Below are positions 1 through 64,000 of a stretch of 64,000 nucleotides of DNA, in pieces. Numbering within the stretch: the first letter of the stretch is position 1; the number at the start of each line of letters is the position of its first letter. Under the pieces are notes generated by a model, which had not been told where the DNA came from, ran no database searches, and was given only the letters and a program-made list of their open reading frames with translations. Both the position numbers and the translations under genes were made by a program. This DNA is from a virus (lineage: Duplodnaviria > Caudoviricetes). The DNA is taken from positions 43,643 to 107,642 of the IMG/VR virus record IMGVR_UViG_3300028284_000003. The stretch is one strand, 5' to 3'.

Positions 1-259
1 CAACGGCCTTATCTGCTGCAAAATGAATAATACCTTCTGGATTTTCAGAATTTATTACTTTTCTTATTTCTCCTTTATTTTCTATAGTTAAGCGGTATGA
101 TTTTACCTTTTGATTTACTATATCTTCTATTCTAGAAATAACTGATCCTTCAGAATTTCTAAAATCGTCTATTATTATAGGCTCATGACCTGCTTTAATT
201 AACTGAACTACAGTATGTGAACCTATATAACCAGCTCCTCCTGTGACTAATACTTTCAT
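1..259 (-). CDS. galE: UDP-glucose 4-epimerase (N-terminal part, runs off window)
   Basis: Manual translation from ATG at 259: MKVLVTGGAGYIGSHTVVQLIKAGHEP..IDDFRNS...IIHFAADKAV, a GalE-type Rossmann N-terminus; not in the ORF track. Confidence 0.85.
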   Translation of the reverse strand, partial: MKVLVTGGAGYIGSHTVVQLIKAGHEPIIIDDFRNSEGSVISRIEDIVNQKVKSYRLTIENKGEIRKVINSENPEGIIHFAADKAV

Positions 260-272
260 AATTTAAAAATAG

Positions 273-346
273 TGGAGGATATCGGAGTCGAACCGATGAC
301 CTCCTGCGTGCAAGGCAGGCGCTCTAGCCAGCTGAGCTAATCCCCC
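273..346 (-). tRNA. tRNA-Ala(UGC)
   Basis: GGGGGAT TA GCTC AGCTGGCTA GAGC G CCTGC CTTGCAC GCAGG AGGTC ATCGG TTCGACT CCGAT ATCCTCC A: full cloverleaf, G3:U70, A73, CCA not encoded. Confidence 0.97.
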
Positions 347-352
347 ATCTTT

Positions 353-637
353 TTACTTCTCCTTAGAAGCAGTATTTAACATATCAGAAATAGATTTAAT
401 TAAACTATTTGCTAATAACTCTATAGCTTTCTTTTCACTATCGGCTTGATAAATTCTATAAAATCCATAAGAATTTACTATTTGACTTAAATCTAGTCCT
501 CTTTCTTGATCTTTAGTTTTAATAGCTAGTACTTCTTTTTTATCATCATTTATTGCTAAATAAACTTTAATGTCTTTTCCTAACTTCTTGTCTACCTTTT
601 CAATTAGTATATCTAATATGTGTTTCTGTTCTTTCAT
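353..637 (-). CDS. hypothetical protein
   Basis: ORF on coding strand preceded by promoter motifs. Confidence 0.7.
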   Translation of the reverse strand: MKEQKHILDILIEKVDKKLGKDIKVYLAINDDKKEVLAIKTKDQERGLDLSQIVNSYGFYRIYQADSEKKAIELLANSLIKSISDMLNTASKEK

Positions 638-642
638 GTTAA

Positions 643-668
643 TTATATATTATATTTTAGATTTGTTT
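643..668 (-). promoter_or_regulatory. putative middle promoter AAACAA-N14-ATATAA
   Basis: One of 11 intergenic copies with identical spacing. Confidence 0.7.
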
Positions 669-683
669 ATATATCTTTTTATT

Positions 684-932
684 TTAATATTCCTCTCCAT
701 AAAGACCATTCTTAATATCCTTTTCTTCTTGAGTTTCAAACTGATCCATTTCCCACATACAGTGACCATGTAGGTCTTCTAGCTTTTGATCAGTTAGTAG
801 ATCTATTTTTTCCTTATCAATATCTTCTCCAACGTGCTCATAATAGTCGTAAATTTCTACAAGCATCAATGCTCTTTTATTTAAGTCTGCTAATAATTGG
901 CTTGTCTTTCTATCGTTTGTTTGATTATTCAT
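684..932 (-). CDS. hypothetical protein
   Basis: ORF on coding strand. Confidence 0.65.
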   Translation of the reverse strand: MNNQTNDRKTSQLLADLNKRALMLVEIYDYYEHVGEDIDKEKIDLLTDQKLEDLHGHCMWEMDQFETQEEKDIKNGLYGEEY

Positions 933-956
933 TTTATTTTTTTTTAAGATTTAAGA

Positions 957-1565
957 TTATGATATTTTTTCTGCGATTAATGTTTTACCTCTACGGATTC
1001 TGTTTTTAACAGTTTGTAAATTGACTTTATGTTTTGCTGAAATGTCTTCGTATCTCATACCTTTTAAAAGTCTATCTTCCATAATTTCTTTATACATTGG
1101 TTTAAGATCTACAATTGCTTTAAGTGCACTTTCGTATTTTTGCATAAGCTCTTCGTCTTCTTCAATGTAGTCATTTTCAGTTTTTTGTTCGTATTCCATT
1201 AAGAGTCCATTTGCAGAACCATTAATAATACCATCATCTCCTACTTGTACGCCGAATTCTCTTAGCTGATCAAGAGATGATTTTTTGTTTCTTTCTTTAA
1301 TATAACCTAAAGCTTCATTGAATGCGATCTTGTATAACCATGTTGTAATTTGCCATTCTGGCTTATATTGATCTATTTTAGTCCACAGTTTAATTAGCAC
1401 ATTTGAAGTTAAGTCGCTTGCGATACTGTTGTCTTTTACTATTTTGTAGATATAAGTTTTAAGACCTGGTTTTACTCTGTTGTAAATTGCATTGTAGTCT
1501 TTTTCTGATCTAGTTGCTACGAAGTTTTCTGCTAATTCTCTGTATGTTATTTTTGTTTTTGGCAT
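957..1565 (-). CDS. ECF-type RNA polymerase sigma factor
   Basis: Region 2 (LIKLWTKIDQYK..ITTWLYKIAFNEAL) and region 4 HTH (MRYEDIS..NLQTVKNRIRRGK). Confidence 0.9.
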   Translation of the reverse strand: MPKTKITYRELAENFVATRSEKDYNAIYNRVKPGLKTYIYKIVKDNSIASDLTSNVLIKLWTKIDQYKPEWQITTWLYKIAFNEALGYIKERNKKSSLDQLREFGVQVGDDGIINGSANGLLMEYEQKTENDYIEEDEELMQKYESALKAIVDLKPMYKEIMEDRLLKGMRYEDISAKHKVNLQTVKNRIRRGKTLIAEKIS

Positions 1566-1584
1566 ATTTATTGTTTTTTTACGT

Positions 1585-1667
1585 TTTTAATTTATAATAC
1601 TAATATAACTATAATTTTTGACCCGTGAAAATTTTAAGGCACTTTTTTTCAAAAGTTATGAACAATT
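1585..1667 (-). promoter_or_regulatory. ~80-bp intergenic repeat, putative early promoter (copy 1)
   Basis: Plus-strand core ATAATACTAATATAACTATAA..TTTGACCCGTGAAAA, 9 copies, each just upstream of a minus-strand ORF. Confidence 0.8.
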
Positions 1668-1858
1668 TAAGATTCTCTATCCCATTGTTCATTATCGGCT
1701 GTGATTTGACACAATGTTAAGAACTCATCTTTAAGTTCTGCTAAAGACCATTCGGAATACTTAATTCCTCTAGGTCTAATCCCATGTGCGTCTTTATAAG
1801 CGTCGCTCATTACCTGTAAAAATTCTTTTTTAGTCCAAGTGTCGATTATGTCTGTCAT
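1667..1858 (-). CDS. small hypothetical protein
   Basis: ORF between two early repeats; SDAYKDAHGIRPR resembles a small phage protein family. Confidence 0.75.
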   Translation of the reverse strand: MTDIIDTWTKKEFLQVMSDAYKDAHGIRPRGIKYSEWSLAELKDEFLTLCQITADNEQWDRES

Positions 1859-1864
1859 GTTTAA

Positions 1865-1948
1865 GTTTTAATTATAATACTAATATAACTATAAACTTTG
1901 ACCCGTGAAAACTTTTAGGCACTTTTTTTCCTAAAAGTTATTAACAAT
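1865..1948 (-). promoter_or_regulatory. early repeat copy 2
   Basis: Same core as copy 1. Confidence 0.8.
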
Positions 1949-2060
1949 TATTTCTTAAAAATTTTTATTAAATCAAGGACGGTATTGCCCACGATAGAAA
2001 TTAAAAGCACCATTCCGAGAAAGTGCCATATTGATTGAAATGTAAATTCGAAAAATGTCA

Positions 2061-2585
2061 TCATGTTATTTCTTTTAATAAGTCCATAAGTGAATTAATA
2101 TCTTGTGGCTTAAAGTTACATTGATCAGTGCTACAATTTATCATTCTCTTTTTTGGTACTGTTTTGTATTTACGAGTTGGATAGCCTATAACTCCATAAT
2201 ACTTTTTAGATTTTTTAGGCCATTCCTGCATAGGCCAATAATTTAAACATATTTTTAAAGTATCAATTGAAAAATATGGATCTATTATTTTTACATTTTT
2301 AGGTAAATTACCCTTGTTGTAAAGATCTAATATTGGCTGATCATTTTCTCCAATTATCATAAAGATTTTTTTACCTTTTAATAATAGTAATGAATCATAT
2401 GCTGTTTTAGGATCCCATGCAAAATTACCAAGGTGATATACAACGTCTTCATTAGTTACAACATCGTTCCAATTTTTAATTAAATCAGAAGTCATTGAAT
2501 CTACGCTAATATAAGGGCGTCTCCATTTTCCAATGGCCGATTGACGCCCTAATTGCATATTACCTGTTATAAATGTTTTACCCAT
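2061..2585 (-). CDS. calcineurin-like metallophosphoesterase homolog, catalytic residues degenerate
   Basis: LIKNWNDVV..DVVYHLG scaffold retained, but DxH, GD, GNHD and GHxH read NMQ, GN, GEND and GYP. Confidence 0.75.
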   Translation of the reverse strand: MGKTFITGNMQLGRQSAIGKWRRPYISVDSMTSDLIKNWNDVVTNEDVVYHLGNFAWDPKTAYDSLLLLKGKKIFMIIGENDQPILDLYNKGNLPKNVKIIDPYFSIDTLKICLNYWPMQEWPKKSKKYYGVIGYPTRKYKTVPKKRMINCSTDQCNFKPQDINSLMDLLKEIT

Positions 2586-3121
2586 TAGGCTACTGTAAAT
2601 TTAATGTTGTATCTATTCCAAAGATCTGTCATTAACTTAACTTCTCTTGTGCCTGTTTGAGCATTCTTAATTTTTTGGTCTTTTGATGTATCAATAAAAA
2701 GATACATTACAAAGTCATAGCTTGTTGAATAAACAAGGCTTTGGCCGATTCCACTTCTTAAACTATTTCCACTCTCCCCTCTTCTAAACTCAATCGCTAT
2801 ATTCATACCGTTCATTTCTAGTACCATATCTGGTCTATTTAATGTTCCCATAAATAAAGTATGGTGTACAGTAGTGTTAACATCACCTTCCCATTTTAAG
2901 TTTTTCTTTACCTTTACCTTTGCCTTCTCAGCAGTAGTGTCAGTATTTTCAACTAAATATTGAGTTAGTGATTGTACAAGGTGAGGATAAACAAATTGTT
3001 TGATTTGATCTTCAGTCTTGTTTTTATAATCAATTGTATTAAATATGTCGTCTTGTGTAATAGCCTCAGAAATTAATTCCATGAAGTCTAATCTCTTTTG
3101 ACTCTTAGCCTTTTGTCTCAT
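2585..3121 (-). CDS. PD-(D/E)xK nuclease-like protein
   Basis: RPDMVL..IAIEFRRG..GIGQSLVY pattern (K replaced by R). Confidence 0.5.
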   Translation of the reverse strand: MRQKAKSQKRLDFMELISEAITQDDIFNTIDYKNKTEDQIKQFVYPHLVQSLTQYLVENTDTTAEKAKVKVKKNLKWEGDVNTTVHHTLFMGTLNRPDMVLEMNGMNIAIEFRRGESGNSLRSGIGQSLVYSTSYDFVMYLFIDTSKDQKIKNAQTGTREVKLMTDLWNRYNIKFTVA

Positions 3122-3641
3122 CTGCAGTTTCTAGAGTAGGTTCAACTTCTTCCGTATTCTCCATTGCAGTAATGTTAGTGTCAAGATCTCTTAATCTAAC
3201 ATGTATGTCTGAAATTTCTTTATTAGACTCAGTAAGTTCATTCATTGCATTAGTCACTGACTCACCTACCATTGTAAGCATTTTTACAAATTTTCTTGCG
3301 TTTTCAACGCCAGTTCCTTGTACATTTAAGAGTGCTTGATAGAGGCCATTTAACTCATAAGCCTTAAGTTCTAATGTTACTTTATAATCATCTCCTGCTG
3401 TTTCAAGTTCTTTTTTAATTCTACTTCTTTCTGCTTTTAACCTATCAAATAAAGTTACAACAATTGCTGCATTCTTAGTTTCCCAAGTATATCCTTTATT
3501 TAAATGGTCTTGTATTGTTTTAATCATTGATACGTCTTCGACTTCTACGTTAAAAATCATAGCCGCGTTTGCTTTTGCAAGTTCAGTAACTTTACCTTCA
3601 AGTTCTGTTCTTTCTGTTTTTAAATCTTCTAAATTTGTCAT
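3105..3641 (-). CDS. hypothetical coiled-coil protein
   Basis: Heptad-rich ORF with GATATATA motif upstream (3668-3675). Confidence 0.7.
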   Translation of the reverse strand: MTNLEDLKTERTELEGKVTELAKANAAMIFNVEVEDVSMIKTIQDHLNKGYTWETKNAAIVVTLFDRLKAERSRIKKELETAGDDYKVTLELKAYELNGLYQALLNVQGTGVENARKFVKMLTMVGESVTNAMNELTESNKEISDIHVRLRDLDTNITAMENTEEVEPTLETADETKG

Positions 3642-3675
3642 TGTTTGTTTGTTTTAAAATTACTATTTATATATC

Positions 3676-4149
3676 CTAAAATTCTGGATTGGTCACTCGT
3701 AGATCATAGTCTTCGAATTCGTTAAATTGCTTCATATCCTCTATCTCTCTTGACATTGGATGGTAAGCTTTGTCATCTCTTAAGATTAATCTAGTTAACC
3801 TCGTGGTAGGGTTAATGTCTAAGTAAATTATTAAACATTCCTTTTTAATTTCTTCTGGTAACAACTTAAGGCCATCTGGTGACATGATTAATACATCACT
3901 TTTTTGATATTCCTCTCTTGTCATTCCATATTTCCAACCTTTAAAATCCATATACTCAAGCATATCGCCTGCTTCTACGATTTTCATAAAAGACTCGTCG
4001 TCAGTATAGTAATAATCTACACCTTCTGTTTCTGTTTCTCTTGGAGATCTTGTTGTGTGGCTTACAGCTCCTTTAAAACCTTTCTCTGCAAGTCTTGCTC
4101 TAAAATAATCCTTACCTGCTGCAGCCTTGCCTACTAATATAATTTTCAT
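3676..4149 (-). CDS. gmk: guanylate kinase-like nucleotide kinase
   Basis: GKAAAGKD P-loop, SHTTRSPRETE.GVDYYY, YG motif. Confidence 0.88.
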   Translation of the reverse strand: MKIILVGKAAAGKDYFRARLAEKGFKGAVSHTTRSPRETETEGVDYYYTDDESFMKIVEAGDMLEYMDFKGWKYGMTREEYQKSDVLIMSPDGLKLLPEEIKKECLIIYLDINPTTRLTRLILRDDKAYHPMSREIEDMKQFNEFEDYDLRVTNPEF

Positions 4150-4325
4150 ATAGTGTTTAAGTTATCGATGTTTGACTTATCTAAATTGTCTAATCTTAAT
4201 TGTCTAAGCTTTGCTCTTAGGCTTTGTATTTCCTTTAAGTGGGAAGTATTAGTCTCGCCTGCTAATAGGCTTTCCATTTCCTTTAAGATTTCAATTTCTA
4301 TTCTGTTGTATTCAGCTTCTTCCAT
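4146..4325 (-). CDS. 59-aa hypothetical protein
   Basis: Manual ORF MEEAEYNRIEIE..; its TGA overlaps the gmk ATG; directly after a middle promoter. Confidence 0.6.
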   Translation of the reverse strand: MEEAEYNRIEIEILKEMESLLAGETNTSHLKEIQSLRAKLRQLRLDNLDKSNIDNLNTI

Positions 4326-4330
4326 GTTTA

Positions 4331-4356
4331 TTATATACTAAAAAAATTAATTGTTT
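4331..4356 (-). promoter_or_regulatory. putative middle promoter AAACAA-N14-ATATAA
   Basis: Exact motif and spacing. Confidence 0.7.
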
Positions 4357-5093
4357 AACTCTGACAGTGATTTATATTTAAAATTTCTTACAACATATTC
4401 TGAAGTAGGGTGATTGTTTACATCTACGCCTGCATCGACATGTGCATTTATTTTTACATTCATTGATTTACCACGATATTCCTTTAATAGTTCTGGATCT
4501 TTAAGCTCTCTGACTAGTCTATCATTATAAAATATTTTAATCACATCCGGTGTCCATAAACAGCCAAATTTATTAAAATGTTTTGCTGGATTTTTCCAAC
4601 CTAACCAATGCGTCTTTGGTCCTAAATGATAATTATCAGGTTGTTTGCCACAATGGAAATTAGTTTCTACTCTCCAAAAGCCAAATGGATTAAAAAGATC
4701 AAAGTGAAAAAAGTGTTCTTTGTTTTTTGAATAAGCTTCAAAGACATCAATTTCAGGTGGCCAACTTTCAAATGGACTCATCCAAAATGCAGGCCACAAG
4801 TTTTTACCCGTTGGCAACTTAGCCTCTATTTCAAAATATCCATAGCCAAAGCCATCGACACTTGATACTAAACCTACTCCTATTGGAATTTCAAGTTCTG
4901 TTAGTTCAGAATTGTAATGAAGCGCATTGCCTTTAAATGTTTTTGGATTCATTTGAGTCTTTAAAATCATTTCATCCTTTTCATTTATTTCTATTGCGCT
5001 TCTATCATAATAGCAATATGCTTTGTCAGGGTGATATGTTCCCCATTTTTCTCTTGGACGCCATTTATATCCGCCCCATTGTATATGTGCCAT
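4347..5093 (-). CDS. glycoside hydrolase family 16 (laminarinase-like)
   Basis: GYGYFEIEAKLP, WPAFWM, catalytic EIDVFE. Confidence 0.9.
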   Translation of the reverse strand: MAHIQWGGYKWRPREKWGTYHPDKAYCYYDRSAIEINEKDEMILKTQMNPKTFKGNALHYNSELTELEIPIGVGLVSSVDGFGYGYFEIEAKLPTGKNLWPAFWMSPFESWPPEIDVFEAYSKNKEHFFHFDLFNPFGFWRVETNFHCGKQPDNYHLGPKTHWLGWKNPAKHFNKFGCLWTPDVIKIFYNDRLVRELKDPELLKEYRGKSMNVKINAHVDAGVDVNNHPTSEYVVRNFKYKSLSELNN

Positions 5094-5104
5094 TTTATTT
5101 AAAT

Positions 5105-5434
5105 TTATTTAGTTGGATCATATAAGAAGTATTTTAATGTAAGTTCTTCCCCTGCTTTAATATCTTTAATTGTCCATAGATATAAATCCTTAGAATTTGT
5201 GTCATAGACTTGTCCTTCGAAAACTGTATCTGTTTCAGTATTTGGTGTTTTACTGTAATTTATAAAACCACCCAAAGGAAGTCTAATATAACCATCTTGG
5301 AAATTTTCGTTAAATACATGAGACAAGCCTAAACATGTGCCTTTTAAAATGTCTTCTGTTGCAAAAAGTCCAATGCCTTCTATATTTGATTTCTTTATAG
5401 TTAAGTTATCGGGTAAGGGTCTATAATATTTCAC
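5105..5434 (-). CDS. SET-domain protein
   Basis: GIGLFATEDI, GFINYS, DIKAGEELTLKY. Confidence 0.88.
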   Translation of the reverse strand: MKYYRPLPDNLTIKKSNIEGIGLFATEDILKGTCLGLSHVFNENFQDGYIRLPLGGFINYSKTPNTETDTVFEGQVYDTNSKDLYLWTIKDIKAGEELTLKYFLYDPTK

Positions 5435-5435
5435 T

Positions 5436-5819
5436 TTACTTAAATTTATCTTTTACTCTTTCTGAAATTGGAATTGCATCTCCCATTTCATCAATTCTTA
5501 CAAACTTTATATTTGTTTGTAAAATAATATTTTGTTTGCCATTATAAACATTGTGGCTTCTGGCTTCTAAATATAAATCTATAGAAGTTGTTCCTATAGA
5601 ATCAACCTTTGCGTACATTTTTAGTAGCTGACCTTCCTTTGCCGGCTTTGTAAAAACACATTTATTTATGCATTTTGTAACCATTCTTGGAGTATCGCAC
5701 ATTTCTGCTGCATAGCTTGCTGCAGCCGCATCTAACCAAGCCAAGAGTTTCCCTCCAAACAAGTTTCCATGAAAGCCTAAATCTGATTTTTTTATTGGGT
5801 GTGTACTAACTAACTGCAT
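5436..5819 (-). CDS. acyl-CoA thioesterase (HotDog fold)
   Basis: DLGFHGNLFGGKLLAWLD motif. Confidence 0.88.
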   Translation of the reverse strand: MQLVSTHPIKKSDLGFHGNLFGGKLLAWLDAAAASYAAEMCDTPRMVTKCINKCVFTKPAKEGQLLKMYAKVDSIGTTSIDLYLEARSHNVYNGKQNIILQTNIKFVRIDEMGDAIPISERVKDKFK

Positions 5820-5988
5820 TTACTATTTTTTGGCAACGTTCATATTCTTCTTCATTTTCGTAATGTTTTAATATTACATCTCTATCTGTATGGTCAACTG
5901 GTAACCAAAACTCTTCGCCTAAATCATCATAGTTTATTTCACCCATGTATAATCTATAAGCATTATCATATGATTGATCTATATTCAT
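5806..5988 (-). CDS. hypothetical protein
   Basis: Overlap-coupled small ORF; HYENEEEYERCQ resembles UVR-like helix. Confidence 0.55.
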   Translation of the reverse strand: MNIDQSYDNAYRLYMGEINYDDLGEEFWLPVDHTDRDVILKHYENEEEYERCQKIVNAVS

Positions 5989-6218
5989 TTTTCTTGTTCG
6001 TCTACGTCTATTATTTCTGGTTTATCTAAGCACTCATTAACTGCAGCATCTGACATATCTAAAACTTCTCTTAAATAATCTGCCACTTTTCTACAAGTTT
6101 CTTCTTGTGCATTCTTAATCATTGTCTCAAGCTGACCTTCTCTATAACTGTCTCTATAGAATTCTGAGTCTTCAAGCCAATTTATAAAAAGTCTAAGTCT
6201 ATTTTCTAAATTTTTCAT
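5985..6218 (-). CDS. hypothetical protein
   Basis: ATGA-coupled ORF. Confidence 0.6.
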   Translation of the reverse strand: MKNLENRLRLFINWLEDSEFYRDSYREGQLETMIKNAQEETCRKVADYLREVLDMSDAAVNECLDKPEIIDVDEQEK

Positions 6219-6730
6219 CCTCTTATTTCTTTAAGTTCTTTTTGTACTTTATTCCAATAATGTTGGGTCTTGATTTTCTTAGGGCCTCGAGGACCTCCAT
6301 TCCAACACCTTGCAATTACCTCATCACTGTCTTCTATGTGATGAAAGTCTCTCCAAACAATAAACATTTCAATAGATTTTTGTCTACTAAAACGATCTTT
6401 TCTTTTATAACGTAGTTTAGAACCTTGGATTTTTAAGATTCTATTTACTTCTCTCACCATAATTGGACGTATTTGTAAGACACCAACTGATGGTTCTCCT
6501 AAATGTTTATCTCCTAATAGATTTGACTTACCTCTACTTTCAACATTAATTAATGCATATATTAAAGTAGAATCTATTACCTTTACGGTATCATTAATTA
6601 CGTTAATTATTGTTTCGTTTTCTAAACAATCTTCTACATTTTCAGTATCGCCGGTGATAGAACCTGCCCAAAATGCAAATGGAACTAATAATGAACTAAT
6701 TCTTGGTATTGACATTGTTTCTAAAATCAT
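6215..6730 (-). CDS. lysozyme-like/transglycosylase peptidoglycan hydrolase
   Basis: ALINVESRG, GVLQI, IARCWNGGP; N-terminal hydrophobic stretch. Confidence 0.75.
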   Translation of the reverse strand: MILETMSIPRISSLLVPFAFWAGSITGDTENVEDCLENETIINVINDTVKVIDSTLIYALINVESRGKSNLLGDKHLGEPSVGVLQIRPIMVREVNRILKIQGSKLRYKRKDRFSRQKSIEMFIVWRDFHHIEDSDEVIARCWNGGPRGPKKIKTQHYWNKVQKELKEIRG

Positions 6731-6893
6731 TCTAATCTTTTTAGTTTACTGTGATATTTTAATAATAACTTTCTTGAAAATTGATCTACTGTTCCTTCTT
6801 CTATTACTTCTTTAACAATTAATTGGTGCAATTCATGAATTCTTGATTCAACGTAACTTCTATGTCTCATTTGTCTTCTTCTAAAAGAGAATT

Positions 6894-7145
6894 TCATATA
6901 TCTTTAGGATTTAACCAATCGTTTGCACAACATGAATTTAATATTTGAATTTCTTCATCGAGTTCATTAATATAATCTAATAATTTAGAGTTGTCAATTT
7001 GTAAGTCTAAATGTTGATCTACTAATAAAGCTTCTTTTTCTTTATAGTTTTTTTCTGAATTTTTTATATTTTTTCTTAAAATTATAATACACGATAAAAG
7101 AATTAAAATTATAAAAAATTGTACTAGTTTTAGTGCTTTTTTCAT
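6894..7145 (-). CDS. membrane-anchored coiled-coil protein
   Basis: N-terminal TM helix plus coiled coil. Confidence 0.6.
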   Translation of the reverse strand: MKKALKLVQFFIILILLSCIIILRKNIKNSEKNYKEKEALLVDQHLDLQIDNSKLLDYINELDEEIQILNSCCANDWLNPKDI

Positions 7146-7155
7146 TTTGTTTTCT

Positions 7156-8448
7156 TTAAAAATCTCTGGCTTCTTCGTAGACTGCTTTAATTACTGGGAA
7201 CCTTAGTGAATGTTCTCCTTCTTGATTTGTAGTTTCTTCGAAGTATTGCACGGTTATGGTTTTGTTTAATATTTTATTAGGATTTTCAAAAAAGTTTCTT
7301 TTTTGTTCAAGACTAAAGCCACTACCAACTTGTACCCTATTGCCTTTGTGTTCTATAACTACATTTTTAAGCATCATTTCATCAACTTCTTTACCATCTA
7401 CAATTACCCTGTTGATAGCATTTTCAAGATCAACTACTGTATATTCTGCATCGAACATTTTTTTAACCTTTAAAATGTCTTGGCTTCTCTTACCTTTATA
7501 AACATCATCTTTTCTTAGCATCAAACCTTCCCAACCTTCTTTGGCTGCGATTGCCATTTGTTCATTTACCATGTCTTCACCTGTCGTTAAATACTGTTGT
7601 AAATATTTAATATACTTTAGATTTGGATCTCCTAGAATCATCTCAAGCGTCTGCAGCCTAAGACATAGTGGCTCTTTTGAAACTTTATTAGTAAAATCTT
7701 CTAGTGTAATTAAATCAAATGCTTGAAATAATGGCTTTTCAATCGTGTGATCTTTTCTTTTAATTTCTTTAATAATAGATTGAAAATCCTCGTTTCCATT
7801 CTTGTCTACCATACATATCTCGCCATCAATTACAACATGTCTAAGGTCTAGACTCTCTAATTCATGTCTAACATTTTCTAGTGTAAGAAACGATTTGCCA
7901 CTTCTTGAGTAGAGACTTACTTCTCCCCATTCATTAAAAAATGCAAGGCATCTAACTCCATCGAGCTTCCTACTAAGATACCAATCATCTTCTGTAAAAT
8001 TTACTTTCTTTTTAATTTTATCATCATAGGCTGATGCTAATGCAACGTCAAATGTAGGCACGCATCCTGGGATTACCTTATTAATCATTGAAGCAGTAGA
8101 TCTTGTTTTAAGATTCCTGTCTATGATATTATAAATAAGATCTGCATGTTCTTCGTTGTTACTAATAAACCCATTAACTTCTGCAAGTGCAGCATGGCCT
8201 GTAATTTCTCTATTATCTAACCTATCTAAGAGATTAAACAAATTATTGCCAGCATGAGAGTTCATTAGGTCACTTCTCTTCTTTAGATTTTTTGAAGTAA
8301 CATAATATTGTTTAAATGGTGAGTATACATACTTGAGCATTCTAGTGACCTCTAGATCATCCTTAAACTGTTCTAATACTTTTAACTTATCTAAGTTTGA
8401 GTTTGATGAATTACTTTGCTCTACAAAAGCTTTTATTTTTTCTAACAT
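7156..8448 (-). CDS. ATP-dependent DNA ligase
   Basis: KLDGVR, DGE, EGLMLR, KVK, GSGF, LRFP. Confidence 0.95.
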   Translation of the reverse strand: MLEKIKAFVEQSNSSNSNLDKLKVLEQFKDDLEVTRMLKYVYSPFKQYYVTSKNLKKRSDLMNSHAGNNLFNLLDRLDNREITGHAALAEVNGFISNNEEHADLIYNIIDRNLKTRSTASMINKVIPGCVPTFDVALASAYDDKIKKKVNFTEDDWYLSRKLDGVRCLAFFNEWGEVSLYSRSGKSFLTLENVRHELESLDLRHVVIDGEICMVDKNGNEDFQSIIKEIKRKDHTIEKPLFQAFDLITLEDFTNKVSKEPLCLRLQTLEMILGDPNLKYIKYLQQYLTTGEDMVNEQMAIAAKEGWEGLMLRKDDVYKGKRSQDILKVKKMFDAEYTVVDLENAINRVIVDGKEVDEMMLKNVVIEHKGNRVQVGSGFSLEQKRNFFENPNKILNKTITVQYFEETTNQEGEHSLRFPVIKAVYEEARDF

Positions 8449-8459
8449 ATTTTATCTTT

Positions 8460-8525
8460 GTTTTAATTATAATACTAATATAACTATAATCTTTGACCCG
8501 TGAAAACTTTTTAACACTTTTTTTC
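8460..8525 (-). promoter_or_regulatory. early repeat copy 3
   Basis: Same core, upstream of ligase. Confidence 0.8.
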
Positions 8526-8643
8526 ACTTTTTTTCCAGTGCCATGCACCTGAGCCTATATAATAATCTTTTACATATCCCATTGCTTCCATTTCATACTC
8601 AATAGGTGTGCCATTTCTTTTAGAAGCTGTCATTGCATAATAA

Positions 8644-8868
8644 CTATTCAAGTCCACTTTCTTCTTTTATAATTTTTAAAAGTTGATGTAAGTTTATTGC
8701 CATAATTACAAGGTTAGTAATTATAATAGGCATGCTTAAAATAAGTAAACCATAAATTGTAAATAAAAAACAACCTATTGTATTAACAGTTCTTAATCTT
8801 TTTATATTTTGTATAGTAAACGAAAATATAACTAGAGCAGTTGCCACGTATCCTAAAATTTCTATCAT
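8644..8868 (-). CDS. YgjV-like small inner-membrane protein
   Basis: GYVATALVIFSF..RLR.VNTIGC..F..YG, three TM segments. Confidence 0.7.
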   Translation of the reverse strand: MIEILGYVATALVIFSFTIQNIKRLRTVNTIGCFLFTIYGLLILSMPIIITNLVIMAINLHQLLKIIKEESGLE

Positions 8869-8999
8869 TTTTCTAATTCTTTTAATCTTGCTGGAATTAC
8901 ATGTGTAAAGTTACAAGTGTCGCAGCATCTTTTATTATTAACAGGCTCTGCGTTATTACCAAAGCCTGTTATTTTATTGTTACATATTGAACATTTCAT
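8865..8999 (-). CDS. 44-aa Cys-rich (Zn-finger-like) protein
   Basis: Manual ORF MKCSIC..GNNAEPV..RCCDTCN..VIPARL, after a middle promoter. Confidence 0.65.
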   Translation of the reverse strand: MKCSICNNKITGFGNNAEPVNNKRCCDTCNFTHVIPARLKELEK

Positions 9000-9004
9000 A
9001 TAGA

Positions 9005-9030
9005 TTATATGAAAAAATGTAGTTTTGTTT
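9005..9030 (-). promoter_or_regulatory. putative middle promoter AAACAA-N14-ATATAA
   Basis: Exact motif and spacing. Confidence 0.7.
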
Positions 9031-9229
9031 ATCTACCTAAAATCAATTTCTTAAAAAATGGAATTGAACTATAAATAGCAAGTGCCATAATTGTCCATCC
9101 CCACCATACACTAAATTGACTAGAATTTGGATCCATTATATCTCTATAACCCATTATTATTAAATAACAATTTATAAAACCTATTAAACCTTCGTTTTCA
9201 GTTATTCTTTTTATTATTTGTTGTTTCAT
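9029..9229 (-). CDS. small membrane protein
   Basis: Two hydrophobic segments. Confidence 0.6.
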   Translation of the reverse strand: MKQQIIKRITENEGLIGFINCYLIIMGYRDIMDPNSSQFSVWWGWTIMALAIYSSIPFFKKLILGR

Positions 9230-9289
9230 GTTTTTTTATTTTTATAATTAAACGTAACTTGATTTTATTAAATTGTATTTAATTGTTGA

Positions 9290-9315
9290 TTATATTAAAA
9301 AAGTTAACCTTGTTT
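9290..9315 (-). promoter_or_regulatory. putative middle promoter AAACAA-N14-ATATAA
   Basis: Exact motif and spacing. Confidence 0.65.
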
Positions 9316-9739
9316 ATTTTATAGGTAAACGTGTTGTAATTTCTTTAAGTAACTTATCTAGTGTTTGAGAACTCCACATGCCTGTTTTTTTCCAAGTATT
9401 TGTTAGTGCACTTTTTGTATTTTCAAATATTTCAATTCCAAGATCATGGTCGTAAATGCAAATTTCGTTAGTATTTCTATCAGTGTATGCAATATATAAG
9501 TTTTTACCTATGTATTTTTTATCTAATGTGGCCCTAGATCCTTTTAACTGGATTTGAATATTTTCACCATTAAGAAAATTATAGGCTATCATATCAGCAC
9601 CGTGTTTATCTGCGGTAATTAAATTACATACATATCCATATTCTACAAGCGTTGATGCTGTTTTTGCATAATTATATACTTCTTGTTCTTTTCCTATTAA
9701 ATTTGTGTAATTTACTTTTTCTTTAAATAAATGTTTCAT
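9314..9739 (-). CDS. hypothetical protein, possible PD-(D/E)xK fold
   Basis: GADMIAY..IQIQLK pattern. Confidence 0.5.
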   Translation of the reverse strand: MKHLFKEKVNYTNLIGKEQEVYNYAKTASTLVEYGYVCNLITADKHGADMIAYNFLNGENIQIQLKGSRATLDKKYIGKNLYIAYTDRNTNEICIYDHDLGIEIFENTKSALTNTWKKTGMWSSQTLDKLLKEITTRLPIK

Positions 9740-9741
9740 TG

Positions 9742-9933
9742 TTAATCGTTTTTAATTTTTATTTTGTGCCATTCTTGAGCAAACCAGCACATCATTTTCT
9801 TTTCCTTTCTAAGCATTCTTTTAGAAAGTTCAATAGCATATTTCAATCCAGCCTCTGTATTATCATGGTACAGCTCAGCTTCGAATTGCTCAATTAAACA
9901 TGCTATTGGTGTTTTTATTTGTTGATGTTTCAT
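9742..9933 (-). CDS. hypothetical protein
   Basis: ORF on coding strand. Confidence 0.6.
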   Translation of the reverse strand: MKHQQIKTPIACLIEQFEAELYHDNTEAGLKYAIELSKRMLRKEKKMMCWFAQEWHKIKIKND

Positions 9934-9936
9934 ATA

Positions 9937-10062
9937 ATTATAATTACATGTTTCTTGGGAAATTTACATAAAAATTAAAACTTTTTTAAAACTTATGTTT
10001 TTTGTATTTCCTTATATTATTATAATTACATGTTTCTTGGAAAATTTACATAAAAATTAAAA
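9937..10062. repeat. ~45-bp direct repeat, two copies
   Basis: ATTATAATTACATGTTTCTTGG(G/A)AAATTTACATAAAAATTAAAA at ~9937 and ~10019. Confidence 0.85.
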
Positions 10063-10084
10063 AAGACCCATTAAGGGTCTTTTA
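10060..10084. terminator. intrinsic terminator
   Basis: AAAAAGACCC-ATTAA-GGGTCTTTTT. Confidence 0.75.
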
Positions 10085-10114
10085 TTTTAAAACAATATAA
10101 TATGAATCTTATTG

Positions 10115-10582
10115 TTAAAAGTCGCCTGGAGCAACTTGCATACATGTTAGGTTGTTGTTTCTCCACATTTTTACAACTTTATCTCTGTCATCAAAGACAC
10201 AAACAATATTGCTTTTATCTGGAAATAAATCATCTAACCAATTTTGTTTAAGTTGATCATCTGGCTTAAACATCCAATCTTTGCCAGTTGGTCTCATCTT
10301 AATCACATGAAAAGGTACTTTATGTTTAACCAACCAACCCTTAGTAGTCAATTGCGTACCTTTACTTCTACCACTAAAGATAGCGATCATATGGCCAGAA
10401 TCTGCAAGAATTTGAGCCATTTTTATCACAGCATGGTTTGGCTGATCTAAACTGATATTCTTTGGGTCAAAAAATATGTCCCAATCTATTTTACCATTTG
10501 GCTTTGTTGCTAATTTTCTTCTTGCATCTATATTCGCTAAGGTTCCATCTAAGTCGAATATTACCCATTTTTGATCTGTCAT
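10115..10582 (-). CDS. HAD 3'-phosphatase (PseT/PNKP phosphatase-domain-like)
   Basis: DLDGT, SGR, MRP, FDDR, QVA.GDF. Confidence 0.88.
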   Translation of the reverse strand: MTDQKWVIFDLDGTLANIDARRKLATKPNGKIDWDIFFDPKNISLDQPNHAVIKMAQILADSGHMIAIFSGRSKGTQLTTKGWLVKHKVPFHVIKMRPTGKDWMFKPDDQLKQNWLDDLFPDKSNIVCVFDDRDKVVKMWRNNNLTCMQVAPGDF

Positions 10583-10590
10583 TTTTTTAC

Positions 10591-10660
10591 GTTTTAAATT
10601 TATAATACTAATATAACTATTTTCTTTGACCTGTGAAAATTTTTAGGCAACTTTTTTCAA
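10591..10660 (-). promoter_or_regulatory. early repeat copy 4
   Basis: Same core; overlaps 3' end of upstream ORF. Confidence 0.75.
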
Positions 10661-11023
10661 CATTTTTTTAGTTGCATAATTTAGAATCTTTTTAAGTCTT
10701 TCTTCTCTTGTAAGAAGCATGATTCTTTCTTTACCTACCCAATTATAAGTATCTCCAGTTTCTTGACTTTTCCAAGATGCTGGATAAGTTTTAGTTGGGT
10801 TTAATTGCCAGCAAGTATCTTGTAGTTTTTTATTATCTGACCTTCTAGTCCAATATCTTATTTTTCTAACATAGCCAGTAGAATATTCTGCTACTGTTTC
10901 TCCAGTCTTTAGTCTCCACATTGAAGTACCATTTTTCTTTTGTGTTTTAGATGAGATATTTTTTGCACCCATTGTTTCTAAAACTTCTTCGTATATTTTT
11001 TCTTTACTTTCCATTATTTTCAA
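10643..11023 (-). CDS. hypothetical protein
   Basis: ORF downstream of early repeat. Confidence 0.7.
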   Translation of the reverse strand: MKIMESKEKIYEEVLETMGAKNISSKTQKKNGTSMWRLKTGETVAEYSTGYVRKIRYWTRRSDNKKLQDTCWQLNPTKTYPASWKSQETGDTYNWVGKERIMLLTREERLKKILNYATKKMLKKVA

Positions 11024-11055
11024 GTGTTAATTTGTGATTAATTCATTTTGTTTAA

Positions 11056-11138
11056 GTTTTAATCATAATACTAATATAACTATAATCTTTGACATAAAAA
11101 AATCTAGAGGCAACTTTTTTCAAAAAGTTATGAACAAT
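11056..11138 (-). promoter_or_regulatory. early repeat copy 5
   Basis: Core conserved, GACCCGTG segment diverged. Confidence 0.75.
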
Positions 11139-11412
11139 TAAACGTTTAAAGTTTCCCAAAAGTCGTTATTTGCTTTTACTTCTGCTTCTTTATCGGTATA
11201 ACCTAAGTCTAGATACTTTTGAAAAAACTTTTCCAAAAGATTATTATTTATTACATTAATCATCTTTGTGTTTTTTAAACAGTTCTTCCCATTCATCCAT
11301 GGTATAGTTTAACATTCTTCTAATTCTTGTTCTTTCTGTTTCAGAGCCTCGTAGCCAACCCATTAAATAGGTTGCTGCGATTACTCCGATTATTGCAATT
11401 AAATCCGACATA

Positions 11413-11871
11413 TTATTTGTTTATTTTATATGCGTAACTGGCATGGGTTTTTGTGTTCATGCTTTTCCATAAATCATAGTCAACCATCTTTTTCCAAGCA
11501 TTGTGCATGTGAGTTACTTTTAAGTTGTTTAAGAATGTTTTATCTATTGAGTAAAATTTACCACCTTTAGTAGTTAATACATTAAACCAATGTTCAGAAC
11601 CATCTTTGAATTTTTTTAATACCTGTACATTATCTAAAAAAGTATAAGTTGATGAGATAAATCTTTCAGGAGTAGCCGTTTGGTCACTGATATTTAAAAA
11701 TCCAGCTTTACATTTACAAGTATATCTGAATTTGTATTCAACTCCTTCTTCTAAATGATTTGAAACTGTAAATTTTAAGTATTTACCTTTATTGTCTTTT
11801 TGAGTAACACTGCCAAAAAATACAGTATTGCTTCCTTCTAATTGTTGTTTTGATTTTTTTACTATTTCCAT
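11413..11871 (-). CDS. hypothetical protein
   Basis: ORF downstream of early repeat. Confidence 0.75.
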   Translation of the reverse strand: MEIVKKSKQQLEGSNTVFFGSVTQKDNKGKYLKFTVSNHLEEGVEYKFRYTCKCKAGFLNISDQTATPERFISSTYTFLDNVQVLKKFKDGSEHWFNVLTTKGGKFYSIDKTFLNNLKVTHMHNAWKKMVDYDLWKSMNTKTHASYAYKINK

Positions 11872-11880
11872 TTGTTTTAA

Positions 11881-11962
11881 GTTTTAATTATAATACTAAT
11901 ATAACTATAATTTTTGACACGTGAAAACTTTTTAACACTTATTTTTAAAAGTTATTAACAAT
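11881..11962 (-). promoter_or_regulatory. early repeat copy 6
   Basis: Same core. Confidence 0.8.
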
Positions 11963-12428
11963 TCCATTTTTTAAATTCTTCTATACTAGTGTTTTCACAT
12001 AAATGATCTTCGACTTCTAATAATCTTGCGGCCATGAATGTCATATTATCTATAACCTGTAAAACATCTTTGACTGAACTTAAATTAGTGCTCATTAATT
12101 TGTCTGCAATTGACTTAACTCCACCATTCATATGTTCAACATGAATTATTCTATCTATTTTAAAGTTATTTTTTAATTTGTGATTAAGTCTATAAATTTC
12201 AGAGGTTGTCATATACTCATTATAGTCACAACCTATTTCTTTTAATTTTTGTTGTAGTCTTTTTGTTAAAAGAACTTTGTAGGTTTTATGGATTCTTCTA
12301 ACCGCCCTACTTACTGAATCTCTTGCTGTAACAGTATGATAATCTTTAACATCTTGTAAAGCAGTTAAAGAACCATATAGTGAAACTGCTCTTGTATTTG
12401 TTTTAAATTCTTCTAATTGATTTTTCAT
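11955..12428 (-). CDS. hypothetical protein
   Basis: ORF downstream of early repeat. Confidence 0.7.
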   Translation of the reverse strand: MKNQLEEFKTNTRAVSLYGSLTALQDVKDYHTVTARDSVSRAVRRIHKTYKVLLTKRLQQKLKEIGCDYNEYMTTSEIYRLNHKLKNNFKIDRIIHVEHMNGGVKSIADKLMSTNLSSVKDVLQVIDNMTFMAARLLEVEDHLCENTSIEEFKKWNC

Positions 12429-12430
12429 AG

Positions 12431-12513
12431 TTTATAATTATAAATACTAATATAAACAAAAAAAGCGACCCGTGAAAATCCAGGGTCGCTTTTTTTTAAA
12501 ACTTATTAACAAT
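12431..12513 (-). promoter_or_regulatory. early repeat copy 7, fused with a terminator hairpin
   Basis: AATACTAATATAA and GACCCGTGAAAA retained inside AAAAAAAGCGACCC..GGGTCGCTTTTTTT. Confidence 0.7.
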
Positions 12514-12586
12514 TTAACCATACCAGTATAATAGATAAAGTGCAATAGATGCTGCTATTAAATATGCAGCCCATGTTAGTGTGTAT

Positions 12587-13438
12587 TTATAAACCTAGTT
12601 CGTTCATTTCATCAATATCGATACCATGTGTATCAAACCACCAGTCTTTGTCTTTATCTTGGTGCTTTTCCTTAAGTCTAAGATACCTAAGTTTTGTTTT
12701 TTCTTGTCTTTCAACTTCTCTCTTAAAAAATGGATGATCCATATAACCATTATTATTGTATAAGATTCTAAGAAGTTTACGAAGTACATATCCTTGTTTC
12801 TGTGGACCTGGCTTATAACCAGAATCTGCTATCTTTAAAATAGTCTCTTCAAGTGTCTCGTTTGCACTCTTTACCTCAGTACCATTAACTATAGCCTCAA
12901 GTCTTTCAAGTCCAAACCCGACATCTATAAATTCATCTGACGTATTTACTATATTACCTATTTCTATTCCTTTATAGTAAAACTCTGTACAATAACCTCC
13001 CATTTCTCCATCGGTCCAAATACATTCGTCGTCTAATTTTAATGGAGTTTTATAAATATCATACATCCATTTCCAATTATCAAACTTATCAGAATGAATT
13101 GTTGCACAGTCTACTTGGATTTTAAGTTCTTCTTGTACAAATTCCATCCAAAATTCAACGGCTTGGTTAACTGTCATTTCTCCAAAACTAAAAAGACCTA
13201 ACATGTTAAAGTATAAAAGATGGCTTCCATCTCCTATCTCGTCAATGTCCTGTAGTCTTAAACAGGATTGAACATTTGCAACTGTAGTATTATCTGGATT
13301 TTTAAAACGATCTTTAAACTGCTGCATGCCAGCAGGACAGAAAAGCGTTGTATCATCATAGGGTCTTACATGATTATCCATTTGAAAAGCAATTCCTTTC
13401 TTTTCACAATATGTAATGTATTTTTGTAAAACGTTCAT
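12587..13438 (-). CDS. alaS: minimal alanyl-tRNA synthetase (catalytic plus compact tRNA-recognition part; no editing or C-Ala domain)
   Basis: DDTTLFCPAGMQQFK, QSCLR..HLLYFNMLGLFSFG, CTEF, EIGNIV, IDVGFGLERL, GYVLRK, FDTHG match AlaRS motifs in order. Confidence 0.88.
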   Translation of the reverse strand: MNVLQKYITYCEKKGIAFQMDNHVRPYDDTTLFCPAGMQQFKDRFKNPDNTTVANVQSCLRLQDIDEIGDGSHLLYFNMLGLFSFGEMTVNQAVEFWMEFVQEELKIQVDCATIHSDKFDNWKWMYDIYKTPLKLDDECIWTDGEMGGYCTEFYYKGIEIGNIVNTSDEFIDVGFGLERLEAIVNGTEVKSANETLEETILKIADSGYKPGPQKQGYVLRKLLRILYNNNGYMDHPFFKREVERQEKTKLRYLRLKEKHQDKDKDWWFDTHGIDIDEMNELGL

Positions 13439-13576
13439 CTATCTTCCTCCTCTACTATAAGGCTTTTTATATTTTTTTGAATTTTTATTTTTTGAACTTG
13501 ACTTAGCATGAACTCCTTTTCTTTTAATTTTTAGGCCATCCATGTTTCCATTTCCTTGTACTTTTACTCTTGACAT
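13439..13576 (-). CDS. 45-aa highly basic peptide
   Basis: Manual ORF MSRVKVQGNGNMDGLKIKRKGVHAKSSSKNKNSKKYKKPYSRGGR; its TAG abuts the AlaRS ATG. Confidence 0.65.
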   Translation of the reverse strand: MSRVKVQGNGNMDGLKIKRKGVHAKSSSKNKNSKKYKKPYSRGGR

Positions 13577-13594
13577 TTTATTTAATTTAAATAT

Positions 13595-13819
13595 TTAACT
13601 TATTTGAGTTGCTGAAATACTTGACTTTTTAATATGTTCATTTAGTGCCTTACCTTGTGAATCAGCCAATGAAAACTTTTCATAAGTTTCTTGATTTACT
13701 GATTGATACATATAAGTAATTCCTGAATGAAAAGTTACAAGTAGTATTTCATCTTTAAAATTATATTGAGAAAGTTGAACCGTGCTTGATTCATAATATA
13801 TTGTTTCTGTTAATTTCAT
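13595..13819 (-). CDS. KTSC-domain protein
   Basis: SS...Y.....L.VTFHSG..Y.Y..V....YE.F..ADS.GK..N..IK pattern. Confidence 0.85.
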   Translation of the reverse strand: MKLTETIYYESSTVQLSQYNFKDEILLVTFHSGITYMYQSVNQETYEKFSLADSQGKALNEHIKKSSISATQIS

Positions 13820-13824
13820 GTATA

Positions 13825-13850
13825 TTATATATGAAACTATGTGTTTGTTT
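13825..13850 (-). promoter_or_regulatory. putative middle promoter AAACAA-N14-ATATAA
   Basis: Heads the KTSC-peptide-AlaRS operon. Confidence 0.7.
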
Positions 13851-16800
13851 AAATAGACACTCCTACTGTTTGAACTTGAACATCTCCTGATGTTAAAATA
13901 TTTTGAAGTCTTTTTATTTCTGCAATAAGCAGCTGTTGATCCATAACGTTTATTGAGTTATTTGAAGTAGAACTTGCAGTTCCTTCAGAACCTGAACTTC
14001 CACCACCAAATAGTGCAGCTGCTCCAGATTTAATAGTATTCATTGCTCCATCTATAAATGATTGATTTCCTTCTCTTGCTTCTTCGACTGTTCCACCAAA
14101 GTCTGCGATCATTAATGCAAGTTTCTCGACTGCTTTAATTAAATCATCACCAAGAGCTTCAATTGCATCTTCTCCTCCTTGTTCAGAAAGATATGCAAGT
14201 GCCTTAAACATATTTGAAGTTTCTACAATTGCTTCAATATCTAAATTATTTGTAGTTTCTCCAATCATTTGATAAGACTTAGCAACATGTCTTAAATCAT
14301 CTTTAATATCACTTAAATCAAGATCTTCAAGATCTTCTATAAAGTTTAACATACTTGGGAAACCTTCAACATTTACTTGCCCTAGAGTTTGCATACTCTT
14401 TGAAATATCTTTAATTGCTTGTCCAACAATTACATGATTTCCAAATTTACCAGATTCTGCAATAAGATCTTCTGCATCGTCTAAATCTAAATCATCCATT
14501 CTTACAATAGCACTGCTTATTATTTTAAAAGCCATTGAAGTCTGTGTAAGAGTTGTTGGTATTTTTGATACCTTTTCAATAAACATAGACACGTTATTCA
14601 AAGATTCTGTCTCTTTACCCATTGCTATCATAGTGTCTATTCCTTGTTTTCCAAAACGAAACGCGTTGAAAAAACTTCTAATTCCTCCTGATACTGTGTA
14701 AACTGCATTACCGTCTACCTTTGAAAGTTCTTGTAAACTTTTTGCAAATTCTAATAAAAATTCGTTTATTTTTTTAGGAGCATCTGGTGCACTCTTATTA
14801 AATTCTGCCATTGCTTTAACTATGTTACCAAGAATTGGTGGCATTTGTTCAGCTATTGAAAGTCCCCTAGACGCGTCACCTTTTTCTTTCCAATCTTTAT
14901 AAGTCTTTCCTATTGCTGCAAATCCTTCAACTAATGTAGCAACTAGTTTCATTATATTACTTCCTACCTTTTTTAACATATTACCTTGGGTTAAATCTAT
15001 TATCTTTGTAACCTTTTGAGGATTATTTGGATCCCCGTAAACGTTAAATTTAAGAGATGCCATATCTCTCATTCCATTTGCAATTCCTCCAATTGCTCCT
15101 CCTAGTCCTTGTACCATTGAAATACCAGCTGCAACTGGATCTTTTTTGCCAGCACTCTTTATCATCTGCCATAAACTCTGCTCACCTTTATCGTATTTTT
15201 TACCAATATTTCCAAAAGCTCCACTTAATGATTCTACCATCATGGCTACGTTTGTATTAATCGCAGACATGGCAGCTCCATCTAGTGTAATAATTTCTTT
15301 TATACTTCCATCTGGATTATATGTTGGGAATTGTAGTTTCGCCATTTTTGACATTCCAAATGCAATGCTACTAAGAGCATTACCCATTCCCATTACACTC
15401 TGAATTCCTTGATAAACAAGTCCTCCACCTAACCCAAATAAACCAGCTCCTCCATATTCTTTACCTATTCTTGCAAATACATCTGCAAGGGTATTAATAA
15501 TATTTTCCATTTGAATTGGGAATGTTTCATAATTTATGTCTAGTCCTTGGAATTTTTCAATTCCTTTACCTATAGTGACCATCGCAGCTCCTGCGACTAG
15601 CATTGCGCTTGAACCAACTAATATTGAGGCTGCTCTAATTGGATCCCACATAAACGAGTACCCGACTGCTGATAATAATTTTTCTAAATTAGAAACACTT
15701 CCTCCTAACAATCCTGTATCTCCACTAGGTGCTAACATGTTTTTCCAACCAGTTCCTTGAAATACCTTGCTCATTACCATTAAACCTGCTCCTATTACTA
15801 CCAATGCTGTACCTGCAACTAGCATAGATGCTGCACCTGCTAATATTAATGGAGCAACTGCACCTGCAGCTGCCATTGCTAAACCTAAGCCGACAATAGT
15901 TATACCAACCTGGGCTAAAAATTCCCATGGACTATCAAGTCCTTTTATTGCATCTGCGAATATTTTAATACCTAACGCTATTCCAATTAGTGCTAAGGCA
16001 GAAAATCCCATTACTAATGCACCTATATAAACATTACCAGCAAATTTACCAATAAGTGCAAATGCAAGACCTACGCCTATTACTGTCAACCCAACTAATC
16101 CAATTGTCATTAGAGTCTTCTCATCTGGTGGTAATAATACTGCAAACAGGGCCAATGAAACCCCTAGTGATAATATTGCTAGTCCTGTAAATACTAAAGC
16201 AGTTGACGCCTTTTCCATGGTCTTTGTAACTCCCATTTTTTCAAGAGCCATAAATGTGAGTCCAATAAGTGTTATAACTATTCCTGCTAATACTGCACCT
16301 ACTATTGCAAATGGATAAACTAATGCTGAAAGTGCAAGTTTTATACCAAATTGTAAAATGCTATTTCCAATATCACCTAATGCCTTTAAAGTATCTTGAG
16401 TCTCTTTATTCATTAATGGCTTAGATGCCCAAGCTAACGCCTTTGTTATTACAAATATACTGAGCGCAAAAAGAGGAGCCGCTATTACCCCTACTAATAA
16501 TAGAGGAGTTGCTAGTAATAAATATCCTGCAAATTCAAGTATTGCCTTTCCAAGACCTTTAATAGCAACTAGGCCTGTGCCTATTGCTTCCATTTTTTCT
16601 TTAGCCTCTTCTCCGCTGGTAGACATTTTATCAATAACCTCAGCTATTGCACCGAATCCCTTTGCTATCGATGTTAGACCCTTTTCACCAAGTAGTCTCC
16701 AAGCCAAAGCTTCTTTCATAGTAAGTCCACCAAAAAGAGATACTCTTTCTACTTTAGATTCTCTAGCATTTAATTGATTGATATTTTCTGCAATATCTTC

Positions 16801-16899
16801 AAGTAAATTGTACATTGGACCACCTGGATTTACAGAATCTGCAATTTCCCTCTGTGCCTCATAGCTTAATTTTTCAAATGGAGATTTAAACGCGCTCAA
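13849..16899 (-). CDS. tape measure-like protein
   Basis: 1016 aa, Ala/Gly-rich hydrophobic helical repeats, located after tube and chaperone genes. Confidence 0.65.
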   Translation of the reverse strand: MSAFKSPFEKLSYEAQREIADSVNPGGPMYNLLEDIAENINQLNARESKVERVSLFGGLTMKEALAWRLLGEKGLTSIAKGFGAIAEVIDKMSTSGEEAKEKMEAIGTGLVAIKGLGKAILEFAGYLLLATPLLLVGVIAAPLFALSIFVITKALAWASKPLMNKETQDTLKALGDIGNSILQFGIKLALSALVYPFAIVGAVLAGIVITLIGLTFMALEKMGVTKTMEKASTALVFTGLAILSLGVSLALFAVLLPPDEKTLMTIGLVGLTVIGVGLAFALIGKFAGNVYIGALVMGFSALALIGIALGIKIFADAIKGLDSPWEFLAQVGITIVGLGLAMAAAGAVAPLILAGAASMLVAGTALVVIGAGLMVMSKVFQGTGWKNMLAPSGDTGLLGGSVSNLEKLLSAVGYSFMWDPIRAASILVGSSAMLVAGAAMVTIGKGIEKFQGLDINYETFPIQMENIINTLADVFARIGKEYGGAGLFGLGGGLVYQGIQSVMGMGNALSSIAFGMSKMAKLQFPTYNPDGSIKEIITLDGAAMSAINTNVAMMVESLSGAFGNIGKKYDKGEQSLWQMIKSAGKKDPVAAGISMVQGLGGAIGGIANGMRDMASLKFNVYGDPNNPQKVTKIIDLTQGNMLKKVGSNIMKLVATLVEGFAAIGKTYKDWKEKGDASRGLSIAEQMPPILGNIVKAMAEFNKSAPDAPKKINEFLLEFAKSLQELSKVDGNAVYTVSGGIRSFFNAFRFGKQGIDTMIAMGKETESLNNVSMFIEKVSKIPTTLTQTSMAFKIISSAIVRMDDLDLDDAEDLIAESGKFGNHVIVGQAIKDISKSMQTLGQVNVEGFPSMLNFIEDLEDLDLSDIKDDLRHVAKSYQMIGETTNNLDIEAIVETSNMFKALAYLSEQGGEDAIEALGDDLIKAVEKLALMIADFGGTVEEAREGNQSFIDGAMNTIKSGAAALFGGGSSGSEGTASSTSNNSINVMDQQLLIAEIKRLQNILTSGDVQVQTVGVSI

Positions 16900-16921
16900 A
16901 TGTTTAACACTGTTTTTTCTT

Positions 16922-16929
16922 TATATATC
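16922..16929 (-). promoter_or_regulatory. putative late promoter GATATATA
   Basis: Motif recurs just upstream of structural genes. Confidence 0.6.
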
Positions 16930-17259
16930 TTAGATTTTTGGCATTTTAACGCTTGGCATCTTAGGAGATTTATATTGGCTCATATTTGGCATCTGTTTCT
17001 TATAATCACTATATTTCTCTTGCATTTGCTCATTCTGTTCTCCTTCTTTCTTCTGTTGATTCTTTAAATGATCTGAAAGATTTTTAACATAATAGAAATA
17101 CTCATAATAATCGAGATTATCTATTTCACTAGGCTGGAGATGTAAATGAAACCCCAGATAGAATTTAGTCTTAAAGAAGTTCTCCAGCGAGATCTGAAAT
17201 AATGAAAAGACTTTTGATTCCACCTGGGAACTGAAGAGGGACACTAACGTCTTCTCCAT
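16930..17259 (-). CDS. gp51-like tail/baseplate assembly chaperone, possibly expressed by frameshift
   Basis: ISLENFFKTKF..EIDNLDYYEY resembles the gp51-like ORF of T4-like phages; overlaps upstream gene in +1 frame. Confidence 0.55.
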   Translation of the reverse strand: MEKTLVSLFSSQVESKVFSLFQISLENFFKTKFYLGFHLHLQPSEIDNLDYYEYFYYVKNLSDHLKNQQKKEGEQNEQMQEKYSDYKKQMPNMSQYKSPKMPSVKMPKI

Positions 17260-18169
17260 CTACGTCTACTAACATTTCAGGCTCTGCGCCTATTTTCATT
17301 TTTTCTGCAAGTCTATAAGTCACCATATATTTCTTTTCATTCCATCCTTGGAATGCAACCTCAGAATTAAATATTTCTGTTTGATTAAATCCTCTCCAAT
17401 CAAGTTGAATGTATGGTAAGATTTGAATAAATGCTTGATCCCATCTTTTCTTCTTATCGTTTTGCTCTTTAATGTATTTTGTAACTTCTTCCATTACACC
17501 AATACAAGGTGGCTTCATTAAGATTTCACCTGAACTTTTAGTTTGAATTCTAAAACATCTTGCAACAGCATCATAATACTTTTCAATTTCTGCTGGAATT
17601 TCAGTAGTAACAAAGTTTTTTGTGGCTAATTCAACATCTTTAGTTGTTCCATAACTATTTTCAGCCTTTAACATTAATTTATTTTCAGCTTCCGGAAAAG
17701 TTAAATCTCTAATTTGTAAAAGAATTGCAATTCTATCTTCTTCTAAAAGATCTTTATAAGAAAGTTTCTTATTAGGAGATTCAATTCTCATACATGATTT
17801 AACAATACTATTTAATTTTTCTTCGATATCTAAAAGACTGTTTTCATTCATTGTTGAAAAATGTCTGATTTCAGTAACTTTTGCAGATCTAATAGAAATT
17901 TTAGTATCTTGTGGATAAAAACGTCCTCTAGAAAAAAGAGTTTCCATATCAACCGAGTGATAGCCTAAAACAAAATCAGACTTATCTGCCTTTTGAGTAG
18001 CATATCTTTCCATATTTACAGAACCTAAACCTTCTTTGTTAATTTTTTCTTCTATTGGATCAACTGTTTCCATAGTTTCATTATTAGTAGCATCTGTATT
18101 TTCAAATGCTCCACCTTCTTGTTCTTTATCGTTTAAGAACTTTTCAAAATCTTTGTTGTCTTCACTCAT
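17171..18169 (-). CDS. gp26-like baseplate hub/tail assembly chaperone
   Basis: SRGRFYP, DLLEEDRIAILLQIRDLTF; position between tube and tape measure. Confidence 0.65.
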   Translation of the reverse strand: MSEDNKDFEKFLNDKEQEGGAFENTDATNNETMETVDPIEEKINKEGLGSVNMERYATQKADKSDFVLGYHSVDMETLFSRGRFYPQDTKISIRSAKVTEIRHFSTMNENSLLDIEEKLNSIVKSCMRIESPNKKLSYKDLLEEDRIAILLQIRDLTFPEAENKLMLKAENSYGTTKDVELATKNFVTTEIPAEIEKYYDAVARCFRIQTKSSGEILMKPPCIGVMEEVTKYIKEQNDKKKRWDQAFIQILPYIQLDWRGFNQTEIFNSEVAFQGWNEKKYMVTYRLAEKMKIGAEPEMLVDVDGEDVSVPLQFPGGIKSLFIISDLAGELL

Positions 18170-18187
18170 ATCGATGTGTTTATTAAA

Positions 18188-18213
18188 TTATATACTTTAA
18201 TTTTATTTTGTTT
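18188..18213 (-). promoter_or_regulatory. putative middle promoter AAACAA-N14-ATATAA
   Basis: Exact motif and spacing. Confidence 0.7.
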
Positions 18214-18400
18214 CAGAATTATTTTTTTTAATTTCATTTTGTATTAATTCTCTCACAAACGCACTAACAGATTTAGGCCTTTGTTTTTCGGCCATGGCCT
18301 TACTTAATATAATATGATTAAGTTCTTCAAACTCTGGTTCAGTTAAAAGTACTTGAATTTTTTTAATTAATTTATTTACTATGTAGTCTTCCTTTGACAT
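18203..18400 (-). CDS. small ribbon-helix-helix-like protein
   Basis: KKIQVLLTE..SVSAFVRELI. Confidence 0.55.
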   Translation of the reverse strand: MSKEDYIVNKLIKKIQVLLTEPEFEELNHIILSKAMAEKQRPKSVSAFVRELIQNEIKKNNSETK

Positions 18401-18478
18401 ATTATTATAATATTATAATCTTTTTTCTAGATAAAAAATAGAGAAGACTTAAATCCTCTCTATATTTTAATCTGTTTT

Positions 18479-19033
18479 TTAAACTAGTTCTTCTGCGAAT
18501 GTGTCACATCTCCATACAACATCCATTGTTTGAGGTTCTCCATTTGCATAATCAAAATCAGTACCTGGATTAACTGCAGAACTGATAAAGCAATCTTGTA
18601 GAGTTACTTTTCTGTAAATGTCACCTGCTCTGTTAAATTGAACTATAACAATTTGACCTACATAATCTTTTTTAAGACCTGTTTCTCCAGTTTCTGGATT
18701 ATATTGAAGTCTATGCCAATCTCTTAACGTTTTATATACATACATTTGATTTGCATCATTTAAGTTTAATGAAAATTGAACTGTAACGTCAATAAATGAA
18801 TCAGCTGGAATACCTGCAAAGGATCTTGATGACCATTTAAATTTTTGAGCAACAGGATCTCCTGCTTTATTAAGTTCTAAACCAGTAACTGTATTAACGT
18901 GTTGAATTAATAATTCTTGACCGCCAACACCTGCTGGTGGAAGAATAGTTATTTCAAACATGTTCATTAATACTGGTTCAAAGTTCTTACCTTTCTTACT
19001 AGTTTGATCGTTTGAATAATGTGGTAATGCCAT
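18479..19033 (-). CDS. tail tube protein (gp19-like)
   Basis: 184 aa directly after sheath; LKKDYVG.IVIVQFNRAG. Confidence 0.85.
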   Translation of the reverse strand: MALPHYSNDQTSKKGKNFEPVLMNMFEITILPPAGVGGQELLIQHVNTVTGLELNKAGDPVAQKFKWSSRSFAGIPADSFIDVTVQFSLNLNDANQMYVYKTLRDWHRLQYNPETGETGLKKDYVGQIVIVQFNRAGDIYRKVTLQDCFISSAVNPGTDFDYANGEPQTMDVVWRCDTFAEELV

Positions 19034-19056
19034 TTTGTTTTTCTTTTATTTTTAAT

Positions 19057-19064
19057 TATATATC
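19057..19064 (-). promoter_or_regulatory. putative late promoter GATATATA
   Basis: Upstream of tube gene. Confidence 0.6.
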
Positions 19065-19083
19065 TTTAAAATTTCTATAAAAC

Positions 19084-19110
19084 TAAGAGGGTATGTTTCA
19101 ACCCTCTTAA
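19084..19110. terminator. hairpin/terminator after sheath gene
   Basis: TAAGAGGGT..ACCCTCTTA. Confidence 0.6.
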
Positions 19111-19122
19111 TAAAATTTATTT

Positions 19123-21384
19123 TTAGAAGTTACCTGATGCGATTTCTCCAGTATTTAAGACTGTTGTTCTATGAACTATAATCTCTAAACCTTTAACTGG
19201 TTCAACAAATGTATCTAAGATACCGATATTATTATCGATAACTTCATTAGTATTGTTTGTTTGATCCATTACGTTTTTAAAAGCATATACCCCTTGATCA
19301 GAAAGAACTCCTTCCATAAATGAATCGGCTAAAGTTTTTATTTCTAATCTCGTCTGTGCTGTGTTAAATTCAAAAACATAACCTTTAAGAATATCTGCAA
19401 TTCCGTTTTCTATAAAAATTAATACTTCTCTTACGTGAGCAGAACTTAAAGCTGATTTTACAGACTGCTGTGCAGTTTTATTACCTTTAATTACAAGACC
19501 AACTCCTCTTTCGAATACGATTGGGTTATAACCAAATGGTTCTAAGTTATCTCTATCTGATTTATCAAATGGATATTCAGCTCCAATTACATTAGTACCT
19601 GCAATAACTCCTCTTCTTGGACCTGCAACGATTGACCATGGTAATGAATCTGTAAATTTATCAATATAGTTATTTGATACATAAGCAGCTGGTGGAACAA
19701 CTGTTATTTTTCCATTTTCTCTAACATTTAAACCAGGACCATAGTAGAATCCGTAGCTTGCACCGTCATTAATTGAAGGTAAAGAATATGTAGCTGTTGG
19801 ATTTTGTGATAAATCACCTCCGTCTTTTACAAATCTTGTTTCAAAACTTTTAGTAGATGCATCTTTAAAAGATGGATCTGTAGATTTTTTAAATTCTTCA
19901 ACTGTTGGTGCATTTAAGATACAAGAAACATTTTGTCTCTCTTTTGCAATTTGAGTAAGTTCAACTTTGTTTAAAATACCAGCTTCATATGATCCAAAAG
20001 AATCTACGATATATCTTAAATCAATAACATCTCTATCAACTAATGCAGCTTTAACACCTCCGCTTGAGAATGCAGTTAAACAACCTAGAATTGTTTGATC
20101 CGCAATTGCTGCTTTAGGAAGATTAAACATTTTATATTCCGTTGCAACGCTTTCAAATGATTTAACAGCAAGATCAGTAGCTGGATCAAATGCAGCATCA
20201 ACTGGCTGTGAACAACTCACAGTATAAGTAGTTGGTGCAATACCTGATTGAGAAATTCTTGTTACTCTAGCTAAAGTATCAGTAGCAGCTGCTGGCATAT
20301 AATCACCTACAGATAATGCTAATTCGTCATCATTTGCTGATGTAAATGTAAATGATGATCCAGATGCAGCAAATACAAAGTCTGTTGCTGAAAAATCAAT
20401 TGATCTAGCACCTGCACTTAAATTATATGAAAGTAATTTATGAGCAGTTGATGCGTCATATGCATTACCAATTAAGTCAGTGTTTCCTGCTTCTACTGCA
20501 TCTTCGTTAATAGCACAGAATAAACCTGTTCTTCTAGTTTCTGCATTAATTTGTTGTTCAATGTATAAACCATTACCTTCTAAATCTGTGAAAGCTGGGA
20601 TAATTGAACCAGTATATTGTGCTAATAAATTAACTGTTCTTTCATTAGTGAATGCAACTAATTCATCTTTTAATAAACCTGTTGAAGTAAAATAATCTCC
20701 ATAAACTGGATCTAAATCCATTGTAGAAGCTTGGAATTTACCTTGATATAATAAAACATCAACCATATAGTCTGAAATAAAATCAAACTCATTAATTCCA
20801 TCAGGAATATTTCCTTCACCGTACCATTCTCTTGCAGTAACATTAAAAGAAGGGTCAATATCTTGAGCTTGTCTAACAATAACTGAAAGATTACCTTGTC
20901 CAATATTTATTAAATTTAATGCAGTTTTTGAAGTTTCTAAATCTCCTAAAGTAGCTAAAACTTCTTGATCAGAAGGATACATGAATTTATCAGTATTGTG
21001 AAAATCTGTATAAGGTTCAGTACCTGTAGAATTTAAAGCTGTTGCATCGTTTCCATCAGTAACCATACTTGCAAATGAAGCTAAATCATTAGAATTAAAA
21101 TTAGCTAAGTTCATAGCTAAGATTGGACCTCTCTTTAATGCTTCTAAACATGATCTGTGAAAGAACATTCCTTTCTTTTCTAATTTTTTGTCGATTCCAC
21201 CAAAGATTAAAACAAAAGTTTCTGTATCTTCAACGTAAACCGGCGTGTTGTAAGGTCCCTTTCTTGAGTGACCTGCAACTAATCTTATTGTCTCAGCAGA
21301 TATACTTGATACCTGGGATTTATCAAATTCTAAACGGTATACACCACTAGATTTGAATTGTAATAATTGAGGACTAAGTGCCAT
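19123..21384 (-). CDS. tail sheath protein (gp18-like)
   Basis: SGVYRLEFD, KGPYNTP, PW..VAG.RRG, FEFN, DQTNNT.EVID. Confidence 0.93.
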   Translation of the reverse strand: MALSPQLLQFKSSGVYRLEFDKSQVSSISAETIRLVAGHSRKGPYNTPVYVEDTETFVLIFGGIDKKLEKKGMFFHRSCLEALKRGPILAMNLANFNSNDLASFASMVTDGNDATALNSTGTEPYTDFHNTDKFMYPSDQEVLATLGDLETSKTALNLINIGQGNLSVIVRQAQDIDPSFNVTAREWYGEGNIPDGINEFDFISDYMVDVLLYQGKFQASTMDLDPVYGDYFTSTGLLKDELVAFTNERTVNLLAQYTGSIIPAFTDLEGNGLYIEQQINAETRRTGLFCAINEDAVEAGNTDLIGNAYDASTAHKLLSYNLSAGARSIDFSATDFVFAASGSSFTFTSANDDELALSVGDYMPAAATDTLARVTRISQSGIAPTTYTVSCSQPVDAAFDPATDLAVKSFESVATEYKMFNLPKAAIADQTILGCLTAFSSGGVKAALVDRDVIDLRYIVDSFGSYEAGILNKVELTQIAKERQNVSCILNAPTVEEFKKSTDPSFKDASTKSFETRFVKDGGDLSQNPTATYSLPSINDGASYGFYYGPGLNVRENGKITVVPPAAYVSNNYIDKFTDSLPWSIVAGPRRGVIAGTNVIGAEYPFDKSDRDNLEPFGYNPIVFERGVGLVIKGNKTAQQSVKSALSSAHVREVLIFIENGIADILKGYVFEFNTAQTRLEIKTLADSFMEGVLSDQGVYAFKNVMDQTNNTNEVIDNNIGILDTFVEPVKGLEIIVHRTTVLNTGEIASGNF

Positions 21385-21417
21385 AATTTTTATCTATTTT
21401 TTTTAGTTTTTATATTC

Positions 21418-21425
21418 TATATATC
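21418..21425 (-). promoter_or_regulatory. putative late promoter GATATATA
   Basis: Upstream of sheath gene. Confidence 0.6.
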
Positions 21426-21444
21426 TACCTAAATCTAGAGTATT

Positions 21445-23259
21445 CTATAATAAGTCGTAAATGTCAAAGTTAAGGTCTCCTTGTTCTTGACTGTCTTTAT
21501 ATAGCGTTAGTTCCATATAGTCATGGATTTCAGGATCTATAATATCCAGTAATTCTTCTATTGAATCTGCATATGCTGTAGTGTTAAAATATTCTGTTGC
21601 AATTACACTTGACATTGCAAGATCATCATGTCCCATTTGTGCACCATATTTACCACTTGGTAATGTACCGAAAAGACTTATTTCATTTGCAGTTTCAAAT
21701 TCAGTTATATTCATTCTGTTAATCTCATATAATGATTTAAAGTTTTGGCAAAAGATTGGCTTATTATCATTTTTTATTTTAATACCGTGTTTAACTCCTC
21801 TTGCGTCATGTCTATGTTTAAATCTAAGTACCATCTCTTCATCAAAATCATTTCTTCTTGGAAATACTGTTTGTAAATATTTAAGTAGCACAGAACCATA
21901 AGTATTAAACTCTATTACCATCTTAACATTTTCACTATATAAAAGATCTACACTAATAATATAGAGACATTTTGCAAAATCTTCTATTACGTGTTCATTA
22001 GATCTAAACGTGCCCACCTGATTAAGTTTAAAGAAGTCATACATTGCACCTGGAGTTGTTAGATTATCCATCTCCTTCTTTGTCATTGGATCGACCCTAA
22101 ATATGTTAATGATCGAGTAGTCGCCTCCATTACCCTCAGCAATGTCAACTGATAGCAACCAATATTTGTCTCTATCTCCTAATGTTTCAATGTCAAATCC
22201 AGGATGCCAACTTAAAAAACCTTTAGTATCTATTTGTACATCTATGAAATTATCAATATCGTGATAGACATAATCTTTCATTTTACTTCTCAATTTCTTC
22301 ATAGAACCAGGGTCTAATAAAAGATTTGATGAACTAACGAACTCATTTCCATACTGTCTATTAAATGCTTCTATACTTCCTAAGTTTCCAAGTTCTCTCT
22401 TATACCAATCATCATCTCTGTCTGGATGTTGCCACCAATCTATTCTCATTGGATGATATTCATTATCACCTCTTTCTGCTGCACTATAAATCTTATAAAA
22501 TTTATTAAAACCATTTGGTGTACTTGTAATAATAATCCTTGAAACCTTAGACGCTGAAAGTGTTGGATAAACGTTTTCGTAAAAGGTATCAACTATTGAA
22601 GGGTGAATGTGAGCAAACTCATCTAAAAACAAGAGGTGAATTGTAAAACCAATACCTGCCTTTGCTGTTGTACTCTGCCCTACAAGTCTACTTCCATTAT
22701 CACATTTTACATTCATTACATCGTACTTTGTAATTCCTGGCTTCATAAAGAATGGCAAGTTTTCTAAAACAACCTTTGCTTTATCTATAATTTCTTTTGT
22801 AGTATCAGATTTATTTGCAAGTAAGAGCGTATTTTTATCTGTAGAAAATGTTAAAAACCAGGCATTAAATATAGATGCCATAACAGTCTTACCCATTTGT
22901 CTACTCGCAAGACATATATTAAATCTATTATTTTGGAAATTTCTCAACATGCCTTTTTGATAGTCTCTCAACTTTACTTGTTGAATTCCCTCATCCGTAA
23001 GAACTACTGCATATTTCTCTGCAAAATAAACAATATCCGCAGCACATCTTGCAAGTTCTTGAATCTCAGCATCTGTATATTCAAAAACAATATTACCTCT
23101 TCTTAAAAATTGTCTACCTTCATAAAATGGCATTTTAACCTGAGGCTTATAACCTTGGTCTAAGGCTACTGTTAAGTCATCTACCTTTTTAGTTGACCAA
23201 ACTAATCGGTCACTACCTGCCTGTTCCGTTTCTTTAGGTATCCAAAAATTATCGCTCAT
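21445..23259 (-). CDS. terminase large subunit (gp17-like)
   Basis: SRQMGKT, LDEFAH, STPNG, VDIAEG.GGDYS, HDDLAM. Confidence 0.95.
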   Translation of the reverse strand: MSDNFWIPKETEQAGSDRLVWSTKKVDDLTVALDQGYKPQVKMPFYEGRQFLRRGNIVFEYTDAEIQELARCAADIVYFAEKYAVVLTDEGIQQVKLRDYQKGMLRNFQNNRFNICLASRQMGKTVMASIFNAWFLTFSTDKNTLLLANKSDTTKEIIDKAKVVLENLPFFMKPGITKYDVMNVKCDNGSRLVGQSTTAKAGIGFTIHLLFLDEFAHIHPSIVDTFYENVYPTLSASKVSRIIITSTPNGFNKFYKIYSAAERGDNEYHPMRIDWWQHPDRDDDWYKRELGNLGSIEAFNRQYGNEFVSSSNLLLDPGSMKKLRSKMKDYVYHDIDNFIDVQIDTKGFLSWHPGFDIETLGDRDKYWLLSVDIAEGNGGDYSIINIFRVDPMTKKEMDNLTTPGAMYDFFKLNQVGTFRSNEHVIEDFAKCLYIISVDLLYSENVKMVIEFNTYGSVLLKYLQTVFPRRNDFDEEMVLRFKHRHDARGVKHGIKIKNDNKPIFCQNFKSLYEINRMNITEFETANEISLFGTLPSGKYGAQMGHDDLAMSSVIATEYFNTTAYADSIEELLDIIDPEIHDYMELTLYKDSQEQGDLNFDIYDLL

Positions 23260-23905
23260 TATCTTCTATCTCTGCGTCTTCTATATCGGCTTGTTGAATT
23301 CCAGCCTGGATTTGATTCATTAAGTCTTTTGTACCTCTTTGTATATTTGCACTTGAGTTATTACCACCGACTCTATTTTCTAACTCTTGGTCATCATCTC
23401 TCTTTTTATAAAGTTCAATGTCTCTCGCAATTCTCTTTGTACTTTCTTCAGTTGCCATTAAATACATTGTCTGGCTCTTAATAATATCTAACATTGATTT
23501 CTGTAACGTGGCAAGTACCTCAAACATTCTAGGTGCAAGTTCTCCACCTTCTATAGTTTCTAACAATGTAGTTAGGGCTCTCTCACCTGCATTTAATTGA
23601 TAGACTAATGAGCTCATTGTCATTTCGTCCATTTTCTTTTTAGCCATTAAATACTCATCCTTTTCAATAATCTCTGCATCTAAATAAAATTGCATAAGAC
23701 TTGTGATAGTTTTCTTAGCCTGTTTTTCAGCACCGGATTTCATATCACCATAATTAATTGCTGGGGTTGCGTTATGAAATTTAGGAGCTGGTAAATCAGT
23801 TGGATCTTGCTCTACGTCTATCATTTCATCTGGTCCTAAAAGATCTTCTAATTCTTTTTTAATCTCGTCGGCCTGTTCTGAAATTGTTTTCTTTTTCTCT
23901 GACAT
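23249..23905 (-). CDS. putative terminase small subunit
   Basis: Overlaps terL start; PRMFEVLATL resembles gp16-type helix. Confidence 0.6.
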   Translation of the reverse strand: MSEKKKTISEQADEIKKELEDLLGPDEMIDVEQDPTDLPAPKFHNATPAINYGDMKSGAEKQAKKTITSLMQFYLDAEIIEKDEYLMAKKKMDEMTMSSLVYQLNAGERALTTLLETIEGGELAPRMFEVLATLQKSMLDIIKSQTMYLMATEESTKRIARDIELYKKRDDDQELENRVGGNNSSANIQRGTKDLMNQIQAGIQQADIEDAEIEDNER

Positions 23906-23935
23906 TATCTATAGTTTTATAATCTATATATTCGA

Positions 23936-25897
23936 TTATCTTGAACTGCCGAATTTTTGTAAATCCAATGAAGGTATTGCATTGTCAATTATTAAAGCAT
24001 GTTGGCTATCTCTAACAACATATTGATGTAATATATTTACATGTTGTTCCTCTTCAATTGTTTTATCAAACATTCTAATATTGGTTACATTAAATTCACT
24101 TCCTCTAAGACTCCAATTAACATCAGTTTCCCAAATATGAGGTGATAATGTATCTAAATTACCAGCAAATGCATGTTCTAATTCATTTTGGCCAGTTGGA
24201 TCTGTAAAATTAGTTTGATCGTTTAATTTATAAATATATGCACTAACTTCTCCATATGTATTACTAACATTAACTACTACCCCATACCAAGTATCTTTAC
24301 TTAAAATTATATTATGCTGAAAAGAATAATCTTGTTGATTTATAATAATTCTAATATACATGTTAGAAAGACTAATAATTAATCCTTTATCTAATATATT
24401 AGTACCGTCTATTATTTCATGGTCAGTATTATCAGTTAAATTAAAAGTTTGACCAGGATTAACCCAAAAAGTAAATGCTCTATTTTCATCTATTCCTAAA
24501 TTAGACATTGCTTCATAAACAACACCAGGTGATTGAGATTCATCATTTAAGATAGTTGACATATTATAATAGTTTCTTGTAATAACGGTCCATCTATTCT
24601 TAAGACTAATGTCATTTATTACAAGATCTTTATGTACAAATTTTCTAACACCATCCTGTGCTCTATGATGAGTACTTTGATATTGTTGTGGTTTTGTAAC
24701 TTTGTCAAATTCCTCTTTTACCTCTTCGCCAAATATTTCTTCAACACCTTTAACTAAATCGGTGAGATCTTCCTTAAATTCGCCATCATTAGTTGATGTT
24801 CTATTCTCAAATTTCTTTAGCATTACTCTAAAATAAGTAAGCTCTCTATTAAACTCATCTGCAAGTGCAACTGAATTAACCTCATACATTCTATTATTAA
24901 AAGGAAAATATAAATAATCTCTTGCCCTTGGACTCTTATTTTCTCCAAATATGCTTCTAAATTCTTCACCAACTACATGCACTTCAAAGTCTTCAAAGCC
25001 CATTCCAAATATATCGAAACTGGCTGCTTCTGTTGGAAATTCATTATTTGGAACTAAAAGTTTCAATGATCCCTTTTCTATAACATCATATAATGAGTAT
25101 TCATGTAATATAACGTCTTTACTTCTTACATTTGGTTCAACTCTATAATAAGTGACATTGTGGCCATAAACATTATTTGCAAGATTTGAAAGACTTTTAT
25201 AAAGATGTGCTGGTTTTTGTAAGCCATAAGGATTATATAAATTAGCAGCATCACATTCTACTATAATATTAGCACAGCCATCTAATTCAAAGGGTTCACA
25301 ATCTACACACGTTTGTGGACATTCAACGACTGTTCCATCTTCATATTCTATCGTATATGTAATACTTAAAAATATAAGTTTATGTAAAGGCTGTATGTCT
25401 TCAACTGTTGCTCTAATCTCTAACCATAATGGCATTGTATTATCAAAATTTATAGAAAGCAAATCTCCTACTAATGTGCCTTTATTTAGGGGATGCCACA
25501 CACTATGCTCTCCTCCTTTTTCTATAACATCATTCTGACTCCACCTAAATTCATAACTAAAGTAGTTCCATTGGTCTGCTTTGATATAAAACGTAACATC
25601 TGTAAGATTAACTGTTGATGGACTTTGTAAAATTAAAGTTTCAGTATCAGGTGTGCTGTCAACTACAAATTCAAATCCACCTGCCAATATAATATCTCCA
25701 TTATTTAAGTCTAAATTTGTGCCTAAACCTGTTACTGTAGAGCTGCCATCTATAAATGTTAGTTTTCCTACTGTGAATTCATTTGAAAATGCAGATTTGA
25801 CTTCCCAATCAAGTACTTTATTAACCTTTAAATAAGGGTCTACTAATTTGGCAATAATTTTATCATTAACCTCAGTTGCTATGTAACCTGTTACCAT
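23936..25897 (-). CDS. gp14-like neck protein with C-terminal LamG-like domain
   Basis: YGHNVTYY, PRARDYLYFPFNNRMYEV; C-terminal beta-sandwich (TWYGVVV, NIRMF). Confidence 0.6.
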   Translation of the reverse strand: MVTGYIATEVNDKIIAKLVDPYLKVNKVLDWEVKSAFSNEFTVGKLTFIDGSSTVTGLGTNLDLNNGDIILAGGFEFVVDSTPDTETLILQSPSTVNLTDVTFYIKADQWNYFSYEFRWSQNDVIEKGGEHSVWHPLNKGTLVGDLLSINFDNTMPLWLEIRATVEDIQPLHKLIFLSITYTIEYEDGTVVECPQTCVDCEPFELDGCANIIVECDAANLYNPYGLQKPAHLYKSLSNLANNVYGHNVTYYRVEPNVRSKDVILHEYSLYDVIEKGSLKLLVPNNEFPTEAASFDIFGMGFEDFEVHVVGEEFRSIFGENKSPRARDYLYFPFNNRMYEVNSVALADEFNRELTYFRVMLKKFENRTSTNDGEFKEDLTDLVKGVEEIFGEEVKEEFDKVTKPQQYQSTHHRAQDGVRKFVHKDLVINDISLKNRWTVITRNYYNMSTILNDESQSPGVVYEAMSNLGIDENRAFTFWVNPGQTFNLTDNTDHEIIDGTNILDKGLIISLSNMYIRIIINQQDYSFQHNIILSKDTWYGVVVNVSNTYGEVSAYIYKLNDQTNFTDPTGQNELEHAFAGNLDTLSPHIWETDVNWSLRGSEFNVTNIRMFDKTIEEEQHVNILHQYVVRDSQHALIIDNAIPSLDLQKFGSSR

Positions 25898-25926
25898 ATT
25901 TTATTTATCTAATTTATTATATAGTT

Positions 25927-26436
25927 TTAATAAGGGCCTCCATGTATGTCTGAATCGTCATCTTCGTTATTATTTTCAAAATCAGTGTTAGGATCTTCAT
26001 ATAATTCATCACCATATAACGGTCTTTGAGTTCCATTACTGTAAGGATGCTGTGTATTTTCTTCAGTATCATGCGTATTGTTTTGATAATGTTGAGATTG
26101 ATTGCCATAATAAGGACTATGGGTTCCATATCCCTCATCACTAGAGGGTCCATATTGTCTATTGTATTCACCATGTGATGAATCATAATATTCTTCATCT
26201 CCTGAAACCCCTGACTTTCTACTAAACTTTTCAGCTGTTGCAAAACCTAAACCGGCGCCTGCTAACCATAACATGCCCTCAAACATATACTCCTTTAAAG
26301 GAAGTTCTATAAATATATTTGCGACAAAGGCAATTGTTATTAAAAGAAAAGAAATTAAGGTTATAAGTCTTTTAGAAGATGGTTGACCATCTACGTCCAT
26401 TAGTATTTTTTCTAGATAAGATTTTTCTTTAGACAT
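25927..26436 (-). CDS. holin-like two-TM protein with acidic tail
   Basis: SSKR-TM1-TM2-AEKF followed by Y/G/D/E-rich tail. Confidence 0.5.
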   Translation of the reverse strand: MSKEKSYLEKILMDVDGQPSSKRLITLISFLLITIAFVANIFIELPLKEYMFEGMLWLAGAGLGFATAEKFSRKSGVSGDEEYYDSSHGEYNRQYGPSSDEGYGTHSPYYGNQSQHYQNNTHDTEENTQHPYSNGTQRPLYGDELYEDPNTDFENNNEDDDSDIHGGPY

Positions 26437-26455
26437 TTAACAAAACTTCTTTTTG

Positions 26456-27094
26456 CTATATATCTTCTAAATAATCAGTAATTATTAAAGCTTCTGGATT
26501 ATCTTCATACCAATAATCGAATTCTTGTAAAATTCTATCACAGACATTTTTTACATTTTCATCATTGTCTGTGCTGAGTTTTTCAAGTCTATCTGAAAGT
26601 ACTTTTAATTTTACTAAAGAATAGTTTAATGTTTTTATGCAACCTACTTCTTTTAAAACGTAATTAACAAACTCCATGTCCTTTTCTTTAAAAAAGTCAA
26701 AAGTTCTATAACTTCCTCTAACTACTTTAAATACAAAGTTTAATGTTTTTTCTCCAGTTGTTTTATTTTCATTTATTCTAGTAAATTCATGGTTTTTTGA
26801 ATATTCAATTTGAAACCACCTTAGGTTAGGCATCTCATCTAATATTTTTTTAAGAAAATATACGGTATTTGCCCTTTTATGTAAAATTTCATTTGGAATT
26901 AAAGGTATACTATCTAATTCCTTTTTAAAATACAAATGCAATAACTTATCAATGTCTTTTTTCCTAACAATAATACTACCTTGATGTTGTTTTATTTTAC
27001 AATTATCAATAATCAATGTATAAAGTCTGTTATCTATGGAATTATATTTATAAAGTGTCGCGGCTATTACTTCCGGAAATAAATACCTAGGCAT
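26456..27094 (-). CDS. hypothetical protein
   Basis: ORF on coding strand. Confidence 0.75.
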   Translation of the reverse strand: MPRYLFPEVIAATLYKYNSIDNRLYTLIIDNCKIKQHQGSIIVRKKDIDKLLHLYFKKELDSIPLIPNEILHKRANTVYFLKKILDEMPNLRWFQIEYSKNHEFTRINENKTTGEKTLNFVFKVVRGSYRTFDFFKEKDMEFVNYVLKEVGCIKTLNYSLVKLKVLSDRLEKLSTDNDENVKNVCDRILQEFDYWYEDNPEALIITDYLEDI

Positions 27095-27512
27095 AAACTT
27101 TTATTTGATTTTCTAATTTTTTAAGGTCTGTATAAAACTGTTCTTTATTAAACTCTTTTAGTTCTTCTACTTCTCTCTTACCAATTTCGTTTTTTTCCAT
27201 ATAAAATCTTAAAGCTTCATCAGATGGCTGATATTTTTCTTTAACATTTTTATTAGAACTCTTTGTTCTAGTATATATCCAACCTGGTACTTTATTAAAA
27301 CGACTTGCAACCATTTGCCAAGAATCAATTACTTTACTTCCATTAATGCCATTAAAATTAAATAATTGTGCATTTGCTGGAAACTTAATTGACATAAAAC
27401 GATTAATCATAAAATGATGTCTCTTTTTAGAAGATTCTTTTACATTTGCATAACTATCTCTCTTTGTAAACATGATTTTTACAAAGTCAAAAAGTTTAGT
27501 TTCATCTAACAT
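27087..27512 (-). CDS. putative clamp-loader small subunit (gp62-like)
   Basis: FMINRFMS..AQLFN resembles gp62; close to gp44. Confidence 0.5.
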   Translation of the reverse strand: MLDETKLFDFVKIMFTKRDSYANVKESSKKRHHFMINRFMSIKFPANAQLFNFNGINGSKVIDSWQMVASRFNKVPGWIYTRTKSSNKNVKEKYQPSDEALRFYMEKNEIGKREVEELKEFNKEQFYTDLKKLENQIKVYA

Positions 27513-27513
27513 A

Positions 27514-28746
27514 TTAAAAAAGTTTAGTGTTTGTTTTCTTACCTACTAGTTTTAACTTCTTTTTCTCTTTTGTTTCAGGAATATTTGCAAAGGCATCATA
27601 TTGCTTTGGTGTTTGACTAACCTTTAGCCAACCTGTACCTTCTAAGATTTTTTCTTTATTAGTCAATTGAGAAAGATCTGTACCTTCTAATACTTTTAAT
27701 TCTGATTCTACACTTGAATATATTTCATTTTGAATTGCATCTGGAATAACTTTAGTATGCAACATCATTAGACTCATATTCTGTGAGATGTTATTTTTAA
27801 TTTGTGCAATTGATGATTTACCTATAACTCTATAAACTACATCTGCAAGTTTTTCTATTTCATCTTTATTAAACAATTGATCGATAACGAATTGACTATT
27901 TTCTTTATTATATTGTTGAAATATTTTATCTGCAAGTTTATCTGTAATTGAATATGTTCTAAGTTTGCCGCCTTTCATTTCTTTCTGCCATAACACAACT
28001 GATGGGATATTATCTGACTTATCGCCAATCAATAGCTTATTAAACATAAATTCGTCGCAATTAACTTCTGTTAATTTAACTTTATTAGATTGAATCCAAT
28101 CTTTAATTGCAATTTTATATTCTTCTCTAACACCTGAGTATGTAGATAGATTAAATAATAAGTCATCTGTGTTAGTTGTTTCAGATGTGTCTAAGACATT
28201 AATAAAATCCTTGAAACAATATAGACTTTTCTGTACTGGAGAATACCACAGGGAATAAGAATCATTAGCCTTTGAATAGTTAACAAGCTGAATAAGATCT
28301 TTATCGCCAGTCCATATGATAGAATTACGACCTTTATTAATAAGTAGGGTTGACCAGCCAAATAATACATCGTCTGCTTCTGCACCTTCTATTTTATGTA
28401 CAACTACGCCGTGTTTTTGTAAGATGTTTTGAAATTCTTCATATACTCCATAGACTGCATTCCAATCTATAGAACTATCTGCTTTTCTTGTGCCTTTATA
28501 TTCTGCAGTTGGAAATAAATCTTTACGCCAGCTTCTTGCATCTACTGCAACAACAACTTTATCTATAAAGCCACGCATTTTTCTTACTTCTGATGCAAGA
28601 TCAATTGCAAGTTTTCTCATCAGTGAAGCACGAGATGCTTCATCTTCTAACATTACGCCATTTTTTGGTCTTGGTAAAACAAAGAGGCGACTATGTAAAA
28701 AATAGTTACCGTCAATAAGTAATGTATGTCCGCCTTTTCTCATCAT
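27514..28746 (-). CDS. 5'-3' exonuclease / T4 RNase H-like
   Basis: IDGN, SWRK..YKGTR, EADD, GDKD, GDKSDNIP. Confidence 0.92.
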   Translation of the reverse strand: MMRKGGHTLLIDGNYFLHSRLFVLPRPKNGVMLEDEASRASLMRKLAIDLASEVRKMRGFIDKVVVAVDARSWRKDLFPTAEYKGTRKADSSIDWNAVYGVYEEFQNILQKHGVVVHKIEGAEADDVLFGWSTLLINKGRNSIIWTGDKDLIQLVNYSKANDSYSLWYSPVQKSLYCFKDFINVLDTSETTNTDDLLFNLSTYSGVREEYKIAIKDWIQSNKVKLTEVNCDEFMFNKLLIGDKSDNIPSVVLWQKEMKGGKLRTYSITDKLADKIFQQYNKENSQFVIDQLFNKDEIEKLADVVYRVIGKSSIAQIKNNISQNMSLMMLHTKVIPDAIQNEIYSSVESELKVLEGTDLSQLTNKEKILEGTGWLKVSQTPKQYDAFANIPETKEKKKLKLVGKKTNTKLF

Positions 28747-28749
28747 AAT

Positions 28750-29709
28750 TTAATTTTTTCTAATTATTTCTTGTATCTTATACACAAGTGAAAGCATTGT
28801 AATAACAGGATCAATAACATGTAACCTTTGTGCCTGGTGCTTTGCTACTTCTACTACAATTTCAGGAATGTGATTTGCACTTTGTGCCTTTTCCTGTTGA
28901 ATGTATTCGATGAAGTCTTCACCTAAGCTTTGTAACACATCATCTACTCTATTAGAATAATTGCTTACTAATATTTTATAGTTACTAACAGGATTTGTTT
29001 CATTAAATATTAATTCAAATACATCTTTATAAACTGAATTAAATCTTTTAACATCTGCTACCTTAATTTCTGTAGTTCCTTGTGCCTTAAACCCTTGTAA
29101 CTTATTTAATGTACTTCTTAAATCTGGAAAATTTCTTCTTACAAATTCAAGTAGAGCAGCTTTATCGATTGACATTTCTTCTTTTGTGCAAATCTCATAA
29201 ACTCTTCTCATGTATTTTTTAGTTAATTCAGCCTCTTCTTCTTTGTCAAAGTCAAAGTTAATTACTTCAAATCTTGAAAGTATAGGATCTGGTAATTTAT
29301 TAATGTAATTACAAGTGGCTATAAATCTACTATTTGATGCGAATGTTTCCATAGTCGCACGCAATGCTTTAAAAAACTGATCACTAACACCATCTACCTC
29401 ATCAAGTATTACAACCTTCATAGAACTTGGTCCATCCATAATTGAAACAGTTGAACAAAAATCTGTAATTCTTGTTCTAATAACATCTACTGATGTATCG
29501 GTTGATGCGTTAATATAAAGATACGGCATATTGAATTGATTAACAATAGCCTTTGCAGTAGAAGTTTTACCAGTACCTGGAGAACCAGCTAATAAAACGT
29601 TTTGAACTAAGCCATCTTTGAATTTGGCCATAACTCTTTCTGGTAAAATAAGTTCTGATAGATTACTAGGTCTATATTTTTCTGTGAATAGTTGTTGAAC
29701 TGCTTGCAT
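28750..29709 (-). CDS. clamp loader AAA+ subunit (gp44-like)
   Basis: EKYRP, GSPGTGKT, LDEVD, SRF, PDLR. Confidence 0.93.
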   Translation of the reverse strand: MQAVQQLFTEKYRPSNLSELILPERVMAKFKDGLVQNVLLAGSPGTGKTSTAKAIVNQFNMPYLYINASTDTSVDVIRTRITDFCSTVSIMDGPSSMKVVILDEVDGVSDQFFKALRATMETFASNSRFIATCNYINKLPDPILSRFEVINFDFDKEEEAELTKKYMRRVYEICTKEEMSIDKAALLEFVRRNFPDLRSTLNKLQGFKAQGTTEIKVADVKRFNSVYKDVFELIFNETNPVSNYKILVSNYSNRVDDVLQSLGEDFIEYIQQEKAQSANHIPEIVVEVAKHQAQRLHVIDPVITMLSLVYKIQEIIRKN

Positions 29710-29727
29710 TTATTTTTTGTTTAATTA

Positions 29728-29753
29728 TTATATGATTTATTAGTGATTTGTTT
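29728..29753 (-). promoter_or_regulatory. putative middle promoter AAACAA-N14-ATATAA
   Basis: Upstream of clamp loader. Confidence 0.7.
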
Positions 29754-30015
29754 CTTCACAAACGATGCATCCGTTGTTTTTACAAGCTCCACAATCTACT
29801 ACCTTACCCGCTTTATTTGCATGGTTAATTATTTCATTCCAAATTTTTTGAGTTTCTGATTTATAATTTGGTTGTTTCCAGAAAGGAGCTAGCCATTTTG
29901 GATTGTTTACCATTTCTTGATTACATTCGAATTGTTTAGTCTTATTTAATTCACTGTAGTGTTTATTAAATAATTCTAAAGCTACTTTATCGACGGTTGT
30001 ATTTTTATTATGCAT
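29740..30015 (-). CDS. hypothetical protein with C-terminal CxxC..CxxC
   Basis: CGACKNNGCIVC; follows early repeat. Confidence 0.65.
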   Translation of the reverse strand: MHNKNTTVDKVALELFNKHYSELNKTKQFECNQEMVNNPKWLAPFWKQPNYKSETQKIWNEIINHANKAGKVVDCGACKNNGCIVCEETNH

Positions 30016-30021
30016 TATTAA

Positions 30022-30103
30022 GTTTTAATTATAATACTAATATAACTATAATCTTTGACCCGTGAAAATTTTGAGGCAATTTTTTCAGAAAGTTATGAAC
30101 AAT
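30022..30103 (-). promoter_or_regulatory. early repeat copy 8
   Basis: Same core. Confidence 0.8.
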
Positions 30104-30594
30104 TATGGATTTTTTCCCTTTTTAATTATTCTCATAAATTCCTTCTGTTCTTCTAATAAGAGTTTTTTGCAGTATTTACGAAATTCAACACTACTTTTAA
30201 GTATACGACTATCTACCATCGGTGCTTCAAGCACATCAAGGTACTCGGGGTGTATAAAATTTTCTAGACTGAAATTATTAAACTTAGATTGAATGGGTTT
30301 CATACTGATTGCACAAGTCCATTCTACAGTATCATAAGATTCCACTAAGTCGTCCATTGGAACTGGCGTCTCTGTCGTGCAGTCAAAATAAAGTTTATTT
30401 CTTTTTGTACTATTCTTAAGTTTGAGATTATTTGACTCTATTCTAATTATTTGTTCGAGGAATTGAACATCGTTTGCCCATTCATTTAGGCTTCTATTTT
30501 CTATTAGAAATTGTCTGATACTCCTAGGAAGCCCATCGAGTTTTATACCATATCGATGGGCTTGTTTAGGATTGTTTGATTTTTGAATTTTCAA
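30103..30594 (-). CDS. hypothetical protein
   Basis: ORF on coding strand (TTG start). Confidence 0.7.
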   Translation of the reverse strand: MKIQKSNNPKQAHRYGIKLDGLPRSIRQFLIENRSLNEWANDVQFLEQIIRIESNNLKLKNSTKRNKLYFDCTTETPVPMDDLVESYDTVEWTCAISMKPIQSKFNNFSLENFIHPEYLDVLEAPMVDSRILKSSVEFRKYCKKLLLEEQKEFMRIIKKGKNP

Positions 30595-30600
30595 AAGATT

Positions 30601-31053
30601 CTACTTTTCTTTTCTTTCTTTTTTAGAAGGCTTTTCTTTTCTTGGCTTTTCTTCTTTAACCTTTTCTGGTTTATCAGTTACAACCGTAGACTGCGCAGCT
30701 CTGTTAAGAGTAGGTTTGTCTTCTTTTTCTTTAAGGATAGCTGGCTTCTCAGGTCTCATAGTATTATTAGTAGATTGAGTAGCTCTATTAGTTATAACTT
30801 TTCCTTTTCCTTTTTCAACAGTAACTTCTGGTCTATTAGTTACAGTCGTAGATTGAGTAGCTCTATTTGTTGAGTTACTACCTGTAGGTCTAATAGATAC
30901 TGGCGTAGTTGTTTTAATTTCTTTTTCAACTATAACAGAACTGTTAGTTCCTTTTGTATTTTTAATAGGTTTAGTGTTTTTGTGTCCTTTTTCTTGTGCA
31001 GAAATTGAAACAATTGCCAAAAACAGTATACCTGTGATTATTGATTTTTTCAT
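30601..31053 (-). CDS. secreted low-complexity protein with three NRA(T/A)QST repeats
   Basis: Signal peptide MKKSIITGILFLAIVSISA followed by Q. Confidence 0.7.
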   Translation of the reverse strand: MKKSIITGILFLAIVSISAQEKGHKNTKPIKNTKGTNSSVIVEKEIKTTTPVSIRPTGSNSTNRATQSTTVTNRPEVTVEKGKGKVITNRATQSTNNTMRPEKPAILKEKEDKPTLNRAAQSTVVTDKPEKVKEEKPRKEKPSKKERKEK

Positions 31054-31078
31054 ATTTGTGTGTTTAATTTAACTATTA

Positions 31079-31104
31079 TTATATGATAATTAAATAAATT
31101 GTTT
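31079..31104 (-). promoter_or_regulatory. putative middle promoter AAACAA-N14-ATATAA
   Basis: Exact motif and spacing. Confidence 0.7.
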
Positions 31105-31141
31105 CAAATATTTTTACCTTTTCAATATATGCTCTTGTTTT

Positions 31142-31759
31142 TTATTTCCAAGACCATAATCTATTTTCTGGAGTATCATGAATTACAATAGTATCTTCCG
31201 TTATTTTAGTATCGTAAAAGCTTTTATAATTAAATAAAGAAACATCTGGCCCTAAACATTCAAACATTTTATCAGAAATTGCTCTTCCTCCCCATGCCCA
31301 ATCTACATTTTTGTAAATAGATAAAACTTCTTTGATAATTCTAGAATCTTTAGAGGCTCCCATAACAGTACAGTCAATAAGTGCTCCTCTTTTCTCTTCT
31401 ATGCTCTTAGGTCTTACTCCACCAAAAAATGAAGTATTTTCATTAATATTTTCAATAATATTATTAAATGATCTTATAGGATTTGCATCTACATCTACGT
31501 AAACTCCACCAAAATCTCTTAAGATTAATAATCTTGCTCTATCTGCGATATGTGCTGGTTTAAAATGAGTATCGACGTCTTTCCAATAACTTTGTAAAAA
31601 TTTATCTTCTTTATAATGAATTTTAAATATATCATCATTTGTCCATAATTTATATTCCCAATCAGGGTGCAAATTATACATACGTTCCATAAATAATTTG
31701 CACTTTTCAGGAATTGGAGAATTGCCAATCCAAATTTGATGAATTTTCTTAGGTATCAT
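31142..31759 (-). CDS. glycosyltransferase GT32-like (DxD)
   Basis: MIPKKIHQIW, ADRARL, GGVYVDVD; start moved to 31759. Confidence 0.88.
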   Translation of the reverse strand: MIPKKIHQIWIGNSPIPEKCKLFMERMYNLHPDWEYKLWTNDDIFKIHYKEDKFLQSYWKDVDTHFKPAHIADRARLLILRDFGGVYVDVDANPIRSFNNIIENINENTSFFGGVRPKSIEEKRGALIDCTVMGASKDSRIIKEVLSIYKNVDWAWGGRAISDKMFECLGPDVSLFNYKSFYDTKITEDTIVIHDTPENRLWSWK

Positions 31760-31766
31760 TTTAGTC

Positions 31767-32645
31767 TTAAATAATAGGAGCTTGTCTTCCTGAACCATCA
31801 AATTGTGATTCATTATATCCTGATCCTGTATCTATTCCACCTGATTTAACTTCTGGTTTGTGGAAAACAACAGCATTTCCTTCAGGGTCTTTAATAGTTT
31901 TCTTATCTGATCCTTCAGAACCTTCACCTTGTTTAAAACCTTGTTTAATCAATGCTTCCTTTTGTTGTTTAAATTTTTCTTTAGCCATTTCTTCCTTACT
32001 TGGACCTTCGCTTTGAAGTTCTTTAGCAGCTGAAATTTCTTCTTTATAATCTTGATTTAATTTACCAATTTGTTGCTTAAGATTTGACTTTTGGTCTGGA
32101 TCATCTGATAAACCTGTTTTTCTTTTAATAGCACCTAATTTACCTTCAATTCTAGTCATGTTTTTAACCTTTTGAGAATATGTACTACCGTTTTGATTTT
32201 GATACGTGTCTATAGATTTTTCTAAATCATCAATATTTTTACCTAAATCCTTCGCTTTAGTTTGCATTGTCTTTTTCTTTTCTGCAGGCGCATTTGCTAC
32301 TGCAAAATCTAGATCTACTTTATTAAGTCTAATCTTATTAGCTTTCTTTTGTAGTTTTCTAACTTTAGGAGCAACTATCATAAAATCTTTAAGTTTTTTC
32401 ATAGTTGTTTCGTCCTTTTCATCTAATCCCATATAATAATCACTAAGTGATTCATTCATATTAGTTTCTAAATCTTTTAATTTAGCTAGTATTGTATCTA
32501 TTTCAGATGAGACGTCTGTATTAGTGTCTGATGCTATAGAGTCTGTTTCATTTTCAACAGCTACCGAATCTACCATATTAGATGTTAAATCATTTGAAAA
32601 TTCTTCAAATGATTTTAAGCTTTCGTTTAAAATTAATTTTTTCAT
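31767..32645 (-). CDS. putative internal head protein (coiled coil)
   Basis: LNESLKSFEEF capsid-targeting-like motif; late motif at 32680-32687. Confidence 0.55.
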   Translation of the reverse strand: MKKLILNESLKSFEEFSNDLTSNMVDSVAVENETDSIASDTNTDVSSEIDTILAKLKDLETNMNESLSDYYMGLDEKDETTMKKLKDFMIVAPKVRKLQKKANKIRLNKVDLDFAVANAPAEKKKTMQTKAKDLGKNIDDLEKSIDTYQNQNGSTYSQKVKNMTRIEGKLGAIKRKTGLSDDPDQKSNLKQQIGKLNQDYKEEISAAKELQSEGPSKEEMAKEKFKQQKEALIKQGFKQGEGSEGSDKKTIKDPEGNAVVFHKPEVKSGGIDTGSGYNESQFDGSGRQAPII

Positions 32646-32708
32646 TTTATTTTTGATTTTTATTTATAATCGTATAATCTATATATCCTTTAAAAAAATG
32701 TAAAAAAA

Positions 32709-32734
32709 AAGGATTCTAATTTCTTAGAATCCTT
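32709..32734 (-). terminator. terminator after major capsid gene
   Basis: AAGGATTCTAA..TTAGAATCCTT plus U tract on minus strand. Confidence 0.75.
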
Positions 32735-32761
32735 AATTTATTGTTTACTAATTAGTGATTA

Positions 32762-34195
32762 TTAAGCTATGTTAATCATGTCACCTGCAGCACCGTTAAC
32801 AGTAATATCAAATGATGCATATTGTGTTTCAGGGTGGAACCCTGCAGCAACTAATGCAAATCTTGATTTAACAGCTACTTTAGGAGCCATAGTTCCTTCA
32901 GCAATTGTTTGTACTGATTCAGCCATTAAGTAAGGCATGAATACAAGACCTGGACCATTACCATCACCTTTTCTACCAACTAATACAGTTGCTTCAGACC
33001 AAGCCCATTTTGGGTTAGTATAAACCTGTACACCTGCAACAGAACCAACTGGGTAAATAGCACCAGCAGCTTGAGTAGCTGTGTTAGCGAATGGGTTAGG
33101 TACGAAACCAGCAACAGCTTGAATTAATGTAGCAACTTGTGGTCCTACAACCGCAAAGTTACCTGCACCTCTTCTACCTCTGTTTGCGATCAAGTTAGCC
33201 GCAGCTAAAATTCCTGTTAGTACTCTTCTATGTTCAGAACCTTCAGTTTGACCACCAGCAGCTGGAGTAATTAAATCAACGTTTAAAGAAATACCAGATT
33301 TAGTCATGTTATCACCAGCTAAAGTTTCTATTTCTTCAATAATTAAATCATTGATAGTTTGTGTTAATTCGTTAGTTAAAACTGCCTCAACTTGAGCAAC
33401 AGCATCAACACCGAATTGTTTTAAATCTTGAACTTGTTCTCTTGTAACTGCAGCAGCAACTTGGTAAGTTTTTGCTTCAATTGCTTTAGAGAATAAAGAT
33501 AGACCCATTACTTTATCAGCAGTAGATTCACCTGTAGTTCTATCAAATGGTTGACCATTATCTTGACCAACAAATCCTGGGATGTGATCGTTTAATGCAG
33601 CAACTAACTCAACGTTAGAATATCCTGCAGCAGTAAAATCAGCAGCAACGTTTGCAGCAACTAATGTACCTACTTTAAAGATTGGTTTTCCATCTATTCT
33701 AGATTCTGCAACGTATGTGTGAGCACCGTTACCTGCACCAGCTGTAATATCAGCTGAAGCACCTGTTGCTTTTACATAAGTTGGAGCCTCTGCATTATCT
33801 AATTTACCACCTTCATATACGAAGTCTAAGTAAGATAAAAGACCCATAGGACCAGCCATTGGTACGACAGGAACTAAATCTAAACCGATTGTTTGTGCTG
33901 CAACTTGCATCGCTAAAGGAAGTAAAGTTGGAGCTTTGTCACCTGAACCATCTGCAGTACCTGCAGCTCCGATACCACCAAAATCAGATGGGAATGCTAC
34001 TGCACCCATACCACCGATATTCATAGGACCTGGATTGTTTGAAAGTGACATGATGTTTGCGTCTTCATAAAGTTTGTGATTATGACAGTACTCAGACATC
34101 CATGCTAATTTTGAAGCTTCGTTGATACCAGTAGCGCTCTCGATAATTGGAGACCATGTTGCTCTGATTTCAGCTTCATTTATTAAATTTGCCAT
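32762..34195 (-). CDS. major capsid protein (gp23-like)
   Basis: LDLVPVVPMAGP, RRGAGNF, FMPY, KSRFAL; likely start MANLINE at 34195. Confidence 0.93.
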   Translation of the reverse strand: MANLINEAEIRATWSPIIESATGINEASKLAWMSEYCHNHKLYEDANIMSLSNNPGPMNIGGMGAVAFPSDFGGIGAAGTADGSGDKAPTLLPLAMQVAAQTIGLDLVPVVPMAGPMGLLSYLDFVYEGGKLDNAEAPTYVKATGASADITAGAGNGAHTYVAESRIDGKPIFKVGTLVAANVAADFTAAGYSNVELVAALNDHIPGFVGQDNGQPFDRTTGESTADKVMGLSLFSKAIEAKTYQVAAAVTREQVQDLKQFGVDAVAQVEAVLTNELTQTINDLIIEEIETLAGDNMTKSGISLNVDLITPAAGGQTEGSEHRRVLTGILAAANLIANRGRRGAGNFAVVGPQVATLIQAVAGFVPNPFANTATQAAGAIYPVGSVAGVQVYTNPKWAWSEATVLVGRKGDGNGPGLVFMPYLMAESVQTIAEGTMAPKVAVKSRFALVAAGFHPETQYASFDITVNGAAGDMINIA

Positions 34196-34279
34196 TTTAT
34201 AAATTTCTATTTTTTGTTTGTTTAATTTCGACTTATTATTTCGGCTTTCTGCTTCTGTCACCAAATCGTCGATTGTTTA

Positions 34280-36178
34280 TTATTTTTTAAATCTTTTTGC
34301 CATTGCTTCTGCAACACCATCTAAGTTATAAGGAAGTGTTTTAGTAGCAACCTCTTTCTTTTCAGTTACCATAGCAACTTTTTCCATTACTGGAGCAGTT
34401 TCTCTAAGGTCTCTTGTTTGCCAGAAGTTTCTTACTTGATATTCAGTCTCAACTTTGTGAGTTCTTGACTGTGCAAGTAATTGATTTTTCTTAGCTTCAG
34501 AAAGATTTTCCCATTTTGCTTTATATTCTGTTGGCATTGCTGAAAGAACTAACGGTTCGTTGTTATTTTCTTCAGTAACAGTTGTAGTGTTTTCAATAAT
34601 TCTAACTATCTGAGATTCAGTTAAAAATCCTGCACCTTCTACTTCTGTTCTTACCGCTGTTCTTGCATTTTCGTTTAATGCATTATATTTTTCAGCAGTA
34701 GATGAACCAACTAGTTTAAAGAAATGTGGATCATTATTTTCCTTTGTCTTTGCAGATTCTAATAAAGATGTTAATTTATTAGAAATTTCTGATTTATAAG
34801 ATTCTAAAGGATCATCAGCACCTTCTTCACCTGAATTTTCAGGAGCTTTATCATCTGCTTCTTCGCCTTCAGCTTCTCTTTTTTCATCGTTGTCAACTTC
34901 AGTGTGATCGGCTTTAATATCTTCACCTTCAACTCCTGCGTCGCCGTCTTTATCAGCAGCTTGACCTTCTTCTGAATTATTACCAACTTTTTCAAGTTCG
35001 TTATCGTCATCAGATTCACCAGCTTCTTTAGCAGTAACATCATCAGCTTCAACTACTAAATTTTCGTTAATTGATTCTGCAATATAACTAGCATATTCGC
35101 TAACATTTTGTACATTATCTTTTAAATAGTTAACATACTCTACTAATTTTTCATTAGTTTCTGTACCTTCATTATAAGATTCAGCAATATAATTGCTATA
35201 GTCTTTTAATTTAGTTACTGATTCAGCAATATGTTCAGTATAAGAAATTCCTTGATCAGTCTTTTCAGCAACATGCTCAGCATATTGAATTGATTGATCA
35301 GTTTTTTCTGCTAAATATTCTGAATACTGAATATTTTGATCAGTTTTTTCTGCAACATATTTAACATACTCTGTTAAATTGTTTATTGATTCAACAATAT
35401 GATCGTTGTGAGCAGTTACAGTTTTAATGTCTTCATTTGTAGTAGCAGATCCTTCAGTTGAAGTTTCTGATAATTCTGTAAGAGTAGACTTTAATCCTTT
35501 TATTTGCTCAGCCAAATACTTAGTGTAATTGTTGAAGTCATCTGTTTTTACAAATTCTTCCATTGTTTGCTCTTTTTTATTTTCGTTTGTTGTTTTATTA
35601 TTTATCTCTTTTTTAAATACTTCATATATAAATAAGCTTTCGTCGTTAGCAAAACCATAAGATTCATTAACTCTATTTAATTGCGCATTTTCAAATCCTG
35701 GATCTGCAACTAAATCATAAGTAAATAATTGTTTGATTTTAACTTTACCGCCTTCTGAAACTTCTCCAGCAGCTCTAGAACTAATATGTAAAGGTACACC
35801 GGCATCAACTAATGCTTTAGCTTGTTTACCAGCATCAGTATCTAATAACCTGATTTTACCCATTACTTTCTTGTTTTCTTGATCATACCTTAACTCTTCG
35901 ACAACGTGTGATACGTTTTTAAGAGAAATGTCAAATTGTTGAGGGTGATCTAATTCACCAAGTAATTTAGAACCTCCGATTTTATCTTGTAACGATTTAA
36001 TTTGCGGAAGGTATTCATCTTCAGTATAGATTCTGTTATTTTTATTCTTAACATCGATCTCGCCAAAAACACCCTCTAATACATAGTCTTTTGTTTCTCC
36101 TGATTGTTCTAGAACACTAGAAGATTTTTCAACTATTAATAAATTATAATCGTTAGGCTTATTTATAAGTCTATCCAT
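34280..36178 (-). CDS. prohead protease (gp21-like) fused to scaffold (gp22-like)
   Basis: KNKNNRIY, GELDHP, ISSRAAG, YDLVADPGF, then ~430-aa acidic coiled coil. Confidence 0.88.
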   Translation of the reverse strand: MDRLINKPNDYNLLIVEKSSSVLEQSGETKDYVLEGVFGEIDVKNKNNRIYTEDEYLPQIKSLQDKIGGSKLLGELDHPQQFDISLKNVSHVVEELRYDQENKKVMGKIRLLDTDAGKQAKALVDAGVPLHISSRAAGEVSEGGKVKIKQLFTYDLVADPGFENAQLNRVNESYGFANDESLFIYEVFKKEINNKTTNENKKEQTMEEFVKTDDFNNYTKYLAEQIKGLKSTLTELSETSTEGSATTNEDIKTVTAHNDHIVESINNLTEYVKYVAEKTDQNIQYSEYLAEKTDQSIQYAEHVAEKTDQGISYTEHIAESVTKLKDYSNYIAESYNEGTETNEKLVEYVNYLKDNVQNVSEYASYIAESINENLVVEADDVTAKEAGESDDDNELEKVGNNSEEGQAADKDGDAGVEGEDIKADHTEVDNDEKREAEGEEADDKAPENSGEEGADDPLESYKSEISNKLTSLLESAKTKENNDPHFFKLVGSSTAEKYNALNENARTAVRTEVEGAGFLTESQIVRIIENTTTVTEENNNEPLVLSAMPTEYKAKWENLSEAKKNQLLAQSRTHKVETEYQVRNFWQTRDLRETAPVMEKVAMVTEKKEVATKTLPYNLDGVAEAMAKRFKK

Positions 36179-36198
36179 TTTGTTTTTTTTCTTTTTTG

Positions 36199-36206
36199 TA
36201 TATATC
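36199..36206 (-). promoter_or_regulatory. putative late promoter GATATATA
   Basis: Upstream of protease-capsid operon. Confidence 0.6.
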
Positions 36207-36226
36207 TTTAACTTAAAGTCTTTTTC

Positions 36227-36562
36227 TTAAACATCCATCCCGAGTGGATCTTCACCACCTGCACCTTCTTTCTCTTCTTCTTTCTCTTCTTCTGCTTTTT
36301 CTTTATAATAATCTTGGTATGCAGTTAACATTTGTCCCATTGTTTCTGTATCAAACTTATTTGAACCATATTTATCATAAAAATACGCTTTAAATGCATC
36401 TTCAGTATCTGCGCTTAGTATTTGACCTAAAATCTCTTGAGCTGAAATAACTTTACCATCTGCTGTTTTTTGATCACTAACCTCTACTTTACTATCGTCA
36501 CCTGCTTTAATAGATGTTAACTGAGCTTCAGTTATAAATTGATTGAATGTTTTAATTTTCAT
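36227..36562 (-). CDS. putative prohead core/internal protein
   Basis: MKIKTFNQFITE N-terminus; between portal and protease. Confidence 0.6.
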   Translation of the reverse strand: MKIKTFNQFITEAQLTSIKAGDDSKVEVSDQKTADGKVISAQEILGQILSADTEDAFKAYFYDKYGSNKFDTETMGQMLTAYQDYYKEKAEEEKEEEKEGAGGEDPLGMDV

Positions 36563-36578
36563 AGTTTATATATCATTT

Positions 36579-38177
36579 TTACATGGCCATTGGATCCTCT
36601 GGTTCAGGAGCCTCGGCATCTTGTTTTTCAGCCTTTTTCTTAGCTGCTGCATTTGCTGCAATATCGTCTGGGCTTAATTGTAAATATCTATCAACTAAAA
36701 ATGCCATATCGAAGTAGTATTCTTCCTCCATTGTTTCTTGATTAGTTGTCATTAAACTATCTCTCATTGTAGAAACAAATTCTAATCTTCTTTCCATTAT
36801 TTCCATTTCCTTTAATGCTGCAAAGTCATTATCTCTATTATATCTTAATGCTACTTGTGTTTTAAAACCAGGATCTTCAGCAAGATCTTTATATGCAATA
36901 CACATTTGTAAATAAAGTGGCTTCACTAATATTTCTTGGAAAGCTGCTCTTAGTCTCTTTACAAACTTGCTAAATTTAATTTCATCTCTAATCATTCCAT
37001 CAGCGGCAAGATTAAAATCTCCACCACCATCTTCATATAAAAATCTAGAATAAGGTATTTTAGAAACATGTTTAAGTTTATCTGAAAAATATTTAAGTGC
37101 TTCTGTATCTGAAAGATCTGGACCTGATGCATCTAATGTTTCAATCTCAGGACTGTCACCGTCTTTACTTGGTAACCAATATTCTTTATTAAATTGTAGC
37201 ATGGGTTTACCATCGGTTGTCAAAGAACCAGACTCCCAATCAAAATCAACTACTTCTTTATATGAATTCATTAATTGTGCAAGTGATTGTTTTGCTCTTG
37301 TTTTAGATTTACCACCGACTGGTATAACAAATTTCATTCTATAAGAACTATTAGTCACTGCCCAAATAATTCTCGTATGTTCCATAATTCTTAATAAGTT
37401 AAAAGATCTAATAAGTCTTTCAACATAACTAACTCTACCTGCTGTAGTTATAGAAGAATAAGAAAGGTAAATAATTTGAGAATCATATAATTTTCTTTCT
37501 TTTACTGGATCGTCTTTAAATTGTACCCATACCTTTTTACCATCTTCTTTATTATAACCTGGGACTAATGTAATTGGATCTAATTCTTTAAAACCAATAA
37601 TTTCCTTTTGGTCAGGTGAGTAAATAATTTCAAATGCTAAATAACCATCAATTAGCCATTTTCTAAAATAATACCAAGCAGATTGATCTGAGTTAAATCC
37701 AAATGCATGGTATATTTGTCTAAAATATCTGTTTAAATCTTTTTGAATACCATCGGCGACTTCAACTCCTAAGATTTCAGGAGAAGCGAAAAAGTTTTTA
37801 TTATCATATACTATAGTTTCGTCACATAGTATATCTAAAATGTCTTCAATCTCGTCATTTACTGAAAAACCTCTAAGTTCATCTCTTTTTACTTCATATC
37901 GTTGATCGAAAAAAGGAACATTCTTTCGCATTGTAGTATCAGCCATTGACAGTGCAGCAAATGCAGCATACATGTCATCATTGTCTAATCCCATTGGATT
38001 CATTTGGCCATAGCCAAACTTATCTTCTAATGGACCAACTGCCTGAGACTGTCTAAGTATCATGTCATCATATCTCATACCGAATGATGAAAGTAACTTT
38101 AATGTATTGTTTAACCTAAAAGGTCTTTTATTACTTAGTGGACCATTTCTTGGATCCTTATCTGCAAAACCTGCCAT
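36579..38177 (-). CDS. portal protein (gp20-like)
   Basis: FRKWLIDG, EYWLP..G..IETL, IRDEIKFSKFVKRLR. Confidence 0.93.
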   Translation of the reverse strand: MAGFADKDPRNGPLSNKRPFRLNNTLKLLSSFGMRYDDMILRQSQAVGPLEDKFGYGQMNPMGLDNDDMYAAFAALSMADTTMRKNVPFFDQRYEVKRDELRGFSVNDEIEDILDILCDETIVYDNKNFFASPEILGVEVADGIQKDLNRYFRQIYHAFGFNSDQSAWYYFRKWLIDGYLAFEIIYSPDQKEIIGFKELDPITLVPGYNKEDGKKVWVQFKDDPVKERKLYDSQIIYLSYSSITTAGRVSYVERLIRSFNLLRIMEHTRIIWAVTNSSYRMKFVIPVGGKSKTRAKQSLAQLMNSYKEVVDFDWESGSLTTDGKPMLQFNKEYWLPSKDGDSPEIETLDASGPDLSDTEALKYFSDKLKHVSKIPYSRFLYEDGGGDFNLAADGMIRDEIKFSKFVKRLRAAFQEILVKPLYLQMCIAYKDLAEDPGFKTQVALRYNRDNDFAALKEMEIMERRLEFVSTMRDSLMTTNQETMEEEYYFDMAFLVDRYLQLSPDDIAANAAAKKKAEKQDAEAPEPEDPMAM

Positions 38178-38218
38178 AATTTCTTATATCGTTTATAAAT
38201 TTATATATTCAATTTTTT

Positions 38219-38803
38219 TTATTTGTTTCTAAATTCATTTACTAGTTGAATATATGTTGTTCCATTTAAATCTGCAAAGTCACAAAGTACTATCTTTGCC
38301 CAATTTTCATAACTAACAACCGCTTGTCCAATTTTTCTATTTGGTATGTATTGTCTAATTGCAAATTTATAATTTGCTAAAAACTCTTTTGCACCTTCCC
38401 AACTAATTGAAAGTTGATTTTGTCGACGAGCATCGTTTTTCTTGCCGCCTACTGATTCTCTTTTTATTTCACTTTCAAACGCATTGTAAACTCTATCTAA
38501 TAATCTTTCTTTAACATTGCTTGGAAGAAGATTTAAGTTAATACCGACATCGTTATTTCCATCAGGATCAAGGGCCAATACAACTGGATTTGCATCATAC
38601 CATGGTAATTCAGTTGCATATTTAGGATTATATCTAAACACATACACTTTACCTGACTGAAACCTACCTCCAGTGGTTTGTACACTTTTTTCAGCTGCTG
38701 TTTTCTTTCCACTATCATACCAACTTTCTGCAGCTCTTTTAGCTCTAGTCCTACCGCCTGATTCTTTAATTAATTCCTTTATGTCTTGTCTAACTCTTGC
38801 CAT
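38219..38803 (-). CDS. DNA end protector (gp2-like)
   Basis: GKVYVFRYNPK..LPWYD..P, GINL. Confidence 0.75.
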   Translation of the reverse strand: MARVRQDIKELIKESGGRTRAKRAAESWYDSGKKTAAEKSVQTTGGRFQSGKVYVFRYNPKYATELPWYDANPVVLALDPDGNNDVGINLNLLPSNVKERLLDRVYNAFESEIKRESVGGKKNDARRQNQLSISWEGAKEFLANYKFAIRQYIPNRKIGQAVVSYENWAKIVLCDFADLNGTTYIQLVNEFRNK

Positions 38804-39276
38804 TATTTAAGACTCTTTTCTGTCATTACAACAAATCTAAATCCTCTTGACTTAGACCATTCCTGTGCATATTTATATTTATCTCTATTTTTAACATACT
38901 GTTCTGCAAGGAATTTATAATTTTTTAATGCCTGTTTTGAATTTTTAGTAGGTGGTTCTGGCTTTACTATATGACTTTCAGGTTTAATCTCAATGAGACT
39001 TTCTTCAAAGCCAGTTTCTTTCTTTACCTTTATATAAAAATCTGGATAGTATGAATGTTCCCTTTTATCCATTGAACTCCAGTATTTTATTTCAACTGGC
39101 TCGCTTGACCATAGTACAATATCCTCTCTATTATCACACATCTTCATAAACTTAAGTTCCCATGAACTTCGATAAATTATAGGTGGATTTCCAGCATATT
39201 TTTGTGGATATACTGGATTATAGTAGCCTTGATTAAAGCCAGAGTTTTTAGTTGGTCTTACGTTTTTTATTGACAT
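38803..39276 (-). CDS. head completion nuclease (gp4-like)
   Basis: YRSSWE, WSSE, YYPDF, IEIKP. Confidence 0.88.
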   Translation of the reverse strand: MSIKNVRPTKNSGFNQGYYNPVYPQKYAGNPPIIYRSSWELKFMKMCDNREDIVLWSSEPVEIKYWSSMDKREHSYYPDFYIKVKKETGFEESLIEIKPESHIVKPEPPTKNSKQALKNYKFLAEQYVKNRDKYKYAQEWSKSRGFRFVVMTEKSLK

Positions 39277-39278
39277 TA

Positions 39279-39662
39279 TTAGATATTAAACATTCCGCCG
39301 CCACCGTCTTCTCTTGAGTTTGCAGAATTTATTCTATCCATTGAGATAGTTCCCTTTGTTTTATTTGGGTGAAGTTTATTCCAACCCTTTGCGTAACCTC
39401 TCTTTGCTATCTCGGTAAAATATGCAAATGCGTTTGTATATTTAGGGTTAAAGTTTCTCCAATATTTTAATAAATCTAATAGAGCGAATTGCAAACAATC
39501 TTTTCTATCATCTTCATTTACATAAGTTAATCTATTAATTGCTTTTTCAGCAAGTAACTGTAACATTTTCTCTGCATCTCTTGTTAATCTATCATCATCC
39601 AATGATTGTACAATTTGTGCATATAAGTCTTTATTGTTTAAATAATTCTTTTTTCTTGGCAT
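39279..39662 (-). CDS. late sigma factor (gp55-like)
   Basis: NYLNNKDL, FNP..NAFAYFT. Confidence 0.85.
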   Translation of the reverse strand: MPRKKNYLNNKDLYAQIVQSLDDDRLTRDAEKMLQLLAEKAINRLTYVNEDDRKDCLQFALLDLLKYWRNFNPKYTNAFAYFTEIAKRGYAKGWNKLHPNKTKGTISMDRINSANSREDGGGGMFNI

Positions 39663-39680
39663 CTTTTAAATTTATAAATA

Positions 39681-39706
39681 TTATATAAAAAAAAGATCAA
39701 TTGTTT
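39681..39706 (-). promoter_or_regulatory. putative middle promoter AAACAA-N14-ATATAA
   Basis: Upstream of gp55-like gene; -35 lies in hairpin 39690-39721. Confidence 0.7.
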
Positions 39707-39780
39707 CCAATTGATCTTTTTCTACTGTATTTGAGTTAAATGAGAGATTTGTAGTTTAACTTCAAATTTTATTTAATTTT

Positions 39781-41229
39781 TTATACTGTTTCGCCATCAG
39801 CTAGTTCAACGTCTCTTTTATTTACTTTAATTGGTTTTTCATCAGCAAATACTGTAATTGATTCATCTTGACCAGATGTTGTATAAGCTTCAGCGTCAAT
39901 TTGAACCTCTGTGCCTTCTGCATATTCTTCAGTTTTGTATTTAAGAGTTCCTGGTACATAACCATCTTGTCTAGATACAACTTCTTCTTCAATCTCAGCT
40001 TCATTAGTAGCTTCATCTATAGAAGCTTCTAATTCTTCTTGATCTTCTTCAGATTTTTTAGGTTCTGATAAATCATTTAAATTAGATTCAATATCAGCTG
40101 CAACATCTTCTGCTATTTGTAATAATTCTTCAAATGATTTTTTATCTTCTTTAACTACTTCTTTAGCACCTTCTTCGCCTTCATCACTTGGCGCAGAATC
40201 ATCTGCTTCTTCCTTTGTATCAGGCGTTGTAATATCCTTTGTGTCTTTTTTAATATCTTCAGCTTCAACTCCAGCCTCATCTCCGGCTTCTTCGTTAGTA
40301 GTTTCTTCAGTTGTAGCATCTGTTTCAGTTTCTTCAGTTGTAGCTTCAGTTTCTTCAGTTGTAGCTTCAGTTTCAGTTTCTTCAGTTGTAGCTTCAGTTT
40401 CACAAACACATCCGTCTGTTCCACATTTTCCACAACCTTCGTCTACTTTTTCAGTACCGTTTTTAATAGCTTCAACCTCTTCTTCTAATATTTTAATTTC
40501 ACTGTTAATTAATGTATCAGCTTCTTTAACTTCTTGAATTGATTTATCAGCCTCAGCAATAACTCCTCTTTGATCTTTTAAGAACGCTATCATTTGCTCT
40601 AGAATGCTGATTTTATTTAATTTTTCAGCAGCTTCTTTTCTTGCACCTTCTAAAAGTTCTTGAGTCATATCAGTTATTTCATAACCTGTTTGCTCTTTAA
40701 CATAATCAAATGCAGCATTTGCATCTAATTTACCAAACTTATAAATCTTATTTGCTTCATTCATTCTATAAACGTAGAAGTCTTCGTTTAATTTCATAAC
40801 ATAACACTTAACATTACCTTCTTCAATTTTTTGAGCAAAATCAAGAGATACAAAATTATTGATGTTTTGAGCAGCATATTCAAAAAGTTGAATTTTTGCT
40901 TTGTTTGTATAATTTACAATACCTGCTGATAATAAATGATTTGTTAAACTTTCAGCTAAAACTTCGCTATTGTTAACGAAAAAGTTGTTTGATTCTCTTA
41001 CGAATCTAATTCTATTAATTCCATTAAACCATGTTAAACCTTCATTAGTTAATGTAAAATTGTTTAATGCTAAAACTAAGCTTCTAAACTCACCAGGAGC
41101 TGTAGTAATTTCTGCTTCAGTAATTGTATTTTCATTAACTAAAAATGCTTTACCGTCTAATGCGATGTAACTTTCTCCTGATTCGGTAACGAATACTGGA
41201 GAAATAATTTCTTTTGTAACTTGTGCCAT
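39781..41229 (-). CDS. hypothetical (probably virion) protein with acidic repeat region
   Basis: Late motif at 41262-41269; EATTEET repeats. Confidence 0.65.
   Translation of the reverse strand: MAQVTKEIISPVFVTESGESYIALDGKAFLVNENTITEAEITTAPGEFRSLVLALNNFTLTNEGLTWFNGINRIRFVRESNNFFVNNSEVLAESLTNHLLSAGIVNYTNKAKIQLFEYAAQNINNFVSLDFAQKIEEGNVKCYVMKLNEDFYVYRMNEANKIYKFGKLDANAAFDYVKEQTGYEITDMTQELLEGARKEAAEKLNKISILEQMIAFLKDQRGVIAEADKSIQEVKEADTLINSEIKILEEEVEAIKNGTEKVDEGCGKCGTDGCVCETEATTEETETEATTEETEATTEETETDATTEETTNEEAGDEAGVEAEDIKKDTKDITTPDTKEEADDSAPSDEGEEGAKEVVKEDKKSFEELLQIAEDVAADIESNLNDLSEPKKSEEDQEELEASIDEATNEAEIEEEVVSRQDGYVPGTLKYKTEEYAEGTEVQIDAEAYTTSGQDESITVFADEKPIKVNKRDVELADGETV
40303..40400. repeat. 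coding tandem repeat (E/D)ATTEET
   Basis: GTTTCTTCAGTTGTAGC units, four copies. Confidence 0.8.
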
Positions 41230-41260
41230 TTTTAATGTTTTTATTTATTTTATATATTAA

Positions 41261-42034
41261 TTATATATCTAAACCCTCGTCTAAAGATTCGTTAATTTGT
41301 TTTTCATCAGAATAGTTATGAGTTAGCTTAAACATTCTTTTACCAATATGCCTCTCTGTTTCAAAATCTATTGCTGGCATAAATGAATTTACCTCAACAC
41401 TGAATGTTATTTTATAATTGCCCTTATCGTCAAAACTATATTCAATAGGGTTTTCTTTACCATAATCATCTGGCATTGCATAATAGGCTGCAATTCTATA
41501 TAGCCCTTCATCTAAATGTCCAACCTCTGCATTATATTGATTAGATTTATATAATTTCTTTACTAACTGTTCAGTGCATTTAAAGATGTCTAAGAGACTA
41601 CTCAAGACTATTTCAATATCTAATGAAAATGTCATTGGGATCATTTCAAACTCAGCCTTATACCCCTCTAAAAGACCTTGGTCATTCATCTTACTATACT
41701 CTCCAACATTTCTCTTATTTACAAGTTTTGATGGATCAACTGTCATTGATGTAAGGTTAACAACTCCTCTTGGAATTGCATCGTAATTTCCGTCTGCTCC
41801 AATTGGATTTGGGCTACATTCAAAGCCATTTGCTGTTGAAAAAAGAAAGTTATCTTTTAAGAAATTTTCATCTCCAGTGATTGAATAGTAAAAAGGTACA
41901 TCTATTTCTGAACGTGTATCGTTGTCAAGTTGTCTATAAAAACTAACCTTTTTATTTAAGTCTGCAAGCAAGCCAATAATAAGGTGTCTGATCACGGAAT
42001 CATCTTTATTAAACTTCAAGTTATAGGTTGACAT
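41261..42034 (-). CDS. tail terminator/sheath stabiliser (gp15-like)
   Basis: IR..IIGL, IDVPFYY, IPRG, PMTFSL layout typical of gp15-like proteins. Confidence 0.6.
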   Translation of the reverse strand: MSTYNLKFNKDDSVIRHLIIGLLADLNKKVSFYRQLDNDTRSEIDVPFYYSITGDENFLKDNFLFSTANGFECSPNPIGADGNYDAIPRGVVNLTSMTVDPSKLVNKRNVGEYSKMNDQGLLEGYKAEFEMIPMTFSLDIEIVLSSLLDIFKCTEQLVKKLYKSNQYNAEVGHLDEGLYRIAAYYAMPDDYGKENPIEYSFDDKGNYKITFSVEVNSFMPAIDFETERHIGKRMFKLTHNYSDEKQINESLDEGLDI

Positions 42035-42127
42035 CTATTTCTTTATTTTTGTTTATATATCTACAATTATTAAAGTGCCATTGTTTCATCGCTTTTTCTT
42101 AAATTGTATGTTGCCATTTATTATATA

Positions 42128-43798
42128 TCATTCTATTTTTTCAATAGTAAACTTTGAAAATCCATTCTCTCTATGAATCTGTATTTTCTGATCAAAGATC
42201 TCATGAGGCAATTCAGTGTGATTAATAACAAATGTATTTAGTCCATTTTCTTTAATTACTTCATTAAGAATTTTAAGTACGTTATAGACTCCATCTTGAT
42301 CGACTGAACTTAACAACTCATCTAAAAACATAAGGTTAAGTTGTGGAAACCTTAGTTTTAGTATTTTAATAATAGCAATAATAACTATAAAGTCTGCCTT
42401 CTTTCTCTCACCTGTTGAAAGTGTTAGAGGATTTATATCTTCTCCTAAATGATTAATAATACAATCGAACTTTTCATTAAATCTAATATGAAATGGAAGG
42501 TGCATTGTCTGAGCCATCATTGCGATATTAGCATTTAATCCTGGAAGTATCGTTTGTACTGCAAGATTCTTTACGCCATCATCTCCTAAGACTTCTTCTA
42601 AGATTGTCATAAATGCATCTTGTTGTGCTATCTCTTCTCTCTTACCTGATTTACTTTCTTCTGATTTTTCAAACTCTGCAATAATTTGCTTTAGATGTTG
42701 AAATTGAGTTGAATCTTGAGTTGATTCTTTTATTTTAATTAAAGCTTCTTTAATATCTTTAATAGAGTATCGTAGGTTATTGATTCTTATTTCAACTTGT
42801 TTTTTCTTACTTCTTAATTCACTTACTTTTCCTTCAGCTATTGTAATTTCTTCTTTTAATTTACTTGAATTTTTAGAGTTATTTTCAATCTGTGTTTTAA
42901 ATTCATCTCCTTTTTTCTGGTGCCAATCAGTATCTAACTCTGTTTCACACGAACCACAAAAACCGGATTCGTATAATTCAATTTTTTTCTGTAAGTATTG
43001 ATTCTCTCGTTCAAGGTCTCGCTGCTGAATACTCATGTTACCTGCTTTATCTCTTGCTCCTTCAATTTTACTATCAATATGGCTTCTCGCCTCGTTTAAT
43101 TTCTTAACATTATCTCCATGTTCTAATAGTTCATCTTTTAAGGCTTCAACCTTTGCTTTATCTTTCTTATGAGACTCTTCAACTAAGTTATTTAGTTTAA
43201 GTCTTACTGAAGAAATTGATTCCATAATCTGATTAAGTTCAGAATCATAAGAATCTATTTCCATTTTAATTTGCTTACGTTCTTCTTTAACGTTCCTAAA
43301 CATATCGTTTAAAACTGAAAAACCAAACATCTTATCAATGATTTGTTTTTTATCACTTGAATTCATAGTCAGAAAAGACTTAAAATCATTAATACTTAAA
43401 ATAATAATATTCTTAAAAACATGATATGGTATTCCAAAAATCTCATCTTCTAAATATTCTTGTACAGATTTTTTACCTGCTTTATCAAACTCTACACCAT
43501 TAATTAAAACCTTAAATCGATTTGGCATTAGCCCTCTTTCGATTTCAACGATCATGTCATTACACTGTAAGTTTATTTTAACCCATAACTCTTTATTAAT
43601 TCTATTTGGTAGATCAGCGAGTTTTACACCTTCAACCTTTCCATATAATGCATATATAATACTATTGGCTATTGTGGTTTTTCCATGTCCGTTTTTACCT
43701 AATGTTAAATATAACTGTGCTTGGTCTTCAAACTCAATTGTTTGAATTTGATTACCATAACTTGCAAAATTCTTAAATTCTATGCTATTAATTTTCAT
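42128..43798 (-). CDS. recombination ATPase (gp46/SbcC-like)
   Basis: GKNGHGKT, CGSC hook, LSTGE, LDE. Confidence 0.93.
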   Translation of the reverse strand: MKINSIEFKNFASYGNQIQTIEFEDQAQLYLTLGKNGHGKTTIANSIIYALYGKVEGVKLADLPNRINKELWVKINLQCNDMIVEIERGLMPNRFKVLINGVEFDKAGKKSVQEYLEDEIFGIPYHVFKNIIILSINDFKSFLTMNSSDKKQIIDKMFGFSVLNDMFRNVKEERKQIKMEIDSYDSELNQIMESISSVRLKLNNLVEESHKKDKAKVEALKDELLEHGDNVKKLNEARSHIDSKIEGARDKAGNMSIQQRDLERENQYLQKKIELYESGFCGSCETELDTDWHQKKGDEFKTQIENNSKNSSKLKEEITIAEGKVSELRSKKKQVEIRINNLRYSIKDIKEALIKIKESTQDSTQFQHLKQIIAEFEKSEESKSGKREEIAQQDAFMTILEEVLGDDGVKNLAVQTILPGLNANIAMMAQTMHLPFHIRFNEKFDCIINHLGEDINPLTLSTGERKKADFIVIIAIIKILKLRFPQLNLMFLDELLSSVDQDGVYNVLKILNEVIKENGLNTFVINHTELPHEIFDQKIQIHRENGFSKFTIEKIE

Positions 43799-44909
43799 TG
43801 TCTAAGTCGTAATTATTTACACAACCATTATAAAGTTGGTTTAATTTATCTTTAATTTGTTCTTTTAATTTATTGTCAAATGTAGAAGAGTCTATGTACC
43901 TTTCACAAAGTCCCATAACACTATAGTTCTTTTGCATTTCTTCTATCTCATCTAAGTCATATAAATCCTTGTCTATAAAATTATCTTCTTGATAAATATT
44001 TGGCTCTATCCTTCTACCGATCTTTTGCACCCTGTTAATTAAATTAGACAATGCAGACGATGTGGCTATTTCAGAAGGAACATAAAGATCTACAAAGTTA
44101 TTTTTTATTTGTGCCTTAAAATTCTCAAGTGGCATATCATATAACATCTTAATATTATACCTAAGAAAGTGAGGAGATGTTGTATTTTCAAAGAAAGTTT
44201 CTTGCATATCCTTTAAATCTACGAGATCAAATCCTTTAGTGTTATTCATATCAGATCTTGTTAGTTGATATGGTACACCAACCATTAAGAGTTTATCCTT
44301 TTCTTGTCTATAATGAATATGGCCACTATATACTCTTGTATATTTTGAATAGATATTGCTTTCATTTCCATGTTGATTCTTTACCTTTGCGTTTAAGTAA
44401 ATACCTCTAACTTCAGAATGGCAAAATACAATTTCACTCTGTGGATAGTCTGCTAATGTCTCTGCCTCATGTGCTGAATCTCTTCTCCATGGCATTAACA
44501 ATATTTTTCTATCATTCCAAACATATTCAACAGGGTCTGTATAAACTTGTACATTTGGGATCCATTTAAGAGTATCTATTGAAGTAATTTCATTTGTCTT
44601 CTTAGCCCAAATATCATGATTGCCACAAATTACATGGACTGGAAGTATCTCACCTAGCCTCTCGAATAAATCCATGGCATAGTTTAAAACTTTGATGTTT
44701 ATACTCTGGCGGTTGTCAAACGTATCTCCTACCTGTACTAAAACATCACCTGGTTTTACATGTTTCTTTAATGTGGGAATAAACTCTTCCTCAAAAAAAT
44801 CTTTCTGAATCTGTAGCCATTCCATGGAATTAGACCTAACTCCAAAGTGAAGATCGCCTAATACCCATACCCTTTTTACTGGTTTACTTAGAACTCCTGA
44901 CTTAATCAT
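43788..44909 (-). CDS. recombination nuclease (gp47/SbcD-like)
   Basis: GDLHFG, GDTFD, GNHD, SGHIH. Confidence 0.93.
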   Translation of the reverse strand: MIKSGVLSKPVKRVWVLGDLHFGVRSNSMEWLQIQKDFFEEEFIPTLKKHVKPGDVLVQVGDTFDNRQSINIKVLNYAMDLFERLGEILPVHVICGNHDIWAKKTNEITSIDTLKWIPNVQVYTDPVEYVWNDRKILLMPWRRDSAHEAETLADYPQSEIVFCHSEVRGIYLNAKVKNQHGNESNIYSKYTRVYSGHIHYRQEKDKLLMVGVPYQLTRSDMNNTKGFDLVDLKDMQETFFENTTSPHFLRYNIKMLYDMPLENFKAQIKNNFVDLYVPSEIATSSALSNLINRVQKIGRRIEPNIYQEDNFIDKDLYDLDEIEEMQKNYSVMGLCERYIDSSTFDNKLKEQIKDKLNQLYNGCVNNYDLDNEN

Positions 44910-45353
44910 TTAAAAAAGTTTACTAATGTTCTTTTTTGAAAGGATGCCTGTTTTTTTATCTAATTCTGTAATTAGATCTTCTTTATAAACATTAGATAAT
45001 GAATTATAAAACTTACTTGGAGGTATATTAAAATAATTACACAGCTCAGAAAATAAATCTATCCTTGAGTATTTTTTAATTAATTCATCTACCATAAACC
45101 CGTATACTTCATTAATATCTATTTTTTTAAGTTTAGTTACATTTACAAATTCATCGATTTCATTAAATTTTTTAAATCTTGAATTTTCTATAAGTTCGTG
45201 AATATCCTTAGAAAGTATTTCATAGTGTATATTTTCTTCTTCTGAAAGATTACCTCTTACTGCTGGATCTAAATCAAAGTTAATAGATCCCTTGCCCTCC
45301 GTATCTGGAGCTTCAAAATTATTGTCAAATATTTTATCTTGTTTGTTTCTCAT
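44910..45353 (-). CDS. hypothetical protein
   Basis: ORF in replication operon. Confidence 0.75.
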   Translation of the reverse strand: MRNKQDKIFDNNFEAPDTEGKGSINFDLDPAVRGNLSEEENIHYEILSKDIHELIENSRFKKFNEIDEFVNVTKLKKIDINEVYGFMVDELIKKYSRIDLFSELCNYFNIPPSKFYNSLSNVYKEDLITELDKKTGILSKKNISKLF

Positions 45354-45355
45354 AT

Positions 45356-46672
45356 CTATATTGCGTGTAAATTACTCATTGTTATTTCTTCAGTTTCCAT
45401 TAATCTCATATATGAGTAGTTAATGTCTAACTTACATTTTGTTCCCTTGCCTTCACCATCTCTGATTTTAAGGACTTTTAATCTGTATTCATTTGCTGCT
45501 CTCATAATATCATCTTGAATAATTCCAAGCATAACATCAGCCGTATGAGAAAGACCTGCAGATTCTGCAATATCGGTCATTGTAATATCTGAAGAGTTGT
45601 AACCGCTTCTTGTAATTTGAGTTGCTGTAACGATTAGCCAATTATTTCTAATACCCATTGCTCTAAGATCTTCTGCAATTTGCTTGATCTTCATATAGGT
45701 ATTTTCAGTGTTTTGATTTCTATAATTTGCTAAGATGTTAATATAATCTATAACAACTGCTCCTAACTTAATTCCTTTTTCTTCTTCAATTTGTGCAAGA
45801 TATGCTTCAATGTCAAGCACGGTAGCTTGAGACGTTGGGAATTGTCTAACATGTAAACTACCTGGAGGAGTAAATCCATTTCCTACTGTTTCTAATTTTC
45901 TTTTAATAAAATCTTTATTCTTACCTTTTTCATTATAGTCACTAATGTTAATACCTAAAAGGTTTGCTCCGATTCTTTTAACAAATTTATGTGCTGCCAT
46001 TTCAGCGGTAATGACGGCGGTGTTGGTTCCCATCTTAACGAATTGAGCTGCGTCATTTGCTAAGAAAATGGATTTACCAATATTCTGTTCACCCGCATAA
46101 ACTACTAAATTACCGCCTTTGTCATATCCTCCGCCTAATACTCTATCTAAAAAGTTATATCCTGTACTAATTTTATCAGTCTCTTTTTGATCATGTGATT
46201 CTGCATCGAAAAAATCAAGACCAAGATCACTGTTAAATGTAAGATTATTTCTTTCATTTATTAATGTCTTAACCTTTGTAATTATATGATCAGTATTTTC
46301 AGGAGTTACAGTCGTTGTTTTAATAAACTCAATAGTGTCAATAAGAGTTGTATCAAAGTTTCTCCATTTAATCCATGATTCTGCAGTAGATGTTAGCCAC
46401 TCTTCATCATATTGATCTAAGTCTACTTCAAATATTAAATTAATTATACTATCACTAATTTTATCTTTAGCCGTTTTTGCATTTTTAACAAGAAGTCTTA
46501 ACTGTTCCTTTGAAGGAGTTTCATTAAACTTCATAAAAAACTTAAGAGCAAGTGATGAAAGTATATCAATCTCTTCAGATGAATAAAAACTTGTCTTAAT
46601 TGCCTGTAAATATTTAGGTTTTTCTAATGAAAACCTAAAAAACATTTTTTCATAATCTTGGCTAAATTCCAT
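45356..46672 (-). CDS. replicative helicase (gp41/DnaB-like)
   Basis: GEQNIGKS, IDYINI, AEDLR, TATQ, AESAG. Confidence 0.93.
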   Translation of the reverse strand: MEFSQDYEKMFFRFSLEKPKYLQAIKTSFYSSEEIDILSSLALKFFMKFNETPSKEQLRLLVKNAKTAKDKISDSIINLIFEVDLDQYDEEWLTSTAESWIKWRNFDTTLIDTIEFIKTTTVTPENTDHIITKVKTLINERNNLTFNSDLGLDFFDAESHDQKETDKISTGYNFLDRVLGGGYDKGGNLVVYAGEQNIGKSIFLANDAAQFVKMGTNTAVITAEMAAHKFVKRIGANLLGINISDYNEKGKNKDFIKRKLETVGNGFTPPGSLHVRQFPTSQATVLDIEAYLAQIEEEKGIKLGAVVIDYINILANYRNQNTENTYMKIKQIAEDLRAMGIRNNWLIVTATQITRSGYNSSDITMTDIAESAGLSHTADVMLGIIQDDIMRAANEYRLKVLKIRDGEGKGTKCKLDINYSYMRLMETEEITMSNLHAI

Positions 46673-46678
46673 AATAGT

Positions 46679-46975
46679 TTAATTAAACGGGTTGTTTATT
46701 ATTTTATAGGACTCTTTACCTTTTGTTTCATTTACCGGTTCAATATAACCTTCTTTAACTAATTTTGCTAAAGCTTTATCCACTCTTTCTGGATCTGCGT
46801 TTTTTAAATGATATTTCATACTTGCATGTTTTGTGAAATTGTGGTTAGTATCTCCAATATGTCTTTTTATTTTTTCATATAAAATGTCAAATCCATCTGG
46901 GTAAGAAGGCAACGTATCTTGTATTCCTAAAATATATTTAATAGGAAGTTTATCTTCATTTATTTGTAAACTCAT
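46679..46975 (-). CDS. hypothetical protein (winged-helix-like)
   Basis: VDKALAKLVKEGYI. Confidence 0.55.
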   Translation of the reverse strand: MSLQINEDKLPIKYILGIQDTLPSYPDGFDILYEKIKRHIGDTNHNFTKHASMKYHLKNADPERVDKALAKLVKEGYIEPVNETKGKESYKIINNPFN

Positions 46976-48087
46976 TCTGTAGTCTCTTCTAATATTGCGT
47001 CAACATCAACGTCTTCTGACATTGCACTATAATTAAACAGTGGCTGAATGTGCTCATTGATTTTTTCAAGTACTTCTTTTGTAAATACCTTTTCAGTAAA
47101 GAAGTCTTTATTTGAGACTGGCTTATCTAAGTGCTTACATATCCAAGTTCTTGAAGTTGCCTTAATTTCAGGTTTTCCATTTTTATCAAAACTTCCTCTA
47201 TCAACTCCACAAACATCCCATGAAACATATTGTTCAAGACCTACGTAAGGATTCATTCCTTGAGTAAAGTGTAAATGAAATTTAATTGGAGTTGGCTTTG
47301 CAAATCTGTTTTTGTTTGGTTTCGCCGTAACTATAATTCCTGTTTTCTCAGTACCTTCTTTAAGTTGTGCTTTATTTAAGAATAAAACAATAGATGCTGC
47401 ATATTCAGGACCTGTACCTCCACCTGCTATTTGTTGTGCAATAAAGCCTTGTGTCATATAAGTGTGGTTAGTAAATAAGAAAGGTATTTTAAGATCTGCC
47501 AATGGAGTCATAATAATTCTAAAAATAGATTTAAGAATTTTGGCTCTTGTCATATCAGCCTTTTCACTACCACTGACTGCATCATTGATTTCTTTTTGAG
47601 TTGCCAAGTTTCCAGCACTATCAAGAATAATCATAACCTTAGGTACTGTGCCACCCGTTCTTTTTACTTCTTGCATTTTAGTTGTGATCGTTGTGATTGA
47701 ATGTCTAAAATCTTGTACAGTATTTACCGGTTGATAATTAACCTTAGCTAAATCAATTCCAAACTTTGCCATTAATTGTTTATCAACAGCCGCTTCACTA
47801 TCATAAAAAATAACATTGTAACCCATGTCGATTGCACGTTTTACACTATTTAATATGAGGAAAGTTTTACCTGTTCCAGAAGGACCTGCTAATGCACATG
47901 TTCTACTATTTGGCCAACCTCCAAAGAGACTACCGCTTACACATGCATTTAAATGATAGTTTCCAGTATCAATATATTCTGTTACTTCACTAAAATCACT
48001 ATTTTCCATTATACTTCCTAATGGATTTATATTTGCTAATTCAGCGTTAATATCACTGAAATTAAATTCAACTTTCTTTTTTGCCAT
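46972..48087 (-). CDS. uvsX: RecA/UvsX recombinase
   Basis: GPSGTGKT, DSE, LDSAG, NHTY, GG.G..YAAS, KNRF. Confidence 0.92.
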   Translation of the reverse strand: MAKKKVEFNFSDINAELANINPLGSIMENSDFSEVTEYIDTGNYHLNACVSGSLFGGWPNSRTCALAGPSGTGKTFLILNSVKRAIDMGYNVIFYDSEAAVDKQLMAKFGIDLAKVNYQPVNTVQDFRHSITTITTKMQEVKRTGGTVPKVMIILDSAGNLATQKEINDAVSGSEKADMTRAKILKSIFRIIMTPLADLKIPFLFTNHTYMTQGFIAQQIAGGGTGPEYAASIVLFLNKAQLKEGTEKTGIIVTAKPNKNRFAKPTPIKFHLHFTQGMNPYVGLEQYVSWDVCGVDRGSFDKNGKPEIKATSRTWICKHLDKPVSNKDFFTEKVFTKEVLEKINEHIQPLFNYSAMSEDVDVDAILEETTE

Positions 48088-48088
48088 T

Positions 48089-48298
48089 TTATTTGTTTAT
48101 TTTTTCGAATAACTTAGATTCTTTTTCTCTAATATTGTTTAATTCTTTTATTAAGACTTCAGCCTTTTGTTTAATATTACTCATCTCATTTTTTAAAGTA
48201 TTGAATTCTTTTTGAATTGCAACATACTCTTGTAATATTAATTCTTCTTCTTTAGAAAGGTCCATAGTCTTTAATTCTTTTTTGTTTTGCTGCCTCAT
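48089..48298 (-). CDS. small coiled-coil protein
   Basis: ORF on coding strand. Confidence 0.55.
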   Translation of the reverse strand: MRQQNKKELKTMDLSKEEELILQEYVAIQKEFNTLKNEMSNIKQKAEVLIKELNNIREKESKLFEKINK

Positions 48299-48416
48299 TT
48301 ACTTTTTCTGAGAAATGTTCTCTAAAATAAATTGCAACCTTTTTTCCTAATTCAGTGTAGTTTGGGTTTTCAGCCACTAATTCGCAAACGTAGTCTTCTA
48401 TATTCATATGTTTATT

Positions 48417-49625
48417 TTAAAATAATGCCGAAGCATATATTAGGTTTGTATCTAATTCTTGTAAGCCTATTGCTTTAAGAACTCTGTTAATTGGATCAAT
48501 CATGCATTTTCCAAATTGAGTATCGTAGTCAATTTCAGGTGCTATCTCATATGGATGCCCTCCTGGTAAATATGCGAATGTATCGCAAATAGGGTGCTTT
48601 GTATTATAGATCCTAAGTTTTTCACCATTTGCTATCATCTTATACTTATTCTTGTATTTAGAATTATTATTTAAGAGATAGTTATAAAAGCCTGCAGCCT
48701 TTACATTTGGTGGACACTTAAGTCCAATTTGAAATTCTTTATTATCGTCAATAATATACTGTTGGATATTATTAGTTCTTCTATTAAAAGAAATATCGTC
48801 TATATTTACAAGCTTAAATTCAGTTTTACATTGCTTTAAGAATTGTACCATTTCTTGTAATTCAACTGGACCTGGCTTTGTTCCCTTTGTAAACAATAAC
48901 TTAAGCGCTTCTACTAATTTTTGTCTTGCAAATAATGGAGTAGAACTTTGGATAGTATCGTAGCCAATTGTCTTAATCTTTTTAAGAGAAGGGTGTCTAT
49001 CTTTTACAGAAAGCTTATCTTCCCATGCAATATCTTGAATATACTTTTTCTTTTTCATCCAAATACCTGAGTATGCAATAGATTCTAGTTCAAATACTAA
49101 GAAATTATCAGTATTATGGACAACTGCGTATTTTTTCATCGCTAAAGAAATAAATTCCTTAATTCTACGGTTGTAAACTTCTAATGTAAATGTTGTAACA
49201 TCCATTTTTTTAGACTCATCTAACCATTCTACAGAATCATACATTTCACCAAATTGTACGTAGTTAGAATCTGTATCTATGTAAATAACAGATGGCCTAT
49301 GTAACTTGCCTTTTACCTTAATTCCAAGTTCTTCATGTAACTTAGTGTCTTTATGCCAAAAATCATTAAAGTATTTATTTAATACTGTTTCTGAATAAAT
49401 AATAGCATTTTGACCTTGAAGAGTAATTGATTCTGCAATGTTAATATCAAAGAAATGAAACCACTTATTACCGAATGCACCGTAGATACTATTTAACGAA
49501 AGTTTCACGGCCTGTTCGTAGGCCGTGAACTTATTACTCATGATGTCATATTTAGCAGCAAGTGCTTCTAATTCTTCTATAGATAAATTATCTATGTTTT
49601 CTTCTACAGCTTCAGTTACTTCCAT
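48417..49625 (-). CDS. family B DNA polymerase, C-terminal subunit (gp43B-like)
   Basis: KLSLNSIYG (motif B), YIDTDS (motif C), KKKY. Confidence 0.92.
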   Translation of the reverse strand: MEVTEAVEENIDNLSIEELEALAAKYDIMSNKFTAYEQAVKLSLNSIYGAFGNKWFHFFDINIAESITLQGQNAIIYSETVLNKYFNDFWHKDTKLHEELGIKVKGKLHRPSVIYIDTDSNYVQFGEMYDSVEWLDESKKMDVTTFTLEVYNRRIKEFISLAMKKYAVVHNTDNFLVFELESIAYSGIWMKKKKYIQDIAWEDKLSVKDRHPSLKKIKTIGYDTIQSSTPLFARQKLVEALKLLFTKGTKPGPVELQEMVQFLKQCKTEFKLVNIDDISFNRRTNNIQQYIIDDNKEFQIGLKCPPNVKAAGFYNYLLNNNSKYKNKYKMIANGEKLRIYNTKHPICDTFAYLPGGHPYEIAPEIDYDTQFGKCMIDPINRVLKAIGLQELDTNLIYASALF

Positions 49626-50369
49626 CTACGCTGTTTGGCAAGTTGATATTGTTAATAAAGTATCTGACTCATTAGAATCAAAAACAACTTTGCTTGCAGA
49701 AACGTGTACGTTGTACTCTTCCTTGTCTAATAATGTTAAGTATTTTTTGTAAAGTGTTGCGCCGCCATTTCCTTCTGGTGATTGACTAACCAATACATTA
49801 AATGTCTTACCTTTAACTTCAACACCTTTTCCATTTGATTTAATATCGAATGTCTCATCTTTTTCAAGATTAAAAAGAGATTTAAGTTTATTGATAGTGT
49901 GGTTATCAATTCCAAATTGAAAAGAATCTGGTGCTTTTGCAAATATTGCATCGATTTGATCTGGTGTAAGATCTTTAAAGCCTAGAGATGGCTCTGAACA
50001 TGCTAGAGTAATTTCCAACTCATCATTGTAAATTCTAAAAGTAGAAGCTACTAAGTCTTGTTCATTCTCTATGAATTCAATCTCGCAGCGAATTGCATCG
50101 TGCTCAAATTGTTTAAATGCTTCTATAATTCTACCTGCATCGAAGAATGCAACCTTTAATTCTTTACCTAATTGAGGTACTTCAGTCGTTTGAAAAATAC
50201 TTTCAAATGGTACTGAGTGGTGTTTTACAGCGTCTCTTTGTGGTAAATAAGCTGTTGAGATAACTTGACCATCTTTAATTTTGAAATAGATAAAAGAGTC
50301 TATTAACTTTAGTCTATTAACAAAACTTGTAAATGCATGCTGGTCTATGCGATCGATTTGTAATTTCAT
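49626..50369 (-). CDS. putative sliding clamp (gp45-like)
   Basis: 247-aa two-domain beta/alpha pattern next to polymerase; clamp loader present in window. Confidence 0.6.
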   Translation of the reverse strand: MKLQIDRIDQHAFTSFVNRLKLIDSFIYFKIKDGQVISTAYLPQRDAVKHHSVPFESIFQTTEVPQLGKELKVAFFDAGRIIEAFKQFEHDAIRCEIEFIENEQDLVASTFRIYNDELEITLACSEPSLGFKDLTPDQIDAIFAKAPDSFQFGIDNHTINKLKSLFNLEKDETFDIKSNGKGVEVKGKTFNVLVSQSPEGNGGATLYKKYLTLLDKEEYNVHVSASKVVFDSNESDTLLTISTCQTA

Positions 50370-50396
50370 CTTGAATAATTTAGTTTATTTACAGAT

Positions 50397-50422
50397 TTAT
50401 ATGTAATAAACTAATATTGTTT
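50397..50422 (-). promoter_or_regulatory. putative middle promoter AAACAA-N14-ATATAA
   Basis: Heads clamp-polB-uvsX-helicase operon. Confidence 0.7.
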
Positions 50423-50432
50423 CAATAAAAAA

Positions 50433-51101
50433 TTATAAACGAGGTGTAAATACGTAAGGTTTATTACTTTCCGCTTGTTTTACGATAATTATACAATTCT
50501 GTGCAAATGTTATGCTGTGGAATTGTTTTTGATATTTTACTACGCCAAAGTCTGGATTTAATAAATATCTATGATTAACTCCATCAATTGCAGTTTTAAA
50601 TATTTCAATTATACTTTTTGGATGGCCTAAACCATATCTTGTATCATATCCATATAAACCATCCTTTGTCCAATAAGAAGTTTCAATATCTTCGATAATA
50701 TAAACTCCACCATTTTCTAATTTTGGAAAAAGAGTATTAAATGTTAGAAGTTGATGTTCAGGTATATGAGAACCATCGTCATTAATAAACCAAATCGGTT
50801 CTTCTATTTTATCAAACGCATTGTCTAAATCTGCTTGCATACTTTGGTCGGTTTTTATAATAGTATGTCTTTCGTGTTTTTGAATGTTTTCACTAGGGTT
50901 AATGTCTAATCCATAAATATGCATATTCGGAAAAAGTTCTAACCATAGATTAAGAGAAGCTCCTCCTAAAAGTCCAACTTCTATCATTCCTCCTTTTGAA
51001 TTGTAATATTTTTCAACATATTGTGGATATATCTCATGATAATTGTGAAGAGAAACTTTATCTGTACCATGTTTTTTACCTATTTCTAAAAATCTATTCA
51101 T
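50433..51101 (-). CDS. class I SAM-dependent (sugar O-)methyltransferase-like protein
   Basis: GTDK..HNY, IEVG..GASL, GLDI, DDGSH, GGVYIIED. Confidence 0.8.
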   Translation of the reverse strand: MNRFLEIGKKHGTDKVSLHNYHEIYPQYVEKYYNSKGGMIEVGLLGGASLNLWLELFPNMHIYGLDINPSENIQKHERHTIIKTDQSMQADLDNAFDKIEEPIWFINDDGSHIPEHQLLTFNTLFPKLENGGVYIIEDIETSYWTKDGLYGYDTRYGLGHPKSIIEIFKTAIDGVNHRYLLNPDFGVVKYQKQFHSITFAQNCIIIVKQAESNKPYVFTPRL

Positions 51102-51124
51102 GCTTTATATATTATTTTTTTTAA

Positions 51125-51210
51125 AATAAAAAGAGGGAGCGTAGCGAACGATCTCCCTCTTAAATCCCGTAATTAAACGGTCCTAAAGCGTGGCCGCCGA
51201 AGCGCCACAC
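51125..51210 (-). ncRNA. candidate structured RNA ending in a terminator
   Basis: GC-rich island with three hairpins incl. C-UUCG-G tetraloop and GAGGGAG/CTCCCTC plus U tract. Confidence 0.5.
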
Positions 51211-51213
51211 ATT

Positions 51214-53049
51214 TTAGCCATCGCATGATACGCAATCTTCACTAGTAGCGCTTGAGGCAATGTCACCTCTTAATACGCTTTCAGTTCTCATATAATAGAG
51301 AGTCTTAATACCTTGTTTGTAGGCTTCTAAATGAACTAAATTAATAAACTTTGGACTTACTGTATTTGGAAACGCAAGATTAAGACTACAAGATTGATCG
51401 ATATATTGTTGTCTTACTCCAGCCTGCTTAACTAGTTCAAGTTGATTAATTTCTTTAAATGTTTTAAATACTTCTTTTGCTTCAACCCATTTAGTTTGTT
51501 CCATTTTATCTAAACTTTCCCATTCTAGTTTTTCAATAACTTTACCTCCCCATATATTATGTTCTACCATGTAGTTGTCAATAAAATCTAAACCATAAAC
51601 CGAACCATTATCTTCAAGAATCTTGTTCCAAACTGCATTTGTATTTTTACCAATTTTTTCTAGGAAACTTACAAGTGAAACATTTTTACGAATAAATGTA
51701 CCTTTAGAAGTTTGTTCAGTAAATACATTAGCGGCCCATGGCTCAATACCTGGGCTAACATTACCACTTAATTTAGAATTAGTTACCGTAGGTGCAACTG
51801 CTCTTAAATGTGTATTTCTCATGCCTGTACCAACACACCATAATGGCTCTCCATATTCAGTTGCAAGTTCTCTGCTTGCTGCTTCGCTCTCTAATTTAAT
51901 TTGAGAAAATATCTTTCTTGTTTCAAACTGTGCTGTAAGACCTTCAAATGGAATACCTCTTTCTTGTAGATATGTATGCCAACCTAAGACGCCAAGACCA
52001 AGTGCTCTACCTTTTTCAGCAGAACGAACTGCATTTTCAAAGCCTTGTCTGTATTTTGCCTTTTGAATAAATTCTTCCATAACACCATCAAGAAACCACG
52101 TTGCGGTTCTAATTAAATCAGTGTTTTTCCACTCGTCATATTTTGTAAGGTTTAATGAACTTAAACAACAAACAAAACTGTGATTCTCATCAGTATGTAA
52201 TGTAATTTCACTACAAATATTTGTCATGTAAACTTTTAAACCATTCTTTGTATATGCTTCAGGATTTGCTCTATTAACATTTCCTTTATACATAATATAT
52301 GGCTCTCCAGTTGCTTTACGTTTTTTAATAAGTGCAGTCCATCTCTTTCTTGCTTCTTTATCTCCTTCTTGTACCTTTTGCATAAAGCCATCACTAACAA
52401 TTACGCATTGGTGCATATTTAAACATTGTCTATTTATATCTCCCTTTGGTTCTCTAATTTCTAACCAATCCCAAAAATCATCATGTTCAATATCTATATT
52501 AACAGAGGCTGCTCCTCTTCTTACTGCTCCTTGATTTGTAGCGAGAATTGTAGAGTCATATATTTTACAAAATGGTACAACACCATCTGAAGTTCCATTG
52601 TCTGTAATTTCAGTTCCTGCAGGTCTAATTTGATTTACGCCAATTCCAACTCCACCACCATTCTTTGCAAGTAGCATCATTTCAAGATTCTTTTTACCAA
52701 TATCATGAATACTGTCTGCGACATCAATTCCAAAACAAGAAATTGGCAATCCTCTTTCTGTACCAGTATTTGAAAGTACTGGAGAAGCCAGGTTTAACCA
52801 ACCCTTCCAAATATAATCAAAGAACTTACTAGCCATATCAGATCGTCTAAGTCTTCTTGCAATAGTGGTTGCTACTCTCCAATAAGCATCCTTTGGAGTT
52901 TCTCCTTCTAAGCAATATCCTTTAGAAATTGTCTTTAGATAAATTTCAGTGTGGCCCCAAACTGGATAGTCAGTACCTTTTATCCATCCTAGTTTTTGAG
53001 CTATTTTATCAGCCTTAGGTGAATCTTCTTGTTCTACAAATAATTCCAT
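51214..53049 (-). CDS. nrdA: class I ribonucleotide reductase alpha subunit
   Basis: PISCF, GGGVG, TNICSEI, APT, KTLYY, C-terminal CVSCDG; no ATP cone. Confidence 0.95.
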   Translation of the reverse strand: MELFVEQEDSPKADKIAQKLGWIKGTDYPVWGHTEIYLKTISKGYCLEGETPKDAYWRVATTIARRLRRSDMASKFFDYIWKGWLNLASPVLSNTGTERGLPISCFGIDVADSIHDIGKKNLEMMLLAKNGGGVGIGVNQIRPAGTEITDNGTSDGVVPFCKIYDSTILATNQGAVRRGAASVNIDIEHDDFWDWLEIREPKGDINRQCLNMHQCVIVSDGFMQKVQEGDKEARKRWTALIKKRKATGEPYIMYKGNVNRANPEAYTKNGLKVYMTNICSEITLHTDENHSFVCCLSSLNLTKYDEWKNTDLIRTATWFLDGVMEEFIQKAKYRQGFENAVRSAEKGRALGLGVLGWHTYLQERGIPFEGLTAQFETRKIFSQIKLESEAASRELATEYGEPLWCVGTGMRNTHLRAVAPTVTNSKLSGNVSPGIEPWAANVFTEQTSKGTFIRKNVSLVSFLEKIGKNTNAVWNKILEDNGSVYGLDFIDNYMVEHNIWGGKVIEKLEWESLDKMEQTKWVEAKEVFKTFKEINQLELVKQAGVRQQYIDQSCSLNLAFPNTVSPKFINLVHLEAYKQGIKTLYYMRTESVLRGDIASSATSEDCVSCDG

Positions 53050-53060
53050 AATTTATATAT

Positions 53061-54059
53061 TTAAAAAATTGACTCCTCGTCCCAGACCTCATCTTCACCT
53101 GCTTTAGAATATGCAGTTGGTCTAATTGCGAAAAAGTCACTATGTTCTACTCCTCCTGTTAAATGATAAAACCAATCAAGTTCTTTTGCTGATTCTGTAT
53201 CAAATTCAAAATGCTGGTTATAACCTAATTCAATAAGTTTTTCATTTGTTCTTCTTAAAATAAAGTTTTTAAGATCGTTTGCTTTAAGATTTTCAAGATT
53301 TCCCATTTCAAATATCTTATCAATAAATGCATGTTCCATTTCTACCATAATCTCAGCAGCTCTTATTACATCGTTTTTAACTTCTTCTCTAAGTTCAGGA
53401 TATTCATCACACATGTGTCTAAATAATTTACAACCCATTTTTGAATGTAATGATTCGTCTCTAACTGACCACTTCATTTGTTGACCAATGCCTTTTAATA
53501 AGTTTCTCATTTGAAAAGAATATAAGACTGCAAATGAACTATAAAGGCTTACGCCTTCTGCAAATGCTGAAAATGTTGCTAAACTTCTTGCAACTTCTCT
53601 TCTTGCTGCTGGGTTTTTTTGTAAATCCTCATGCGTATAATCATTTTCTACTCCTGAAAGATGTTCAAACTTATCTGCCATTGATGGCTCATGTAGGAAT
53701 GCAGCAAAATCTTCAAGACCTAAAGTTTCATTTAAATAAGAATAGGCTGTGGCGTGAATAGTTTCTTGGCTACCAAAAATCATGGCCATTTGTTTGATCT
53801 CATGTTTTGGAAACCAATGAGTAACCATTGTAGTCCAATAATCACTAACAGCACATTCAGTTTGAGCAAAGCCTAAAAGAATATTACCAACAAGATTTCT
53901 TTCATGTGGCATTAAATTCTCTTTCCAATCTTTAACATCACTTTGCATTGGTATTTCAGTATGTAACCAAAATGCTTGAGCCTGTGGAAGCCAACCTTCT
54001 GTATAATATTCTGGATATTCAAATGGCTTGTATTCTATTCTTTCTTTGAAAATATTCAT
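53061..54059 (-). CDS. nrdB: class I ribonucleotide reductase beta subunit
   Basis: ETIHATAY, AEGVSLYSSF, RDESLH, DFF. Confidence 0.95.
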   Translation of the reverse strand: MNIFKERIEYKPFEYPEYYTEGWLPQAQAFWLHTEIPMQSDVKDWKENLMPHERNLVGNILLGFAQTECAVSDYWTTMVTHWFPKHEIKQMAMIFGSQETIHATAYSYLNETLGLEDFAAFLHEPSMADKFEHLSGVENDYTHEDLQKNPAARREVARSLATFSAFAEGVSLYSSFAVLYSFQMRNLLKGIGQQMKWSVRDESLHSKMGCKLFRHMCDEYPELREEVKNDVIRAAEIMVEMEHAFIDKIFEMGNLENLKANDLKNFILRRTNEKLIELGYNQHFEFDTESAKELDWFYHLTGGVEHSDFFAIRPTAYSKAGEDEVWDEESIF

Positions 54060-54200
54060 ATTTATTTAATATATTTTAAATTTTACATTCCTGGTTATTA
54101 CATTAATAACCTGTTAAAAAACAAAAGATGATCTAATTTTGATCATCTAATTGGGTGCAGTTGTTGATGAATTATATATCTTCAACCTCCCAAAAGTTGA

Positions 54201-55601
54201 CTACTTTAGCTGACTAATTTTTTTTCGAATTAATCTTGCCTTCTCAAAATATTCAAAGGATTTTGCCTTATATTCCTTACGTTGAATATACAGGTCGGTG
54301 AGGATTCTTTTCAAGACAGAATCTTCTGTTGTATAGACTGCGCCATTTTCACAAACAATATAATCTTTATTTTTTCTTTTTTCTTCTATCTCATGTTTTT
54401 GTACAGTTTCAACAAAAGAATCAGGAGAAATATTAAATTGTCGCATAATTGAAGGGTATAGAGAAGCAAAGTCAAATGCACTTACTCCACTATAAAAACC
54501 AACGATTGGTTCTTTAACAAAAGCGCCGGCATAACTACCGTCTTTTCTATTGTCATCTCTTCTTTCAGTTGCAATAATTTTATTTTGTTCTTTAAGCTTT
54601 CTTGCCATTAATGCTTCTGTCATAGCAACTGGGCTTGCTGCTTTATAAAGTGGCATTTGCGTAATATTTGCAAGAGTTAAAAGAACATCCATTGCTTTAA
54701 TCTTCTGATCTATATAATATACCAAACATGAATCGACAATGTTATAATAAATATATTTTCTAAAATCTTTTTCATACAATTCCTGTAAGCCGCCATTGTA
54801 TTTAATCTTTTTAAGACCTACAATTTGACCTGAAACATAATCAAGAGTATTTGATTCTTTAACCTTTACAGAACGATCATACTTATCATACAATTGCATA
54901 TAATCAAGTATTCCCATATGAAGTGGTCTGCCATCCATTCTATCAACTGCACCTGTTTTTGCAGATTCACTAATATCGATTTGTAGTCTCTTACATCGGT
55001 TAACAATATATTGCCAATCATAATTAATAAAGTTCCAACCTGTCATCATTGGAAACTTAGGCATAAACTTATGAATGAAATTATAAACCATGTCATATTC
55101 ATTCTTAAACTTATAATATGAAAGACTCCAATCACTATCCAATGATTTAAAATATTCGTTAGTATCATCTTGCATACCTGTCATATCATCCAAGTCTTTT
55201 AAGCCTAAAACTATAGCCTTTCTTTCTGGTGTAATGATAGAGAATGACAGGATACGCGTCTTAGCCTCTTCTGGTTTAGGGAAGCCATCTACAATCTCTG
55301 TTTCAATGTCTACGAAATATGTTCTTGGTTTATTATATGCAAGTATTTCTTTTTTATCAGCTTCTGGAAGTTGATCTATAAAATAAATTAAAGAAAATTT
55401 ATTATATTGTCTTGCATTTGATAATTTAACAGGTCGACCATCCCAATTCTGTGCACTTTCATGTCTGTAACGATCTTTGTCATGTGTGACATACCAATTT
55501 TGAAATTGACCAACTGGGTATCTTTTAAAGGCTACTTCGCCTTCTGTGTTATAATAGCTTACAATTACTTCTTTTTCTCGTTGTTCAATATCTAATAGCA
55601 T
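54201..55601 (-). CDS. family B DNA polymerase, N-terminal subunit (3'-5' exonuclease plus motif A; gp43A-like)
   Basis: DIET, GWNFINYD, YNIVD, DFASLYPS, NISP, RKEYK. Confidence 0.92.
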   Translation of the reverse strand: MLLDIEQREKEVIVSYYNTEGEVAFKRYPVGQFQNWYVTHDKDRYRHESAQNWDGRPVKLSNARQYNKFSLIYFIDQLPEADKKEILAYNKPRTYFVDIETEIVDGFPKPEEAKTRILSFSIITPERKAIVLGLKDLDDMTGMQDDTNEYFKSLDSDWSLSYYKFKNEYDMVYNFIHKFMPKFPMMTGWNFINYDWQYIVNRCKRLQIDISESAKTGAVDRMDGRPLHMGILDYMQLYDKYDRSVKVKESNTLDYVSGQIVGLKKIKYNGGLQELYEKDFRKYIYYNIVDSCLVYYIDQKIKAMDVLLTLANITQMPLYKAASPVAMTEALMARKLKEQNKIIATERRDDNRKDGSYAGAFVKEPIVGFYSGVSAFDFASLYPSIMRQFNISPDSFVETVQKHEIEEKRKNKDYIVCENGAVYTTEDSVLKRILTDLYIQRKEYKAKSFEYFEKARLIRKKISQLK

Positions 55602-56065
55602 TAATATCCTCTTTCTTGTCTGTTAATATTCTCTTTTTGTTTTGCCATATAAAGGTTGACAATATCCTCACTAGTCATTCCAATTGCAAGTGCAAAGTTC
55701 ATATAGAAATGAAGGCCATCGATCCATTCATAAAATAATTCTAACCTATCAGCTTCTGATAAATCTGCAACTGTCATTGTTTCTGCTTTCTTATTATCTT
55801 GTTTCCAATATTTCCAAGCAGCTGAACCAATTCCATCATTAATACCGCCTAAGGCATCAAACATTTCATTAAGCTCATCTGACATTGCATGTTTATTTAC
55901 CATCCACATTTCTGCAATTTCTTTAAGAGTTAAGTTTTCATAATTTAAACCTAATCTACTTTGCAATTCTCTTTGTTTATTGTAAATCATGCCGAAAGTA
56001 TCTTTACCTTCTGAGTAGTGGTCTTTAACCTCTAAATCTGCACATTGATTATCTTCGTTTGCCAT
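55601..56065 (-). CDS. all-alpha dUTPase/dCTPase (gp56-like)
   Basis: ELNE, WKYWK, EWIDGLHF, Y.AK..EN..RQ..GY. Confidence 0.85.
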   Translation of the reverse strand: MANEDNQCADLEVKDHYSEGKDTFGMIYNKQRELQSRLGLNYENLTLKEIAEMWMVNKHAMSDELNEMFDALGGINDGIGSAAWKYWKQDNKKAETMTVADLSEADRLELFYEWIDGLHFYMNFALAIGMTSEDIVNLYMAKQKENINRQERGY

Positions 56066-56088
56066 TTCTTTTGTTCTTTATATTTTTA

Positions 56089-57177
56089 TTAAAACAACGC
56101 AGTTTGTTTACTAATTCCAGTGGTAGGTTGTGAACTAATTGAAAGATTTTCTCCAACTGTTTCTACTATCTCTTTTATTTTTACATCAAATACATCTTTT
56201 GTCCACATATAACTAAGTACAGTTTCTGAAAGTTGATTTGCATAATCTTCTAATTCTGTATTACTTAATGATTCTACTTTAACTTTAGGAAGACTTAATG
56301 CTTCTGTATCTTTTTCACTTGAAAGTAATACTGACCTTTGTATTGCAGCATAAACCCATCTAATTCTAAACCAGCCACTTCCTGCATGAGGATATTCAGG
56401 ACATAAAATACTCCAATACTTTCCACAAGCTTCAAAAACATCAGTTTCAGTTTTTAACTGCTTTGCCTCTTTAATACTCTTTGCGCCGAAATAATCTACA
56501 GGCCATGATAATTTATTTCTATTTACCCATGGCTTATGATTTACAAGAGAAGCCAACATATGTTTTCTTTCTTTAATTTGAGAAGTATATGTTGTTGAAA
56601 TATTCCAATTCTCTAGGACATAAGGAGTAAGGTCTATATTATAAATATTTTTACTACCAATAATATCTCTAACAAGTTGTTTATTACCCCAATCGAATGC
56701 CGGTATAATGGCGTCATATTTTGCATCTACCATGTCTTGTATAACCTGTCTTGCAACATCTTTATTAAAGTGTTGATTATCAACTCCACCATAAAAGTGT
56801 CTCCCGTCACTCCATTTCTTTGCTATAGTCTTTTCGTAAGTTTCATCATCTAACATTGATTTAAATGATTTCATAGTACCGTCAATTTTCCAATCTTCAT
56901 GAAAAACTAAAACATTATCACATTCATTAATTGCATATAATGCGTTAAAGATTTCACCTGAATAATTATTAGAACCAAATTGACCAAGGCCTACAATAAC
57001 AAGTCCATATTCTGAAAGATCATCTCCCCATTTAACTTTCTTGCGATCTACTGTGTAACCTTGTTTTCTCAATGAATTACAGATAATACTACTATCATCT
57101 ATTCTTTTAACTCTAGCTCTTTTCCAAGCTTCATCATCTGTTTGTTTAGCAGTACAGCCTGTGAATAATATTTTCAT
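56089..57177 (-). CDS. putative GT-B-like DNA modification enzyme
   Basis: MKILFTG N-terminus, EDW, PEYPHAGSGWFRIR; context with dNTPase and DUF6378; fold assignment is tentative. Confidence 0.4.
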   Translation of the reverse strand: MKILFTGCTAKQTDDEAWKRARVKRIDDSSIICNSLRKQGYTVDRKKVKWGDDLSEYGLVIVGLGQFGSNNYSGEIFNALYAINECDNVLVFHEDWKIDGTMKSFKSMLDDETYEKTIAKKWSDGRHFYGGVDNQHFNKDVARQVIQDMVDAKYDAIIPAFDWGNKQLVRDIIGSKNIYNIDLTPYVLENWNISTTYTSQIKERKHMLASLVNHKPWVNRNKLSWPVDYFGAKSIKEAKQLKTETDVFEACGKYWSILCPEYPHAGSGWFRIRWVYAAIQRSVLLSSEKDTEALSLPKVKVESLSNTELEDYANQLSETVLSYMWTKDVFDVKIKEIVETVGENLSISSQPTTGISKQTALF

Positions 57178-57443
57178 TCTTTTTCGTTTAAGTAATTATC
57201 TAATGCTCCAATATATGCGACTGCATCTAGGAGGTTATCTCTTTTATGATTGTAACTTTCTCTTGAAAATTTAAGAGCTATTAGGGCCATGTACATTTCT
57301 CTGCCTGTAACTTCTAAGCCAGTCATACCTTTAAAAATAGATGCTGCTCTATCCATACCCTCACTGAAAGGGCCATATTGTCTTTCTTTTTCTTCGCTTC
57401 TGTGATTGATAATTTGATCTGCTTCTTCTAGTATACTTTTCAT
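57174..57443 (-). CDS. DUF6378-like nucleotide-modification-associated protein
   Basis: ILEEA..I..R..QYGP, LKFSR, DNLLDAVAY. Confidence 0.7.
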   Translation of the reverse strand: MKSILEEADQIINHRSEEKERQYGPFSEGMDRAASIFKGMTGLEVTGREMYMALIALKFSRESYNHKRDNLLDAVAYIGALDNYLNEKE

Positions 57444-57459
57444 ATAGTTATTTTAAAAC

Positions 57460-57485
57460 TTATATACTAAAAAAGGAGATTGTTT
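57460..57485 (-). promoter_or_regulatory. putative middle promoter AAACAA-N14-ATATAA
   Basis: Heads modification/polB-N operon; overlaps hairpin 57472-57500. Confidence 0.7.
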
Positions 57486-57530
57486 CATACAATCTCCTTT
57501 AAATTACTAATTAGTTGTTAACTTTTATTA

Positions 57531-58043
57531 TTATAATTTTACAGGCATATAACCTTTAGAGTTTTTATACTCTTTTCCATCTACATCAACAATCCATGTA
57601 TCTTTTTTAAATTTTCCAGCAGAATGCTCTTGAATCATTCCATACCCTGCCCATTCTTTAACTTCTTCTGATTTTAAGTTTACTTCATGTGGACGTAAAG
57701 GTTCTCCTGGCTCTTTTATTTCCCAAAAAATATGTTCAAAGACATGAGGTGCAGGCGAATTAAATTCCCAATTCTCATCTAGTCCTATATATTTATAGTT
57801 AGGAGTGTGAGGCATTTGTATACCAATTGCATAAAATGATCCTACCTTAAGATCTTTTTCTCCACTTATTTTTTTACAACCTGGTAATTCTGGAACTGAA
57901 TCCCATGGCCATTCATCTTTATAATATACTTGGTATCTTTTGTCTTCTATCCAACCGTCCTTAGGTTCTACCTTTTCATTGATAAACTCTTCAAATAATT
58001 TTATGTTTTTCATAGCCTTGTTTTTAATATTTAATTTCTTCAA
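57531..58043 (-). CDS. putative internal head protein
   Basis: MKNIKLFEEFINE motif; real start probably the second Met (58013). Confidence 0.6.
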   Translation of the reverse strand: MKKLNIKNKAMKNIKLFEEFINEKVEPKDGWIEDKRYQVYYKDEWPWDSVPELPGCKKISGEKDLKVGSFYAIGIQMPHTPNYKYIGLDENWEFNSPAPHVFEHIFWEIKEPGEPLRPHEVNLKSEEVKEWAGYGMIQEHSAGKFKKDTWIVDVDGKEYKNSKGYMPVKL

Positions 58044-58335
58044 TTCTTAAATTCATTTCAGGAGTAAACATGTCAGTTTTTTCTAATTTATCCTTTGCAA
58101 CTTTTGCAGATTTCATATCTGGTCTAAACGCAAATGGTAAATCTTTATTGGATTCGTCATAATCAAACACTATCATAAATTTTGAAACAGAAAATGTAGT
58201 CATCGCAACTCTAGCCTTTACTAGCGCTTTGTCTGTGAAACCATTAATTGTTTTTTCTAGTTCAGTTAATTCAAATATTTTATTTGAGTCAATATCTTCG
58301 TTTATGAATTCTTCGAATAATTTTACGTTTTTCAT
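58024..58335 (-). CDS. putative internal head protein
   Basis: MKNVKLFEEFINE. Confidence 0.6.
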   Translation of the reverse strand: MKNVKLFEEFINEDIDSNKIFELTELEKTINGFTDKALVKARVAMTTFSVSKFMIVFDYDESNKDLPFAFRPDMKSAKVAKDKLEKTDMFTPEMNLRIEEIKY

Positions 58336-58350
58336 TGTTCCTTTAATTTT

Positions 58351-58782
58351 TTAAACTTCAGCAACCTTTAAGTCTCTTTCTCCATAAGATGCCATCATCC
58401 ATTGCTTTGATCTTTCATCCCATAAATAAACGTATTCTGCACCTCCATCATCTTCTACATCTGATAAATAATTTGCAATTGTTGCAACATTACCAGTTGA
58501 TTGAGTTGATTGAGAATCTCTATCATCTTTATAAAAGTTAATTTTCTTAGGATTTACTTCTAATTGTGAACCGCTTCCTTGTGAAAGTACATAATCTACA
58601 TTCTTTCCACCTTTATATCCTTTTCTTAATACCGGTAGTACATATTCTGGATAACCATCATAATGCATATAAACTGATGTGATATTTCCTTTTTTATCAA
58701 TTTTTCCAAATTGATGTCGAGTACCTTCGTTTATTTCTTGAGACTCATTAATAAAGTCGTTAAAATTCTTAATATTGTTCAT
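58351..58782 (-). CDS. putative internal head protein
   Basis: MNNIKNFNDFINESQEINE, then a YMHYDGYP domain; late motif at 58810-58817. Confidence 0.6.
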   Translation of the reverse strand: MNNIKNFNDFINESQEINEGTRHQFGKIDKKGNITSVYMHYDGYPEYVLPVLRKGYKGGKNVDYVLSQGSGSQLEVNPKKINFYKDDRDSQSTQSTGNVATIANYLSDVEDDGGAEYVYLWDERSKQWMMASYGERDLKVAEV

Positions 58783-58820
58783 CTTGTTATTTTATTTTTA
58801 ATATTATATTATATATCAGA

Positions 58821-59096
58821 TTAAAATACAATTGTTTCTGACTTTGAGTACATTGCACATTTATGATAAATTTTCATAATTCTACTTGCTAAATCACTTG
58901 GACATTCTAATGCATTCAATTGAAGTTTCTCATATAAATAACCATCAAATAAACCATATAGTTTGTTTTCAATAGATCTTCTTAATTTTTTATCTATTTG
59001 TTCATCGTAGTTTATTAAATCATTAATTAAGTCCATGATTTCTTTTCTAGTTTCCGAATTCATTGATTCATGTCTGTTAAAATTTGTATAGCTCAT
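58821..59096 (-). CDS. hypothetical protein
   Basis: Follows early repeat copy 9. Confidence 0.7.
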   Translation of the reverse strand: MSYTNFNRHESMNSETRKEIMDLINDLINYDEQIDKKLRRSIENKLYGLFDGYLYEKLQLNALECPSDLASRIMKIYHKCAMYSKSETIVF

Positions 59097-59105
59097 CTAG
59101 TTTAA

Positions 59106-59188
59106 GTTTTAATTATAATACTAATATAACTATAATCTTTGACCCGTGAAAATTTTGAGGCAACTTTTTTACTAAAGTTATTAACAAA
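59106..59188 (-). promoter_or_regulatory. early repeat copy 9
   Basis: Same core. Confidence 0.8.
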
Positions 59189-59218
59189 AAACCCAAGATC
59201 TGCGAGAACTTGGGTTTT
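59187..59218. terminator. intrinsic terminator
   Basis: AAAACCCAAG..CTTGGGTTTT. Confidence 0.75.
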
Positions 59219-59240
59219 AATTATAAATACTAACTTATTC

Positions 59241-59999
59241 TTATGCTAGATTTTTAAAATCCTTTGCATATTGTTTCAACATTCTTTCGTTATAGTATTC
59301 ATCTAATTTGTCTAAGAATGCGTCATGACTATAATCTTGACCTGGAATTAAATATTCTGCCATATACTTTCCATGTGGTGAGTTTAAAAATCCAATTGCT
59401 TCCTTTTCACTCATACCTTTATCTTGTAAAACTTCTAGTGCAGCATCATATGCGTTTTGAATGTCTCTATTATTAATTTCTGCCATTTCTTCAAGAAATG
59501 CAACATAGCCTAAATCTTTTCTAGCATCTTTAATTTTAGCTTCATCTACAGATTCGTTTTGAGCGTCAAACCATGCAATTTGCCAATCATCTATATCAAA
59601 TTTATAGAATGCTACTAAGTCTGCAATTTTATCATTAGCGGCTGGATCATCATCTCCTCTTTCAACTCCAGTAACGTCACGATAATTCTTTGTAATAAAT
59701 GTTGCAAGTTCCTGTTCACTTGGTCTTCTTCCTAATTCCTTTATGACTTTCTTAACGGTGTTATATTTACCAACTGCCTGATATTCTTCATTTAAAAATC
59801 CACTAAATGTAGTATGTACCATTTCTTCTTTTCTGTTTTTAAGATATTCTTCTCTTTCTTTCTTCTTTTTCTTTTGCTGTTTCTTAGCGTCTCCTTTACC
59901 AGCTGGCACATCACCGCTTCCTACTTCTCCACCTTGTGGAAAGGCAGGATTTCCCATGCCTCCAATATTTGCTGGTGTAACGTTTTCGTTCATTACCAA
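59241..59999 (-). CDS. putative modular internal head protein
   Basis: MNE, TTFSGFLNE and QNESVDE motifs. Confidence 0.6.
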   Translation of the reverse strand: MVMNENVTPANIGGMGNPAFPQGGEVGSGDVPAGKGDAKKQQKKKKKEREEYLKNRKEEMVHTTFSGFLNEEYQAVGKYNTVKKVIKELGRRPSEQELATFITKNYRDVTGVERGDDDPAANDKIADLVAFYKFDIDDWQIAWFDAQNESVDEAKIKDARKDLGYVAFLEEMAEINNRDIQNAYDAALEVLQDKGMSEKEAIGFLNSPHGKYMAEYLIPGQDYSHDAFLDKLDEYYNERMLKQYAKDFKNLA

Positions 60000-62113
60000 G
60001 CTAAGTTTCTTTTCTTAAGTTTAGCTAAACGATCTTTAATAGACTTTGCATATTCTTGAGATTCTTTTTCAGCATATCTTGCTTGCCATTCATATTCTCT
60101 AGAATCTTTACCATATTTAGCTTCAGCCGTTTCAACTTCTGCCATATAGCCTGACCATCTTTCGTAGTCTTGAATTAAAGCATTTATAAAATTACTAATG
60201 TCGTTTAATTTATAAGCTCTACCATCTGTTCCTACACCTGCAATAAGTTCTCCATACTTATTTTTTTCTTGATTTTTTAAACCATCTTTCATAACGCCAG
60301 TTGCATCGTCAATTGCATCCATTACTAATTTATCTAATGGTAATTCACTTGCTCTTTTTTGTAGGATTTCTTTATATCTTGCAAGGTTTGCATCTTTAAA
60401 TTCCTTATCAGATTTAAATGATACTGCACCTTCTTTAGCTTTTATTCTATCTTCGATTTTTCCTTTAGTATTTGGAAGAGCAGCTGTGTTAATTACAAAT
60501 GCAGCATCTGCAACGTCTATCACTCTTTTTACATTATAAATACCAGATGCGTCCCAGCCTCTATACTCTTTATTAATTCCAATATCATGAGATGATTTTC
60601 TAGGATCTGTAGTTAAAGACATTGTCATTTTTCTTTTAATATAATCTCTTTTAATATATGCGACGTCTTTTCCCATGCCTAATGCAAGTATTGTATTTGC
60701 TGGAATTCTATTAGCAGAATTATGAACAGATTTTGAAGTATCAGCATAAGGGTTGTCTTTTTCTTGAGTTGTATAATAAACAACTAGGCCTTCTGTTTTT
60801 TTACCTAATTTAGGATCAATATCTATTATTTGATCATCTGTTATTTTGTCTAATTCTATTTTACTAAAGCCGTAAATTGCTTTTAAAATTTGTTTACTAC
60901 CTCTTTTCATAGTAAGAAGTCCTCTAAGTTTAGAACTCTTTAATGCTTCATTAAGTTCTACAGATTCATTAACGAATTGTTGGAAGTTTGTATATACCGT
61001 AACTACTGATTCATTACTGTTTTTAGCTGCAATTTTCATAGCCTTTACAACACTACTAATTGCACTTGATAATGATTTATCATTTAGCTTACCTAAAACA
61101 TTTCCTTCAAAATCTTCTAATTCATTATTTCCTCCGATATTAATACCATATGAAGGACCATAAGGTCCAGAATCTTTTTGTTTTACCATAGCTAATAAAG
61201 CGCTGTATGTATCGAATCTCATTTTTTTATTTCCTTTATCTACAGTATAAGATCCTTGAAATTCGTTTTTATATTGTTTGCTAGCCATGCCTAATAGCTG
61301 CTTAGCCATTTTAGGATTCATATCTTCCATATCTAAATCCTGTACTTCATTTTCAGTAACTATTGATTCTAAAATATCAGAAGAATCAAATTCATATTCT
61401 TCTAACTTATTTATTAGTTCTTTATCATTCTTAGCCTCGAAGTCATAATCATGCTCTCCACTAACAACTACATAATATCCTCTACCTTTTTTATAAATCT
61501 CAGCGTTAGAACCTTGTCCATCTGATGTAGATCCTATATGATCTTTTGAGTCATATGTTCCTTCAGTAATTGCTGATTCTAAAATATCAAATATGTGAAA
61601 ACCTCCACCTGTCATTTTATCTGACCATTCAACATGTTTAAGTTCTACTTCTGGATGAACCTTCTTAATAGAATCAATTACTGTTTCTGGGCTAATTTTA
61701 TAACCGTACTTAATTTCAAGTCTTTTCTTGTTAAGTTTAGTAATTTTTGGCTTAGTTCTACCTGTATAATCTGTTGCTAATTGATATGCAACGTCTGATT
61801 TATTTAAACCTTCATCTACTGATTCTGTAACTAAACTTGTTAATATTTTTTGGCCATATGTAGAAAGACTTATACCGTCTTCTTCTATTTTAAAAAATCT
61901 TTTATTACCTTTTGTCCATTTTGAAGGAGCTGAAGAGTGTTGACTAACTATATTATTAAATTCTTCAACAGTTATTTTACCGTCTTTCAATGCTTCAATA
62001 ATTGCATTTCTAACTCTAGCTGAACCTCCTACGGTTTTAGCAGGGTGGTTTTCAGTATATCTTCTTTTAAGAGTTATATTTCTTTCGTTTAAAAATTCTT
62101 CGAATGTTGCCAT
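59993..62113 (-). CDS. putative modular internal head polyprotein
   Basis: MATFEEFLNE plus four internal ES(V/A/I)xE linkers; late motif at 62142-62149. Confidence 0.65.
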   Translation of the reverse strand: MATFEEFLNERNITLKRRYTENHPAKTVGGSARVRNAIIEALKDGKITVEEFNNIVSQHSSAPSKWTKGNKRFFKIEEDGISLSTYGQKILTSLVTESVDEGLNKSDVAYQLATDYTGRTKPKITKLNKKRLEIKYGYKISPETVIDSIKKVHPEVELKHVEWSDKMTGGGFHIFDILESAITEGTYDSKDHIGSTSDGQGSNAEIYKKGRGYYVVVSGEHDYDFEAKNDKELINKLEEYEFDSSDILESIVTENEVQDLDMEDMNPKMAKQLLGMASKQYKNEFQGSYTVDKGNKKMRFDTYSALLAMVKQKDSGPYGPSYGINIGGNNELEDFEGNVLGKLNDKSLSSAISSVVKAMKIAAKNSNESVVTVYTNFQQFVNESVELNEALKSSKLRGLLTMKRGSKQILKAIYGFSKIELDKITDDQIIDIDPKLGKKTEGLVVYYTTQEKDNPYADTSKSVHNSANRIPANTILALGMGKDVAYIKRDYIKRKMTMSLTTDPRKSSHDIGINKEYRGWDASGIYNVKRVIDVADAAFVINTAALPNTKGKIEDRIKAKEGAVSFKSDKEFKDANLARYKEILQKRASELPLDKLVMDAIDDATGVMKDGLKNQEKNKYGELIAGVGTDGRAYKLNDISNFINALIQDYERWSGYMAEVETAEAKYGKDSREYEWQARYAEKESQEYAKSIKDRLAKLKKRNLAW

Positions 62114-62147
62114 TGTTTTTATTTATTTTTATCTATTTTATTATATA

Positions 62148-63158
62148 TCAAATTTTTACTTTAACTTTAATCGTATTTTGAGTGACTTCTGATATTTTTA
62201 ATTCTTTAGTATTATCAGGTAATTTTTCCTTATAATAAATACCTTGTATCTTTTTATTTTCAGATTTTCCTGTAGTTCTAATAAATACAAACTTTTCATC
62301 TATATCTCCAAACCCTTTTGCCACTTCTTCTTCGATTTGCCTATAAGTTCTTACATTCGTATTAACATCTTGGCTTAAAATCTTATTAATTTCTGAAATT
62401 GTTTTTGCGTCACCAATATTACCTATTACATTTCCTTGAAACTTTACGATTATTTCGCCTTTTGTGCCTTGTCTAAGTTTAAAATCTCTATCAGCTGCTG
62501 CTGGTATTGCATCTAGGTCTTCAAAATATTTAAGTAGTGCTGAATATTCTCCTTTTGCTGCACTTATTGCTGCAGCTTGACCAGCCCTTGTAGTAGGGTC
62601 TAATTCAGTAATAGAATCCCTAACTGCTAAATATAAATTTCTAATATCCGCAATAGCCTGTGCTCTAATTGCAGCGTGCCTTGCGCCTGTTCTCCAACCT
62701 TTTAAAAAACCATCCTTTGTTTTTGTGACTTCTTTTAATTCTGCTATTCCAGCACTTAAAAATTTACCCGACTTTGGATCGAATAAGTTTAAGTCTACAT
62801 CTGCACTACCTCCTCCTATTACTAAGTTTTCAACAAGGTATGCCATTAATATTTCACCTGAACCAATACCTGTTCTTTTTAAATTAAATATTGTATTTGC
62901 TGCATCAATATCTTCACTCATTAATGTAAAAACTTCTTGCATTGTAGAATCATCTATTTCTGTTAAAGTTAATCTCTTTGAAAAAGGAGATTTTCCTTTA
63001 AAATAATCTTTGTTAATAAGGTCAAACATTTGTTGCTTTGCCTTTAAATTATTTAAACTTCCTAGTGATTGATACTTACCTATATTTCCTTCTACTAAAA
63101 GATCTTCTCTTTTAATAGCTTTATTTAATAATATTTGAAAATCTGTTCTTATGCTCAT
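62148..63158 (-). CDS. hypothetical protein, PD-(D/E)xK nuclease-like
   Basis: GIGSGE..ADVDL..IAELK. Confidence 0.45.
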   Translation of the reverse strand: MSIRTDFQILLNKAIKREDLLVEGNIGKYQSLGSLNNLKAKQQMFDLINKDYFKGKSPFSKRLTLTEIDDSTMQEVFTLMSEDIDAANTIFNLKRTGIGSGEILMAYLVENLVIGGGSADVDLNLFDPKSGKFLSAGIAELKEVTKTKDGFLKGWRTGARHAAIRAQAIADIRNLYLAVRDSITELDPTTRAGQAAAISAAKGEYSALLKYFEDLDAIPAAADRDFKLRQGTKGEIIVKFQGNVIGNIGDAKTISEINKILSQDVNTNVRTYRQIEEEVAKGFGDIDEKFVFIRTTGKSENKKIQGIYYKEKLPDNTKELKISEVTQNTIKVKVKI

Positions 63159-63159
63159 C

Positions 63160-64000
63160 TTATTTGCTTTTAAATTCTGAAAATGTTAAAACTTGTTCTT
63201 GTAGTTCAACACTTTCTTCCATTTTTTGTTTTAATAATTTATACATTTTGTGCATAGATTTTGGAGTCATGGACTTATATGTCTTTTCGTCTCCATCTAA
63301 TAAAGCGTTTCTTACCTTTGTTGCACTAATGTTATCGTCTGTCCTTGGAATTTCTTCTAATCTGAAGCTATCTTCAACTCCTAATTCTCCTCTATATTTT
63401 GGGTTATTAACTTGATAGCCATAGGTTTTCATTCTATCACTACCTGTTCCCCATAATACAGGTTCATACTTAGGTCTCATAGCGTTAAACATTTTGTCAA
63501 TTGCTGCGGTATCTATAACGTACACTGTCTCAATAGGATATTCCTTCATCACTTGTTTTATCATATTGACCTGCATTGTTTCATCAAAAGGTCTTTTAAA
63601 ACTATCTTCTTTCTTTTTCTTTTTAGCCTTAACTAAAAATATAACCGTTGGAAGTCCATTTTGTTTATGTAAATGCTCAACTACTTTAACATGTCCTAAA
63701 GTAAATGGCTGAAACCTACCAACAAACATATTAACTTCTTTAGCTCCTCTTTCAGGATGGTTTACTTTTAAACCTTCGTTAATTGGATTTGTTTGTCCTT
63801 TAAGTGTATCATTAATTTTAAAAGTTTTAAAATCCATTACGCCATCTTCCTCTACTTTTTCGTAAATTCTTGCCTCAATCTTTTCTATAATACCATTTAA
63901 ACTATTAAATGTATCTCCTGCTAAAACTCCATTTTCTTTCTGTCTCTTCTTTCTAAAAGTACCTAATGCTATTTTTAATAATTCTGCAACTTCTCTTGAT
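63160..64000 (-). CDS. larger protein (5' end outside window) with C-terminal HxGH cytidylyltransferase-like domain
   Basis: GRFQPFTLGH, GSDR, ISATKVR; the frame has no stop from 63837 to 64000, so the ORF-track start is internal. Confidence 0.8.
   Translation of the reverse strand, partial: SREVAELLKIALGTFRKKRQKENGVLAGDTFNSLNGIIEKIEARIYEKVEEDGVMDFKTFKINDTLKGQTNPINEGLKVNHPERGAKEVNMFVGRFQPFTLGHVKVVEHLHKQNGLPTVIFLVKAKKKKKEDSFKRPFDETMQVNMIKQVMKEYPIETVYVIDTAAIDKMFNAMRPKYEPVLWGTGSDRMKTYGYQVNNPKYRGELGVEDSFRLEEIPRTDDNISATKVRNALLDGDEKTYKSMTPKSMHKMYKLLKQKMEESVELQEQVLTFSEFKSK

Follow-up and report, generated by a model that had tools for sequence, protein, structure and literature searches.

The stretch of DNA analyzed here (the window, 64,000 nucleotides) lies within a 107,642-bp marine virus record that is ∼37% complete. 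On its minus strand, at positions 12587..13438, an ATG-start open reading frame (ORF) of 283 codons plus a stop codon encodes a miniature alanyl-tRNA synthetase (AlaRS). A GGAGG Shine-Dalgarno-like motif is located 7 nucleotides 5′ of the ATG (13446..13450, minus strand), and the start codon is abutted by the TAG stop codon (13439-13441) of a directly upstream, co-oriented ORF for a highly basic peptide of 45 residues (13439..13576, minus strand; pI 11.3). Upstream of this, in the same orientation, lies a gene for a 74-residue KTSC-domain protein (13595..13819, minus strand; PF13619, 49 bits). A phage tRNA-Ala(UGC) gene, identified with Aragorn at 272..346 of the minus strand, has the G3:U70 base pair and A73 and does not encode its CCA end.

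All of the listed ORFs of at least 120 amino acids in the window are on the minus strand, and the window contains phage genes for tail sheath, large terminase, portal, major head protein, and head protease. The complete ATG-start frame, together with these structural and terminase genes, confirms a previous reading made from the sequence only, which had assigned the 283-residue ORF to a phage. A megablast search with positions 8000-20000 of the window found no match among GenBank phages, and a protein search of the same phages returned one full-length relative with 53% identity, from an uncultured phage (record length, 634,780 bp), and nine further weaker matches, several of them under alanyl-tRNA synthetase annotations. 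Seawater metatranscriptome contigs from four libraries span most of the gene at ∼98% identity; such libraries may contain DNA, and the contigs are weak evidence of transcription.

Fold, catalytic core, and tRNA-recognition domain

The 283-residue protein is a true, drastically shrunken AlaRS homolog. Residues 3-146 match positions 2-153 of the Pfam profile PF01411 with 80.9 bits against a gathering cutoff of 30.3 bits (E value, 9.7e-23), and a search of the PDB matches Aquifex aeolicus AlaRS (A. aeolicus; E value, 3.7e-14). The cutoff of the NCBIfam alaS equivalog TIGR00344 is missed by a wide margin (82.7 versus 457.05 bits), as expected for a protein with one third of the length of alaS. The AlphaFold model has a pLDDT of 93.9 and a pTM of 0.86, with a compact predicted fold free of disordered remnants, and its top Foldseek matches are all AlaRS catalytic fragments (TMq, 0.77-0.78). 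The sequence-only reading had proposed structure prediction against AlaRS as a check; in VIA-align, 282 of the 283 residues align to residues 2-417 of Escherichia coli AlaRS (PDB 3hxu) with a Z score of 25. Taken together, the Pfam, PDB, and structural matches are well above chance. The next fold class, GlyRS-alpha, reaches a Z score of 16 and covers model residues 1-205 only, and for this protein the Pfam scan yielded PF01411 but no GlyRS-alpha family.

The class II catalytic core is reduced to residues 1-190 (12869..13438, minus strand), where the conserved columns lie and other class II cores align. We aligned the protein to AlaS of E. coli K-12 (876 residues, numbered with Met as 1) using MAFFT, bridged by family members and canonical AlaRSs, and assessed conservation over 200 family members whose identities to the query lie between 29 and 99%. 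Q57, R61, M79, W141, E152, E159, V164, D172, G174, G176, and R179 are invariant in the family and N162 is nearly so, the E. coli counterparts of these core residues being, in order along the chain, Q66, R70, M93, W171, E184, E210, N213, V215, D236, G238, G240, and R243. Among them are R70, W171, E210, N213, V215, D236, and G238, which we take to bind alanine and ATP in E. coli; the alanine- and ATP-binding residues are kept in 198 to 200 of the 200 members (at least 99%). The catalytic blocks follow one another as in canonical AlaRS but lack loops, just as the sequence-only reading had described, and the deletions correspond to E. coli residues ∼160-165, ∼190-208, and ∼220-232. The ∼190-208 loop, which connects the CTEFY and EIGN strands, probably holds the Gly-Gly counterpart of the Archaeoglobus fulgidus (A. 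fulgidus) "route separator," described as sorting cognate from noncognate CCA ends (PMC10036535); without this loop, discrimination of G3:U70 could be altered or weaker.

A shortened AlaRS need not activate alanine. AcmF, from ascamycin biosynthesis, is described as a truncated AlaRS-like protein with aminoacylation and tRNA-recognition domains only, which moves alanine from Ala-tRNA-Ala to a nucleoside sulfamate and is without most ATP- and alanine-activating residues (N219Q, D232E) (PMC12945691). With AcmF as a precedent, and with phage enzymes that use aminoacyl-tRNAs, such as Mom, which is described as consuming Gly-tRNA for DNA modification (PMC13219725), the mini protein might be a similar transferase using Ala-tRNA-Ala or a regulator or decoy that binds tRNA-Ala or Ala-tRNA. 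We regard this as very improbable: the residues lost in AcmF are kept here, with Asn at position 162 in 198 and Asp at position 172 in 199 of the 200 members, the motif-2 arginine R61 is present in all 200, and the surroundings of the mini-AlaRS gene show no conserved biosynthetic cluster. Judged by these residues, alanine activation by mini-AlaRS is very likely.

Residues 191-283 (12587..12868, minus strand) form a shrunken helical tRNA-recognition domain, with AlphaFold helices at 192-205, 214-228, 236-255, 264-271, and 275-280. Class II cores of other kinds, GlyRS-alpha among them, align to the catalytic part alone, and this C-terminal part matches AlaRS chains only. The E. coli segments ∼258-284, ∼323-347, and ∼384-392, and everything past ∼415, are without a counterpart. 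In the MAFFT alignment, PGPQKQGYVLRK (residues 210-221; 12776..12811, minus strand) is the counterpart of E. coli PSNENRGYVLRR, and WWFDTHG (residues 266-272; 12623..12643, minus strand) is that of LYDTYG. E. coli AlaRS reads G3:U70 through N303 and D400. P212 of the mini protein falls on N303, and D269, T270, and G272 fall on D400, T401, and G403, which agrees with the previous observation that the D400 equivalent is kept and the N303 position is a proline; the order of GYVLRK, WWFDTHG, and the end of the protein also agrees, with 11 residues following WWFDTHG. In the family, the proline is one of two common states at this position (Asn in 90 of the 200 members, or 45%; Pro in 80, or 40%; Ser, Ala, and His in 8 each). 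The D400 position is Asp in 162 members, Glu in 15, and Asn in 7; T270 is Thr in 192 and G272 is Gly in 196, and in the GYVLRK motif, Y217 is kept in 185 and R220 in 177. The change from Asn to Pro is reported not to abolish G3:U70 specificity in TuAlaRS, the AlaRS of Tupanvirus (PMC10036535).

The mini protein has neither an editing (tRNA_SAD) nor a C-Ala domain, and its chain stops at the position matching E. coli residue ∼417. It is acidic overall (pI 4.84) with a neutral helical domain (pI 6.8), leaving no evident basic surface for RNA binding that would substitute for C-Ala. A separate gene for the rest of a conventional AlaRS, which the sequence-only reading had raised as an objection, was sought, and none with an editing domain was found: PF07973 (tRNA_SAD) has no match in any of five near-complete huge-phage genomes carrying mini-AlaRS, nor in the window's own record at its ∼37% completeness, and the PF01411 matches in the five genomes all lie inside the mini frame. 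Six extended family members carry no fused domain besides PF01411.

The enzyme could still be split, needing an RNA-binding or editing partner in trans such as host AlaX, a C-Ala-like protein, the KTSC protein, or the 45-residue peptide. The basic ORF abutting the start codon, with the gene of the predicted RNA-binding KTSC protein before it, is an arrangement preserved in the six closest relatives and would fit such assistance, as would the similar size of GlyRS-alpha, the closest non-AlaRS fold; bacterial GlyRS-alpha needs its beta subunit for tRNA. Phage KTSC proteins may, according to one report, aid phage translation or ribosome rescue (PMC7824862), a role that would also suit a partner. 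We nevertheless consider an assisted enzyme quite improbable, since tblastn and a profile search iterated three times place the KTSC and basic-ORF neighbors at just 6 of 80 viral loci and at none of the 76 cellular loci, the phage genomes show no tRNA_SAD or further PF01411 match as given above, and TuAlaRS is described as working alone (PMC10036535). The two genes are lineage-specific neighbors and not partners across the family, and we rejected both as a general cofactor.

A conserved family in phages and cellular genomes

The mini-AlaRS family comprises 1317 proteins at an E value of ≤0.001, with lengths of 245 to 309 residues among the 120 matches listed, and its members group in a single clade, separated from canonical AlaRS with 100/100 support. 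The clade occurs at 80 viral loci, mostly in jumbo or huge phages, in 76 cellular genomes, and on 90 Rhizobium plasmids; the cellular carriers are Rhizobiaceae and others. The miniature AlaRS is common in giant phages and Rhizobium plasmids, and the source here is a marine phage. What the sequence-only reading took to be a phage-encoded enzyme is indeed found in a phage, but it is not restricted to phages: that reading is supported as to a compact AlaRS that lacks editing and keeps its catalytic residues, and what could not be seen from the sequence alone is that the protein belongs to a large family that extends to cells.

Strong purifying selection acts on the gene. Against six close relatives, dN/dS is 0.04-0.11, and close relatives share 90-99% identity in mini-AlaRS versus 49-87% in the three upstream genes; 75 intact coding sequences of similar length were recovered. 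A functionless, decaying fragment of a captured host alaS might well look like this protein in having one third of the alaS length and scoring far under the equivalog cutoff. The low dN/dS, the 75 intact frames, and the invariant catalytic residues speak against decay, as do a 1317-protein family of similar length among the matches listed, the clade support, and the compact, confidently predicted fold. Pseudogene-like decay, another objection raised beforehand, is excluded by the dN/dS values and intact frames, and the pseudogene reading is effectively refuted by selection, residue conservation, and clade support. The extremely compact, editing-less AlaRS first proposed is supported by sequence, fold, conservation, and selection.

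A full-length AlaRS coexists with mini-AlaRS in all three cellular genomes tested. On plasmid pRL9 of Rhizobium johnstonii 3841, the mini-AlaRS gene (RL_RS26335) has high-GC surroundings and lies near toxin-antitoxin modules and ABC transporter genes; its neighborhood contains no tRNA gene, and no pRL9 neighbor is shared by more than 19 of the 76 cellular loci.

Seryl-tRNA-synthetase-like amino acid:carrier-protein ligases are synthetase-core paralogs with a non-tRNA acceptor, and mini-AlaRS might likewise adenylate alanine for an acceptor other than tRNA-Ala, be it a carrier protein, a small molecule, a cell-envelope component, or a tRNA-like RNA (tmRNA). In favor of this, the activation residues are invariant, C-Ala is absent, and the protein is acidic; a distinct job would explain its retention beside canonical AlaRS in the three cellular carriers, and the pRL9 gene is solitary, apart from tRNA and translation genes. 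Against this stand the AlaRS-specific acceptor-stem helices and the conserved GYVLRK and DT(H)G motifs, which count for tRNA use since an enzyme that had abandoned tRNA is unlikely to retain them. Moreover, neither a conserved adjoining gene nor a fused domain in the six extended members points to another acceptor, and the phage copies lie in tRNA and synthetase islands. Charging of tmRNA by the same G3:U70 mechanism would be a variant of the tRNA-charging reading and no true rival to it. We judge an acceptor other than tRNA-Ala unlikely, and alanine transfer to tRNA-Ala by mini-AlaRS likely.

Neighboring tRNA genes and proposed function

The tRNA-Ala(UGC) of this phage is the probable substrate of mini-AlaRS, to judge from its acceptor stem, and GCA and GCT are the dominant alanine codons in the window's ORFs. 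Across the family, tRNA genes are present in the fetched flanks of 34 of the 80 viral loci, the nearest within 2 kb in 25 of them, and absent from the fetched flanks of the other 46. Among these neighbors, tRNA-Ala is only modestly enriched: within 2 kb no identity is more frequent (20 of 112, in loci that were not dereplicated), but tRNA-Ala is the closest tRNA at just 5 of the 34 loci. With acceptor stems parsed by the best 7-bp register, G3:U70 together with A73 was found in 26 of 29 distinct neighboring tRNA-Ala calls versus 1 of 229 non-Ala tRNAs. In huge phages, the mini-AlaRS gene lies among other synthetase genes. Mini-AlaRS is present without any PF00587 or PF00133 synthetase in three mid-size relatives, of which one is a complete genome of 279 kb.

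We propose, with a probability of roughly 60%, that the gene encodes a functional, free-standing, miniaturized AlaRS acting on G3:U70 tRNA-Ala. The ∼190-residue core would bind ATP and L-alanine and form alanyl-adenylate using the canonical AlaRS residues, and the helical domain of ∼90 residues would dock the acceptor stem of a G3:U70 tRNA-Ala, either the phage tRNA-Ala(UGC) or that of the host, after which alanine would be passed to A76. As the enzyme has no editing domain and no C-Ala domain to bind the elbow, recognition would rest solely on the acceptor stem, and clearing mischarged Ser- or Gly-tRNA-Ala would fall to host factors. During infection, the phage enzyme could provide an extra supply of Ala-tRNA-Ala, beside the phage tRNA genes. 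The benefit to the phage is speculative: canonical AlaRS is already accessible to every carrier, in the three cellular genomes tested and, for phages, in the host, so the advantage of a second AlaRS without proofreading is not obvious. The functions suggested in the sequence-only reading, namely mischarging, relaxed tRNA identity, counter-defense, or a non-tRNA acceptor, are speculative as well.

A broader reading, to which we give slightly less than even odds, is that mini-AlaRS is the smallest natural free-standing AlaRS, at ∼60% of the length of TuAlaRS, charging by the acceptor stem only, without editing, an elbow-binding domain, or the large active-site loop. Its specificity may be relaxed or altered (G3:U70 minihelices, tmRNA-like RNAs, or mischarging with Ser or Gly), and the family would have a single origin, having diversified in jumbo and huge phages with at least five moves between viruses and cells and with one large subclade settled in alphaproteobacterial genomes. 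It may also be one case of a broader trend toward smaller synthetases in huge phages.

AlaRS is the classic example of the "operational RNA code," with alanine identity set by a single acceptor-stem base pair. If active, an AlaRS of 283 residues would define a minimal protein for specific aminoacylation, with a bearing on work on minimal synthetases and the origin of the code and on compact orthogonal synthetase/tRNA pairs. It would also show that jumbo phages carry this translation component even without a large synthetase set, as in the three mid-size relatives, while a second AlaRS lacking proofreading that is conserved on Rhizobium megaplasmids poses a functional question in a model bacterium that is both tractable and harmless. 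The four-domain architecture of AlaRS has been described as conserved throughout biology (PMC10036535). Our literature search found no description of an AlaRS of ∼280 residues; subscription journals and supplements lay outside it, and phage-synthetase lists there could mention one.

Comparison with known systems

The cellular counterparts include the proteins of Rhizobium plasmids that PGAP annotates as "alanine--tRNA ligase-related protein" (for example, WP_028743334.1, RL_RS26335), which belong to the same family and clade with 51-55% full-length identity and for which we found no paper. They are ∼278-300 residues long, and the copy on pRL9 stands alone without tRNA neighbors, unlike the phage islands. 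GlyRS alpha (GlyQ), the closest non-AlaRS fold (core Z score, 16), has chains of similar size (∼280-300 residues), but the helical C-terminal part of mini-AlaRS has no match in it.

The E. coli AlaRS fragment 1-441 (PDB 3hxu) shares its fold with the whole mini protein (Z score, 25), and the two have in common the residues that bind alanine and ATP as well as the GYVLRR/K and DT(Y/H)G motifs. The phage protein has ∼135 residues fewer over the same span and is naturally free-standing, whereas the fragment is a laboratory truncation. AcmF, compared here by its published description (PMC12945691), has the same two-domain truncation as mini-AlaRS but differs in that the mini-AlaRS family keeps the activating residues.

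TuAlaRS (461 residues) is the smallest characterized natural AlaRS that we found in print. It is described as a natural viral AlaRS with motifs 1-3 and without an editing or C-Ala domain, charging tRNA-Ala and a microhelix with G3:U70 specificity while having Pro and Thr at the conserved Asn and Asp positions, and as able to replace yeast AlaRS (PMC10036535). The same description calls its catalytic and tRNA-recognition domain "intact," at canonical size, and relates the enzyme to the AlaRS of the amoeba host (PMC10036535). Compared with it on that basis, the phage protein is likewise viral, devoid of editing and C-Ala domains, and has Pro at the conserved Asn position, but it is 178 residues shorter, retains the Asp that TuAlaRS has lost, and is nearest to bacterial AlaRS structures, within a large separate clade.

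A compact alanyl-tRNA synthetase gene in a phage genome

The mini-AlaRS is encoded on the minus strand of the window (12587..13438) by an open reading frame (ORF) of 283 aa with an ATG start codon and GGAGG 7 nt upstream of it. The sequence-only reading had described this ORF, its motifs, the protein end and the phage setting correctly, and all were found again: PGPQKQGYVLRK begins at residue 210, WWFDTHG at residue 266, and the C terminus lies 11 residues past the latter motif. All listed window ORFs of at least 120 aa are on the minus strand, the GC content is ∼30%, and genes for tail sheath, large terminase, major head protein, head protease and portal are present; the window is phage DNA. 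The 107,642-bp record that contains it has a CheckV completeness of 37%, which would put the whole genome near 290 kb.

Directly upstream is a 45-aa ORF (13439-13576, minus strand, pI 11.3); its stop codon touches the ATG of the mini-AlaRS, and a KTSC-domain gene of 74 aa (13595-13819, minus strand) comes before it. The pair is a candidate partner should the enzyme depend on one in trans, but it is lineage specific, being kept only in the six closest relatives, and we consider such dependence unlikely.

Several neighboring genes deserve mention. At 2 to 5 kb downstream lie a PNKP-type HAD phosphatase domain that stands alone (10115-10582, minus strand; PF25109, 104 bits) and an ATP-dependent ligase (phrog_114; 7156-8448, minus strand), which may form a nucleic acid end-repair pair for either RNA, as in tRNA repair, or DNA; by tblastn, the phosphatase is found in four and the ligase in five of the six closest relatives, the ligase also in the distant locus L076. 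A 1016-aa Ala/Gly-rich protein with long hydrophobic stretches (13849-16899, minus strand), encoded between the mini-AlaRS and the tail-sheath genes, had no PHROG match, is only 49 to 63% identical in close relatives and could be a tape-measure or ejection-type protein. The window also encodes a sigma-70-like factor with regions 2 and 4 (957-1565, minus strand) and a glycoside hydrolase family 16 protein (4347-5093, minus strand).

The mini-AlaRS scores 80.9 bits against Pfam tRNA-synt_2c (PF01411; cutoff, 30.3) and 82.7 bits against the NCBIfam alaS equivalog, far under its 457-bit cutoff, a shortfall to be expected at one third of alaS length. Among solved structures, sequence comparison puts catalytic fragments of bacterial AlaRS first (A. 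aeolicus 1riq/3htz, E 3.7e-14), with GFGLERL and GYVLRK pairing with their AlaRS counterparts in weak additional stretches. An AlphaFold2 model built from a 32-sequence family alignment reached a pLDDT of 93.9 and a pTM of 0.86, with no residue below 50. Foldseek placed AlaRS fragments alone at the top (TMq of 0.77-0.78 to 9jc7 and E. coli 3hxu), and VIA-align superposed 282 of the 283 model residues on E. coli AlaRS residues 2-417 with a Z of 25; the next fold class, GlyRS-alpha, gave a Z of 16 over model residues 1-205 only. Practically all residues of the model are thus matched in the 441-aa AlaRS aminoacylation fragment, and the canonical fragment is ∼135 residues longer across the same span.

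Active site and acceptor-stem motifs

We aligned the mini-AlaRS to E. coli K-12 AlaS (876 aa) through bridging family members and canonical AlaRS. Invariant or nearly invariant columns of the family alignment pair Q57 with E. coli Q66, R61 with R70, M79 with M93, W141 with W171, E152 with E184, E159 with E210, N162 with N213, V164 with V215, D172 with D236, G174 with G238, G176 with G240 and R179 with R243 (Met = 1; the E. coli structural literature numbers these residues one lower). We take the mapped arginine, tryptophan, asparagine, valine, aspartate and glycine residues to be those that hold ATP and alanine in the E. coli enzyme. From 221 full-length sequences, 207 of them unique, we kept 200 with at least 85% query coverage and 29 to 99% identity to the mini-AlaRS, and each of the 12 positions is conserved in 198 to 200 of these. 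Together with the Pfam score and the VIA-align superposition, this supports the compact AlaRS proposed from the first reading, and by descent and active site the sequence clearly reads as that of an AlaRS.

A different model is offered by AcmF of ascamycin biosynthesis, which PMC12945691 describes as a truncated AlaRS-like transferase. A transferase or regulator of this kind would not activate alanine, but the activation residues that AcmF, by that description, has lost are kept throughout the mini family, making this reading very unlikely.

Missing relative to E. coli AlaS are, in its numbering, residues near 160-165, the long loop that joins the CTEIFY and EIWN strands (near 190-208) and a hairpin (near 220-232). 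The tRNA recognition domain has lost helical stretches at about 258-284, 323-347 and 384-392, and nothing matches E. coli AlaS beyond about residue 415. In A. fulgidus AlaRS, a GGG motif (193-195) sorts reactive from nonreactive CCA ends, and its mutation allows G3:C70 tRNA to be charged, according to PMC10036535. The E. coli counterpart may be the Gly-Gly within the lost 190-208 loop; if this is the "route separator," the mini-AlaRS would be without that CCA-sorting device.

The tRNA-reading motifs are largely retained. P212 aligns to E. coli N303, and D269, T270 and G272 align to D400, T401 and G403. Across the 200 members, the D400 equivalent is D in 162, E in 15 and N in 7, T401 is T in 192, G403 is G in 196, and the Tyr and Arg of GYVLRK are kept in 185 and 177, respectively. 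The N303 equivalent is N in 90 and P in 80, with S, A and H in 8 each. The proline flagged earlier at this position is thus one of two states normal for the family. In the Tupanvirus AlaRS (TuAlaRS), these positions are P and T, yet the enzyme is G3:U70 specific, according to PMC10036535. The conservation pattern indicates that motifs which contact the acceptor stem in canonical AlaRS are still constrained in the mini family. An alanine ligase with a non-tRNA acceptor would be expected to lose them, and no partner gene is conserved either; we regard this alternative as possible but doubtful.

A wide family in phages, cells and plasmids

A word-indexed protein search returned 1317 proteins at E ≤ 0.001; among the 120 matches listed, lengths are 245 to 309 aa and identities 54 to 90%, many from marine sources. 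An exhaustive search of cluster representatives gave 2364 at E ≤ 0.001, of which 46 reach E ≤ 1e-30; identities of full-length relatives (275 to 330 aa) extend as low as about 32%, and AlaRS of canonical length first appear at about E 1e-19. Scanning viral contigs confirmed 84 relatives, from which 80 loci were kept, several on contigs of 437 to 608 kb.

Could the gene be a decaying fragment or pseudogene, as the earlier reading had considered? Coding sequences are intact in 75 cases (74 loci and the window), and dN/dS against six close relatives is 0.04 to 0.11; in these relatives the mini-AlaRS is 90 to 99% identical, compared to 49 to 87% for the three upstream genes. With the active-site conservation and the 100/100 branch described below, decay is excluded.

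At least part of the 1.5-kb stretch is present in marine and seawater metagenomes from 14 studies. In four seawater metatranscriptome libraries, contigs with roughly 98% identity span about 12594-13523; since RNA libraries can contain DNA, this hints at expression but no more. The RNA-library contigs X15 to X18 part from the window sequence exactly at the 3′ end of the gene (12588-12594), which is common to phages with differing flanks.

Among one genome per prokaryotic species, 76 loci carry the gene, mostly in Rhizobium, Neorhizobium, Inquilinus, Phyllobacterium and Caulobacteraceae, with products of about 278 to 281 aa and 51 to 55% identity. It is also found on 90 Rhizobium plasmids in PLSDB, annotated "alanine--tRNA ligase-related protein." The copy on pRL9 of R. 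johnstonii 3841 (L159, 7065-8822) is isolated, with an ABC transporter on one side and, directly adjoining it on the other, two toxin-antitoxin modules (Phd/YefM-PIN and Xre-RES). These modules were found by tblastn in only 8 to 14 of the 76 cellular loci, and no pRL9 neighbor recurs in more than 19 of them. A canonical AlaRS (890- to 924-aa frame) was also present in all three cellular genomes tested, and carriers always have one available.

For a maximum-likelihood tree, 142 mini sequences (255 to 340 aa for viral, 250 to 330 aa for cellular) were dereplicated at 85% to 59 and combined with 8 canonical N-terminal regions. This tree, with which a quick version agrees, puts the mini family on one side of a 100/100 branch. 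Rooted on canonical AlaRS, an all-viral clade splits off first (97/91), and 21 cellular and 3 viral rows form a clade (98/96) next to viral ones. Well-supported branches require at least five cell-label and at least six virus-label switches. Two low-GC MAG contigs, each 3 to 4 kb long, are placed amid viral rows, perhaps as misbinned phage DNA. Separately, the family member P0250, a 334-aa metagenome protein (PF01411, 223.6 bits, profile positions 2-244), keeps a much larger share of the canonical core with a C-terminal end as short as in the mini family, and from its sequence looks like an intermediate between the two.

tRNA genes, other synthetases and the proposed reaction

The record carries nine tRNA genes (Ser, Asp, Ile, Gln, Glu, Arg, Leu, Thr and Ala), among them tRNA-Ala(UGC) at 272-346 of the window (minus strand), with G3:U70, A73 and no encoded CCA. 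Of the codons in 29 window ORFs, 6.7% specify alanine; most of these are GCA (499), a direct match to the UGC anticodon, or GCT (284), which such a tRNA would read by wobble. In the 80 viral loci, which are not dereplicated, fetched flanks contain tRNA genes in 34, the nearest within 2 kb in 25; tRNA-Ala and tRNA-Glu share first place overall (34/279), and tRNA-Ala leads within 2 kb (20/112), but only 5 of the 34 loci have it as their nearest tRNA. G3:U70 with A73 occurs in 26 of 29 distinct tRNA-Ala calls, the exceptions being two 88-nt "AGC" calls and one with a poorly paired stem, compared to G3:U70 in only 1 of 229 non-Ala tRNAs.

Two further arrangements were seen. Paired CUA-anticodon tRNA genes (called "tRNA-Pyl" by aragorn) lie a few kilobases from the mini-AlaRS in L075, L078 and L079, phages of the deepest all-viral clade; they may be amber suppressors, in which case stop codons would be recoded in these phages. 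On the 7,038-bp viral contig L019, a tRNA array (Glu, Tyr, Glu, Ile, Gly, Ala) is mirrored on both sides of the gene, probably an inverted-duplication assembly artifact.

In the five huge-phage genomes rated 97 to 100% complete, the tRNA_SAD editing domain is absent and all PF01411 matches fall within the mini frame, consistent with the editing-less enzyme first suggested. PF00587 is found in all five, PF00152 in four and PF00133 in four, and in one genome the mini-AlaRS lies inside a synthetase island at 388-423 kb. The window's own record (37% complete) had no match to these three families. Three midsize relatives, the nearest 75% complete, one 88%, and a 279-kb genome with terminal repeats 100%, had none to PF00587 or PF00133, the two families searched. 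In the five huge phages (G001 to G005, behind L031, L033, L035, L069 and L077; 437 to 608 kb), tRNA-synt_1 occurs in 427- to 518-aa frames and tRNA-synt_2b in 215- to 301-aa frames. Several of these are short against what we take to be canonical sizes, and synthetase shrinking may be general in huge phages.

We favor, with a probability of about 0.6, an AlaRS that is active, lacks editing and recognizes its tRNA by the acceptor stem alone. Alanine would be activated with the canonical active-site residues, a step that their invariance makes very likely. Its transfer to G3:U70 tRNA-Ala would follow; conservation of the recognition motifs, neighborhoods with tRNA and synthetase genes, and the TuAlaRS precedent make this likely.

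Some jumbo-phage clades encode tRNA synthetases, as PMC12619734 states, citing another study. Existing pipelines annotate the mini family as "alanine--tRNA ligase-related protein" or "alanyl-tRNA synthetase," and in the openly accessible article texts searched, we found no description of an AlaRS family of ∼280 aa; its wide distribution is unremarked there. TuAlaRS is, to the knowledge of its authors (PMC10036535), the sole natural aminoacylation-domain-only synthetase that works normally. At 283 aa compared to 461 aa for TuAlaRS, the mini-AlaRS has an architecture smaller than that of any characterized AlaRS found in the searched literature.
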